NCBI GenBank assembly: GCA_032718475.1
Contig: JAUCBJ010008896.1
Location: 62,001 to 126,000, forward strand
Length of the DNA stretch: 64,000 bases
Origin: Nemertoderma westbladi
Lineage: Eukaryota; Animalia; Xenacoelomorpha
Reading direction: 5' to 3'
Shown: in pieces, positions 1-64,000 of the stretch
Layout of the letters: each line of letters starts with the position of its first letter
How positions within the stretch are numbered: position 1 is the stretch's first letter
The notes under the pieces: generated by a model
What the model was told of the DNA's origin: nothing
Databases searched by the model: none
The model's input: the letters and a program-made list of their open reading frames with translations, nothing else
Translations under genes and position numbers: made by a program

Positions 1-3000
1 GTCCCAACTCCTCTCTGATCTCCCTACCCCCACTGCTTCCCAACTCCTCTCTGATCTCCCTACCCCCACTGCGTCCCAACTCCTCTCTAATCTCCCTACC
101 CTCACTGCTTCCCAACTCCTCTCTGATCTCCCTACCCCCACTGCTTCCCAACTCCTCTCTGATCTCCCTACCCCCACTGCTTCCCAACTCCTCTCTAGAT
201 CTCCCTACCCTCACTGCTTCCCAACTCCTCTCTGATCTCCCTACCCTCACTGCGTCCCAACTCCTCTCTGATCTCCCTACCCCCACTGCTTCCCAACTCC
301 TCTCTGATCTCCCTACCCTCACTGCGTCCCAACTCCTCTCTGATCTCCCTACCCTCACTGCGTCCCAACTCCTCTCTAGATCTCCCTACCCTCACTGCTT
401 CCCAACTCCTCTCTGATCTCCCTACCCTCACTGCGTCCCAACTCCTCTCTGATCTCCCTACCCCCACTGCGTCCCAACTCCTCTCTAATCTCCCTACCCT
501 CACTGCTTCCCAACTCCTCTCTGATCTCCCTACCCCCACTGCTTCCCAACTCCTCTCTGATCTCCCTACCCTCACTGCTTCCCAACTCCTCTCTGATCTC
601 CCTACCCTCACTGCGTCCCAACTCCTCACTGATCTCCCTACCCTCACTGCGTCCCAACTCCTCTCTGATCTCCCTACCCTCACTGCTTCCCAACTCCTCT
701 CTGATCTCCCTACCCTCACTGCTTCCCAACTCCTCTCTGATCTCCCTACCCTCACTGCTTCCCAACTCCTCTCTGATCTCCCTACCCCCACTGCTTCCCA
801 ACTCCTCTCTGATCTCCCTACCCTCACTGCGTCCCAACTCCTCTCTGATCTCCCTACCCCCACTGCTTCCCAACTCCTCTCTGATCTCCCTACCCTCACT
901 GCGTCCCAACTCCTCACTGATCTCCCTACCCTCACTGCGTCCCAACTCCTCTCTGATCTCCCTACCCCCACTGCTTCCCAACTCCTCTCTGATCTCCCTA
1001 CCCTCACTGCGTCCCAACTCCTCACTGATCTCCCTACCCTCACTGCGTCCCAACTCCTCTCTGATCTCCCTACCCCCACTGCTTCCCAACTCCTCACCGA
1101 TCTCCCTACCCTCACTGCTTCCCAACTCCTCTCTGATCTCCCTACCCTCACTGCTTCCCAACTCCTCTCTGATCTCCCTACCCCCACTGCTTCCCAACTC
1201 CTCTCTGATCTCCCTACCCTCACTGCGTCCCAACTCCTCACCGACCTCCCTATCATCACTGCGTCCCAACTCCTCTCTGACATCCCTACCCTCACTGCTT
1301 CCCAACTCCTCTCTGATCTCCCTACCCTCACTGCTTCCCAACTCCTCTCTGATCTCCCTACCCCCACTGCTTCCCAACTCCTCTCTGATCTCCCTACCCT
1401 CACTGCGTCCCAACTCCTCACCGACCTCCCTATCCTCACTGCGTCCCAACTCCTCACCGACCTCCCTACCCTCACTGCTTCCCAACTCCTCACCGATCTC
1501 CCTACCCTCACTGCATCCCAACTCCTCACCGACCTCCCTACCCTCACTGCTTCCCAACTCCTCTCTGATCTCCCTACCCCCACTGCTTCCCAACTCCTCA
1601 CCGATCTCCCTACCCTCACTGCATCCCAACTCCTCACCGATCTCCCTACCCTCACTACGTCCCAACTCCTCACCGACCTCCCTACCCCCACTGCTTCCCA
1701 ACTCCTCTCTGACCTCCCTACCCCCACTGCTTCCCAACTCCTCACCGATCTCCCTACCCTCACTGCATCCCAACTCCTCACCGATCTCCCTACCCTCACT
1801 GCGTCCCAACTCCTCACCGACCTCCCTACCCTCACTGCTTCCCAACTCCTCTCTGATCTCCCTACCCCCACTGCGTCCCAACTCCTCACCGATCTCCCTA
1901 CCCTCACTGCATCCCAACTCCTCACCGATCTCCCTACCCTCACTACGTCCCAACTCCTCACCGACCTCCCTACCCTCACTGCGTCCCAACTCCTCATCTA
2001 ATCTCCCTACCCTCACTGCATCCCAACTCCTCTCTGATCTCCCTACCCTCACTGCGTCCCAACTCCTCACCGACCTCCCTACCCTCACTGCGTCCCAACT
2101 CCTCTCTGACATCCCTACCCTCACTGCTTCCCAACTCCTCTCTGATCTCCCTACCCTCACTGCGTCCCAACTCCTCTCTGATCTCCCTACCCTCACTGCG
2201 TCCCAACTCCTCTCTGACCTCCCTACCCTCACTGCTTCCCAACTCCTCTCTGATCTCCCTACCCTCACTGCGTCCCAACTCCTCTCTGATCTCCCTACCC
2301 TCACTGCATCCCAACTCCTCTCTGATCTCCCTACCCTCACTGCGTCCCAACTCCTCTCTGATCTCCCTACCCTCACTGCGTCCCAACTCCTCTCTGATCT
2401 CCCTACCCTCACTGCGTCCCAACTCCTCTCCAACCTCCCTACCCTCACTGCGTCCCAACTCCTCTCTGATCTCCCTACCCTCACTGCTTCCCAACTCCTC
2501 TCTGATCTCCCTACCCCCACTGCGTCCCAACTCCTCACCAGACCTCCCTACCCTCACTGCATCCCAACTCCTCTCTGATCTCCCTACCCTCACTGCGTCC
2601 CAACTCCTCTCTGATCTCCCTACCCCCACTGCGTCCCAACTCCTCTCCGATCTCCCTACCCTCACTGCGTCCCAACTCCTCTCTGATCTCCCTACCCTCA
2701 CTGCGTCCCAACTCCTCTCTGATCTCCCTACCCTCACTGCGTCCCAACTCCTCTCTGATCTCCCTACCCTCACTGCGTCCCAACTCCTCTCTGATCTCCC
2801 TACCCCCACTGCGTCCCAACTCCTCTCTAATCTCCCTACCCTCACTGCATCCCAACTCCTCTCTGATCTCCCTACCCCCACTGCGTCCCAACTCCTCACC
2901 GATCTCCCTACCCTCACTGCATCCCAACTCCTCTCTGATCTCCCTACCCTCACTGCGTCCCAACTCCTCACTGATCTCCCTACCCTCACTGCGTCCCAAC

Positions 3001-6000
3001 TCCTCTCTGATCTCCCTACCCTCACTGCGTCCCAACTCCTCTCTGATCTCCCTACCCTCACTGCGTCCCAACTCCTCTCTGATCTCCCTACCCTCACTGC
3101 ATCCCAACTCCTCTCTGATCTCCCTACCCCCACTGCGTCCCAACTCCTCTCTGATCTCCCTACCCTCACTGCGTCCCAACTCCTCACCGATCTCCCTACC
3201 CTCACTGCGTCCCAACTCCTCTCTGATCTCCCTACCCTCACTGCGTCCCAACTCCTCTCTGATCTCCCTACCCTCACTGCGTCCCAACTCCTCTCCGACC
3301 TCCCTACCCTCACTGCGTCCCAACTCCTCTCTGATCTCCCTACCCTCACTGCGTCCCAACTCCTCACTGATCTCCCTACCCTCACTGCGTCCCAACTCCT
3401 CTCTGATCTCCCTACCCTCACTGCGTCCCAACTCCTCTCTGATCTCCCTACCCTCACTGCGTCCCAACTCCTCTCTGATCTCCCTACCCTCACTGCGTCC
3501 CAACTCCTCTCTGATCTCCCTACCCTCACTGCGTCCCAACTCCTCTCTGATCTCCCTACCCTCACTGCGTCCCAACTCCTCTCTGATCTCCCTACCCTCA
3601 CTGCGTCCCAACTCCTCTCTGATCTCCCTACCCCCACTGCGTCCCAACTCCTCACCGACCTCCCTACCCTCACTGCGTCCCAACTCCTCTCTGATCTCCC
3701 TACCCTCACTGCATCCCAACTCCTCTCTGATCTCCCTACCCTCACTGCGTCCCAACTCCTCACCGATCTCCCTACCCTCACTGCGTCCCAACTCCTCACT
3801 GATCTCCCTACCCTCACTGCGTCCCAACTCCTCTCTGATCTCCCTACCCCCACTGCGTCCCAACTCCTCTCTGATCTCCCTACCCTCACTGCGTCCCAAC
3901 TCCTCTCTGATCTCCCTACCCTCACTGCGTCCCAACTCCTCTCTGATCTCCCTACCCTCACTGCGTCCCAACTCCTCTCTGATCTCCCTACCCTCACTGC
4001 GTCCCAACTCCTCTCTGATCTCCCTACCCCACTGCGTCCCAACTCCTCTCTGATCTCCCTACCCTCACTGCGTCCCAACTCCTCTCTGATCTCCCTACCC
4101 TCACTGCGTCCCAACTCCTCTCTGATCTCCCTACCCTCACTGCGTCCCAACTCCTCACCAACCTCCCTACCCCACTGCGTCCCAACTCCTCTCCGATCTC
4201 CCTACCCTCACTGCGTCCCAACTCCTCTCTGATCTCCCTACCCTCACTGCGTCCCAACTCCTCTCTGATCTCCCTACCCTCACTGCGTCCCAACTCCTCT
4301 CTGATCTCCCTACCCTCACTGCGTCCCAACTCCTCTCTGATCTCCCTACCCTCACTGCGTCCCAACTCCTCTCTGATCTCCCTACCCTCACTGCGTCCCA
4401 ACTCCTCTCCGACCTCCCTACCCTCACTGCATCCCAACTCCTCTCTGATCTCCCTACCCTCACTGCGTCCCAACTCCTCACCGACCTCCCTACCCTCACT
4501 GCGTCCCAACTCCTCTCTGATCTCCCTACCCTCACTGCATCCCAACTCCTCTCTGATCTCCCTACCCTCACTGCGTCCCAACTCCTCTCTGACCTCCCTA
4601 CCCCCACTGCGTCCCAACTCCTCACCAACCTCCCTACCCTCACTGCATCCCAACTCCTCTCTGATCTCCCTACCCTCACTGCGTCCCAACTCCTCACCGA
4701 CCTCCCTACCCTCACTGCGTCCCAACTCCTCTCTGATCTCCCTACCCTCACTGCGTCCCAACTCCTCACCGATCTCCCTACCCTCACTGCGTCCCAACTC
4801 CTCTCTGATCTCCCTACCCTCACTGCGTCCCAACTCCTCTCCGATCTCCCTACCCTCACTGCGTCCCAACTCCTCTCTGATCTCCCTACCCTCACTGCGT
4901 CCCAACTCCTCACCGACCTCCCTACCCTCACTGCGTCCCAACTCCTCTCTGATCTCCCTACCCTCACTGCTTCCCAACTCCTCTCTGATCTCCCTACCCT
5001 CACTGCGTCCCAACTCCTCACCGACCTCCCTACCCTCACTGCGTCCCAACTCCTCACCGACCTCCCTACCCTCACTGCGTCCCAACTCCTCTCTGATCTC
5101 CCTACCCTCACTGCGTCCCAACTCCTCACTCTGATCTCCCTACCCTCACTGCGTCCCAACTCCTCTCTGATCTCCCTACCCTCACTGCGTCCCAACTCCT
5201 CTCTGATCTCCCTACCCTCACTGCGTCCCAACTCCTCTCTGATCTCCCTACCCTCACTGCGTCCCAACTCCTCACCAACCTCCCTACCCTCACTGCATCC
5301 CAACTCCTCTCTGATCTCCCTACCCTCACTGCGTCCCAACTCCTCTCTCGATCTCCCTACCCTCACTGCGTCCCAACTCCTCTCTGATCTCCCTACCCTC
5401 ACTGCGTCCCAACTCCTCTCTGATCTCCCTACCCCCACTGCGTCCCAACTCCTCACCGACCTCCCTACCCTCACTGCGTCCCAACTCCTCTCTGATCTCC
5501 CTACCCTCACTGCATCCCAACTCCTCTCTGATCTCCCTACCCTCACTGCGTCCCAACTCCTCTCTGATCTCCCTACCCTCACTGCGTCCCAACTCCTCAC
5601 CGACCTCCCTACCCTCACTGCGTCCCAACTCCTCTCTGACCTCCCTACCCTCACTGCGTCCCAACTCCTCTCTGATCTCCCTACCCTCACTGCATCCCAA
5701 CTCCTCTCTGATCTCCCTACCCTCACTGCTCCCAACTCCTCTCTGATCTCCCTACCCTCACTGCGTCCCAACTCCTCACCGACCTCCCTACCCTCACTGC
5801 GTCCCAACTCCTCACCGACCTCCCTACCCTCACTGCGTCCCAACTCCTCACCGATCTCCCTACCCTCACTGCGTCCCAACTCCTCACCGACCTCCCTACC
5901 CTCACTGCATCCCAACTCCTCTCTGATCTCCCTACCCCCACTGCGTCCCAACTCCTCACCGACCTCCCTACCCTCACTGCATCCCAACTCCTCACCGATC

Positions 6001-9000
6001 TCCCTACCCTCACTGCGTCCCAACTCCTCACCGACCTCCCTACCCTCACTGCGTCCCAACTCCTCTCTGACCTCCCTACCCCCACTGCGTCCCAACTCCT
6101 CACCGACCTCCCTACCCTCACTGCATCCCAACTCCTCACCGATCTCCCTACCCTCACTGCATCCCAACTCCTCTCTGATCTCCCTACCCCACTGCGTCCC
6201 AACTCCTCACCGATCTCCCTACCCTCACTGCATCCCAACTCCTCTCTGATCTCCCTACCCTCACTGCGTCCCAACTCCTCACCGACCTCCCTACCCTCAC
6301 TGCGTCCCAACTCCTCTCTGAACTCCCTACCCTCACTGCGTCCCAACTCCTCTCCTGATCTCCCTACCCTCACTGCGTCCCAACTCCTCTCTGATCTCCC
6401 TACCCTCACTGCGTCCCAACTCCTCTCCGACCTCCCTACCCTCACTGCGTCCCAACTCCTCTCTGATCTCCCTACCCTCACTGCGTCCCAACTCCTCTCT
6501 GACCTCCCTACCCTCACTGCATCCCAACTCCTCTCTGATCTCCCTACCCTCACTGCGTCCCAACTCCTCTCCGACCTCCCTACCCTCACTGCGTCCCAAC
6601 TCCTCTCTGATCTCCCTACCCCCACTGCGTCCCAACTCCTCACCAACCTCCCTACCCTCACTGCGTCCCAACTCCTCTCTGATCTCCCTACCCTCACTGC
6701 ATCCCAACTCCTCTCTGATCTCCCTACCCCCACTGCGTCCCAACTCCTCTCCGATCTCCCTACCCTCACTGCGTCCCAACTCCTCTCTGATCTCCCTACC
6801 CTCACTGCGTCCCAACTCCTCACCGACCTCCCTACCCTCACTGCGTCCCAACTCCTCTCTGATCTCCCTACCCTCACTGCATCCCAACTCCTCTCTGATC
6901 TCCCTACCCTCACTGCGTCCCAACTCCTCACCGACCTCCCTACCCTCACTGCGTCCCAACTCCTCTCTGATCTCCCTACCCTCACTGCGTCCCAACTCCT
7001 CTCTGATCTCCCTACCCCCACTGCGTCCCAACTCCTCTCTAATCTCCCTACCCTCACTGCATCCCAACTCCTCTCTGATCTCCCTACCCTCACTGCGTCC
7101 CAACTCCTCACCGACCTCCCTACCCTCACTGCGTCCCAACTCCTCTCTGATCTCCCTACCCTCACTGCGTCCCAACTCCTCACTGATCTCCCTACCCTCA
7201 CTGCGTCCCAACTCCTCACCGACCTCCCTACCCCACTCCGTCCCAACTCCTCACCAACCTCCCTACCCTCACTGCATCCCAACTCCTCTCTGATCTCCCT
7301 ACCCCACTGCTCCCAACTCCTCCGACTCCCTACCCTCACTGCTCCCAACTCCTCTCTGATCTCCCTACCCTCACTGCATCCCAACTCCTCTCTGATCTCC
7401 CTACCCTCACTGCGTCCCAACTCCTCACTGACCTCCCTACCCTCACTGCGTCCCAACTCCTCATCTGAACTCCCTACCCTCACTGCGTCCCAACTCCTCA
7501 CCGACCTCCCTACCCTCACTGCGTCCCAACTCCTCTCTGATCTCCCTACCCTCACTGCATCCCAACTCCTCTCTGATCTCCCTACCCCCACTGCGTCCCA
7601 ACTCCTCACCAACCTCCCTACCCCCACTGCGTCCCAACTCCTCTCTGATCTCCCTACCCTCACTGCGTCCCAACTCCTCTCCTGATCTCCCTACCCTCAC
7701 TGCGTCCCAACTCCTCACCGACCTCCCTACCCTCACTCCGTCCCAACTCCTCACCAACCTCCCTACCCTCACTGCGTCCCAACTCCTCTCTGATCTCCCT
7801 ACCCCCACTGCGTCCCAACTCCTCTCTGATCTCCCTACCCTCACTGCTCCCAACTCCTCTCTGATCTCCCTACCCTCACTGCGTCCCAACTCCTCTCTGA
7901 TCTCCCTACCCTCACTGCGTCCCAACTCCTCTCTGACCTCCCTACCCTCACTGCGTCCCAACTCCTCTCTCAATCTCCCTACCCTCACTGCGTCCCAACT
8001 CCTCTCTGATCTCCCTACCCCCACTGCGTCCCAACTCCTCACCGACCTCCCTACCCTCACTGCATCCCAACTCCTCTCTGATCTCCCTACCCTCACTGCG
8101 TCCCAACTCCTCACTGACCTCCCTACCCTCACTGCGTCCCAACTCCTCTCTGATCTCCCTACCCTCACTGCGTCCCAACTCCTCTCTGATCTCCCTACCC
8201 TCACTGCGTCCCAACTCCTCTCTGATCTCCCTACCCTCACTGCGTCCCAACTCCTCACCGACCTCCCTACCCCACTGCGTCCCAACTCCTCTCTGATCTC
8301 CCTACCCTCACTGCATCCCAACTCCTCTCTGATCTCCCTACCCCCACTGCGTCCCAACTCCTCACCGATCTCCCTACCCTCACTGCATCCCAACTCCTCT
8401 CTGATCTCCCTACCCTCACTGCGTCCCAACTCCTCACCGACCTCCCTACCCTCACTGCGTCCCAACTCCTCTCTGACTCCCTACCCTCACTGCTCCCAAC
8501 TCCTCACCGATCTCCCTACCCTCACTGCGTCCCAACTCCTCTCTGATCTCCCTACCCTCACTGCATCCCAACTCCTCTCTGATCTCCCTACCCTCACTGC
8601 ATCCCAACTCCTCTCTGATCTCCCTACCCTCACTGCGTCCCAACTCCTCACCGACCTCCCTACCCTCACTGCGTCCCAACTCCTCTCTGACCTCCCTACC
8701 CTCACTGCGTCCCAACTCCTCTCTGATCTCCCTACCCTCACTGCATCCCAACTCCTCTCTGATCTCCCTACCCCCACTGCGTCCCAACTCCTCTCTGATC
8801 TCCCTACCCTCACTGCGTCCCAACTCCTCACCGACCTCCCTACCCTCACTGCGTCCCAACTCCTCACCGACCTCCCTACCCTCACTGCGTCCCAACTCCT
8901 CTCTGACCTCCCTACCCTCACTGCGTCCCAACTCCTCTCTGATCTCCCTACCCTCACTGCGTCCCAACTCCTCTCTGATCTCCCTACCCTCACTGCGTCC

Positions 9001-12000
9001 CAACTCCTCTCTGATCTCCCTACCCCCACTGCGTCCCAACTCCTCTCTGATCTCCCTACCCTCACTGCGTCCCAACTCCTCACCGACCTCCCTACCCTCA
9101 CTGCGTCCCAACTCCTCTCTGATCTCCCTACCCTCACTGCGTCCCAACTCCTCACCGACCTCCCTACCCCACTGCGTCCCAACTCCTCACTCTAATCTCC
9201 CTACCCTCACTGCATCCCAACTCCTCTCTGATCTCCCTACCCCCACTGCGTCCCAACTCCTCACCAACCTCCCTACCCTCACTGCATCCCAACTCCTCTC
9301 TGATCTCCCTACCCTCACTGCGTCCCAACTCCTCTCTGATCTCCCTACCCTCACTGCTTCCCAACTCCTCTCTGATCTCCCTACCCTCACTGCGTCCCAA
9401 CTCCTCACCGACCTCCCTACCCTCACTGCGTCCCAACTCCTCACCGACCTCCCTACCCCACTCCGTCCCAACTCCTCTCTGATCTCCCTACCCCCACTGC
9501 TTCCCAACTCCTCTCTGATCTCCCTACCCCCACTGCGTCCCAACTCCTCTCTGATCTCCCTACCCTCACTGCGTCCCAACTCCTCTCTGATCTCCCTACC
9601 CTCACTGCGTCCCAACTCCTCACCGACCTCCCTACCCTCACTGCGTCCCAACTCCTCTCTGATCTCCCTACCCTCACTGCGTCCCAACTCCTCACCGACC
9701 TCCCTACCCTCACTGCGTCCCAACTCCTCTCTGACTCCCTACCCTCACTGCTTCCCAACTCCTCACCGATCTCCCTACCCTCACTGCGTCCCAACTCCTC
9801 TCTGATCTCCCTACCCTCACTGCGTCCCAACTCCTCTCTGATCTCCCTACCCTCACTGCATCCCAACTCCTCTCTGATCTCCCTACCCTCACTGCGTCCC
9901 AACTCCTCACCGACCTCCCTACCCTCACTGCGTCCCAACTCCTCTCTGACATCCCTACCCTCACTGCTTCCCAACTCCTCTCTGATCTCCCTACCCTCAC
10001 TGCGTCCCAACTCCTCTCTGATCTCCCTACCCCCACTGCTTCCCAACTCCTCTCTGATCTCCCTACCCTCACTGCGTCCCAACTCCTCACCGACCTCCCT
10101 ACCCTCACTGCGTCCCAACTCCTCACCGACCTCCCTACCCTCACTGCGTCCCAACTCCTCTCTGACCTCCCTACCCTCACTGCTTCCCAACTCCTCTCTC
10201 AATCTCCCTACCCTCACTGCTTCCCAACTCCTCTCTGATCTCCCTACCCTCACTGCTTCCCAACTCCTCTCTGATCTCCCTACCCCCACTGCTTCCCAAC
10301 TCCTCTCTGATCTCCCTACCCTCACTGCGTCCCAACTCCTCACCGACCTCCCTACCCTCACTGCGTCCCAACTCCTCTCTGACCTCCCTACCCTCACTGC
10401 TTCCCAACTCCTCTCTCGATCTCCCTACCCCCACTGCTTCCCAACTCCTCTCTGATCTCCCTACCCCCACTGCTTCCCAACTCCTCTCTGATCTCCCTAC
10501 CCTCACTGCGTCCCAACTCCTCACCGACCTCCCTACCCTCACTGCTTCCCAACTCCTCTCTCTAATCTCCCTACCCTCACTGCGTCCCAACTCCTCTCTG
10601 ATCTCCCTACCCTCACTGCGTCCCAACTCCTCTACTGATCTCCCTACCCCCTCTGCGTCCCAACTCCTCTCAGATCTCCCTACCCTCACTGCTTCCCAAC
10701 TCCTCTCTGATCTCCCTACCCTCACTGCATCCCAACTCCTCTCTGATCTCCCTACCCCCACTGCGTCCCAACTCCTCTCTGACCTCCCTACCCTCACTGC
10801 TTCCCAACTCCTCTCTGATCTCCCTACCCTCACTGCTTCCCAACTCCTCTCTGATCTCCCTACCCCCACTGCGTCCCAACTCCTCTCTGATCTCCCTACC
10901 CTCACTGCGTCCCAACTCCTCACCGACCTCCCTACCCTCACTGCGTCCCAACTCCTCACCGACCTCCCTACCCTCACTGCGTCCCAACTCCTCTCTGACC
11001 TCCCTACCCTCACTGCTTCCCAACTCCTCTCTCTAATCTCCCTACCCTCACTGCGTCCCAACTCCTCACCGACCTCCCTATCATCACTGCGTCCCAACTC
11101 CTCACCGACCTCCCTACCCTCACTGCGTCCCAACTCCTCTCTGATCTCCCTACCCTCACTGCTTCCCAACTCCTCTCTGACCTCCCTACCCTCACTGCTT
11201 CCCAACTCCTCTCTGATCTCCCTACCCTCACTGCTTCCCAACTCCTCTCTGATCTCCCTACCCTCACTGCTTCCCAACTCCTCTCTGATCTCCCTACCCT
11301 CACTGCGTCCCAACTCCTCACCGACCTCCCTATCATCACTGCGTCCCAACTCCTCTCTGACATCCCTACCCTCACTGCTTCCCAACTCCTCTCTGATCTC
11401 CCTACCCTCACTGCTTCCCAACTCCTCTCTGATCTCCCTACCCCCACTGCTTCCCAACTCCTCTCTGATCTCCCTACCCTCACTGCGTCCCAACTCCTCA
11501 CCGACCTCCCTATCATCACTGCGTCCCAACTCCTCACCGACCTCCCTACCCTCACTGCTTCCCAACTCCTCTCTGATCTCCCTACCCCCACTGCTTCCCA
11601 ACTCCTCTCTGATCTCCCTACCCTCACTGCGTCCCAACTCCTCACCGACCTCCCTATCATCACTGCGTCCCAACTCCTCTCTGACATCCCTACCCTCACT
11701 GCTTCCCAACTCCTCTCTGATCTCCCTACCCTCACTGCTTCCCAACTCCTCTCTGATCTCCCTACCCCCACTGCTTCCCAACTCCTCTCTGATCTCCCTA
11801 CCCTCACTGCGTCCCAACTCCTCACCGACCTCCCTATCATCACTGCGTCCCAACCCCTCTCTGACATCCCTACCCTCACTGCTTCCCAACTCCTCTCTGA
11901 TCTCCCTACCCTCACTGCTTCCCAACTCCTCTCTGATCTCCCTACCCCCACTGCTTCCCAACTCCTCTCTGATCTCCCTACCCCCACTGCGTCCCAACTC

Positions 12001-14573
12001 CTCACCAACCTCCCTACCCTCACTGCGTCCCAACTCCTCTCTGATCTCCCTACCCCCACTGCTTCCCAACTCCTCACCGATCTCCCTACCCTCACTGCAT
12101 CCCAACTCCTCACCGACCTCCCTATCATCACTGCTTCCCAACTCCTCTCTGATCTCCCTACCCCCACTGCTTCCCAACTCCTCACCGATCTCCCTACCCT
12201 CACTGCATCCCAACTCCTCACCGATCTCCCTACCCTCACTACGTCCCAACACCTCACCGACCTCCCTACCCCCACTGCTTCCCAACTCCACTCTGACCTC
12301 CCTACCCCCACTGCTTCCCAACTCCTCACCGATCTCCCTACCCTCACTGCATCCCAACTCCTCACCGATCTCCCTACCCTCACTACGTCCCAACACCTCA
12401 CCGACCTCCCTACCCCCACTGCTTCCCAACTCCTCTCTGATCTCCCTACCCCCACTGCTTCCCAACTCCTCACCGATCTCCCTACCTTCACTGCATCCCA
12501 ACTCCTCACCGATCTCCCTACCCTCACTACGTCCCAACACCTCACCGACCTCCCTACCCTCACTACGTCCCAACTCCTCTATCTAATCTCCCTACCCTCA
12601 CTGCATCCCAACTCCTCACCGATCTCCCTACCCTCACTACGTCCCAACACCTCACCGACCTCCCTATCATCACTGCGTCCCAACTCCTCTCTGACATCCC
12701 TACCCTCACTGCTTCCCAACTCCTCTCTGATCTCCCTACCCTCACTGCGACCCAACTCCTCTCTGATCTCCCTACCCTCACTGCGTCCCAACTCCTCTCT
12801 GACATCCCTACCCTCACTGCGTCCCAACTCCTCTCTGATCTCCCTACCCCCACTGCTTCCCAACTCCTCACCGATCTCCCTACCCTCACTGCGTCCCAAC
12901 TCCTCTCTGATCTCCCTACCCTCACTACGTCCCAACTCCTCACCGACCTCCCTATCATCACTGCGTCCCAACTCCTCTCTGACATCCCTACCCTCACTGC
13001 TTCCCAACTCCTCTCTGACATCCCTACCCTCACTGCTTCCCAACTCCTCTCTGATCTCCCTACCCTCACTGCGTCCCAACTCCTCTCTGATCTCCCTACC
13101 CCCACTGCTTCCCAACTCCTCACCGATCTCCCTACCCTCACTGCGTCCCAACTCCTCTCTGATCTCCCTACCCTCACTGCGTCCCAACTCCTCTCTGATC
13201 TCCCTACCCCCACTGCTTCCCAACTCCTCACCGATCTCCCTACCCTCACTGCGTCCCAACTCCTCTCTGATCTCCCTACCCTCACTGCATCCCAACTCCT
13301 CACCGATCTCCCTACCCTCACTGCGTCCCAACTCCTCTCTGATCTCCCTACCCTCACTGCGTCCCAACTCCTCTCTGATCTCCCTACCCCCACTGCTTCC
13401 CAACTCCTCACCGATCTCCCTACCCTCACTGCGTCCCAACTCCTCTCTGATCTCCCTACCCTCACTGCATCCCAACTCCTCACCGACCTCCCTATCATCA
13501 CTGCGTCCCAACTCCTCTCTGACATCCCTACCCTCACTGCTTCCCAACTCCTCTCTGACATCCCTACCCTCACTGCTTCCCAACTCCTCTCTGATCTCCC
13601 TACCCTCACTGCGTCCCAACTCCTCTCTGATCTCCCTACCCCCACTGCTTCCCAACTCCTCACCGATCTCCCTACCCTCACTGCGTCCCAACTCCTCTCT
13701 GATCTCCCTACCCTCACTGCGTCCCAACTCCTCTCTGATCTCCCTACCCTCACTACGTCCCAACTCCTCACCGACCTCCCTATCATCACTGCGTCCCAAC
13801 TCCTCTCTGACATCCCTACCCTCACTGCTTCCCAACTCCTCTCTGATCTCCCTACCCCCACTGCTTCCCAACTCCTCACCGATCTCCCTACCCTCACTGC
13901 ATCCCAACTCCTCTCTGATCTCCCTACCCTCACTACGTCCCAACTCCTCACCGACCTCCCTATCATCACTGCGTCCCAACTCCTCTCTGACATCCCTACC
14001 CTCACTGCTTCCCAACTACTCACCGATCTCCCTACCCTCACTGCGTTCCAACTCCTCTCTGATCTCCCTACCCTCACTACGTCCCAACTCCTCACCGACC
14101 TCCCTATCATCACTGCGTCCCAACTCCTCTCTGACATCCCTACCCCCACTGCTTCCCAACTCCTCACCGATCTCCCTACCCTCACTGCATCCCAACTCCT
14201 CTCTGATCTCCCTACCCTCACTGCTTCCCAACTCCTCTCTGATCTCCCTACCCCCACTGCTTCCCAACTCCTCTCTGATCTCCCTACCCTCACTGCGTCC
14301 CAACTCCTCACCGACCTCCCTATCATCACTGCGTCCCAACTCCTCACCGACCTCCCTACCCTCACTGCGTCCCAACTCCTCTCTGACATCCCTACCCTCA
14401 CTGCTTCCCAACTCCTCACCGATCTCCCTACCCTCACTGCGTTCCAACTCCTCTCTGATCTCCCTACCCTCACTGCTTCCCAACTCCTCTCTGACCTCCC
14501 TACCCTCACTGCGTCCCAACTCCTCTCTGATCTCCCTACCCTCACTACATCCCAACTCATCTCTGATCTCCCA
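1..14573. repeat. 36-bp tandem repeat array (~400 units), consensus TCCCAACTCCTCTCTGATCTCCCTACCCTCACTGCG, open at the left window edge
   Basis: CCCAACTC recurs at 3, 39, 75... (period 36). The array ends at ...GATCTCCCA|ACAAAAAC. The + strand is strongly C/T-rich. All long - strand ORFs here are translations of the repeat. Confidence 0.99.
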
Positions 14574-14645
14574 ACAAAAACTTTTTTGTTTTCGTTTTTA
14601 TTATTATTATTAGTATATAATTTAATTTTTATTTCGAAGTGTTGA
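12582..14645 (+). CDS. Candidate repeat-protein reading frame (SQLL[S/T]DLPTLTA)n ending ...SQLISDLPTKTFLFSFLLLLLVYNLIFISKC-stop; last indel-free segment, no start codon seen
   Basis: Frame read by hand to TGA at 14643-14645. Common variants are synonymous (GCG/GCT/GCA Ala, GAT/GAC Asp) or conservative (S/T, L/I, D/N). Upstream the frame is broken by ~30 small indels. Confidence 0.35.
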   Translation, partial: SNLPTLTASQLLTDLPTLTTSQHLTDLPIITASQLLSDIPTLTASQLLSDLPTLTATQLLSDLPTLTASQLLSDIPTLTASQLLSDLPTPTASQLLTDLPTLTASQLLSDLPTLTTSQLLTDLPIITASQLLSDIPTLTASQLLSDIPTLTASQLLSDLPTLTASQLLSDLPTPTASQLLTDLPTLTASQLLSDLPTLTASQLLSDLPTPTASQLLTDLPTLTASQLLSDLPTLTASQLLTDLPTLTASQLLSDLPTLTASQLLSDLPTPTASQLLTDLPTLTASQLLSDLPTLTASQLLTDLPIITASQLLSDIPTLTASQLLSDIPTLTASQLLSDLPTLTASQLLSDLPTPTASQLLTDLPTLTASQLLSDLPTLTASQLLSDLPTLTTSQLLTDLPIITASQLLSDIPTLTASQLLSDLPTPTASQLLTDLPTLTASQLLSDLPTLTTSQLLTDLPIITASQLLSDIPTLTASQLLTDLPTLTAFQLLSDLPTLTTSQLLTDLPIITASQLLSDIPTPTASQLLTDLPTLTASQLLSDLPTLTASQLLSDLPTPTASQLLSDLPTLTASQLLTDLPIITASQLLTDLPTLTASQLLSDIPTLTASQLLTDLPTLTAFQLLSDLPTLTASQLLSDLPTLTASQLLSDLPTLTTSQLISDLPTKTFLFSFLLLLLVYNLIFISKC

Positions 14646-14959
14646 CATGGCTTTTTTCGAAGTGTTAACAAGAAAGTGTTGACATGGAATCAAATATGCA
14701 CCGACCACACCTAACAGGGAAGACGCCCGGGTGTGAAGGAAATGTGCCGTCACTGCGGTAAAGGCGCGCACTACAATAGCATGTGCCCGACCAAGTGTAG
14801 TGACCCATGCACACCACTTGTCTATCACACTCCACATGGGTGCCCGAACTAAAATCTCATCTCATCAAACAGCGCCATCCCCATCAATAGAGTGGCCCAG
14901 ACACGCCCCTTGGCGGTGGTGACAGGAAAAAGGACCAAAAAGGTAAAAGTGTCACCACT

Positions 14960-15212
14960 ACTTATGCTACGCCGGGTTCATTGTGTCAAGTACAATGCAC
15001 ACATCTCCAACCAGACACTATATAACATTGGAGGTGTCTCATTGGTTCCCCCAAGCTTGACACTAGAACAAAATCGCCTCCGCTTTGCAAGACATTGCTT
15101 TCGCCGTGAGGACCAGCCAGTGCATAATCTTGTACTTTGGCAGCCTCATGGAGTGAATAAGCATGGTGGACAGCCAATGACTTTCTTGAGACGCATCTTA
15201 ATGGGGCATTAG
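14960..15212 (+). pseudogene. 3' fragment of a non-LTR retrotransposon ORF2 (RTE-like C-terminus)
   Basis: NRLRFARHCFRREDQPVHNLVLWQPHGVNKHGGQPMTF resembles the RRLRFAGHC..R..LW.P.HG.R..GRP..T tail of RTE-group RT proteins. Confidence 0.65.
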
Positions 15213-16166
15213 TTGACTTATTTTGCGCACATTTTTATACAGTAGCTTTAGTCCATTAATTTGTATATTATGTTCAGTTATATCAATTTGGTGCAATTTA
15301 GTAGTAATTTAGACAGCCGTACCACCAACCAATAGGAAGCAAAAACAAGGGAGGGGGGGGGGGGGTTGCATGCAACCTGTCAAGGCTTTTACGGGAGGCT
15401 AACCCCACATCAGCTGCAAAGGGAGTTTGTTTGTAACTCTTGTGAGTGCTATCGAGTGCCTTGGGATACCTGCCACGTAGCAGGAACACTCACGAATGTT
15501 TATATATATATATATATATTATCTGGTCTGAAGGTACAATCAATTAATTTAAGTGTAACTTTAATATATTTTTATCTTGGTTTGGTGACTGTTAGGATAA
15601 TAATGTCATTTAACTGTGTGTATAAATATTTATCTTATCTGTATTATAATAATATATCTACTAATATTTCAGAAGTTATTAATTTAAGTGTATAGCCTCG
15701 GCACTATAAATTGCTTCAAGGGAATAAGGTAATATTTACGTGTAAACTGTTCCGTTATGTTGTGTTGTCGGTGGGTGAATGTACGTGTGACTTATTTATA
15801 TTACAGGTAGGACACTATGTTGGACCTAGTGCGTGGTAAGCGCACAGTTCACTCGTACTGCACACATCATAGTATCGATAGAGTTACAAGTTGGGGAATA
15901 ATATTGCAGTACTATGGACGCACACACTCGCACTAAATCTATTACAGATAGGAGGGCATAGTCAGCACTAACGGTATGGAAAGCAAGTTGGTGTGATCTC
16001 TGGTCTTGTATATTCATCAACAAAGTAAAGCAATAATAATAACTATAATACGAATATAATGTAATGATAAGAATTAATGCAAACAGTATGTACAGTATGT
16101 ACAATATGTACAGTAAGGTGAAATTTCATAGGTCCCTGTTAGTTACATAACTCGTAACAGGCTTAA

Positions 16167-18271
16167 TAGTGGGGTCGCTTAAGGCTGAAATATAGCAAAA
16201 TCGATAATTGCCGGACAAAAGCATGAAAATGTGACTATATATGTAAAAAAATGTGTAGATTAATCTGAGCCTGTGTACCAAAAAAATTGACTACTTCCCT
16301 AGCAACAGGGTGACTTTTTCATAGCAACGGGATACTTTTGGTCGTATCTGTTATTGAAACTCGCCATATATAGAAAAATTGCGATTATATTACTGGGTTG
16401 GTTTAAAAATAGAAGTCGAGTACACGTTCCCATAGCAACAAGGTGACCTTTCCCTAGCAACCGTTGTATATTTAATGTAATTATGATTGAAACGTGGGAT
16501 AAACAACATGTCTAGCAATAGAAGATGGTTATTAGTGACATCGGCGCTGATACACGTTTCCTTAGCAACAAGGTGACCTTTCCCTAGCAACTGCCTGCAA
16601 TTCTGATTGAAACTTGGGATCATGTTGGGATAATCAAACTGTATAGCAATATAGGGCCCATGTGAAGAATACCAGACTTTCTGCTGTTATATGTCACTTT
16701 GCAATTACTCCCTTCTGAAGTATACCAGGTTTTCACGAAGACCACAGGTTACAGAAGGGCTGAATCTAACCAAAACAATAAACGAATTAGTATATGTAAA
16801 GGTTATAAGACAGAAATAAGCGCTATAAAAACATTTTAAATATTTTAATGTGAATAATATATCCCAAAAGTTAGGTGAGGACAAATCAAAGGGTTTATTG
16901 ATGTTCCATGCCCTTAGTGGCTGTGACACCGTGTCCCACTTCAGAAATATTGGCAAAATAACTGCTTGGAAAACTTGGTTGGCCATGCCAGAAATCACAT
17001 CAACTTTCAAGACAGTATACGATCAGCCATTTAATCCCTTCCCAAATGGAATCGAAAGTGTAGAATTCAAAGAGTTGGAAAAATTGGTCATACGTATGTA
17101 TGTCAAAAATCAAACAGAACGAGTATAAATAATACAAGACGGGATCTATTCACCAAACGCAACTGCGCGATTGATCGCTTGCCACCAACTCAACACGCCC
17201 TTTACCAACATGTGATGCGGGCTACATATCAAGCCAGCGTTTGGGCAGTCTGCACACAGGACAAACCGATACTCCCTTCACCAGCAGATTTCGGTTGGGT
17301 ATTTAATACTCAATGGGATCCCGTCAGGAGTTCACTTCCAGACGCTGCAACGATGTGCTACAAAGTCATTAAATGTGCATGCAAAAAGCGCAATTGCACA
17401 AACTGCAAGTGTGGGAAGGCTGTGTTTAAATGCACAGAATAAGCACTTGCACTTGCTCTTGTTATTGATAACATATGATTCGTATAATTAAAAGAATTGG
17501 TATAACTATAATACTAAATAATTTAAATTTACAGCCTTATGGCTGTGTATTTGATGTATAAACACATTATCCTCATAAAGCCAAAAGTGCAATATTTCTT
17601 AAATATGGATATCACCTTTTGTTTCTATAGAAACGTGCATCACAGCTCCAATATAACTACTAACCATCTTCTATTGCTATAAATGCTGTTTATCTCCAGT
17701 TTCAATATTAATTACACTAAATTTCAGGCAGTTCCTAGGGAAAGGTCACCTTGTTGCTATGGAAACGTGTATCAGCGCCAATGTTATTACTAACAATCTT
17801 CTATTGCTAGACAGGTTGATTATCCCAAGTTTCAATCATGATTTCATTGAATATACAGCGGTTGCTAGGGAAAGGTTACCCTGTTACTAAGGAAACTTGT
17901 ATCAGCGCCTATGTCATTACTAACCATCTTCTATTGCTAGTCAGATTGATTATCCCAAGTTTCAATCATAATTCCATTAAATATAGAGCGGTTGCTAGGT
18001 AAAGGTCTCCTTGTTGCTATGGAAACGTGTACAGACTTATATTATAAACTAACCCAGTTATATAATCGTAATTTTTGTATATGGTGAGTTTCAATAACAG
18101 AAATGACCAATTTTACCCGGTTGCTATGTAAAAGTCACTCTGTTGCTAGGGAAGTAGTCAATTTTTTTGGTACACAGGCTCATATTAATCTACACATTTT
18201 TTTACATATATAGTCACATTTTCATGCTTTTGTCCGGCAATTAACGATTTTCACCTTAAGCGACCCCACTA
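16167..18271 (+). mobile_element. Academ (AcademX-type) DNA transposon, internally deleted derivative
   Basis: Termini TAGTGGGGTCGCTTAAGG...CCTTAAGCGACCCCACTA, TIRs of several hundred bp with internal CCTAGCAAC subrepeats, 3-bp TSD TAA (16164-66 / 18272-74). The flanks rejoin to match uninterrupted repeat X copy 3. Confidence 0.85.
16850..17442 (+). pseudogene. Academ transposase C-terminal remnant (XPG-like nuclease region plus Cys-rich finger), frameshift near 17125
   Basis: Motifs FHALSGCDT, GKITAWK, LPPTQHALYQHVMRATYQASVW, PSPADFGW, KCACKKRNCTNCKC. Confidence 0.8.
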
Positions 18272-18734
18272 TAAGATGGTATACGGTTATGACTGAAAAT
18301 AGCAGGAGGAACATCGACTATATATGCACTATAAGAATAGAACAGCCAATAGGGCGCAAGAAAATCGTAAAGTATAGCAACCAATAGGAGTTTTAGAGTT
18401 ACGGCAACCGATGCTGGGCAACAGACAAACAATCTCAACAGTGATATACAGCGCGGATTGGAGACGAAATATTATGCACTCCGAAATGGAATAGTTCTCT
18501 AATAAGATTTCGACATGCAGTTAGCCTGTGCAGCAAAACCGTTCCCTAAAATTACGTACAAGTTCAACAATCGTTCTATGAATAACACAAAATGGAGTTT
18601 TTTTGGAAATTTGCATGGAAAGGGGCATATACAGTCTTTCAACGGTTAAAGGCAACGTCCATATTAGATACTTTCTACATACAATTAAATGCGATAAACA
18701 ATCTAATGGGATGTCCTTCCAGGAACTAATAAAC

Positions 18735-18740
18735 TTTATT
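18735..18740 (-). promoter_or_regulatory. Candidate polyadenylation signal AATAAA
   Basis: TTTATT on +, about 20 nt downstream of the stop of the 18761-19384 ORF. Confidence 0.4.
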
Positions 18741-18760
18741 AAATCGTAGGATGTCGCGTG

Positions 18761-19384
18761 CTAGGGATGTATCTCGCGAAGGAAGCGTTGGACAAAGCGA
18801 GTGTTTGTGCAGGAAGCTACACGGTTGAGGAGCTCGTAACTCGGTAACCAAGCATGCCGAACATCTGTTGCGCAGGTGAAGGGGGCAACTGTGTATACCC
18901 CGAGGTGAGCTTTCGTTGCAGCGTATCGGGATGTGGTGATCGCATTGAGATCTGCGCATCCTTCCCACGATCGAATATATCGGGTGACGCTTGTTTCATC
19001 TTCTGTCTCGATGTCGGGGCCAAAGGGGCAGTTTGGACTACTATGTCCCTTGAGTTGGCAATGCTCGCACTGGGTGGCAAAGACCAGACAGGAGAAGAAG
19101 ATATGGTCGCCATGAACAGGGCAGTAGGGACAATAAAGTTCGATACGATTATCGGTGAGGCGCTCACAAAGAACTCCAGGTTGGGTGGGAGCCTTGTGAC
19201 CACAATATGCACAATGGACATGTTTGCAAAATAACGCATAGCGGAAACCTCGAACTGTGAGCCGCTCGGTTCCATGATACCAATCAATCAAGGCGGACTC
19301 ATTGTCAGGGGTGAGCATGACAGGGGCGGCTACTGTGGTCGCTTCTAGGTGGATTGGTTCCTCCGCTTGGTCGGGGGCATCCAT
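18761..19384 (-). CDS. Zinc-knuckle protein (CCHC) with an unknown C-terminal domain; probable 3' part of the retrotransposon cargo gene
   Basis: CEHCQLKGHSSPNC is C-x2-C-x4-H-x4-C (19028-19069), preceded by CPYCPVHGDHIFFSC and CAYC. GC is higher than in the flanks. Homologous to ORF 63497-63997. Confidence 0.7.
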   Translation of the reverse strand: MDAPDQAEEPIHLEATTVAAPVMLTPDNESALIDWYHGTERLTVRGFRYALFCKHVHCAYCGHKAPTQPGVLCERLTDNRIELYCPYCPVHGDHIFFSCLVFATQCEHCQLKGHSSPNCPFGPDIETEDETSVTRYIRSWEGCADLNAITTSRYAATKAHLGVYTVAPFTCATDVRHAWLPSYELLNRVASCTNTRFVQRFLREIHP

Positions 19385-20611
19385 AACATCAGTCTGTATT
19401 TGCCCAACCGTGAAAATGGTTTAATAATGGGTCTCTCGATCACCGATTGATGGAGATTGGAAGTACATACGTCTTGGAATATAGCGAAGCCACCGCTGGC
19501 TAGCTCATCTGCTGTGGAGCGACATAGCTCTCGCTGAGACAGTGATTTCACACGGAACTGACTGTTAATGTTGGTGAAGGGGGTTAAGAAACGCCGAAAG
19601 CATTCGAAGTTCAGGAATTTACCAAGTTCATCGAGTTTGGTGAGTTGGGTTCCCAACAACAACGGGTGCACTCTCAGCGTGCGGCTACAGACATCTGCAA
19701 GCCATCTTGATAATGCTTGGTTCTCGAATATGAGGTATATCACTAGCGAGGGGCGCAAGGGGACGATCATAAAGTTATATACAGCGGCAGAGGCGGTGAG
19801 CAGTCCTTGAAAGTAATAAGGCGAATATGAATCACCATAAACTTTGGAATACGTCTCGTGATCGGTTTCCTTAAAGTTCCAACCATACTCTTGAAACGCA
19901 ATGTGGCCAGAGGATGTATGGTCAACTCTGCTATACGTATCATTGGCATTGTGTCGATACATAACCCGGAAGAAGCTGCGGGATTGCGTCCAAGGAAAGA
20001 TGACTTGGGTGTCAATAAAGGGATATGGTATGTCATGGACTATAGGAAAATCATCGGTCAATTCCCGATATATGGCTGAACCGAGTTTGTAAACTGATGC
20101 GTCCAGGAGAATGTCCAGTACGGGTTGTGGCAATAATGCTGTGTCTATTCCCATGGCTGGGTGTCAGTTCGTGTCATTAACATAAGCCTCTGCTTTAAGA
20201 AATTGTTTATGTCTCGCACGATAGTTGATAGGCTGTCAAGGCTGGGAAAACGCTGCTGGTGCCGTGACAAGTACGCGTGAAAATGTACGTGGCTCCATTG
20301 AGGCCGCGGATATGAATCAACCGAGTTGAACCGAGCTCATGATCCGCCACTGAGCCTTCGTTATCATAGATCATAATGCCGTAACTGTGAATAGCATTAA
20401 CTGTATGTAACCATTCAGCATTAGCCACTTCGGTAGTCAGTTCTATCGGTTTCCATAACATATCCAATGAACTGGGTTCTCCACACGCTATTCTTATAAA
20501 TTCATAACTAGGCATTTTTCGTATATTCGCGTTTGATTCGCCAACATATCTCAAATCATCTTCAATGAGGGTTACATCCAAGTTCAAGTGGACGAGGCGA
20601 TGGTAATGCAT
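19345..20611 (-). pseudogene. DEDDy 3'-5' exonuclease-like domain (WRN/RNase D/EXD type), split over ORFs 20207-20611 and 19345-20154
   Basis: ExoI-like GIMIYDNEG...RLIHIRGLNGATYIF; LPQPVLDILLDASVYKLGSAIYRE (cf. LP..L..LL.D.SI.KVG.....D); FIDTQ. Joining needs a frameshift and an in-frame TGA at 20164-66. ExoII reads E and ExoIII YxxxD is not recognisable. Confidence 0.6.
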
Positions 20612-21789
20612 AAATGTTTCTTATACTCCAGTTATATTCCTCCGAGAGTCATTGTCGCTGTGTATCGAGATTATCTACTGAGTAGTCATTAGAAGTATCC
20701 GTAATTGTTATCAACAATGTGTAAATATATCAATAATTCAACAGAAGTAAACCAATGAGACAATATAATTGTTAAAATAACTTGAGTTTGTATAGGGCCG
20801 GTAATGCCCTCTATCCCTAGCCCGGAATGGACCCAAGCCACCCCTGGTCACGTTAGCGCCACTATGTCTACTCCCTAGCCAACAGATGTGGAAGAATGGG
20901 TGGAAGCCATGCGGCTAACGCGCTCGTGACCGGTCTCTCCAAGGGCTGTCCGTCGGGGGTTGTATTGACTGTTATAGTGCGACTGAAATTAGTCTGCAAT
21001 AGGGTTTCGGTTCGCTACAGTAAACACACAGAGAATAGCTGTTATTTTATTAGTACTATCACACAAACTAACACACCCAATGCCACAGCACGCACAAATG
21101 TCCGTTACGAAACCTACTATTTCCTGAATGTTAATATTTTAAATTTCCATGGATACTTATTAAATAAATTTAAAGGTATTAATTTTAGGAAAAATATATG
21201 ATAAAACTCTAGAAATTTAATAAAAGGGTTGAGCGAGTGACACACCAGCGTCCCAATGTTTTGAATTTGCAATTAATTTATCAATGATCAACATTCGGTA
21301 AATATAGTGGTAGAATAGGGTCTTGCTCATTCACACAGATCTGGGTCTACTGTGATATTATTACGTCTTTGTTGGTTGTATTATTTAATTTATTTACTTG
21401 GTTGTGGTGTTTGTCTGTATAGTATTGGTATTTATACTATTGTCGTATTAATGTCGTGATTAAAGGGTTGGTGGTATTAAACCATTAATGAATAATATAA
21501 ATATATAATTACGTGATCCAGTGACTTAACCTAGGTTTACTCATCCCTTGGGAGAGAGCCACTAAGTGGACCGCGACCGTTCCCATAATGCTTATTATTA
21601 CAGTGACTTATATTTATATGATATTGTATTAACAATATCAATCTAGGTTGGTTCTTGAAGTTTCAAGCCAACTAATAATTGACATCTCTTACTGTACTCT
21701 GGCAATTGACAAGAAGCGGGAGTAGTAATTAAGACTCTGCATTCAAGTGTTATTGGGCCGTCATAATACAGCAAGACCAAGGTTTTTTA

Positions 21790-22330
21790 TTGTCATGCGT
21801 CATGTTTAATACTGACTTATCATGACTAGTGTAATTTATTATCATTTTATTTGTTACTCCCTATATACTCGGGTTATACAAAAAGTGGTGGGCCGTCTCC
21901 AGAATTTATCCAGAGTTTGGTTTAACTGAAATAACGGATATGGATTCCGCATTCAATTGTATTATCACTGTCATCATACAATTTTTAAGGGTTTTGGTTG
22001 GCTGCGCATCATGTTTAATAATGACTTATCGAAACATGTTGTCAAGAGTTGGGCTCAGGTTTCATCATGCGTCGTGTATAACGACTTATCATGAAACATC
22101 CCACAATTCTAGAATCAGAATTCTAGAACATCTAGAATGTTCTAGAACGAAGCTCAAGTTTCAAGCACTGTGTATAAAACGATTTATCATGAAACATCCC
22201 ATAGTCCTATTGGTATTTGGGGACGGAAGCAATGTAAGTATAAATTACGTTAGCCTGTCAAGCTGAATATATGGCATATTTTTAAAAACGTATGGGGTCA
22301 GTGGTTAACGACGCAACATAACCCGTTCCC
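21790..22330 (-). promoter_or_regulatory. Putative PPT and start of the 3' LTR (U3-like region with repeated GATA motifs, HSE-like cluster, CCAAT, TATA-like box)
   Basis: The - strand reads GGGAACGGGTTA|TGTTGCGTCG (TG at 22318) just after the pol end. Four GA(C/T)TTATC repeats, TTCTAGAA repeats at 22105-22148, TATATAGGG near 21860. Confidence 0.45.
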
Positions 22331-22378
22331 ATGCTTGAGTGTGATATGCTGCGCACTGAAATGTTCCAAGGTAGTTAG

Positions 22379-24659
22379 TTAACTAGTACAATAAAAATAT
22401 ATCAAGTCTGTTAGCTTGACTTCTTGGTTGCCGTAGTTGCCAGATTCTTCGCTTGCCATTTCTAGCAGGCAGAGGCGGCCTATAGGATAGTTGAGTCTCT
22501 GGGGAACGAAGTTAAGTTTGCCTTTTTCCCTCAGCACTACAAAATCCACTGATCTTATCAGGCCATCCGCGCTGATGCATTTTTCTACTATCATTCTCCT
22601 TCCACATACGTGGAACGAGGACTCGAGCCCGCAATATAACTGGGCTGCTGAATCCTAGGGGGTCGAAATAAGCGCTGAGAATGCCTAGGCAAATACATTT
22701 GGTTCGGGTACCGCCCTTTCTCAACTTCAATTTAAATACCATAATGTCACTTTCTGTAAGCCAACGAAGACTTTTAATGGCTTTGTTTCCGGTAGGCCGT
22801 CCTTACTCAAGTCCAGTTCAGTATTGCCACACTCAGTGGAGGGTATGGCCTTTAAAAACTCACTGGAATTGCTTGTGAATTTCGTTAGGCAAAATCCTCC
22901 AAGTTTCAGGCAGTTTACTGTCCCTTGAGCAATGTCAATGGCTTCTGTTACGATCGGGGCTGATTTTGTGTTGTTGTCTATGTAAATATCCGTTTGATAT
23001 TATTTATGACTGGAGGTGGAAATTCATCCCTATGGTCATCAGCCATCCGATGCAGTCGTAAGTCGGGCGGTGTATCTAATAGCTTAGTCATCAGAGACAC
23101 AATGTTGGGTTCACTGTACCTAATAAGGAAATGTCTTGGTTTGAGGATAGGGGTGCATCACTATCACTGTCGGTTTGGTCAGGGGTAGTCAAGACGTCCG
23201 CTTCTGTCTTTATGGTCTCATTGCAAAGGTGGGTCACTAAATTGCAAGTGTCGGTGTCTGTATTTGTTGGTCCCATTCGCTCTAATAGAGTTTTCCGGGA
23301 AGGGCCGGTACAGAACCATCCCACTCTTGTCTGACAGGCGTAGGCTGACATTGGATCTGGATGTCTGGGTCGTTTCTCCAGAATTTCTAAGGCCTCGGGT
23401 ACATTTTGGCCTATCAACATCTGTACACCTGGGTAGTCTATTCCCTGGTGAACAAGGATTTGGCTAACTCTCCATCTATGAAGGTCCTCGTACTTCCTGT
23501 GTCCATTAAAGCATTTAATATAACGCTACTACTTCCCGTATGGAGCCAGACTTGGAGCACCAGAAAATCTCTGACTCTGGCATCCTGATATGACTGGGTG
23601 CTGGGATTGTTCTCCATTTTGAAACAATCTTCTGATACGGGTTCCTCATACGTAAAGGCCTCATACACGCTGACATGGTTGCAGCATTCATCGTTGTCTG
23701 TAAAGTCTCCAGGGTAGAATTCATCTGGTCCTTCTTCGGATGAGTCTGTCTCACAATCGGTGGAGTGTACACATTGGTCCATTCCTCCCTTCGGGACCCG
23801 GTCTACATGTAGCAAGGGGTGATGGGAGCCCTAACGCACTGGACACGTTTTTGTGTTTATTAGTCTGCACTTACGTCTCAAATGTCCCAGTCTAAGACAC
23901 AAGAAGCATGCCGACAAGTCCAAAGCTGTCTGTCGCCTCTCTATTAAAGTCTTTTTTAGGAAGGTGTCACATTTCACGAGTGGATGTGTGTCTATTTTAC
24001 AAAGAGGGCGCATACCGCGCGCGTGTAGAGCGTGTATCGTGTAGAGTATCCCAAACAGTATTTTTTATGCCGTCCACATGGCCCACATATTTCGTGGCCA
24101 TCTGTTTAGGGGGTCCTACCAGACAACTAATCAAATATCTAAGCTTCTCACGGTCGCTCAATGGCGAGTCTAGAATGCTATCCTTACAGAACTCCACAAA
24201 GGGTAACCATTTTAGCTCATCACCGTCGAACTTTAGAATTTGACCTGCAGAGACGCACTGTCGGGCCTCATTTCTAGCAATATGTCGGGTAAGGTCGGCT
24301 TGAGCTGCTGAAGAATTTAGTAAAATGTCGGTTAGATATGAGCTTTGGTCGTTCTGATGTACTGTATTCTCGGCATGAATACCACTCATATTGGAGGCAC
24401 GTTTTAAAAATTTTAGACCCTGTGACGCTGCTTGTGAGTCGACCTTCTTATTTGTTAGGGTGATATGATCTTGCATTAAGGCCACTTGTTGCTCTAAGTC
24501 ATCGTTTCTTTGTAATAGAGAATCATTTCTTTGTAATAAAAAATAATTTCTTTGTAATAGAGAATCATTTCTTTGTAATAAAGAATAATTTATTTGTAAT
24601 AAAGAATCAATGATTTCTCGAGAGTCGTCGTTGTTCGTGTTGGGTGAGGGGGCAAACAT
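22379..24659 (-). mobile_element. BEL/Pao LTR retrotransposon gag-pol remnant with internal deletions
   Basis: Gag KFDGDELKWLPF..SDREKLRYLISCL; knuckles CFLCLRLGHLRRKC..HHPLLH; protease ALMDTGSTRTFI; LIGQNV..TRVGW; RT end IYIDN..GGFCLTKFTSNS; Pao A17 region YFDPLGFSSP; integrase tail DGLIRSV..PIGRLCLLE. Most of RT, RNase H and integrase is missing. Confidence 0.9.
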
Positions 24660-25194
24660 AATGGGGATGTGTTCATTACTAGTAGTGATGGTGAGCTCAC
24701 TCTAGTTTGTACAACACTAACTATGGGTGCGATGGATCTACATTTAAGTTGTCTACAATCCCTCTGGTAAATATCAAGCAAAATAAAAACATGTGCAAAT
24801 AATACAACGCTAGTTCTACACATAATTGAAGTAGTTTACTTACACGGAAACTGTTGGACGCAGGAAGTATAGTAAAGTGATCAGTTTCACTACAGCCTAC
24901 TGTAACCAACCATTTGATGTTATGATGGTAATATAATTGATTGTACTGGGGGGGGGGGGGGGGGGGGGGAGGGGGAGGAGAACACTGTCTTGGGAGCAGT
25001 GTTGGAAAATGAAATTTCACTGTCAAGGCTTTTACGGGAGCTGGGAGGCTAATCCCACATCAGCTGCATAGGGAGTTTGTTTGTAACTCTTGTGAGTGCT
25101 ATCGAGTGCCTTTGGATACCTGCCACGTAGCAGGAACACTCACGAATGTTTATGTAATATATATATTATCTAATATATATATTATCAAATATAA

Positions 25195-26175
25195 TTTGAA
25201 CTGGGTGTAAGCAATATTGGAATATACCGTAATAATGTGTTTTGGTTTAGAATCTATTGTTATTTTCGGAACGTTATTTTCAGAACGGTGTATAAACAAT
25301 ATCGTACATACAGTACAGTGCATACGGGAATTCATATTTACTGAACTGAGTTACATACGGGTATTCATATTTTACTGAACTGGGTGTAAGCAATATTGGA
25401 ATATACCGTAATAATGTGTTTTGGTTTAGAATCTATTGTTATTTTCGGAACGTTATTTTCAGAACGGTGTATAAACAATATCGTACATATACAGTGCATA
25501 CGGGAATTCATATTTACTGAACTGAGTTACATACGGGTATTCATATTTTACTGAACTGGGTGTAAGCAATATTAGAATATACCGTAATAATGTGTTTTGG
25601 TTTAGAATCTATTGTTATTTTCGGAACGTTATTTTCAGAACGGTGTATAAACAATATCGTACATACAGTGCATACGGGAATTCATATTTACTGAACTGAG
25701 TTACATACGGGTATTCATATTTTACTGAACTGGGTGTAAGCAATATTGGAATATACCGTAATAATGTGTTTTGGTTTAGAATCTATTGTTATTTTCGGAA
25801 CGTTATTTTCAGAACGGTGTATAAACAATATCGTACATACAGTGCATACGGGAATTCATATTTACTGAACTGAGTTACATACGGGTATTCATATTTTACT
25901 GAACTGGGTGTAAGCAATATTAGAATATACCGTAATAATGTGTTTTGGTTTAGAATCTATTGTTATTTTCAGAACGGTGTATAAACAATATCGTACATAC
26001 AGTACATAAGGAAAGTCATTGTTTACTGAACTGGGTGCAATCTATATTGGAACATACCGTAATTTGTAATTTATATAATTAGGTTTAATTTTATTGTTAT
26101 TTTCAGAACGTACGGTGTGTATTCAATATCGTAACATACAGTACATACAAGGGAATTCATATTTACGGAACTGGG
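25195..26175. repeat. ~175-bp tandem repeat, ~5.5 copies, degenerating to the right
   Basis: GAACTGGGTG recurs at ~25198, 25377, 25553, 25727, 25901, 26028 and 26168. Confidence 0.95.
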
Positions 26176-26673
26176 TGCTTCACACGTACTTTGTGGCCTG
26201 CCCCCACGCCCACATCTACTTTTTGAAGTTGGTACATATGTACAGCACTACGGTAGCTGGTCTAGGTACCGGTACATCGTGCAGCAGTCAAACAGCTGTA
26301 GATTAGGCGTTAGGCCGTGTAGACTTCTGGAGAGGGTCTGGTAGTCTAGGTATGGCAGTACAGTAGGGTGCATGTCAGTCAGTCACGGAACAAGTGGATT
26401 ATATACTATATAGGGTATATGCCCATCAAATTCGACATTTTTGATTATTATTGTTAATTGGCTTTGGTGCTAAACTATTATATAATACAGGGAAAATTGT
26501 TTGACAGAGTAGTAATTTATGTAATTTTAGCCTGATAGGCCCAACACATTTCTGCATTTTTTGTTGTTTTTTTTGGTATTTCTGTCTTTTCACTGGAGAA
26601 TTTATATTTGGGTTGAGTGAGTAGGTGTAGGCTGTTTTTAGTTATCTGTTTTTAGTTATTTGTTTATTATTAA

Positions 26674-26711
26674 CCCTGATGAAGGATATGAAATATATTC
26701 GAAAATTTGGG
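26674..26711 (+). ncRNA. Minimal type I hammerhead ribozyme motif (Penelope-associated)
   Basis: CC-CTGATGA-A-GGATATG-AAA-TATATTC-GAAA-ATTT-GGG: CUGANGA and GAAA cores, stem II with GU pairs, CCC/GGG stem I. Confidence 0.6.
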
Positions 26712-28159
26712 AAATTAACATCATTTTTTATCGAGAAGTTTATCCTCAGTGGCGAACTCATTTCAATTATATATTATCTAATATATATATCTGCTCTGAA
26801 GGTACAATCAATTAATGTAAGTGTATAGCCTCGGCACTATAAACTGCTTCAAGGGAATAAGGTAATATTTACGTGTAAACTGTTCCGTTATGTTGTGTTG
26901 TCGGTGGGTGAATGTACGTGTGACTTATTTATATTACAGGTAGGACACTATGTTGGACCTAGTGCGTGGTAAGCGCACAGTTCACTCGTACTGCACACAT
27001 CATAGTATCGATAGAGTTAAATGAACCGAATCTATTACAGACAGGGCACAGTCAGCACTAACCGTATGGGAAGCAATTTGGTGTGATCTCTGGTCTTGTA
27101 TATTCATCAACAAAGTAAAGCAATAATAACTATAATACGAATGGGTATGATAAGAATTAATGCGCACATCAAGTTAGTTGTGATATGTACAGCAAAAGAC
27201 GAAATATTATGCACTCAGAAGTGGAATAGTTCTCTGATAAAAATATAAGTTTTCGACATGCAGTTAGCGTGTGCAGCAAAACAACCTACCATTTACCAGT
27301 AAGGAATCACAGACTGTCCTGTAGTAGTTTAGTCCTGTATGTACTTCTGTACTTTACACCTGCATGCAGTTTAACTGAATTGAGTTGATTAAGGGCTGTT
27401 GCACGAAATATACTCGGTTATTTCATTTTAAATTATATTTTTGGTCACTTAGAAAAAGGTCCTTCTAAACGCACTAACTCATTGTCCATCGCCACTACAT
27501 CGCCCCTCCCAGGTTGTCTCCTGAATCCCAACATCTGCTCGGGTCTTCACTGTCCTAGAATTCCTGAGGTGATTCCATCAAGTTGGGTTGGAACTTACAA
27601 GCCACTGACTCACAACCTCATGATCAAAGGTTGTGTGTGCACTCTAATGTTAGAGAGACAATATTCACGGATTACACAATAATTGTATGGCCAGTAAGTC
27701 AGGTTGTTGTCATCAAAATTCATTCGTATAAAATTTATCGAATTATTATCAAATTCACAGGCTTCATTTTGAAAAGAAATTGGTAATATTTTTCATAAAA
27801 TTCAATATAAATTAAATTAAACCATGTTAGCGATGTAGTAGTCCATCATATCATAGTTTGAAATATAATAATTTGTATGGGAGTGCAGCATAACTTGACA
27901 ATCATCATTGAAGAAGTGGTACCCACCCATATGCTAATCAGACGTGAAGATTCTGTTATATTTAGTACTTACTTATTAGGATAGAGTGCCAGCTGACCTC
28001 CTTAAGAGGTCAGTTATTATCAGTTAAAGAGGCTTGCCTCTAAACTGCCTAATATACAGTATTGTATTTAAGTATGGCAATAAATAATAAAAAAAATCAT
28101 GTTTACTTTGAAATACGCAAGGGCTCACGATAGTGATACTTATCAATATTATTTTGTAG

Positions 28160-29092
28160 AACAATGACAAGGCGGAAAAAGCAGCTAAAGAATCGACAAT
28201 ACTCATGGATGGGGAGAACATAGTAGATTATCTGCAAGAAAATAAGTTTATAGAAAAAGTAGTGGATCGGGATGCTCCGATGCGAGGTGAAATTCCCTGC
28301 AACCAATTTAATGACAATGATAAATCCGGTCTTTATAAAAATGAATTGTATTCGCTAGGTGGGTATGTTTATTGCGATCTGGATTTGGATGGAGGACCTT
28401 GGTTGGTAATCCAACGACGCGTCGACGAATCTGTCGATTTCTTTCGCAACTGGGCAAACTACACCACAGGATTTGGAAATGTGAGTAATAACTTCTTCCT
28501 TGGATTGGACGCCATTCATGAACTTTCTAAAGGCGGTGTTCCAATGCGAATTGATTTGTGGTCATATACAAGCTCTGCTCCTGCTGATGAAATGAAAAGT
28601 CAAGTTTTGAAATACTATTGTGGTGGAGCATATAAAAATATACATGACTTTGAATTACCATTTTGCTCCAAGGAACACAAACACGTGTATGCTTACTATA
28701 ACAATTTCAGTGTAGGTTCAGCAGCTACTAATTACACATTAAATGCTTCGGGGTATTCTGGCAATGCAGGGGATATGATTGCAGGTGAGACGGATCTCAA
28801 TCCTGATCACAAACCCTTGAAGGATTCCGATAGGAGATTTTATCCCAACAGTCAACCGTTCAGTTCATTTGATCACAACAGTGGCGTCATTAGAAAACTA
28901 CCTCAACCCATTTTTTTTGATGACAAAGAGACTAACTGTGGCCGCCAATACCAATCGGGTTGGTGGTTTGCTCCTGAAAAATGTGTCTGGGGTTCGGACT
29001 TAAATGAAATAATGATAAGAGTATATTGGAAATCATATGCAGGATTTTATCCACTGGACAAGGTAGAAATCAAGATCAAAGTAGGAAATTAT
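28160..29092 (+). CDS. Fibrinogen-related domain (FReD; ficolin/tachylectin-like) exon 1
   Basis: VYCDL..GGPWLVIQRRVDESVDFFRNWANYTTGFG..FFLGLDAIHEL..YSGNAGD..GWWF. Phase-0 acceptor TTTTGTAG ends at 28159; donor GTAAGT at 29093. Confidence 0.9.
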
Positions 29093-29749
29093 GTAAGTTG
29101 GTATTTTATATACAATAATTAATTTTCTAATTATTATTAAAATTTGCTTATAATTTCCCATGCTGAGGTTGAGCTCTACCGCTTCTACCTTAGTCTATAT
29201 GCTCCTCTCTTGCTTCATATGAACTGCTCCCTGGGATTGAGAGAACTGCTTAAATATCTTGACACAAAAGGGAAAAGATTGTCTACATTAATTTAACTAT
29301 TAAGGTTAGAAAAATTGATTCTAAGAGCAAAATTTGTTCGAGAATACAAAACTTTAAATGGTTTCTCAATATCTTTGTTAGGTATTGAGTCTTTATGCTA
29401 TTGCGGTTTAATTTACATGTTTTTTTTTAACTAAAAATGAAGTTTTTGCACTAAAAATCTATATCCTCCTATATTGTCTTTATCTATGCTTCGCAATTTT
29501 ATTTCTTTAACGGATTTACGTTTGTGTCTACAGAATATTTTCAAAGCGGATTTTCAAAATATTTATCTTCTTATTCTCTCAAACCTGTGCAATCTCAGGC
29601 CAGTAACTCCCTAGTGCTAAACAAAACCAACAACAACAGTACAAGGCAGAGTCATAAATCGCCGCCACAACAATAATAACCTACCTAACAAATTACGTGG
29701 AAATCAGTAAAACTTACATTTACATACATTAAGTCACAAAACCATAGCC

Positions 29750-29860
29750 CATCGAGATGAGTGAGTGAACATTAACAGTGAATGGTCTGGAAACGTCGGG
29801 TAATCTACAGCGACAATAAGTTTTTGACAGTACACCCTGACGAGACACGACCTGGATGAA
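29750..29860 (+). mobile_element. Degenerate Penelope-like pLTR remnant in the FReD intron
   Basis: GAGATGAG...GAAACGTCGGG...CCCTGACGAG resembles hammerhead-bearing Penelope terminal repeats, but the pairing is imperfect. Confidence 0.3.
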
Positions 29861-30144
29861 ATATTAGTGGAGCTATGCACGACCAACACACTTGATAATC
29901 AACACCATCATCTTGGAAGGAAGAAAATAGTTGGGTCACAGCTGATAACAACGACGCTATGAGCATAACAATACTCACATGCACGAACCACATCCCATAT
30001 AAGTCCAACACCCAACCACATCAGTCATTTGTGATATTATACCTGATATTTAAAAAATAAGTTTTTTAATTTTGAGACTTTTTATTAGAAATAATAATTA
30101 CACAATTCTGTGTTGTTGCGCTGATAAAAGCTGTTCTATTGCAG

Positions 30145-30879
30145 GAAGTGCAACCTCAACCAGCTCCAACCACAACTTATCCAGAATACTTACGCGTTTG
30201 TTATGACCATACTCGTAGAAATTGCCCTGAACTGTCGGGAATTTGCTTAATTCTTAACTATAACGGACTATATATGGTTAGATGCAAAGGTTGGCGGGTT
30301 GATATACAGAGGCAAACGAGAAACGACAATATTAATTTTAACCGGGATTGGTCTGAATATCGAAATGGATTCGGTAGCATTATAGGTGGAAGTTACTGGC
30401 TGGGATTAGAAAACATAAGAAAACTCGTAAATTTTCCTGGAGCCGGAAGAGTTGGCTTAGGTATTAGAATTGATCATAATGGATATTACTACTGCAGCTC
30501 ATATACTGGTTTCAGTCTTACTGGACCCGAATACAAACTTTCTGTATCTGGCTACTATGAACCCAGTTCCTACAATGGTATAGATAATGCAGACAATCCC
30601 CCAGTATACCCAGCTTACGATGGTTTAACACCTTTGAATGGAGTTGGTTTCAGCACAAAAGATCGTGACCATGATGAATGGCCATCTGGAAGTATGGTGG
30701 GGTACTGGACTAGTGGAGGTTGGTGGTATAAGTATAATATGGCTAGTAATCTTAACGGCCTGAAATACAGTTACAAATACAAGAAATACCCATCATACGG
30801 AATCCATTGGTACGATATTGTTGTCTGGTATAAGGCACAAGGATCGGAAATGTGGATTGATTTCGATCCAGGTTCCTAA
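30145..30879 (+). CDS. Fibrinogen-related domain (FReD) terminal exon 2
   Basis: IQRQ..NFNRDWSEYRNGFG..YWLGLENIRKL..FSTKDRDHD..GGWWY..SNLNG..GIHW. Phase-0 acceptor TTCTATTGCAG ends at 30144; stop at 30877-79. Confidence 0.9.
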   Translation, partial: EVQPQPAPTTTYPEYLRVCYDHTRRNCPELSGICLILNYNGLYMVRCKGWRVDIQRQTRNDNINFNRDWSEYRNGFGSIIGGSYWLGLENIRKLVNFPGAGRVGLGIRIDHNGYYYCSSYTGFSLTGPEYKLSVSGYYEPSSYNGIDNADNPPVYPAYDGLTPLNGVGFSTKDRDHDEWPSGSMVGYWTSGGWWYKYNMASNLNGLKYSYKYKKYPSYGIHWYDIVVWYKAQGSEMWIDFDPGS

Positions 30880-31565
30880 TTAGACAATGATTGTTGATTA
30901 CACAGGTCGCACAATCAGGCTATAATGTTGATTTTTTTTTCTTAGGCCTACTTTCTTGGTGATTGTTTTTAAATTATGGTTAAAATACTATTGTACAACA
31001 TCTTATGTTAGATATTCTAGTTTGTACAGATATACTATGGTTAGGTGATGAGTAAAACGTGACCATAGAGCCAGAACAAAACAAACCACAATTCTTTCAA
31101 AATATTTCACCAAAATTAAGCAATATGGCATTATATGCATCTTCGATGTAAAACCGTTATGTATTGGACACTTTATATGTATTTGTCATAATAGGAGAAC
31201 CGGAACAACTTGTATGTGTTGTGTTGTAAAATAACAAAGGTAAAACAACCCGCATCTTACAAAAGATATGTTATTACCCAAATTGATGTGCGTTGTTTTC
31301 TCTCTGATAAAATCCCAGGGGAAAAACAACCCAAACAGCTTTATAGTAGTTTCTATCATTGCAAATTAAAATGATATTCTGATACCCAGTGTCCATTTTT
31401 TAATTACATATTGTATCTTCCAAACTTCTGTGAATAAAATTTAATTATGAGACGGGATCCACATTGAGAAAAATGAGATGGCTTATTTATTGGAGATTGT
31501 CTGGGAAATGATACATTTGGCCAGAATTGTTTTGGATCTATGGTCATCATAATGTGGCCTTTTTG

Positions 31566-32234
31566 GTGACAACAGTCAGCCACAGTCAAAAAAATTGTTG
31601 ACCAATATCAAAAATGGCCATAAACAATGTGAATAATACTGTAGTAGATCACAGTGCTAAAAGTAATTCTGCCAAGTTTCTGCTCTGCATATCACTGGCA
31701 AGTCATAGGAAAACAGTCAAACGTCTGGTGACAACACACAAAATGTCCGGACAACACTCTAAATCATGAATTCAGTATTCGGCAATACAGGTAGAGGTAG
31801 ATTAATACTTTAATATGCCAGGCAAGACACCAGTCTGCCTGTCATTTACTTTTATACTGAATGTAACTCGCTGGTTTGCAACCTTAGCGTACCGCTGTTG
31901 CTGGTACGGGTAGCCTATCACTATTTCAACCTTGGCTTATAAATTAATACATATAGATAATGTTTTAATATGTAATATTTTTGTTTGCTATAATGCTATT
32001 TGTTATTTATCCGTTGTTAGATTACCCATTAGGTGATTCCCGAGAGGGGCCCTGGGTAATTTTCTCCATTTTTAATTCATAATTTTAAATTAAATTGTGT
32101 TAATAATAATAATAAATATGCGGAGCTGAAACTTGGCAGAATTAATTTTAGGACTGCGATCTACTGTTATTCACATTGTTTATGGCCATTTTTGATAATG
32201 GTCAACAATTTTTTGACTGTGGCTGACTTGTCAC
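31566..32234. mobile_element. MITE with ~110-bp imperfect TIRs
   Basis: GTGACAACAGTCAGCCACAGTCAAAAA...TGCCAAGTTTC (31566-31680) is the reverse complement of GAAACTTGGCAG...GACTGTGGCTGACTTGTCAC (32128-32234). Confidence 0.8.
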
Positions 32235-32252
32235 AAATTCCACCTATCCTCT

Positions 32253-34603
32253 AAAAAAGCAAACAAATTCGTAACAAACTAACTCTTTAGTTTATGGACA
32301 TCATAATGTGCCCTTTTATAAAAAGCAAACGAATTCGTAACGAACTAACTCTTTAGTTTATGGATATCATAATGTGCCCTTTTATAAAAAGCGAACGAAT
32401 TCATAACGAACTAACTCTTTAGTTTTTGGATATCATAATGTGCCCTTTTATAAAAAGCAAACGAATTCGTAACGAACTAACTCTTTAGTTTATGGACATC
32501 ATAATGTGCCCTTTTATAAAAAGCAAACGAATTCGTAACGAACTAACTCTTTAGTTTATGGATATCATAATGTGCCCTTTTATAAAAAGCAAACGAATTC
32601 GTAACGAACTAACTCTTTAGTTTATGGATATCATAATGTGCCCTTTTATAAAAAGCAAACGAATTCGTAACGAACTAACTCTTTAGTTTATGGATATCAT
32701 AATGTGCCCTTTTATAAAAAGCAAACGAATTCGTAACGAACTAACTCTTTAGTTTATGGATATCATAATGTGCCCTTTTATAAAAAGCAAACGAATTCGT
32801 AACGAACTAACTCTTTAGTTTATGGATATCATAATGTGCCCTTTTATAAAAAGCAAACGAATTCGTAACGAACTAACTCTTTAGTTTATGGATATCATAA
32901 TGTGCCCTTTTATAAAAAGCAAACGAATTCGTAACGAACTAACTCTTTAGTTTATGGATATCATAATGTGCCCTTTTATAAAAAGCAAACGAATTCGTAA
33001 CGAACTAACTCTTTAGTTTATGGACATCATAATGTGCCCTTTTATAAAAAGCAAACGAATTCGTAACGAACTGACTCTTTAGTTTATGGATATCATAATG
33101 TGCCCTTTTATAAAAAGCGAACGAATTCATAACGAACTAACTCTTTAGTTTACGGACATCATAATGTGCTCTTTTATAAAAAGCAAACGAATTCGTAACG
33201 AACTAACTCTTTAGTTTATGGACATCATAATGTGCCCTTTTATAAAAAGCAAACGAATTCGTAACGAACTAACTCTTTAGTTTATGGATATCATAATGTG
33301 CCCTTTTATAAAAAGCAAACGAATTCGTAACGAACTAACTCTTTAGTTTATGGACATCATAATGTGCCCTTTTATAAAAAGCAAACGAATTCGTAACGAA
33401 CTAACTCTTTAGTTTATGGATATCATAATGTGCCCTTTTATAAAAAGCGAACGAATTCATAACGAACTAACTCTTTAGTTTTTGGATATCATAATGTGCC
33501 CTTTTATAAAAAGCAAACGAATTCGTAGCGAACTAACTCTTTAGTTTATGGACATCATAATGTGCCCTTTTATATAAAGCAAACGAATTCGTAACGAACT
33601 AACTCTTTAGTTTATGGATATCATAATGTGCCCTTTTATAAAAAGCGAACGAATTCATAACTAACTAACTCTTTAGTTTTTGGATATCATAATGTGCCCT
33701 TTTATAAAAAGCAAACGAATTCGTAACGAACTAACTCTATAGTTTATGGACATCATAATGTGCCCTTTTATAAAAAGCAAACGAATTCGTAACGAACTAA
33801 CTCTTTAGTTTATGGATATCATAATGTGCCCTTTTATAAAAAGCGAACGAATTCGTAACAAACTAACTCTTTAGTTTATGGATATCATAATGTGTCCTTT
33901 TATAAAAAGCGAACGAATTCATAACGAACTAACTCTTTAGTTTATGGATATCATAATGTGCCCTTTTATAAAAAGCGAACGAATTCATAACGAACTAACT
34001 CTTTAGTTTATGGATATCATAATGTGCCCTTTTTTAAAAAGCAAACGAATTCGTAACGAACTAACTCTTTAGTTTATGGATATCATAATGTGTCCTTTTA
34101 TAAAAAGCGAACGAATTCATAACGAACTAACTCTTTAGTTTATGGATATCATAATGTGCCCTTTTATAAAAAGCAAACGAATTCATAACGAACTAACTCT
34201 TTAGTTTATGGACATCATAATAATGTGCCCTTTTATAAAAAGCGAACGAATTCATAACGAACTAACTCTTTAGTTTATGGATATCATAATGTGCCCTTTT
34301 ATAAAAAGCGAACGAATTCATAACGAACTAACTCTTTAGTTTATGGATATCATAATGTGCCCTTTTATAAAAAGCGAACGAATTCGTAACGAACTAACTC
34401 TTTAGTTTATGGACATCATAATGTGCTCTTTTATAAAATCAAACGAATTCGTAACAAACGAACTCTTTAATTTATGGACATTATAATGTGCCCTTTTATA
34501 AGAAGTGAACGAATTCGTAACGAACTAACTCTTTAGTTTATGGACATCATAATGTGCCCTTTTATAAAATCAAACGAATTTGTAACGAATGAACTCTTTA
34601 GTT
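32253..34603. repeat. 66-bp satellite, ~35 copies
   Basis: Unit TTTTATAAAAAGCAAACGAATTCGTAACGAACTAACTCTTTAGTTTATGGATATCATAATGTGCCC; period confirmed 32581 to 32647. Confidence 0.99.
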
Positions 34604-35129
34604 TAGTAATTAGGCACTGTTGGTGGTGGTGTTTCACTCAGAAAATAAAACGCCAATTAAAAGCTAAATTTATCTCCCCACGACATTCAGCAGTTTCAGT
34701 ACTTCAATATATTTACTTATATAGTGTATATATATTTCGAAATATTTATTTATGTATTAAAATATTGCGATATTTCGACATTTATTTTATTTATTTATTC
34801 TTCCAAGCCACACTTTTATATAAACAAAAATTATTATTAACATACATTGCACTATAATATTATATTATACGTTGCATTACTCTATAATTAGATAGAAAGA
34901 AAGATCCAAAATAAAAGGTGTGTTTTATTTCATTTTAGAGATATTTGTTCGCGGTTTTAGAAGACTTCGATAATTTTCACCGTCAAATTTGTATTCTCAC
35001 AGAAATCTTGCTTAACTTGTTTGCCAGACGTTTTAACACCAGATATAAATCAGCTAGCCTGGCGTAAGACCCAGTGAGGGAGCCTGAAATATATCGGCTT
35101 TTATATTTTATATATATAATGTCGAATAT

Positions 35130-36179
35130 TGAATACATTTCTAATTTGCCAGATAATTTCTAATCGTATTTTTCGGTGTAATATGGCAAATTTTGGTGCT
35201 AGCACCAAATTTCGTACCCATCACCAAATAGTACAAGTTTGAGATGTCCAGTGCGGTTTTTATTGATTCCATCGGATTCAGGACCCTCATATTCCCGTAT
35301 AACGCAAGAAACAAGATGATAATATCTATTGATCAATTTGCTTATTTTCAAAAATTTGGTGCTGGCACAACAATTTTCACCCACCGGCGAAAAATACAAT
35401 TTTGAAAACTCCTAAGCAATTTTTTACTTATTCCATTGAATTTAGAACCCTCACAAACCCGTATAACGCAAGAAACAAGGTGACACAATCAATTGATATA
35501 TTTGATGGTTTTAAAAATTTGGTGCTAGCACCAGATTTTGAACCTACTTCCGAAAAATACAAGTTTGGCATGTCTAGTTAGATAATTATTTATTCCATTG
35601 AATTCAGAACCGCTATAAACCTCTAAAACGCGAGAAATAAGTTTTCACAAGCAATATAACTATTTAATGGATTTTCAAAATTTCGTGCTGGCACCAAAAT
35701 TTACACACAGTGCCGAAAAATACAAGTTTGATACACGTGGTGCAACTCGTATATATTCCATCGAAACCAGAAAACCCACAAAAACTGCTATTGCGCAAAT
35801 AACAGGTTCGCACAATCAATTGACAAAATTGACATATTTCAAAATTTGATGCTGGCACCGAAATTGGCACCCACCGAAAAAAACAAGTTTGAAATTTCTA
35901 AATTTATTTATATGAATTTCATCTAATTGTAAACACCAAAAAACCGTTGTAAATAAAAAATAGAGATGTTACAAATCATATTTCATGAAATGTAATTTAA
36001 TAAAACGCCTCAAAAAAAGTGCCAAAAGTAGGGTTAAAATATGGTGCTATAACTCGACAACTTCCCAATATTTTTGAAAACCGTTTTCACTATTAGGAAG
36101 ACAACAGATTTTAAGGAAAAACAAAAAAACAAGGGGGGGTGGACATATTGACCCCCCCCCCCCCCCGGGTTTAATAAGG
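35130..36179. mobile_element. piggyBac-like non-autonomous element, right end, with a 163-bp subterminal tandem repeat (5 copies)
   Basis: Ends ...CCCCGGGTTTAATAAGG|TTAA. Palindromic TGGTGCT(A/G)GCACCA recurs at 35194, 35357, 35520, 35683 and 35847. 35900-36179 is the reverse complement of 56394-56733. Confidence 0.65.
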
Positions 36180-37092
36180 TTAAAGGATAGTACCAACAGT
36201 TCCGTTTCAGGTGTTGTGCTCTAGACAACAAACAGGTCTATGACTTAAAAGTAATTACAACAGGTCGCTAATAAGAATTAGACCTATACTGTAGTGTTCA
36301 TGCCCTTTGGCATGGTATTATGGACCGGCTGAAATACATGCTGAACACTGATTTGAATTAATTTGTTTATGAATAGTTCAGATAGACTCGCACGTTGGGG
36401 CTATCCGATAACATATGTTCTCATACACCCCAATTGATTGTGAATCGAGACTGCTAACTTGCCGCCCAAAGCTTACCTTATTAATTAAATATGAATATAA
36501 ATAAAGTTCGAAGTTATGCGGTATTAATATTGCAGCATTTCCATATCATTAACAAATATACGATAAGTATCCATTAAATACAACAATTAAACAGTTACAG
36601 CAGTAAATCAGTGTAATTCAGATATTTCAGCACAGTTGCACCCTACCGGTACTACGTTTTGGAAATTTACTATAATTCTCCATATTCTAAGCCAGATATT
36701 AATAGGCATAAAGACGTCCTCTAGCTACTGTAGCTGCTAAATAAGAATACTGAACAAAGGAATGTCACACTGCAGCATAAAACACGCCCAGCAATCGAAT
36801 GTAAAGAATTCTTAGAACCGTGTGAAAATAAAATGTGAATTTTAGTCGCAAAAGTTTTAATTTAATTTAGTTTTATTTGCGATACAACTTTTCCCCATGA
36901 GTTCTACCGCTTGGGTTACTCATTGACTCAGAATGGAAATAGGCCTACTTATCTGAAGTTATATATGCACTTCACGCTTATATGCAGTGAAGTGAATTTC
37001 AACCAATCAGAACAATGTCCTCACCTGCTTAGCCGTGCATATATCAAGATTGGCAAGGCTTCTCTCTCTCTGTCATGCTGAGTGTTCTGATG

Positions 37093-38831
37093 GGTAGGTT
37101 CTAAAATGCACAACGAGCAACAATGACCAACAACGAGCAACAAATAGCAACAACGAGCAACAATGAGGAACAACGAATAAGAACGAGAAACAATGAGCAA
37201 AAATGAGGAACAACGAGCAACAATGAGCAACTACGAGCAACAACGAGCAACAATGAGCAACAACAAGCAATAATAAAGTACAACAACGAGCAACAATGAG
37301 CAACAACGAACAACAATGAGCAACAACGAACAACAATGAGCAACAACGAGCACTAATGTGCAACAACGAACAACAATGAGCAACAATGAGCAACTACGAG
37401 CAACAATGAGCAATAATAAAGAACAACAACGAGCAACAATGAGCAACAACGAACAACAATGAGCAACAACGAGCACTAATGTGCAACAATGAGCAACAAC
37501 GAGCAACAATGAGCAACAACGAGCACCAATGTGCAATAACGAGCAACAATGAACAATAACGAGCAACAATGGAGCAATAACGAGCAATAATAAAATACAA
37601 CAAAGGAGCAACAATGATACTTATGCAGTATAATGTATCCCAGTAATCCCGAATATATATGTAGGATATAAATATAAATTCCCAATCAAGAACTTAATAA
37701 AAAATGCTTCCATACCCGCAATGTCATCAAGATGGTGCACAGTACTGCTATACCGGGACTGGTAGGTCTATAATGTATCCCAGTAATCCCGAATATATAT
37801 GTAGGATATAAATAAATTCCCAACCAAGAACTTAATAAAAAATGTTTCCATACCCGCAATGTCATAAAGATGGATGGTGCACAATACTGTTATACCGGGA
37901 CCGGTAGGCCTACAAATATTTATCAGTTTACCTGATTTCAGTCTATCAGTCTTGTTCTGTTCAGCTAAAAGTGTCGTTGAAACTTACCGGTAGGCCTAAT
38001 AACAATACCCAATGCTGGAGATAATTAATGAATTGCCGTAAAGTCATGTAGTTCTATTATCGGTACAATGCGGTTACAGGGCCCTCCCGCCCCTCAACCT
38101 ATTATCTGGTTCTGACTGTCTGATGTACGCACAGACCCGATGTACTGTACGGTACTGTGAAGTGAAGTGTTAAATGGTCTTCGTATTATTATTTTGTATT
38201 TTATACAGTTGGACTGGACAGTGACCTGATTGCCCGGCAAATAAGTCCTGAAGTCTGCCTAGCTTTCTATATTACAGACTACTGTATAGCTTGTGGGATG
38301 GGCTAGGCCAAGCCTATTTTGTATTTGATTTGTTATTTAGATTACTGGGTTAAGGTTAGTTAGTTACCGGTATTTGCTCAGGAGATACAGGGAAGTAGCT
38401 ACTGACCGCACCGGACCCTCTAAATACCGTATTGAAGCTTTATACTTGATTTATATTTTACTTGTGTATTATTGACCGGACCCTTATTACCTCAGATTTT
38501 GTGACCGGACTCATAATCTTGTAACATGTCTTAACTTTCGTTTATTGTTTTGGTTACCACCAAAATTTATTGCTATTTTGGATGCTGCATTGTTGCCCGT
38601 TGTTGCTCGTTGTTGTTCGTTGTTCCTCATTGTTGCTCGTTGTTGCTCATTGTTACTCGTTGTTGCTTGTTGTTGCTCATTGTTACTCGTTGTTGTACTT
38701 TATTATTGCTCGTTGTTACTCATTGTTGCTCATTGTTGCGCGTTGTTGCTCATTGTTGCTCGTTGTTGCTCATTGTTGCTCGTTGTTGATCATTGTTGCT
38801 CATTGTTGCTCGCTGCATTTTAGCACCTACC
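37093..38831. mobile_element. Mutator-like foldback element with inverted 10-bp (GAGCAACAAY) minisatellite arms
   Basis: TIR GGTAGGTTCTAAAATGCA / TGCATTTTAGCACCTACC. 9-bp TSD GTTCTGATG (37084-92) vs GTGCTGATG (38832-40). Internal ~140-bp tandem duplication at 37630-37910. Confidence 0.8.
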
Positions 38832-38871
38832 GTGCTGATGGGTTATTTTCCCATACCTTAGCTACTGTGGG

Positions 38872-39005
38872 GCCATCCACGAAGTGAGCGAATCCTTAGC
38901 ATATGGGTACCATTAACGAGTTGTCTGTCGTCGTATAATATCCGATCGCTAATAACTCAGTCATTCCTTGATGAAATTAAACCAAACTTGGTAGGTATGT
39001 AGTCC
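38872..39005 (+). repeat. Short dispersed repeat, Helentron/DINE-like, copy A
   Basis: CCACGAAGTGAG..CCTTAGC..GGTACCATTAA..CTGTCGT..ACCAAACTTGGTA; inverse copy at 59610-59745. The class call is tentative. Confidence 0.45.
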
Positions 39006-39033
39006 GTCAAAAGTTTAGAAAAAAAAATATTAA

Positions 39034-39523
39034 GGCCCCCCTCACACGGAGCAACTTGTTTCTGCAACTTGTTTCTGAAACTTGTTGCTGGACCCCCTCA
39101 CACACAGAAACTTGTTGCTGCAACTTGTTTCCGAAACTTGTTTCTGTGTGTGAGGACTCCAGCAACAAGTTTCTGCAACTTGTTTCCGCAACTTATTTCT
39201 GTGTGTGAGGGAGTGCTGGAAGTTAAATTCCCAGCAACTTTTTGAAAAACTTTTATTACATTCCATTTTGATACTAGCTAATATTAGATAATTTGAGTGA
39301 TGTGATATTACATATAAATGACTGGACATGTTAGCTATTTATTTGGAATAATTGTTATTTCCTTCAGCAACAAGTTTCTATGTGTGAGGGGGTCCAGCAA
39401 CAAGTTGCAGAAACAAGTTTCGGAAACAAGTTGCTGAAACAAGTTGCAGCAACAAGTTTATGTGTGTGAGGGGGTCCAGCAACAAGTTTCAGAAACAAGT
39501 TTCTCCGTGTGAGGGGGGCGGCC
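39034..39523. mobile_element. PIF/Harbinger-like MITE, almost fully palindromic
   Basis: TAA|GGCCCCCCTCACACGGAG...CTCCGTGTGAGGGGGGCGGCC|TAA, with inverted arrays of AACTTGTT(T/G)C. Confidence 0.8.
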
Positions 39524-39806
39524 TAAGGTTTGTTATCTGAAAATAATGTACGGATCCCACAACGCAAAATACATACAGTATCTATAGCAATATAACTCTA
39601 CTGTATGTACTGTAGCACAAGATCATAGCACATCCCTGGTATACAAAAATGTAGTAATACAGTACAGGCCACCAGAAAACGCAGATTTGTACAATTGTGA
39701 ACACATTTTATCAAATGTGTACCAGTGTAATGTAATGTTGTTGAACGGGACAATTGAACATAATTGAATTGGCAACAACCAAAATTTTTTCGCCAAAGGA
39801 TACAAT

Positions 39807-41653
39807 GGGGTAGACGACTCGGAAAATTTTTTTCGAGTTTTCGTTGGTTTCATGTGAAAGAGCATGTGAAAACACCCCAGAGAGCAATTTTACTTAAAAA
39901 AAATTAATATTGGCCGAGTTATAGCGATTTTAAAACGCAAAATTAGCAACATCAAAAAATCAGGCCGTTTCAGAAAACTGCACTAGTGACGTCACTAGTG
40001 CAGCAGTAAATGTTCATTGGTTACTCTACAATATAAATCTCTTAGTAACTAAAATAAATCGTGTAGCTAATATTTATTTAGTGTGTTTTTGTGTTGTGTT
40101 AAGAATACATTATTTGATATCTTAATGTGGAAATTGATTCATGACAAGTTAATTATTCCAGAATAATAATTATTTTTCCCAAAATATACAGTTGTTAGCT
40201 ATAAAAATAAAACATATTTTGTAGCTAAAACTGCCAGGTGGTAGAAATCCAGTAGCTTATTGATGTTTTATTCAGCTTCAAAACTTAGATTACGGATTCG
40301 GATACGGATTGTGGATTCGCACTTTTTCGATTGTAATTATTTTTATACAAGTTAAATTACTGAATTCCAAAAAGCATTGATAGTTAGTCCATGTAGCTGT
40401 AATGGATGACGTAGTATCTTCAGCTGCCATTAATCAGAATTTAGTTGAACTATAACTACTGTATAATTTACATTTTTTAATTATCTATTTTTTCACAATT
40501 TTGGGAAATATATATTTCTTGTAGAAGCTACTACTACTTTTCAGTAAACTTTGAATGTATATGGAATCAATCACATGATACTTCAACTATTTTCACTTCG
40601 CCATTTATTTCAAAAGATGGATCTGCGACGCTAAACAAGGCCCATTGTTTATTGCAAAGATGCATTTGAAGTTGGATTTGTGACATGAATTTAGCGCTTA
40701 CGATATTCGATTGTGTAAGATAAGATTTTTGAATGGCATGTTTTGATGTTGGACATTTTACTTCTACCACATGCGTTGGTGTAATGGCATCTGAAATGGC
40801 ATCAAAAAATCAGATTTTGTGGTATTTTATAAAAATACTAGCTACAATATTATAACAGTACATACCATTGAAAACACTAGCTATCACAAACATTTGTTTT
40901 TATTTTCTTTAAAACATTTTTTTTTCACATGTAACTAGCCAAAATATGTCAAGAACATAAACCTATAGCCAAAACATTATGTTTTGGTATTTTTTGGTAG
41001 TTTGATATTTTTGGATGTCAAACCAAAAACAGCTATTATGAAAGGCAGAATAATGGTGACACGTGCAACACTAGTACCAGTAACACTTTACAGTGAACAG
41101 ATAAAAAAAACTAAATAATTTCCATCTAGTGCTAATCTACCCATCCCGCATTGTTCGCTGTAAAAACAATAAAAAAATAGATTAATGAAGCGCCCGGTAG
41201 TATTTAGCTAGCTATATTTATTTTTAGCTACACCTCTACGATACAGGTATGGGCGAAATAAATATTATTCTAGAATAATTAACTTGATATGAATAATTTG
41301 CCTCCATACCGCTATCCTACAGTATAATCGATTCTTAACACAACACAAATACACATCCAAATAAATACTAAGCTACATTTATTATTTGTTTTATTTTAGA
41401 TACTGCAATATTATACTTTATATTAGCCAATCAACTGCGCTTGACAACTGTTGCTGTGTTATGGCTGACGTCACTCGTGCAGTTTTCTGAAACGGCCTGA
41501 TTTTTCGATGTTGCTAATTTTGCGTTTTAAAATTGCTATAACTCGGCAAATATTAATTTTTTTGAAGTAAAATTGCTCTCTGGGGTTTTTTCACATGCTC
41601 TTTCACATGAAACCAACGAAAACTCGAAAAAAAAATTCCGAGTCGTCTACCCC
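39807..41653. mobile_element. ISL2EU-type DNA transposon derivative
   Basis: ~190-bp TIRs GGGGTAGACGACTCGGAA... and an AT TSD shown by the empty site ACAATTGAA at 43983. Carries a YqaJ fragment. Confidence 0.85.
40567..40803 (-). pseudogene. YqaJ / lambda-exonuclease-like fragment of the ISL2EU element
   Basis: DAISDAITPTHVVEVKCP...FMSQIQLQMHLC matches the SPDG..EIKCP..Y.QVQ.QM pattern. Confidence 0.75.
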
Positions 41654-42715
41654 ATTGAATACTTTTGAAACGCTTAGTAATCTGGAAACTCTCTGTAGTT
41701 TGCCGCGAACTGTCACTCACTGCAGCTGGAAATGCGATAAGGATTTTGTTTACCATTATAGTGTGCGGTTAATAGTGTCTAGTAGGCATCAGGCCTATAG
41801 TTAGTGATGTTAAGGCATCTTCTGGTGTTTCTCTGTGCCCTCTCGGTGTCAGACTAGGCGCGACATCTCCCTGCACTAAATTAATTATTCGATGGTCTAG
41901 GCTCCTCCATCCATATACCCATCCACTCCCATACACTCCATGAATCTCCATGTGGTCTTGTATGTAGTTCTCTCTCTACTAATACAGCCCATGTCCGCAA
42001 TGTTACGCCATGGGGGCTCTCTCATCTACCTGATATCAGACATACAGGCGCACCGCACACGAAGCCTTTGTCGGTCCCAGCAAGTTAGCCTCCTGCTGTG
42101 TGATCTAGAAGATAACTCGCCATAACCTGCCAATCAGATGACTTGAACAAATGTGTTCACATGTGATCACATTGGATGAAATCTGCTTTTTCTGGTGGCC
42201 TGTACTGTATTTATTAAAAACCAATCAATAATTATTGGTCTTGAACAAAATTCGACGACTTCTGGAGAAATCATAACTATCAATTAGACCCTTACCATTT
42301 GTTAATAGGGTAATGGTGAAAATTATCGAGACTTGAAAAAATTTGAGAGTAAAAATAACGTGATTAAAAAATATGAGAGTAAAAATATTGCATTTTGCAT
42401 GAGCATTTTATTAAGAATTATGGGACAATATTGCAGTGCATGGGTTACAACAGTGCAAGTGCAAGTGAATGGCATTAATACACTTTGGGTACCCATTTAC
42501 CAGATTTATGATACAAGCTAGTTTATGCTATTTTTTTTAATAAATATTATAGAAGAAGTGCTAGCTATCAATTTTGATAAATATTTTTGTTCTAGAACAC
42601 ATTTTTTAGTTCTATATCAATTTTTTTTTTTTAATAGCTAGTATTTTCTACTTCATTTTATAAATGTTATAGCACACGTGTAAACTACCAAATGTTGATA
42701 AATATTTTTGTTCTA

Positions 42716-44539
42716 CAGTACAGGCCACCAAAAGGTATACAGACGTTTCGGCCTAGGACGTTTCGGCCCAGGACGTTTCGGCCCGGACGATTCGGCCCGG
42801 ACGATTCGGCCCGGACGTTTCGGCCCGGACGATTCGCCCTGGACTTTTCAGTGTGGAAGTTTCGGCTCATGGTTGACAATGAATGAAAAGACCAGGTACT
42901 TTAATCTCAATAATTATTCATTAAAATTATAATTATAATTTTCACATTAAGCTACTGTATAACACAATAACATACGTTTATTTCATAATTAATAGAAATT
43001 CAAACACAATCAATATTATTCACAATTATAAAAATAACAGTATACAGTATAACCAATAAGATGTAATTCTTTTTATTTAGGAATAAAATTTTTATCTGCC
43101 AGATTAAACCCAATGGCTTCCATGAAGTTTGGTATGGAACGAGCGCCGGTTGCCCTTTGCTGAGTGATCGTTCGCAAACGCTTATGTAAAGCTTCGATCT
43201 TAACAAACTTCCTAATAGGTGGAGCAGTTCCCAGTAACAACTGTGCCAGTAACTTGCTTGCTTGCTTGGCTTGTGTGAACTCAGCAATTCAGAGAATGTG
43301 AAATTAAGTTTGGCTGGTTTCCTCTTAGTAAGGAGAGGTGATGATGATGACATATTTAAAATAGTTGAAGAGCATAAAAATTGAAGTTAAATAAAATAAT
43401 TCAAAATAAAATATAAAATAATTGATTTAAAATTGCAACAATTTAGTATCTTTCTATTGGAGGTTAATTAAAATAATCCATTAACTAAAAAAAGTGATAG
43501 CGATTCTACAAGTTGTGACTGTATGACCTATTAACAACAACATTAATAACATACAACCCCATTTCTCCAACAGATACTATATTGCGCAGTATAATAGCGA
43601 TTAGGGATCAAACAGTTTAATTAATTAAGATAATGAATGTGTGAGTTGAGTGTGAATGACCTACTGTACATATTCAAAGTGTAATAATTAATTACTACAA
43701 GAATGCAAAACTCAATTTGATTTATTTATGGGATTGATTGACTCTTTGGGCCAAAACGTCCGACAAGCAAATTGGATGTTCCAGTCATTGGGCCGAAACG
43801 TCCTAGGCCAAAACGTCTTAGACCGAAACGTCTGTTATCCCACCAGAAAACGCAGATTTGTACAATTGTGAACACATTTTATCAAATGTGTACCAGTGTA
43901 ATGTAATGTTGTTGAACGGGACAATTGAACATAATTGAACATAATTAAATTGGCAACAACCAAAATTTTTTCGCCAAAGGATACAATTGAATACTTTTGA
44001 AACGCTTAGTAATCTGGAAACTCTCTGTAGTTTGCCGCGAACTGTCACTCACTGCAGCTGGAAATGCGATAAGGATATTGTTTACCTTTATAGTGTTCGG
44101 TTAATAGTGTCTAGTAGGCAGGCCTATAGTTAGTGATGTTAAGGCATCTTCTGCTCTTTATCTGTGCCCTCTCGGTGTCAGACTAATGGCGCGACATCTC
44201 CCTGCACTAAATTAATTATTCAATGGTCTAGGCTCCTCCATCCACATACCCATCCACTCCCATACACTCCATGAACCTCAATGTGATCTTGTATGTAGTT
44301 CTCTCTCTACCAATACAGCCCATGTCCGCAATGTTACGCCCTGGGGGCTCTCTCATCAACCGGATATCAGACATACAGGCGCACCGCACAGAAAGCCTTT
44401 GTCGGTCCCAGCAAGTTAGCCTCCTGACTGTGTGATCTAGAAGATAACTCGCCATAACCTGCCAATCCGATGCTTTGAACAAATGTGTTCACATGTGATC
44501 ACATTGGATGAAATCTGCTTTTTCTGGTGGCCTGTACTG
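42716..44539. mobile_element. Tc1/pogo-like MITE, copy 2, interrupted by foldback F2
   Basis: Same TIRs as copy 1, inserted at GTTC(TA)GAACAC; an empty version of this site is present at ~42590. Confidence 0.85.
42734..43840. mobile_element. Mutator-like foldback F2 with 14-15-bp GGACGTTTCGGCCC repeats
   Basis: TIR GGTATACAGACGTTTCGG / CCGAAACGTCTGTTATCC; ~9-bp TSD CACCA-AAA / CACCAGAAA. Confidence 0.75.
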
Positions 44540-45630
44540 TAGAACACATTTTTTGTACTACAGTAGAACATTTTTAGGAAAAAAATTATCATACAACCCA
44601 ATAATCCTTATTAAAAAATTGTTACTATCGATATTTTTACTCTCGATATTTTTCAACACTCGATATTTTTACCCTCGATATTTTTCAATACTCGATATTT
44701 TTCAACACTCGATATTTTTACTCTCGATATTTTTCAACACTCGATATTTTTACTCTCAATATTTTTCAACACTCGATATTTTTCAACACTCGATATTTTT
44801 CAACACTCGATATTTTTCAACACTCGATATTTTTCAACACTCGATATTTTTACTCTTGATATTTTTCAACACTCGATATTTTTACTCCTCGATATTTTTC
44901 AACACTCGATATTTTTACTCTCGATATTTTTCAACACTCGATATTTTTACTCCTCGATATTTTTCAACACTCGATATTTTTACTCTCGATATTTTTAAAC
45001 ACTCGATATTTTTACTCTCGATATTTTTACTCTCGATATTTTTAAACTCTCGATATTTTTACTCTCGATATTATCGTTATTTTTCAACACTCGATATTTT
45101 TACTCGCGTTATTTTTACTCTCGATATTTTTCATGTCTTGATACTTTTCTCAATATAACCGTTAATAGAGTTTCACCCCAAAATATTTTATATTTTAGTA
45201 ATAAATCCCCTGTATCAACTTTATCTATTAAGGTGAACGAGAGATTTTCATACAATGAGTTATGTTTATCATTAAAATGCGTCAATGTTCGGTGTTGATG
45301 GGAAATATGCGATTTGTAATTACGCAAACGGGGTTTAAGGGCTAAAATATGTCAAATTTATTTTTATGATCGATTATATAACACTATTAAACGGTATTTC
45401 CAAATCTGAAAACCGCTAGGGTATTTATTTGCTCTTTCAGTTTCCTTATAACAATTTTAATTTAGAAAAACCTATTGAAATTATTACTATTACTATGTAT
45501 AATGAAAGTTATATTATCTCCAAATATTTTTTTTATGAAATTGTCAACTTCAAAACCCTACTACTCCTTTTTTTTCTTACAATTTTTGAGCAATAGGTCT
45601 GAAAATTTATCTGGATGTCTACAAAGCCAC

Positions 45631-46801
45631 TTTTGCTGCACAGGCTAACTGCATACTGAAATCTTATATTTTTATCAGAGAATCATTTAATTTCAGTGCG
45701 TATAACATTTATGCCTAATTCGTGTTGTATACCATCATGAACCTTGTTTATATGTTCCCTATCAGCAGTTGTGGTAGTACTGAACTCTCATTGGTAACTA
45801 CCGGAGCAGGACCGGACCGGACCGTCATATTGGCTGTTCTATTTTGCTGTATTACTTGTTTATATAGTCGATATTCACCCATTTTTTCCAGGCGTAACCT
45901 TATATCATATTGGCCTGGCACGAGTCATGTAATTTGCAGGACTGATAGTATTTCACCTTGCTGTGTGCATAGTAACTTGATGTATGCTTGTTGTATTGCA
46001 TTCTTATTAATTACTATTATTGCATTGCTATTGTTAATGAATATACGAGACCAGAGATCAATCCAACTCGATTTCCACACGGTTTGTGCTGACTGCGCCC
46101 TGTATGTAATAGATTCGGTACATTTTAGTGCGAGTGTGTGCGTCCATAGTACTGCAATATTATTCCCCAACTGGTAAATATCATCTACTAACACTATATA
46201 TGCAGCACGAGTGAACTGTGCGCTTACCACGCACTGAGTCAAACATAGTGTCCTACCTGTATTGTACGTAAGTCACATGTATATTTACTCACCAACAACA
46301 CAATATAACGGAACGGTTTACACGTAACTATCACCCCCCCCCCCCCCCCCCCCCCCCTCCTTGAAGCAGTTTGTAAGCGCCGAAACTTTATACTTACAGT
46401 AATTAGTTGTACATTCAGTTAGATATATATATATTAGATAATATATATACCCCCACACATTCATGAGTGTTCCTGCTGTGCGGCTGGTACCCCAAGGCAA
46501 TTGATAACACTCATAAGAATTACAGACAGTCTCGCGTCAGCATCTGAAGGTCAGCCTCCCGTAAAAGCCTTGACAGTGAAATACTTCTTTCCAACACTGC
46601 CCCTAAGACAGTGTTTACCCCCCCATACAATTAATTACATTAACATCTCAAACACCAAGTGCGCTGTGCTAGTGGACTATAATAAAAACTGCAGTTTTAT
46701 TATACCTACTTCGCTCAGCGGTTTCCATGTACGTAAACTACTTCAATTACATGTATAACTAGTGTTGTGTTATTTGCACATGTTTTTATTTTATTTGATA
46801 T
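45631..46801. repeat. Dispersed repeat X, copy 3 (uninterrupted, inverted, more diverged)
   Basis: Provides the empty sites for both the Academ and the Penelope-like insertions. Confidence 0.85.
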
Positions 46802-49353
46802 TGAGAACTGAATGCTTTGTCGACGAATTGTTAAGGGATTTGAAACATTACATTGTCCACAATGTGTAACTCTCTGAACGTGTTGAGCTGTTAGACCTGC
46901 GTTCCCTGCGGGCGGCGTAATCCGTGGGCTGGCGGCACATGAAGCGTAAAGTTGCAAAACAGGGAGCACGTTATTGACAAAAGATAATATAGACAATCCC
47001 ACGATTATTTGGTGTGATACTGTAGTTTGGTTTGATGTGTTATAATATTATAATAACATTGTGCACTATTGTGCGAGATTTGTGCAAGTGTAACTATTGC
47101 AGGTGCATTTCCGTGCGAATTGCTGATTAAGTCAGAGAGTTTGCTTGTGTGACTGTGGTTTAATTTAACATTATTTAGTTGTACGTTTGCGAAGTCAGTG
47201 GAAGACCAAACACCCGAGGGAGTGTAAAGGCACACTGCGTGTGAAACGGCTAATTACAAATAAATTAATGCATTCATTACCGTAGCTTAATAATTTAGTC
47301 AGTGTTTGAATAGTATGTAACGGACACTATCATCAAAATTGTTTTACTCCTTCGGTTTTTTATTAAAGTAACTAAGTAACCTGGTATTTTATTGTTTTAC
47401 TGTACATACGCCCTACATTCATATTTGTTGTTTATTATTATAAACTTGTAACATAGTGTTACAACCCCCATATATCGTAAGTACGTTCTATTACCTACGT
47501 ACAGAACTAATTAATTATTACATCTTTCTCTAGGCCATTGAACTGTTTGTTTAACAGGCAGACACCGGCCAGATATTTGACATATATTAATCCTTGTATA
47601 TAGTTCAAGGGAACGGACATCCTATGCTAATTTCATTCTGAACATAACCATTTGTTTGGATTAGAGGCGACTTCAGACATATATATTTATTCATAACAAT
47701 ATTATTTGCAGGAATAATTTCGGTAGCACTTGTGCTTGGGATTTATAAATAAGTCTTGCACATTAATTAGGTACCCGTGATTTATTGTAACTTGCAATTT
47801 AATTGCACCCCAAGGCAATTTACATCTTGCCACACAACAACACACCATTCCAGACAGTTTGTCGCCGAGTGCTTCACTACTTAGTAGACTTAGTTAGAGT
47901 CTACTTACTATAATTCACGAGACTAAACTCCTTTGTTTGACCTACCTAGTCGCGACATACAAAATTCCCCCATCACTATTAGTGCTGTTTACTCCCATTG
48001 AGTGTTGAGACATAATACACCCCCACTGCCGGTAACATACAATAGCATGGCTCGACATTTCCCATACCTATTGACTTTGTGTGGCCTAATTGCTTGTCCA
48101 GTTCGTGGAATTCAGATTCAACTCCTTCGTAATGAATGGTAGTCCATACCAACGTTCTTGAATAGCATCACTGAATAGACAGTAGCGGATGGCATTTACT
48201 CGGAATACAGTAGACAGCGACTACTAGCGGTGAAACAAGAATTGTAAAAGCACTTTAACGATACTTGTTACTCCCGTTCTCTTTGAAAGGCGCTTCTTAA
48301 TTTATTAGAAATAAAGCCACCCAGCGGGAGCAGAGAATATTATAATCTTAATAATAGCCATCTTATTCATTCTCTAGGTGGCGCAAAATAGAATCTTGGG
48401 ACAGGTCTCGCATCAGGACTAGACAATTTACTGGAGGGATTATGGATAACATAAATGTAGATATTAATTTTTTCTTTAATTTAGTACATCAATTTCGTAT
48501 TATCATTTAATTTAGTAATCAGTACTGAATAGTACTGATTGAATTTCACTAAAAACACTACTAGTCCCTTAATATTTATCGAATTTTTTTGAAACCAACT
48601 TTATTTTTAGACTCAGACTCATAATTTTTCAAGATGCTCAAAAAACCTTTCAAACGAGCCATAAATTATAGAATTTGCCTCCCGTAAAAGCCTTGACAGC
48701 CACCACCCTGCATAATAGTATCAGACAACTTTTTGAAATTTCTTGTGAATAAAATGTAATACTATTTATAACAAACCTAAAAAATTAGCATAAATTTGAA
48801 ACGCCACCTAGCGGTGCAGAATTATTTTCACAAAATTTCACCTGATAGTTATATTGCCCCATCTTTGATCTATCATATAAAAAGCTTTCATGTCATTAGA
48901 TTCAATACTCTAAAAGCCTTAGGGTTTTAATCGCAACCAAGTTTATTTTATTGTTAACTAGTAGGCCTATTAACTAATATTAAATAGCAATCTGACCTAT
49001 CATGTAGAATAGCATCTTAGGTACCTATATTCCAAGAAAATGTTGTCAGAAAATGGTGTACCCCCCCCCCCCCCCCCCCCCCCCCCATAAAATGTTCTGC
49101 TAAACCTGCACCTTGTAAACCACTCACACCTCAGTGAGCTAATTTATTTCGTTTATTTTCGTACACCAGCAAGCTGGGAACAGCATAAAGTAATGAGAAT
49201 CTATAGAGAGCACAATAATTGTACCGGTAAGTAAGTAACAGTAACAGTATAATACTTAAAGTAGAATTAAGTACAGTAGAAAATATACAAACAACCATAC
49301 TTAAATAGAATAAGAATACAGCAGTATAATATAAACACACCATCGAAACTATA

Positions 49354-52300
49354 CTAATATGAAGCAGCATAAGTTAACATATCACGTAATTCTTCTTCAG
49401 AGAAAACGGCAACAAAGTCTGGACCAGTTATGCACTTGATTATATCGCGACAGCAATTTACGCGCCATAACTGAGAATTATCAATATAAATATACTTCAA
49501 CTTATTTATATCATTAGCACATAATTTATGTAAGTAAGGTTGATCAAGTTCATTACATAATCTTCTAAGATTGAGACCATACTTACTTCTACAGTCAAAC
49601 AATGTATGATATGATAGAAATCTAACGGGCAATTTACAAGATGTAATAATCGTTCTAGAAAAATTCAAAAAGCGCCTGCAGAGCATTACCCGTGGATGTG
49701 AAAAATGTATTAAACGTTCAACTATAAACCTATGTGCAGTAAAGGGAAGACCCCAAATCATACGTATATTATTATTCCATGCAGTAAATATCCTGGCGCA
49801 TTCATGTGAAAACAAGTCACATACCGGGCTGCCATAAAAACTAGTAGCATACATTCTCTGTATATTAGTCAAGCAATATGAGCCTGCAAAATAGAATTCT
49901 TGTCTCAAATTTGCTAGTTTGCCTAAAACCACGTTTCATGAGTGTATCCGCAGCCAAATTGCACCTATAGTCCAGGACAATTCCCAAATGGGTTGCCTGT
50001 CGTACCCATGGTAACGAAATTCCAGAAACAACAATATTTACCTGAGGAGGGCACCAATTAAAATTAAAGGGTATACATTTCGATTTACATTTTGATTGAT
50101 TTACATTAACACTCAAGCGCAGCTTAAATTCTGCACAAAACCTTTCACAAATGTCTATCATAAACTGTAAACCCGATACCGACGGACACAACAACAAAAC
50201 GTCGTCGGCATAAGCCAAACAACCAAAGTAATGACTACCAATAAAACAACCTACATTCGAATCTTTTAATCGATTAATAAGAATGTTCAATATAACGCAA
50301 AACAGAATCGGAGATATACACGACCCCTGTCTTACCCCATTGCCAATTGTAAATGCATCGGACTTATGCATATTCCATCGCACAAAACAAGTCTGATTAC
50401 AGTAAATATATAACAGGCACCTTAAATATAAACTATTAATACCCTTTTTAATAAGTTCCAAGAATAATTTCTTCCATTCCACCAAGTCAAATGCCTTAGT
50501 GAAATCCAGAAGACATGAATAAACTGGCGTTGACTGTCTTAAATAATTATTTATAACCTCCGCTGTCCAAGAGCATAATACAGTGCTGGACAGCGGCTGA
50601 TACCCAAATTGCAAGTCATGCAAATCTAACTTACTACCCTGTGTAGTTAATATAACTAACTCGAATATCTTTAAAACCAATGACGCTACAGCAATTGTAC
50701 GATAATTACTGGAAGACGCAATATTTCCCAACTTATTCTTTATAATTGGAATTAACGCAATAGACAATAAACATTTAGGTATCACACCATGAGTTAAAAA
50801 TATATTAAATAACTTTGCTATATGTTCGAAGAACACATCGCCACCATTAATTAATGAATCCGAATCGAAACTATAAAATACGTCACTTTTCGAACTTTTT
50901 AGCCTTTGCATTGCATCCTTAACATCGTCAACAGTTACTGCCGTACTAGTTATCAAATCATTATCACGAATAATATTATTCAGATCATTAAGCAAACTGT
51001 CATATTCAACCTCACTACTTTGATTATACAATTCTTTGTAAATCCGAGAAAAATTATCGGCTATATGCTGAGCCTCGGTTTCACCGTCTACAGCACTACT
51101 TTGTACATTACTGCACCGACGTAAATTACGAATCTCGTCAAAAATTCTAGAATTACCAGAGATAGCAGCCTCTAAAAGTTTCTCCCTTTTTATTTTATCC
51201 GTCATTTTCTTCAACCTGCGCACCGCATATTTATATTGAGCACGTGAGCGTTGGCGTAGATGAAACAAATTGCCCTGTGAGGCATTTGGCCTCCCCGCCG
51301 AGACCCAGAGTCCATGATAAAATGTTGCATCTGTTTTATATTGTTTTACATGAGTATTCCACCCAGGCATAATTTCTCCCTGTGTAGCATCGCTATTGAC
51401 CGATCCTCTGCTCTGAGGTAAACACTCGGCCGCTATCTCGATAGAATCAAGCACATTTAACATATATTGCTCAATTAACATTATATGCTCAATAGATGAA
51501 CAAAAAGCATTACTACAACCAACGACACAAGATGGCACTGTTAAACCATTTAACCTGTCATCAAGTCTACGCTGAAATTGATGTTTCTGGTCATCTGATG
51601 CTTTACTATAGTTAGACCTATTAGGTCTAACTTCATCTTGTACTGTGTAGTCTAAATCATCTACTTCAACTTTAAAATATATTGGGCTATGGTTGGACAA
51701 ATTATTACCTAGATGCAAAACATCTGCATTGAAATTGCAATTAAATAGTGATTCACTGACAACAAAATGATCAATAGTCGACTTAAAGGCTACATCATTT
51801 ACAGTATGTACATATGTATAATCAATGGGGATCGTGTCCCAAATAACATGTAACGAATGACTATCTATAAATTCACGCACTTTACGAACATGCATAGTCG
51901 AACGAATAAAATCGGCATTGAAATCGCCACACCATAAAATATTTGAACAATTTGTTTGCGAAATTACTGTAGCAACATCATTGAGAATGGACAATAAATC
52001 ATCATTGACAGTGGACATCGAACGATCATCCACCGGAAAATAGCTATTAAAAATAACCATTGACGAAGAATGCCGAAATCAAAAATCTACATAAATGGCT
52101 GCTATGTTGTCTCGTCACGTTTCTACAGACGCTAACACACACTTCTGGCGTCTACGGAAGCAATATAAATCTCTAGTAAAGGATAAACGAAACGCCTACG
52201 ACAATGATAAACTATTGGATCTGATCGTCCGCGTCGAAATTACTCCCTGGTCCCTTTTCAAGCAGAAACATAAACCGTCGATTGCTCCCATTGATGCTAC

Positions 52301-54519
52301 ACGGCTCGAGGAACATTTTACGGACTTACTAGGAACTCCAAATGATCCTGAAGGAGTGGCTACTACCCCGGTTTCATCTGATCCCGAACGCGAGCTGGAC
52401 GAGTGGTTCAATGAACAGTTTACAGAATCGGAAATTCTAGAGACAATTACCGACCTACCAAACAACAAGGCGTGCGGACATGACGGCATATATTATGAGC
52501 ACATAAAACAGGGGATTCCACAACTTTTATCATTAATAACTCTACTCTATAACGTCTGCTTTGATATTGGGAAATTGCCTTCAATCTGGAAAAATAGCGT
52601 GATAAATATTCTTTATAAAGGGAAGGGGAAAATCACGGACCCCGACAACTACCGCGGGATAGCTCTTCTGTGTGTTCTTCTGAAAATTCTCACGTCGACT
52701 ATTAACAAGCGAATACGCAGCGCTCTCGCTAACTTCATTCCACTCGAACAGTTTGGTTTTGTCCCTCAACGATCTACAATACATGCTATATCGAAGTTAC
52801 TTCAGGACATTACAACAGCCTTTAACTCGCCCACTAGACAATCAAGAATAACATATGCATTATTTGTTGATTTCCGGAAGGCGTTTGACCTTTTAAGCCG
52901 TAAAGTATTACTAAACAAGCTCTACAACTTAGGTGTGAGGGGAAAGACCTTCGACATAATAAAGGAATTGTTATGTAATTATTTCCGCATCTTTGATGGT
53001 CTCCGTTACTCGAACCTCATTGAACAATTACGAGGGATTTTACAGGGGGACTGTCTGAGCCCCACCTGCTTTATTTTATTCATTGCCGACTAGCAACGGC
53101 ACTAAAAAATGTAGCTGCCTTACTCAAATTCATATTCTATGCAGACGATTTGGTAATATACTCCAGTAACAGATGCGACGTCCAATCAGCTCTCAATGTT
53201 ATATCCAACTGGTGTAAATTAAACGGTATGGAAGTAAATTTATTGAAAACAAAGATTATTAAATTTCGCAAGGGCGGTCGATACAGCAAAGACGACAAAT
53301 TCACATATGGAAATAATATAGTCAAACTCGAGAATAAATACGAATACCTAGGAATTACGCTTCAGCCTTCATTATCATTCACACAGCATATTCAATTAAA
53401 GAAAATAAAGGCATTTGGAATTATTGGCTCAATACAGCACCTCCGTTTATTATCAATTGACACTGCCATCAAAATTTTTAATTCTAAAATAGACCCTTTG
53501 GTAACATACGCGTTCACAGAAATCGGTCCTTATTTTACACTGGCACATTTAAAAGAAGTAGATAAAATAAAATCAGCGTTCGCTAAATCAATGCTGGCCT
53601 TACACAAATCCGCATCTTCCACTATGGCACTAAAGCTTATTGATCAACAAATGTTTGTCGAGTGCATTCTAGAACGCAACCCAAATACCTTCAATCGAAA
53701 CGCAATCTCATTATACAGAGTACACCGAGAGGAACGCGAATTAAATTTCATCCAAGAAGGTTTTATAAACGGGCCCGCTTTCACCTCGGACATATGGAAA
53801 CGCCAAAACCAGAAAAACCGACACGTAACTCGGACAACTTCCCATGGTTTTCATTTTAAACTCTGCACAGATCAAACTCCTTTTCACCCGCTGTCACAGA
53901 ACTGCGTCTGCCGATTCTGCCAGCACTCATGCTCGGACCGCTATCACTGTCTTTCATGTACACTTTGTCCACCCTTATCAACCTTAGCACAACCATAATA
54001 AATCAATATAAGGCCTAACTAAACTGTACTGTATCGACTTCAATAATTATCATGTTATTTCGGTGTATATAATATTATATGGTATTTAATTAAAATTAAT
54101 TAATATACAGTCATTTTACCCCGACTGGGGTGTAGTTATTAAAAAAAAAAAATAACCATTTTCTTTCCTGGTAAATTTAACTCCAGTGCCTGTAAGCGGT
54201 TATTATTTCTATCCAATTTCACAATATTAATGTATTTCTCAATTGATTTATGCCATAAAATACATAATCCACCAGAAGGTCTACCCTGATGAACAACATT
54301 TATATCATTATAGTGAGCTGGTACAAAAGCAGAACCGCAATTAGGAAAATGATAATTGAATCTGTGAGCACTATGTTCTAAGAAAAAATGTTCTTGCAAA
54401 CACACAATATTTGAACTAAATATGAGATCACTTAGTACATCAATTTTATCTGCACTAAACCCGGTCGAATTATATGAAGTTATAGTAAGTTTAGAACCTA
54501 CAGCAGTAAGTCCTGCCAT
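49354..54519 (-). pseudogene. LINE ORF2: AP endonuclease plus reverse transcriptase (insertion-disrupted, frameshift near 49920)
   Basis: SYNSTG, CLQEH, GRPSGG, GDFN, IDHF, SNHSP; NYRTI, QFGY, LDFTKAFD, GVRQG, YADD. Confidence 0.92.
52062..54147 (+). mobile_element. 5'-truncated LINE inserted antisense into the host LINE
   Basis: 13-bp TSD AAAAATAACCATT (52049-61 / 54148-60), A-tail, RT motifs DNYRGI, QFGF, DFRKAFD, GILQGDCLSP, YADD, a C-terminal Cys/His cluster, frameshift near 53093. Confidence 0.93.
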
Positions 54520-54571
54520 TGGTAAGTTTTTGAGTTCTGGAACATTACTGACTTATCAGTCCTAAGTCTCG

Positions 54572-55837
54572 TTAAGAATGTGATGAAGCTTCCCTCCGCG
54601 ACTGTGAGAAGTCCTCTCGACGTGGCTGGAATTGTCTATGGCTAGCTGTGAACCATTCTCGGACATATACACGGGCTGGCCATGTCTCCGGCTGAAGACA
54701 CGCTTCAAGCTGAGTGGTCGCCACTGTTACTTTGAAACTAGCCATTTCGGCGTCTTTGTGCGATTTCTTCTCCACCTTCCTCACCTTCACATTTACTGCA
54801 GCCAAACATGACTCGATATCGGCTATTGTCGTGTCTGCATCACATCAATTTACAAATAACTGACTCGGGGCTGTGCGTAAAGTCACATTTGAGTTCGATT
54901 GGTCCGCGCCTCGGGTTCCTACCACCACATTTGCTCTCTGTTTACCATCATTACGTTTATATCGCCTATTGGTAACTAATTGGTAGCCTTCTTCATCCAT
55001 CCCAGGCGGAGTTGATTGCCGATATCGCTTCACACTGCCTCTAGTACTATTTGGAGTACCTGTTGGAGTAGCTCCCCATTCTTCTCGCTGTGATCGCGGA
55101 TTATTTACTCTACTTGTTCCAGTGGAGCTGGCTACAGTGGTTAGTACCGATGAATACGGCGGACGTACGGCGGGCCCGGCCATTCCACTTCTCAAAGTCT
55201 GCGGAGGGTAACTTAACATGCTGGAAGATTGACCTACTCTCTCAGTCTGTACCGGTAGGTTGTGGCCAGGTGTAGGTTGTACCGGTACTGGTTGACCTAC
55301 ATTCTTCTGTATTTGCTTCAGCAGCCTACCTTCCAATCCCTTTATTTCATCTTTTACTAAATTCTTCAATTTCTCAATACTATCGTTTACTAATGACATG
55401 CCGGTTCGATTGTCAGCGATTGCGATATCAACATCCATGTCTGCTTCTTTGATAACTGGTAGAGACAGTGCGTCGAGTGCAGCTATAGCGATAGTGGGTA
55501 ATAGTCCGCCGTGGTCTAGTTCTCTCAGTTTGTCCAGAATGTCCTTTACATTTGCAGTACTAGCTAACCGTTCATGAGTATCTCTCCTATTGACTACCTC
55601 TAAGTCGAACTTTTCGAACAGTAGTACCTTGGCCGCGAAAATTTCCTCTGGTGTAAATCTCGTTAGAACGATACGAACTACCCGATCCATTGTGCTCGAA
55701 GACATACCTTGCATAATCAGAGTTAGACATGCATTTACAATTACTATATTCCCATTACTACTACTATTTCCAGTCTGATTGGCAGTACCAGCGCCGGTAC
55801 CGGTAGTACCGGTATCAGCTACACTTCCTTCAGTCAT
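54572..55837 (-). pseudogene. LINE ORF1 (in-frame stop at 54845)
   Basis: N-terminal IVNACL..FTPEEIFAAKVLL..RR..DI..LP domain, a coiled coil and a C-terminal SFKVTV..PETWP..VREW, directly upstream of ORF2. Confidence 0.8.
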
Positions 55838-56393
55838 GTCAGTGTGTTTTCAGCAGATAGGCCTGGCTTATATTACATTTTCTGTATTACAGTCAATTCT
55901 ATGTTTAATGGTAAAATAACGCCCAGAGTTACATTAGATTTAAGCTATTTCGATGGTTTAGTAAAGTTTATACAAGCATTATATTTGTTGCCTTACATAC
56001 TACGCAACCAGATCTGTCACGGCTACTCCCCTTTTTCACTGCGAATCGGATTAGATGGTGCAAGCAGTGCTAGTAGTATTTTAGGATTTCTCTTATGCGC
56101 TACTCTTAGTTATTTGAAATAATAAATCTAGCCCGTTGTTGGACGCGTTCAATAATATGGATTAACGTGAATTAATAATCTTACTGAAATTCAGGCCTCG
56201 AGGATTATATTTTGCCACCCATACTTTATTGTTGCTCTATTGTTTGGGCCTACGTGCCCCACTACGAGACCTTTGCATTCTTGACATTTCCTTGCGTGTT
56301 TTATTTCCCTGGTAGGACCAGCAGCTACAGGTGGCGGTGCATATAGAAAGGCGTTATTCCCAGAAACCAGGTTTCTGAGAAAAACGCATTTAA

Positions 56394-56733
56394 CCCTATT
56401 CAACCCGGGGGGGGGGGGGGGGGGTCAATATGAACCACCCCCCGTGGTTTTTTTATTATAATTCTGAAACAAACGCAGTTGGGAATCTGAAATTTTATGA
56501 CTTTTTCTAAAAATCGATTGTCTTCCTAGTAGTGAAAACTGTTTTAAAAAACATTGGGTAGTTTTCGAGTTATAGCACTCTATATAATATACTTTTTTTA
56601 ACCCTACTTTTGGCACTTTTTTTGAGACATTTTTTGAAAATTACATTTCATTAAATATGAATTGTAACATCTCTATTTTTGACTTACACCGGTTTTTTGG
56701 TGTTAACAATTGGAAGGAATTCATATAAATTGA
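56394..56733. mobile_element. piggyBac-like element left-end fragment
   Basis: TTAA|CCCTATTCAACCCGGGG...; homologous to the reverse complement of 35900-36179. Confidence 0.65.
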
Positions 56734-56734
56734 T

Positions 56735-57058
56735 TAGTTCACCAGTATCACTGTCACTGGTTCCTGATAATAGTCCACCAATATCACTGACACTGGTTTC
56801 TAATAATAGTTCACCAGTATCACTGTCACTGGTTCCTGATAATAGTTCACCAGTATCACTGTCACTGGTTCTTGACAATAGTTCACCAGTATCACTGTCA
56901 CTGGTTCCTGATAATAGTTCACCAGTATCACTGTCACTGGTTCCTGGTAATAGTTCACCAGTATCACTGTCACTGGTTCCTGATTATAGTTCACCAGTAT
57001 CACTGTCACTGGTTCTTGGTCACTGTGATAATAGTTCACCAGTGTCACTGTCATTGGT
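56735..57058. repeat. 36-bp minisatellite, ~9 copies (TAGTTCACCAGTATCACTGTCACTGGTTCCTGATAA)
   Basis: Head-to-tail units with an internal inverted ACCAGT/ACTGGT pair; no spacers. Confidence 0.95.
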
Positions 57059-57232
57059 TTTTGCTGCACACGCTAACTGCATATCGACATCTTATATTTT
57101 TATCAGAGAACTATTCAACTTCTGTGTGTATGATATTGATGCCTAACTCATATTGTATACCACTGCGAATCTTGTTTATATGTTGCCTAGCAGCAGTTAT
57201 GGTAGTGCTGAACTCTCATTGGTAACTACCGG
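57059..57232. repeat. Dispersed repeat X, copy 4 (terminal fragment)
   Basis: Matches 45631-45802. Confidence 0.8.
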
Positions 57233-59609
57233 TGTTGAACTATGTACGGCTCTACTAATCATACACGCTCCTTTCTCTGTCGAAATCCCAACACGTTCGT
57301 GGGGCCTTCGCGCAGCACGAGGTCCAGTTATGAGATACAAATTAAAATTAAGTGACTGTATCACAAAATCAGGTTTTGAGAAATTTTATCCACACCACCA
57401 ATCAATCAAAGAAAGGGGGACAGTACGTGTTCACCCCTTTTAATCCCCCCCCCCCCCCCCCACCCTTCTCAACCACCAATACATAACCGTGACATCTACC
57501 ACCCACGGAAGGGTAGAACGAACTTATTTCCAATCGCACGTTAAATATGCAAAGCCAGGTGGTTTATAGGAATATAATAAACGCCGTACTCGTCTTAATT
57601 ATTATAAGCGTCGTTCAATCGTTGCGCTCGTCCAGAGTAAGTCCCCCCCCCCCCCCCCCCCCCCCTATCAGAAAGATTTACTCAACAAAAAATAGTGTAA
57701 ATAAATAAACAACTACAAGGATAAGAGGTCATGTGTAGGAAAGCTAATCAGACGATACCTTTACTAATATATTGAGCTGCATTGATCTATACATAGTAAT
57801 GTTGGGTGATGGGGGGAGGGGGGGGGGGGGGGGGGGGTGAGGGGTAGGGGGTGTCTGGGTGGGTTGTTAGTATTAGGGTGCACAATATCAACGCACGCGC
57901 AGGAATGTGTTGATGTTTAATAGCACCGCATTCCCGCGTTAGAAAGCATCCCCAATTGGAATAAATAAATAAATTAAACGCGTTTCGTTATGTTCCTCGA
58001 CTTATATTATTCTCTCCACGGACGAGTTATTAGCTGCTAGACAGGTAGACCTAGTCCCCCACAACAACGGTCATACCTTCAATCAATCAATCAATTGAGC
58101 TCATATGAGCTCGTATATTAGTTTTATTTATAAATTGAAATCTCACGAATTAATAGGCCTATTAGCTGATTAGTGAACTATCATATGTTAGACCATATAT
58201 ATATATTATATATTGGACCTTATCAAAATAGCGGTTGTACTGGGGCGGTATATGTTGTTCTCTAACCCACTGCAAGCGCATTTGAGGGGCCGGTATGTTT
58301 TAATAACTTCTGGTACAACGGGATGCAGTATTACAGCGCCAAGTAGATTTAATCTGTTCAGAATATTCCGGACGCTAAGTTCATGTCATTCCCGATAAGT
58401 CGGGACTTTACAAAACTCGTGGATAAAACCGCGTGTAGCAGAGAGCAGATAAATTGGGTTGAATTGCAAAACAGAATAATATGGAACTGTAAGTGGAACT
58501 GCGGCGATTTGGGTTTTTTTGTTATGGTGAATAGTCAGCCTGTCCGCGATATGTTCAGCTGCCCTTTTTAATGGGTTGCAGGTACAAATGAAATACACAT
58601 TGCAGTTACTAAAATAAAAGTGGCGCATATTATTGTACATTTACAACAACAATTATATAAATGCAATATGCCTGATCCCTATTAATGTACTTTGTACCGC
58701 CAATTCTGTAATTCAATAACGCAAAGCCGCGTTTACTGTACAGCAGCACGTAATATATTTGATACTTATTATACTAACTAAACTAACAAACCGCAAGGCC
58801 TACTTACCGAAATAAATTAACTTTCAGTTAAATACAATATACTTGTTTGCTCTGTAAAAATTTTAATTAAAAACAATCCTGCCATTTAATATACCTAATT
58901 AGCATGGTTGCGTAAGCAGTATGAATTGGAATGAAATTGTGAAATAATTTATTTAAACTATTATGTACATTTAGATTAAATAATAATACAGTAAGTTGGC
59001 CTACAGAAATAAACATTGATATTCGGAACAGTAAAACAATTATTTATTTCATTCATTCAACTAACCAGAGAGACTCATAGCTCCAGTGAATATTAACATC
59101 CCGACGTTACTTTAGTAATAATATTAATGTCATTGAACCCGATACACACACACCTCCAATCAGCCAGTTCAATGGAGAGTGAGTGAATGGATGGCTACCA
59201 GCAGCAGCAGCAGTCTGCCTCTTACAAGCAAGGCTGACTGAATACCTCAAGTGTTGCTGGGAAACAAGCCAACTTGAGTTAACCAATAAATGAGCAGTAT
59301 TTAATGAGAATAAATTTTTTATGCCGGTTTAATTACTTTAGATCAATTAAAGACACGATTATTAAAGCAAATCACTTGAACTAATTAAAAACTATAATAG
59401 AATGGAGTATGCGGATTACATCTGTATATTTTTTAAGTATAATTATTGAAGTCTTATACTGTAAAACAATTAATTTCCTTTAAAAGGCAGGTTGAAAATG
59501 GTGTTTTTACCGTAATCAACTTAATTAACTAATTAACTGCTATTATCTTAGCTTCTCGAAGGCCACACGGAAATTCTACTTGGAAAATTTCTAAACTTTT
59601 GCCATACAA

Positions 59610-59745
59610 CATGTGTACCAAGTTTGGATAGATTTCATCAAAGATTGGCCGAGTTATTAACGTTTAAAATTGAACACGACAGAACGACAGAACGACAGGT
59701 TGATTAATGGTACCACTACGCTAAGGCTCACTCACTTCGTGGCTC
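59610..59745 (-). repeat. Short dispersed repeat, Helentron/DINE-like, copy B
   Basis: Reverse complement of 38872-39005, with (GACAGAAC)n. Confidence 0.45.
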
Positions 59746-62180
59746 GCCCCACAGAGAGCTAATCGTTCTAATTTATACGCCAAACAGAAATAACCAAAGC
59801 AATACATCTGAATTGGCTTCCTAAGCTACTTAATATGAGTGTGGGTGACTTAGCACTCGGCGTTCACTATCCACAGAGAAATACAGGCAGTTTGCTGGGC
59901 GGGACAATGTCGAATGTGAGAATATTTTATATTGCAAAGGGATGGAATATTAATTTGCCCTAATGTCGAAAACTCTGACCTTGCGCTGGTTTAAGCCAGC
60001 GAACTTACTACTGAGCTACTTTAACTACCGCTGTCTGCCTGTTGACCCACTACTTTCAAATAACTGCCTAGTGTCGAATATTCTAAGGTATTTCTAAACG
60101 TAATTTACCCAACTATTCTCCGCTATGCAGTGTACAAGCTCTTAATTTTATTCTAAGTGCAAAAGTAAATTACAGTGTCTCAAAATACAGAGTTGCGTAC
60201 TAATTACTACGTATTCCAGAATTCGTATTACTAATTTATTACGTTACTCAGTTATACTAGCAACAGCCTAAATACTGTATTATTTAACCTAACAGCAATT
60301 AGCAAGCATAAACTTAGAAATAGAAAACAATCAAGAGAAATAGCGCCAATCTGAACATCACAATCAAGAATCAGGCACTCCTTTAACAACACAACATAAA
60401 GTAGCGTTAGCAACACCACACCGCCAATAACATTAACAGCGCTAACGGCGCTGCGCAGCGCTAAATCAGTGCTAGTATGTAGTGCTAGTGTAAACGCTCA
60501 AGGCCACCCAAGCTACATGCGGTCTTCCTAGCTAAACCCGCTACACTACCTTAATGGTGCAAAGCTGATACGGAATCTTGATCATCAGCCCCCAAACACT
60601 GTAATGGCGACCAGTCCCCATTCCTCTACCTGATTAGCCTGACCACAACTACTGGCCCCTGCCAGCGTTGCCACACATTGGATCCTCCACCTCTCCTTCC
60701 ATCGCTTCCACAGTGCGCCTGCGGCGCCTACCGGTACCCTTAGCCCAACATGCTAAAGCAAGTAATTACCGTATTTGCACAAGCATAACAAACAGTCTGA
60801 CAGTCAAAAATAAATCTTTATAGGGGTGTTCTACATTGCAAAGATTAAAGAAAATCAAGAGTCAGTTCAAGCAGTAATCATTATTCAAAGTCATAAATCA
60901 AGCAACAGTAACAGCAGCAATCAGCATTTACAATCAACAATTAATCATAAGCAGAATTAATAATTCACAACAACAAAAACTGTAAGAATGATTATACAAA
61001 TGCAAGAATGACGCAATGTTTTTACCATTGGTCGAACAAAATCCTACTGCTATTAGACCAACCTAAATAGCTAACCGGATTATGGCTCTCGCCTCTCGGA
61101 ATCCCTAAACCATTACCATATATGGTAATAAATCTGTCATGGTGGGCTCATAGGTCCATTGCCGTAATGTTAATTTGGCGATTATTAAAGCACAATTTTG
61201 GCGTTAATTTTGTACAACATTGGTTTATAGAGAATTACAAATGAAATTAATACAAATACACATCAGATTCAAATGATCAAACGGCAAATTCATATTTATA
61301 TTTTATAAAAGTTTGCCACCATAAATTAATATGTTAATGTTTTATTATAAAATTACGTAAGTAGGCTACATACTGTATAAAATCAGTTGAATATAATGAA
61401 CTTGTATATTTTATTTTTCCTATCTAGTTACGCCTGTACATCAATACGACTTATCTAAATTATTCTATACTGTATGATGGGTTGTTTTAGTACACAATGC
61501 CATATATCGTAACACCACTCCAAGGGAAACATGTAATGTTTCCCTCCAATTGTAGAAGAAATAGGGCGATGTGAATTAACAAAATAAAATGTACTTTCAA
61601 ACAAATCAAGCAACTCGGTTCTAATAATTCTAATAATTACCTACAAATATTGCCATTGTTATTGCATAATAATGATTACATACAAATTAATACAAAATAT
61701 TGCTACTGTTATTGCATAATGATAATTGCATACAAATTAATACAAATATAGGTTACAAAATATACTTTCTTCCATTTTTTTACAAATTAACAATTTACTT
61801 ATTGAAATGGAACATGGCTAGGACAATGTCCCCCATTTCCCATCTCAAATTATAGAGATCAATAATAACAAAAGAACTAAAATATAAAACGTATTTGAGG
61901 CTAATCATTTAACTAAGTATTATTGCATTTAAGGCCGATAATCAAACTAAATATAAAAATACATAATAATTTCTTTCATTTTGGAATCTTTACTTAATGT
62001 TTAAAAAACGCAATCACCTTTAATTTGGGTGATTGCTCAGATAAGTGAAAGGAGTAAGCCAAACCCGCGGTTTGTCTCCCCAATCATTTCCTTTGCCTCT
62101 TTCAATAAACTTTAGAACAAATAAATCATATATATATATTGAGTCCAGTCAGGTATACATTTGTTGCCTACAATATACAT

Positions 62181-62402
62181 GGATGTAGGACAATTCGGTC
62201 CCGGACAATTCGGTCCCGGACAATTCGGTCCGGACAATTCGGTCCCGGACAATTCGGTCCTGAACAATTCGGTCCCAAAACACTAAATAAATGAGACCGA
62301 ATTGTCTGGGACCGAATTGTCCGGGACCGAATTGTCCAAGGACCGGATTGTCCTAGGACCGAATTGTCCGGGACCGAATTGTCCGGGACCGAATTGTCCG
62401 GT
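62181..62402. mobile_element. Small foldback of inverted 15-bp GGACAATTCGGTCCC repeats; a further arm lies at 62947-63013
   Basis: Six forward units followed by six reverse-complement units. Confidence 0.75.
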
Positions 62403-63496
62403 TTAAAAATACTGTATTTTTTTTATTTTTGATATTGGTAGTGTTCGAGAACATTATTATATATTATTTATTAAGGTGTTTTACTTTTTTTAAGGTTTTA
62501 AGGTGCTTTACTAGCTAGCATTTCCTTGAAATTATAAAAACACTTGTGAAAACATTGATATTTCAGAGTTAGGCCTAAACTGTTGCTGATTATATTAATT
62601 ACCAACAATATTGATGATATTATAACAGTCCCTGAATGAGATCCAGCTATTATCTAGGATAATAATTTAGGCTTGTTAACCAACCAACAACACATACAGT
62701 ATACTTACGCAGTATATAAAAAAAATCAGTTTTAAACATTTTAAATACATACTATTACTAGCTAGTAAATAATTCACAAGCTCCATAAAAACACCTAGCT
62801 ACCATAAATAATAATGTTAACAAAAAAAAGTAAATTTTTTTTATTTTTGAAAAAATAATAGCTAGTAAAAAAAACACTATAGCTACCATATAGTAATATA
62901 TATTAAGGTTCTAGAACATTCACCATTATATATTACCAATTAAATTTGGTCCCGGACAATTCGGTCCTGGACAATTCGGGCCCGGACAATTTGGCCCCGG
63001 ACAATTCGGTCCCATGGTCCTACTAATACCAGTGGCGACTAAACCAACTGGCAAGGTTTCCCATACTCACTCGCAGTGGCCATACACACACTCACGTATA
63101 CACTCACGCACCCACAGCGACAAAGCTCATCTCAGACCCAAACAGACCCCAAAGAACAATCAGCTGAACATGGAGACAATAACATATAGTATCAAAACAG
63201 CTGATGGTCAATGGCCCACATCCAAGCCCCAAAGCTAACTGCCACTGCTCGCACACACACAGAACACAGATCACACCATGTGAAACCACAGATCATGCAA
63301 AGCCACCACCCCTACTGTGTACAGGACTAGCAGTACGGCAACAGGCCGACTAGACGGTACCACAGCACCATGTTGATTCATGGTTCGCTAGACACGAGGG
63401 CCTTCAGTGACTCCCTTGCACTATACAGAAAATTTAACGTGCCCCCAGACCCTCACGAGTCCGCCGCCGCCTGTTAGTGGCACCCCTACAGAGACC

Positions 63497-64000
63497 TCAC
63501 CTCTTTAAGTACCACTTTCCTGGTCTCTGAAAATATTTCCCATTTGTAATTCTATCACAAATAGCGACAAAATTCCAAGTATATCTGTTGTCCATGTTGA
63601 TCTGCCGGAAATATGATCTAATAACCACAACTCCTGTATTCCTCAGAAGGTCTTGGGCAGTAAGCATTAACTCTTGATACTGTGGTAGCGATTGAAGATA
63701 GGGTCCGTACGCTACGTGTGACGGATCCACCGCCCAGAATCCATATCCTGCCTTAAACTGCAGCCACCGCATTTGGGCTTGGATGTGATAATCTGCCACT
63801 TCCTCCCACTTATCCAACATCTCTCGAAGCAGGTTGGCTCTATGGTTCTGAAAGGAGTCGTCGCGCAGCTGACACTTTGAGCTGCGGTATCCCTTCACCC
63901 CACAATATCCGCGCTGGGAAATAAACACGGTACACATGTAGAATGAATGGTCCGTCTCATTACGCCAATGGCAGACCTTGTGCACTGATTCGACCACAGT
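63497..64000 (-). CDS. Diverged homologue of the 18761-19384 zinc-knuckle cargo ORF (truncated by the window edge; knuckle decayed)
   Basis: DHSFYMCTVFISQRGYCGVKGYRSSKC aligns with DHIFFSCLVFATQCEHCQLKGHSSPNC; both share WE..AD.......R....KA..G...V.P...........LP.Y. Confidence 0.7.
   Translation of the reverse strand, partial: TVVESVHKVCHWRNETDHSFYMCTVFISQRGYCGVKGYRSSKCQLRDDSFQNHRANLLREMLDKWEEVADYHIQAQMRWLQFKAGYGFWAVDPSHVAYGPYLQSLPQYQELMLTAQDLLRNTGVVVIRSYFRQINMDNRYTWNFVAICDRITNGKYFQRPGKWYLKR

What the first reader, a model, noticed from the sequence alone, without database searches (positions are those of the whole stretch)
18735..22330. BEL/Pao retrotransposon carrying a 3'-5' exonuclease plus zinc-knuckle cargo gene, possibly inside its LTR
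Seen: downstream of the Pao pol remnant, on the same strand, three abutting GC-richer ORFs read as one decayed gene of about 600 codons. It has DEDDy exonuclease-like motifs (IYDNEG; LPQPVLDILLDASVYKLG; FIDTQ), then CCHC knuckles, then an unknown domain, with AATAAA 20 nt after the stop. A PPT-like GGGAACGGGTTA|TGTT junction lies upstream of the gene at 22318, so the cargo may sit within a long LTR of at least 3.6 kb. Established: DEDDy domains occur in host small-RNA factors (Mut-7/Nibbler, EXD1, Egalitarian), and extra DEDDy ORFs are known from some invertebrate retroelements. Inference: an exonuclease-knuckle fusion could process element RNA or cDNA or counter piRNA silencing. ExoII reads E and ExoIII is not recognisable, so it may be a catalytically dead RNA binder.
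Basis: partly seen in the sequence, partly recalled or inferred. Interest (0 to 1): 0.82.

Follow-up and report, generated by a model that had tools for sequence, protein, structure and literature searches.

The report
Exonuclease-like cargo gene in BEL/Pao retrotransposon
A decayed jumping gene of the BEL/Pao type carries, between its polymerase gene and its right-hand terminal repeat, a real but broken extra gene with zinc knuckles that likely encodes an RNA-trimming (DEDDy-type) enzyme, a kind of cargo that my searches found described only in other retrotransposon groups.

Summary
The extra gene is real; the 'inside the LTR' idea is wrong. The true LTR pair is 27281-25021 and 18538-15378 (minus strand, 87% alike, GGTTG target duplication). 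The ~616-codon gene (20620-18761) is therefore an internal ORF3 between pol and the 3' LTR. The family is multicopy. Where other copies vary, changes are mostly synonymous (15 of 19 shown sites, p=6e-5), whereas near-fixed differences from this copy are mostly non-synonymous (16 of 20): a selected gene, now decayed here. DEDDy identity is likely but unproven. Only the ExoII block aligns to DEDDy profiles (pairwise E 2e-4 to 7e-3); ExoI and ExoIII are not significant, no homolog was found, and folding failed. One canonical and one near-canonical CCHC knuckle are confirmed. The site after the 5' LTR is not TGG-like and pairs with the element's own LTR, with compensating changes in a sister element, which suggests self-priming. 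DEDDy ORF3s are published for rotifer Ty3/gypsy elements (PMC5408684). This scan earlier noted exonuclease cargo in other LTR elements and self-primed BEL/Pao, both on other DNA. Verdict: new variant of a known kind.

The parts
27282..27286 (-). 5' target-site duplication GGTTG
   Evidence: same 5 bases follow the 3' LTR
25021..27281 (-). 5' LTR (TTTTGCTG...CCTTGACA), with an internal deletion and a ~1.6-kb insert (about 25183-26767) holding a 175-bp tandem array
   Evidence: 582 of 666 aligned bases identical to the 3' LTR
25009..25020 (-). primer-binding-site position; 12 bases perfectly complementary to the element's own LTR; no TGG start
   Evidence: 2 of 3000 resampled LTRs reach 12
23780..24701 (-). 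gag remnant: DUF1759-like region and a Cys-His knuckle remnant
   Evidence: DUF1759 E 2.3e-4, below curated cut-off; translation; knuckle pattern recalled
23091..23779 (-). aspartic protease remnant (DTGS)
   Evidence: Asp_protease_2 E 0.026, weak
22727..22999 (-). C-terminal remnant of RT; most of RT is missing from this copy
   Evidence: motif likeness recalled, no Pfam hit
22593..22802 (-). start of Pao 'Peptidase_A17' (RNase H region); the rest of RNase H and integrase are missing
   Evidence: E 1.3e-5, 25.7 bits against cut-off 22.3
22379..22592 (-). pol C-terminus (ADGLIRSV...YPIGRLCLLE) and stop
   Evidence: likeness to the BEL/Pao integrase tail is recalled, not from a call
20700..22378 (-).
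   Evidence: the 8-mer count is not significant window-wide (6 of 100 shuffles reach 4)
20224..20620 (-). ORF3 piece A: N-terminal region and candidate ExoI (D codon at 20365, E at 20359); true start unresolved near 20700
   Evidence: ExoI alignment not significant
19400..20220 (-). ORF3 piece B: ExoII block (K 20088, E 20064, D 20013), candidate ExoIII D at 19833, then an unknown region; one in-frame stop near 20165
18761..19420 (-). ORF3 piece C: zinc knuckles (19213-19028) and an unknown C-terminal region; TAG stop
18735..18740 (-). AATAAA, 20 nt after the ORF3 stop, upstream of the 3' LTR
18539..18547 (-). polypurine-tract-like AGGGAACGG abutting the 3' LTR
15378..18538 (-). 3' LTR, interrupted by a nested DNA transposon (16167-18271; inverted ends TAG...CTA, TAA duplication)
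16118..16129 (-). LTR segment complementary to the primer-binding-site position (candidate self-primer)
   Evidence: homologous alignment column in the sister element at 45947-45956
15373..15377 (-). 3' target-site duplication GGTTG

Best explanation
The region is the internal third gene of a multicopy BEL/Pao-type LTR retrotransposon, broken in this copy but kept under purifying selection in the family, and it likely encodes a DEDDy-type 3'-5' exonuclease joined to zinc knuckles that would bind and trim single-stranded RNA 3' ends during the element's own replication. Shown: position between pol and the 3' LTR, multicopy status, synonymous bias, the knuckles, AATAAA. Inferred: the DEDDy fold (from the ExoII block and the order of motifs); acidic residues D-E-E-D as in rotifer retroelement enzymes; RNA binding by the knuckles (by analogy with trypanosome RNase D); expression from a separate or spliced mRNA ending at the internal AATAAA; and the substrate (element RNA or its primer).
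For: LTR pair and GGTTG duplication enclose gag, pol remnants and the gene on one strand. 1530, 1867 and 1306 contigs of three runs (2 samples) lie on 18300-25100 and cover all 30 bins, most under 95% alike. A diverged contig bridges the pol stop and the spacer (X3 record 21, 22160-22609), and one 2122-base contig covers the whole gene (X5 record 26). Of 39 shown differences, 15 of 19 at sites variable among copies are synonymous third positions (p=6e-5; 2 of 19 and 3 of 19 synonymous in the other frames), against 4 of 20 at near-fixed sites, which is the neutral rate of 21-33%. Three DEDDy profiles all pick the same block. RNase D HMM: pairwise E 0.002-0.003, 1 of 1000 shuffles as high. Mixed profile: E 5e-4 to 9e-4, 1 of 2000 shuffles, top of 600 window chunks. 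WRN-like profile: E 0.004-0.007, 7 of 2000 shuffles, also top of 600. hhalign with the mixed profile: 49% probability, E 1.7e-4, 45 columns, above all 60 shuffles. Precedent: DEDDy ORF3 with DEED in rotifer LTR elements (PMC5408684, passages); RNase D with a C-terminal zinc finger in T. brucei (PMC7797062, abstract and section headings).
Against: No Pfam, NCBIfam, PHROGs or PDB exonuclease hit for any piece. A pairwise E of 1e-3 to 1e-4 is not significant against about 25,000 families, and the block was first picked by eye. The ExoI alignment is no better than shuffles (52 of 100; 75 of 100). The ExoIII candidate was not aligned, and it has K where the Tyr would be. Global hhalign put the N-terminal half out of register. 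About 40 extra residues separate the ExoI strands from ExoII. No single contig joins ORF3 to pol in another copy, and the X5 contig runs on unlike the window for 229 bases past 18711. No intact copy was seen; the X5 copy is itself broken. The selection test used 39 of 82 listed differences (40 shown, 1 beside the break dropped, 42 hidden), and the 0.8 cut-off was set after seeing the rows.
Confidence: 0.5

Rival explanations
1. The protein is DEDDy-derived but catalytically dead, and works as an RNA-binding decoy or adaptor (like EXD1 or Egalitarian; recalled) that shields element RNA from small-RNA silencing or carries it to assembly sites.
For: ExoIII is unrecognisable and the candidate lacks the Tyr; a synonymous difference at that K codon in other copies suggests that K is a family trait. 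Knuckles supply RNA binding. PMC5408684 (passage) raises inactive DEDD derivatives in piRNA biology.
Against: Acidic residues sit at the candidate ExoI, ExoII and ExoIII positions, and E at ExoII occurs in rotifer enzymes described as having intact invariant residues. No data on silencing here.
Confidence: 0.2
2. The gene is a real, selected accessory ORF3 with zinc knuckles, but the exonuclease likeness is a chance 45-residue resemblance and the protein is an orphan of another fold.
For: Only one block aligns. No homolog among 1.84 billion representatives. No family hit. ExoI and ExoIII fail their shuffle tests.
Against: The block holds three spaced DEDDy features in register (LP..h..hL.D, K.G, hD.Q 17 residues after the ExoII acid) and is picked by three profiles. 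A D-x-E followed by two predicted strands lies upstream in the expected order (low confidence).
Confidence: 0.24
3. The gene belongs to a separate nested element or a captured host gene that rides passively inside this copy.
For: No contig links ORF3 to pol, and one related contig diverges downstream of the gene. Nested insertions are common here.
Against: No direct or inverted terminal repeats bracket the gene. It lies on the same strand as pol and ends 220 bases before the PPT. Contig cover is continuous from gag to the 3' LTR, and a diverged copy bridges pol and spacer. No introns are evident in the three pieces.
Confidence: 0.05
4. The gene lies inside a long LTR that starts at 22318.
For: A GGGAACGG 8-mer and a TGTT lie about 50-60 bases after the pol stop.
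Against: The region is single-copy in the window, while a different sequence forms the LTR pair, with a target duplication and four identical 18-base LTR ends.
Confidence: 0.01

Closest known systems
DEDDy-exonuclease ORF3 of bdelloid rotifer LTR retrotransposons Juno and Vesta, and of Athena/Terminon elements (PMC5408684, passages read; PMC6431247, passages read)
   Same: Non-env third ORF behind pol in an LTR element; DEDDy-like, with E at the third acidic position (DEED).
   Different: Those are described as retrovirus-like rotifer clades (Ty3/gypsy type; recalled), and this is BEL/Pao. Here the exonuclease-like part is fused to about 130 unknown residues, CCHC knuckles and a further domain (about 616 codons). 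Their identity came from strong HHpred hits; here it is weak. Sequence kinship could not be tested.
Trypanosoma brucei RNase D (TbRND; PMC7797062, abstract and headings; PDB 7c42)
   Same: DEDDy exonuclease with a C-terminal zinc finger that, by the section heading, enhances RNA binding and cleavage.
   Different: A cellular mitochondrial enzyme of about 350 aa; no sequence link shown.
WRN/EXD2/Mut-7-type and RNase D exonucleases (PF01612)
   Same: LP..h..hL.D..h.K.G block followed by hD.Q.
   Different: ExoI not significant, ExoIII YxxxD not found, long insert before ExoII.
Dada DNA transposons with a DEDDy domain (PMC3706591, passage)
   Same: Transposon-borne DEDDy exonuclease.
   Different: There the domain is inserted in a DDE transposase and keeps DEDD.
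Self-priming Tf1/Tj1 LTR retrotransposons (PMC4600332, passages)
   Same: The primer-binding-site position is complementary to a segment of the element's own LTR.
   Different: Those are Ty3/gypsy-type elements (recalled); the transcription start is unknown here, and LTR ends are TT...CA.

Membership tests
BEL/Pao LTR retrotransposon | Direct LTR pair with 4-6 bp target duplication | tested here: met
   5-bp GGTTG; the ends read TT...CA rather than the usual TG...CA, in both this and the sister element
BEL/Pao LTR retrotransposon | Pao-specific Peptidase_A17 domain | tested here: met
   25.7 bits against cut-off 22.3, profile positions 1-44 of 162
BEL/Pao LTR retrotransposon | DUF1759 gag domain with Cys-His knuckles | tested here: inconclusive
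   E 2.3e-4, under the curated cut-off; knuckle remnant by eye
BEL/Pao LTR retrotransposon | pol order PR-RT-RH-IN | tested here: met
   remnants in this order; RT and IN-tail motifs recalled, not from a call
BEL/Pao LTR retrotransposon | RT phylogeny within Belpaoviridae | not testable with these tools
   RT core missing from this copy; no relatives retrieved
DEDDy 3'-5' exonuclease (PF01612) | ExoI D-x-E on the first strand | tested here: inconclusive
   D-N-E is present, and two of three N-terminal profiles place it on D-T-E, but scores equal shuffles
DEDDy 3'-5' exonuclease (PF01612) | ExoII block and following hD.Q | tested here: met
   pairwise level only; the ExoII residue is E if ungapped, a nearby D in the gapped hhalign
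DEDDy 3'-5' exonuclease (PF01612) | ExoIII Y-x3-D | tested here: inconclusive
   not aligned; candidate K-V-Y-G-D lacks the Tyr at the expected spacing
DEDDy 3'-5' exonuclease (PF01612) | DnaQ/RNase H-like fold | tested here: inconclusive
   single-sequence models at pLDDT 33 and 32; searches uninformative
DEDDy 3'-5' exonuclease (PF01612) | Metal-dependent 3'-5' activity | not testable with these tools
   needs an assay
Retroelement DEDDy ORF3 pool (Juno/Vesta/Athena) | Sequence grouping with the rotifer ORFs | not testable with these tools
   the only supplement listed holds primers; one supplement store gave no answer, and figure alignments are not held
Tf1-type self-priming elements | Primer-binding site complementary to the element's own LTR | tested here: met
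   12 and 10 bases in two elements, same alignment column, cross-pairs only 7; 2 of 3000 and 22 of 3000
Tf1-type self-priming elements | Complementary segment lies at the transcript's 5' end and is cut to give the primer | not testable with these tools
   no RNA holder listed

The most novel reading that the evidence does not exclude
This is a self-priming BEL/Pao lineage that carries its own primer-maturation enzyme. The LTR segment that pairs at the primer site is followed by bases that cannot pair, so the primer needs an exact 3' end; the knuckle-bearing DEDDy ORF3 trims the cut RNA back to the duplex. That would be an element-encoded replacement for the host tRNA-primer pathway, not described in any paper that my searches returned.
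Probability: 0.1. Interest if true: 0.75.

Novelty: new variant of a known kind. Interest (0 to 1): 0.4.

Why it matters
The role of exonuclease cargo in retrotransposons has been open since its description in rotifers. A selected, knuckle-fused version in a second LTR superfamily would show repeated recruitment of the same enzyme class. Its co-occurrence with an apparent self-primer offers a concrete, testable substrate. As it stands the copy is decayed and the enzyme identity rests on one block, so the advance is modest.

Tried and rejected
No whole genome is held for the window. Homolog searches found nothing: piece B against 1.84 billion representatives, 0 hits; piece C among longer proteins, 0 of 598 candidates; gag among longer proteins, 0 of 397; piece B in metagenome and viral contigs, 0 of 166 and 0 of 7 stretches; RT remnant in viral contigs, 0 of 10; the LTR-end 18-mer gave 7 metagenome matches, 0 related to the element, and 0 viral matches; ESM Atlas gave no usable hit twice. 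Since even gag finds nothing, these blanks mostly show that the host group is poorly represented. Family scans gave only weak chance-level rows for the ORF3 pieces, as did PDB sequence searches. AlphaFold single-sequence models were unusable, and their fold searches listed no exonuclease. No RNA holder was listed, so expression and splicing of 20700-20790 were not tested. Contig depth was not used as copy number. Repeated GGGAACGG as extra PPTs is not significant window-wide. The bacterial promoter scan is irrelevant to this organism. Literature: searches returned no paper reporting a DEDDy ORF3 or self-priming in BEL/Pao; most were seen as listings only, the library lacks most subscription papers, and Repbase was not available. 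PMC13524379 (term search, passages) has no mention of exonuclease; PMC6338049 and PMC5718144 (passages) cite only the rotifer case and related work.
Full report
Observation. On the minus strand three open frames lie at 20620-20207, 20163-19345 and 19420-18761, together about 616 codons, with stops upstream of 20620 and one near 20165. The quoted motifs are present. Piece C has one canonical CCHC knuckle (38 of 20000 shuffles) and two matches to a looser pattern (3 of 20000). AATAAA follows the stop by 20 bases. Upstream is a Pao pol remnant: Peptidase_A17 passes its cut-off, while DUF1759 and an aspartic protease score weakly. Translation shows gag knuckle, protease, RT tail, RNase H start and integrase tail in that order (the RT and integrase-tail likeness is recalled). 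Most of RT, RNase H and integrase is missing from this copy.

The element's limits. Both start TTTTGCTG and end CCTTGACA, GGTTG flanks the pair on both sides, and 582 of 666 aligned bases match. The 18-base LTR end occurs 4 times in the window against 0 in 100 shuffles; the other two belong to a sister element at 45631-48698 with its own 5-base duplication. The 3' LTR is preceded by AGGGAACGG and interrupted by a DNA transposon. The stretch from 22318 to 18740 has no second copy. The gene is therefore internal, in the ORF3 position.

Is the gene real and part of the family? No genome is held, but public DNA contigs of the organism show a multicopy family: 1530, 1867 and 1306 contigs in three runs (two samples) cover all 30 bins from gag to the 3' LTR, most under 95% alike; a fourth run gave 17. 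One diverged contig bridges the pol stop and the spacer, and one covers the whole gene, but none joins the gene to pol, and the long one runs on unlike the window past 18711. On 19740-20460 (two runs), the break between the first two frames maps near 20223 and is not shared by three contigs. I classed 39 of the 40 displayed differences (42 more were hidden; one beside the break was dropped). At sites where copies vary, 15 of 19 are synonymous third positions (p=6e-5; the other frames give 2 and 3 synonymous of 19). At sites where nearly all other copies differ from the window, 4 of 20 are synonymous, the neutral rate (Fisher p=4e-4). The 0.8 cut-off was chosen after seeing the rows; pooled, 19 of 39 are synonymous against 21-33% expected. 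I read this as a gene under purifying selection in the family and decaying in this copy. No intact copy was seen.

Is it a DEDDy exonuclease? No library names it, no homolog was found, and single-sequence folds were unusable. I therefore built reference profiles from bacterial RNase D proteins and WRN-like exonucleases (one member's best PDB hits are WRN and EXD2). All three profiles pick the same block, from LPQPV to FIDTQ or its first half: pairwise E 0.002-0.003 with 1 of 1000 shuffles as high; E 5e-4 to 9e-4, 1 of 2000 shuffles and top of 600 window chunks for the mixed profile; E 0.004-0.007 and 7 of 2000 for the WRN-like one; hhalign 49%, E 1.7e-4. In the ungapped alignment the ExoII position is E. 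ExoI is placed on D-N-E by two of three N-terminal profiles but scores like shuffles, and ExoIII is not aligned; my candidate, K-V-Y-G-D, has the Asp but no Tyr four residues before it. This is support for a targeted guess, not a database-level hit. I put the DEDDy origin at about 0.7.

Primer site. After the 5' LTR there is no TGG. Instead 12 bases pair perfectly with a segment about 305 bases into the element's own 3' LTR (the 5' LTR has lost that part). In the sister element 10 different bases pair with the homologous column, and cross-pairs reach only 7 (2 of 3000 and 22 of 3000 resampled LTRs). This resembles Tf1/Tj1 self-priming (PMC4600332, passages). The transcript start is unknown.

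How it likely works. Shown: an internal, selected third gene with knuckles and its own AATAAA. Inferred: a DEDDy domain with D-E-E-D residues; knuckles that hold single-stranded RNA, as the zinc finger of trypanosome RNase D does (PMC7797062, abstract and headings); and trimming of RNA 3' ends in the element's cycle (0.5). Rivals: a dead RNA-binding decoy (0.2), an orphan fold with a chance block (0.24), a nested passenger (0.05), cargo inside an LTR (0.01). The boldest reading, that the enzyme matures the self-primer, gets 0.1; other self-primed BEL/Pao elements in the scan's notes are not said to carry such a gene.

Comparison and novelty. DEDDy ORF3s with DEED are published for rotifer Juno and Vesta LTR elements and for Athena elements (PMC5408684, passages; PMC6431247 and PMC5718144, passages), and a DEDDy domain occurs in Dada transposases (PMC3706591, passage). 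Paper searches returned no report of such cargo, or of self-priming, in BEL/Pao; coverage is limited. The scan's unchecked notes list exonuclease cargo in other LTR elements and self-primed BEL/Pao in other genomes; I did not test them, and they are not support. New here are the BEL/Pao host, the knuckle fusion and the co-occurrence with the self-pairing primer site. Verdict: new variant of a known kind, interest 0.4.

Noticed in passing
window 25009-25020 and 16118-16129; 46576-46585 and 45947-45956: In two related elements (LTRs 76-78% alike) the bases after the 5' LTR pair perfectly with the same site about 305-320 bases into the element's own LTR (12 and 10 bp), with compensating changes: candidate tRNA-independent self-priming. 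Seen before the scan's notes were read; the scan has noted it in other genomes.
   Followed up: yes
window 45631-48698 (+): Sister element with an uninterrupted 945-bp 5' LTR, GCCAC target duplication, short leader, about 1.6 kb of unrelated insert and only the last ~22 bases of a 3' LTR; no gag, pol or ORF3 detected.
   Followed up: partly
window 57059-57230 (+): A third, truncated LTR start of the same family.
   Followed up: no
LTR starts 27281, 18538, 45631, 57059: All four LTR starts read TTTTGCTG, so the ends are TT...CA instead of TG...CA. A 4-bp duplication with a GACAG end fits the letters equally well.
   Followed up: partly
window 16167-18271: DNA transposon nested in the 3' LTR: long inverted ends beginning TAG, TAA duplication, broken transposase fragment with a GCDT...F..IGK..W motif and a Cys-rich end. 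It resembles Academ (recalled, not tested).
   Followed up: partly
window 22379-23830: pol lacks most of RT and nearly all of RNase H and integrase, yet keeps its tail. Whether the family amplified as a non-autonomous form that kept ORF3 could not be settled from short contigs.
   Followed up: partly
window 28160-29122 and 30076-30879 (+): Two fibrinogen C-terminal domain frames (E 8.5e-34 and 9.7e-23) next to the element.
   Followed up: no
window 49354-55849 (-): Two LINE-like RT-bearing elements, one apparently nested in or adjacent to the other (by eye).
   Followed up: no
window 1-14600; 32122-34300; 37070-38855; 44569-45148: Strongly skewed satellite array and several minisatellite or inverted-repeat blocks.
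   Followed up: no
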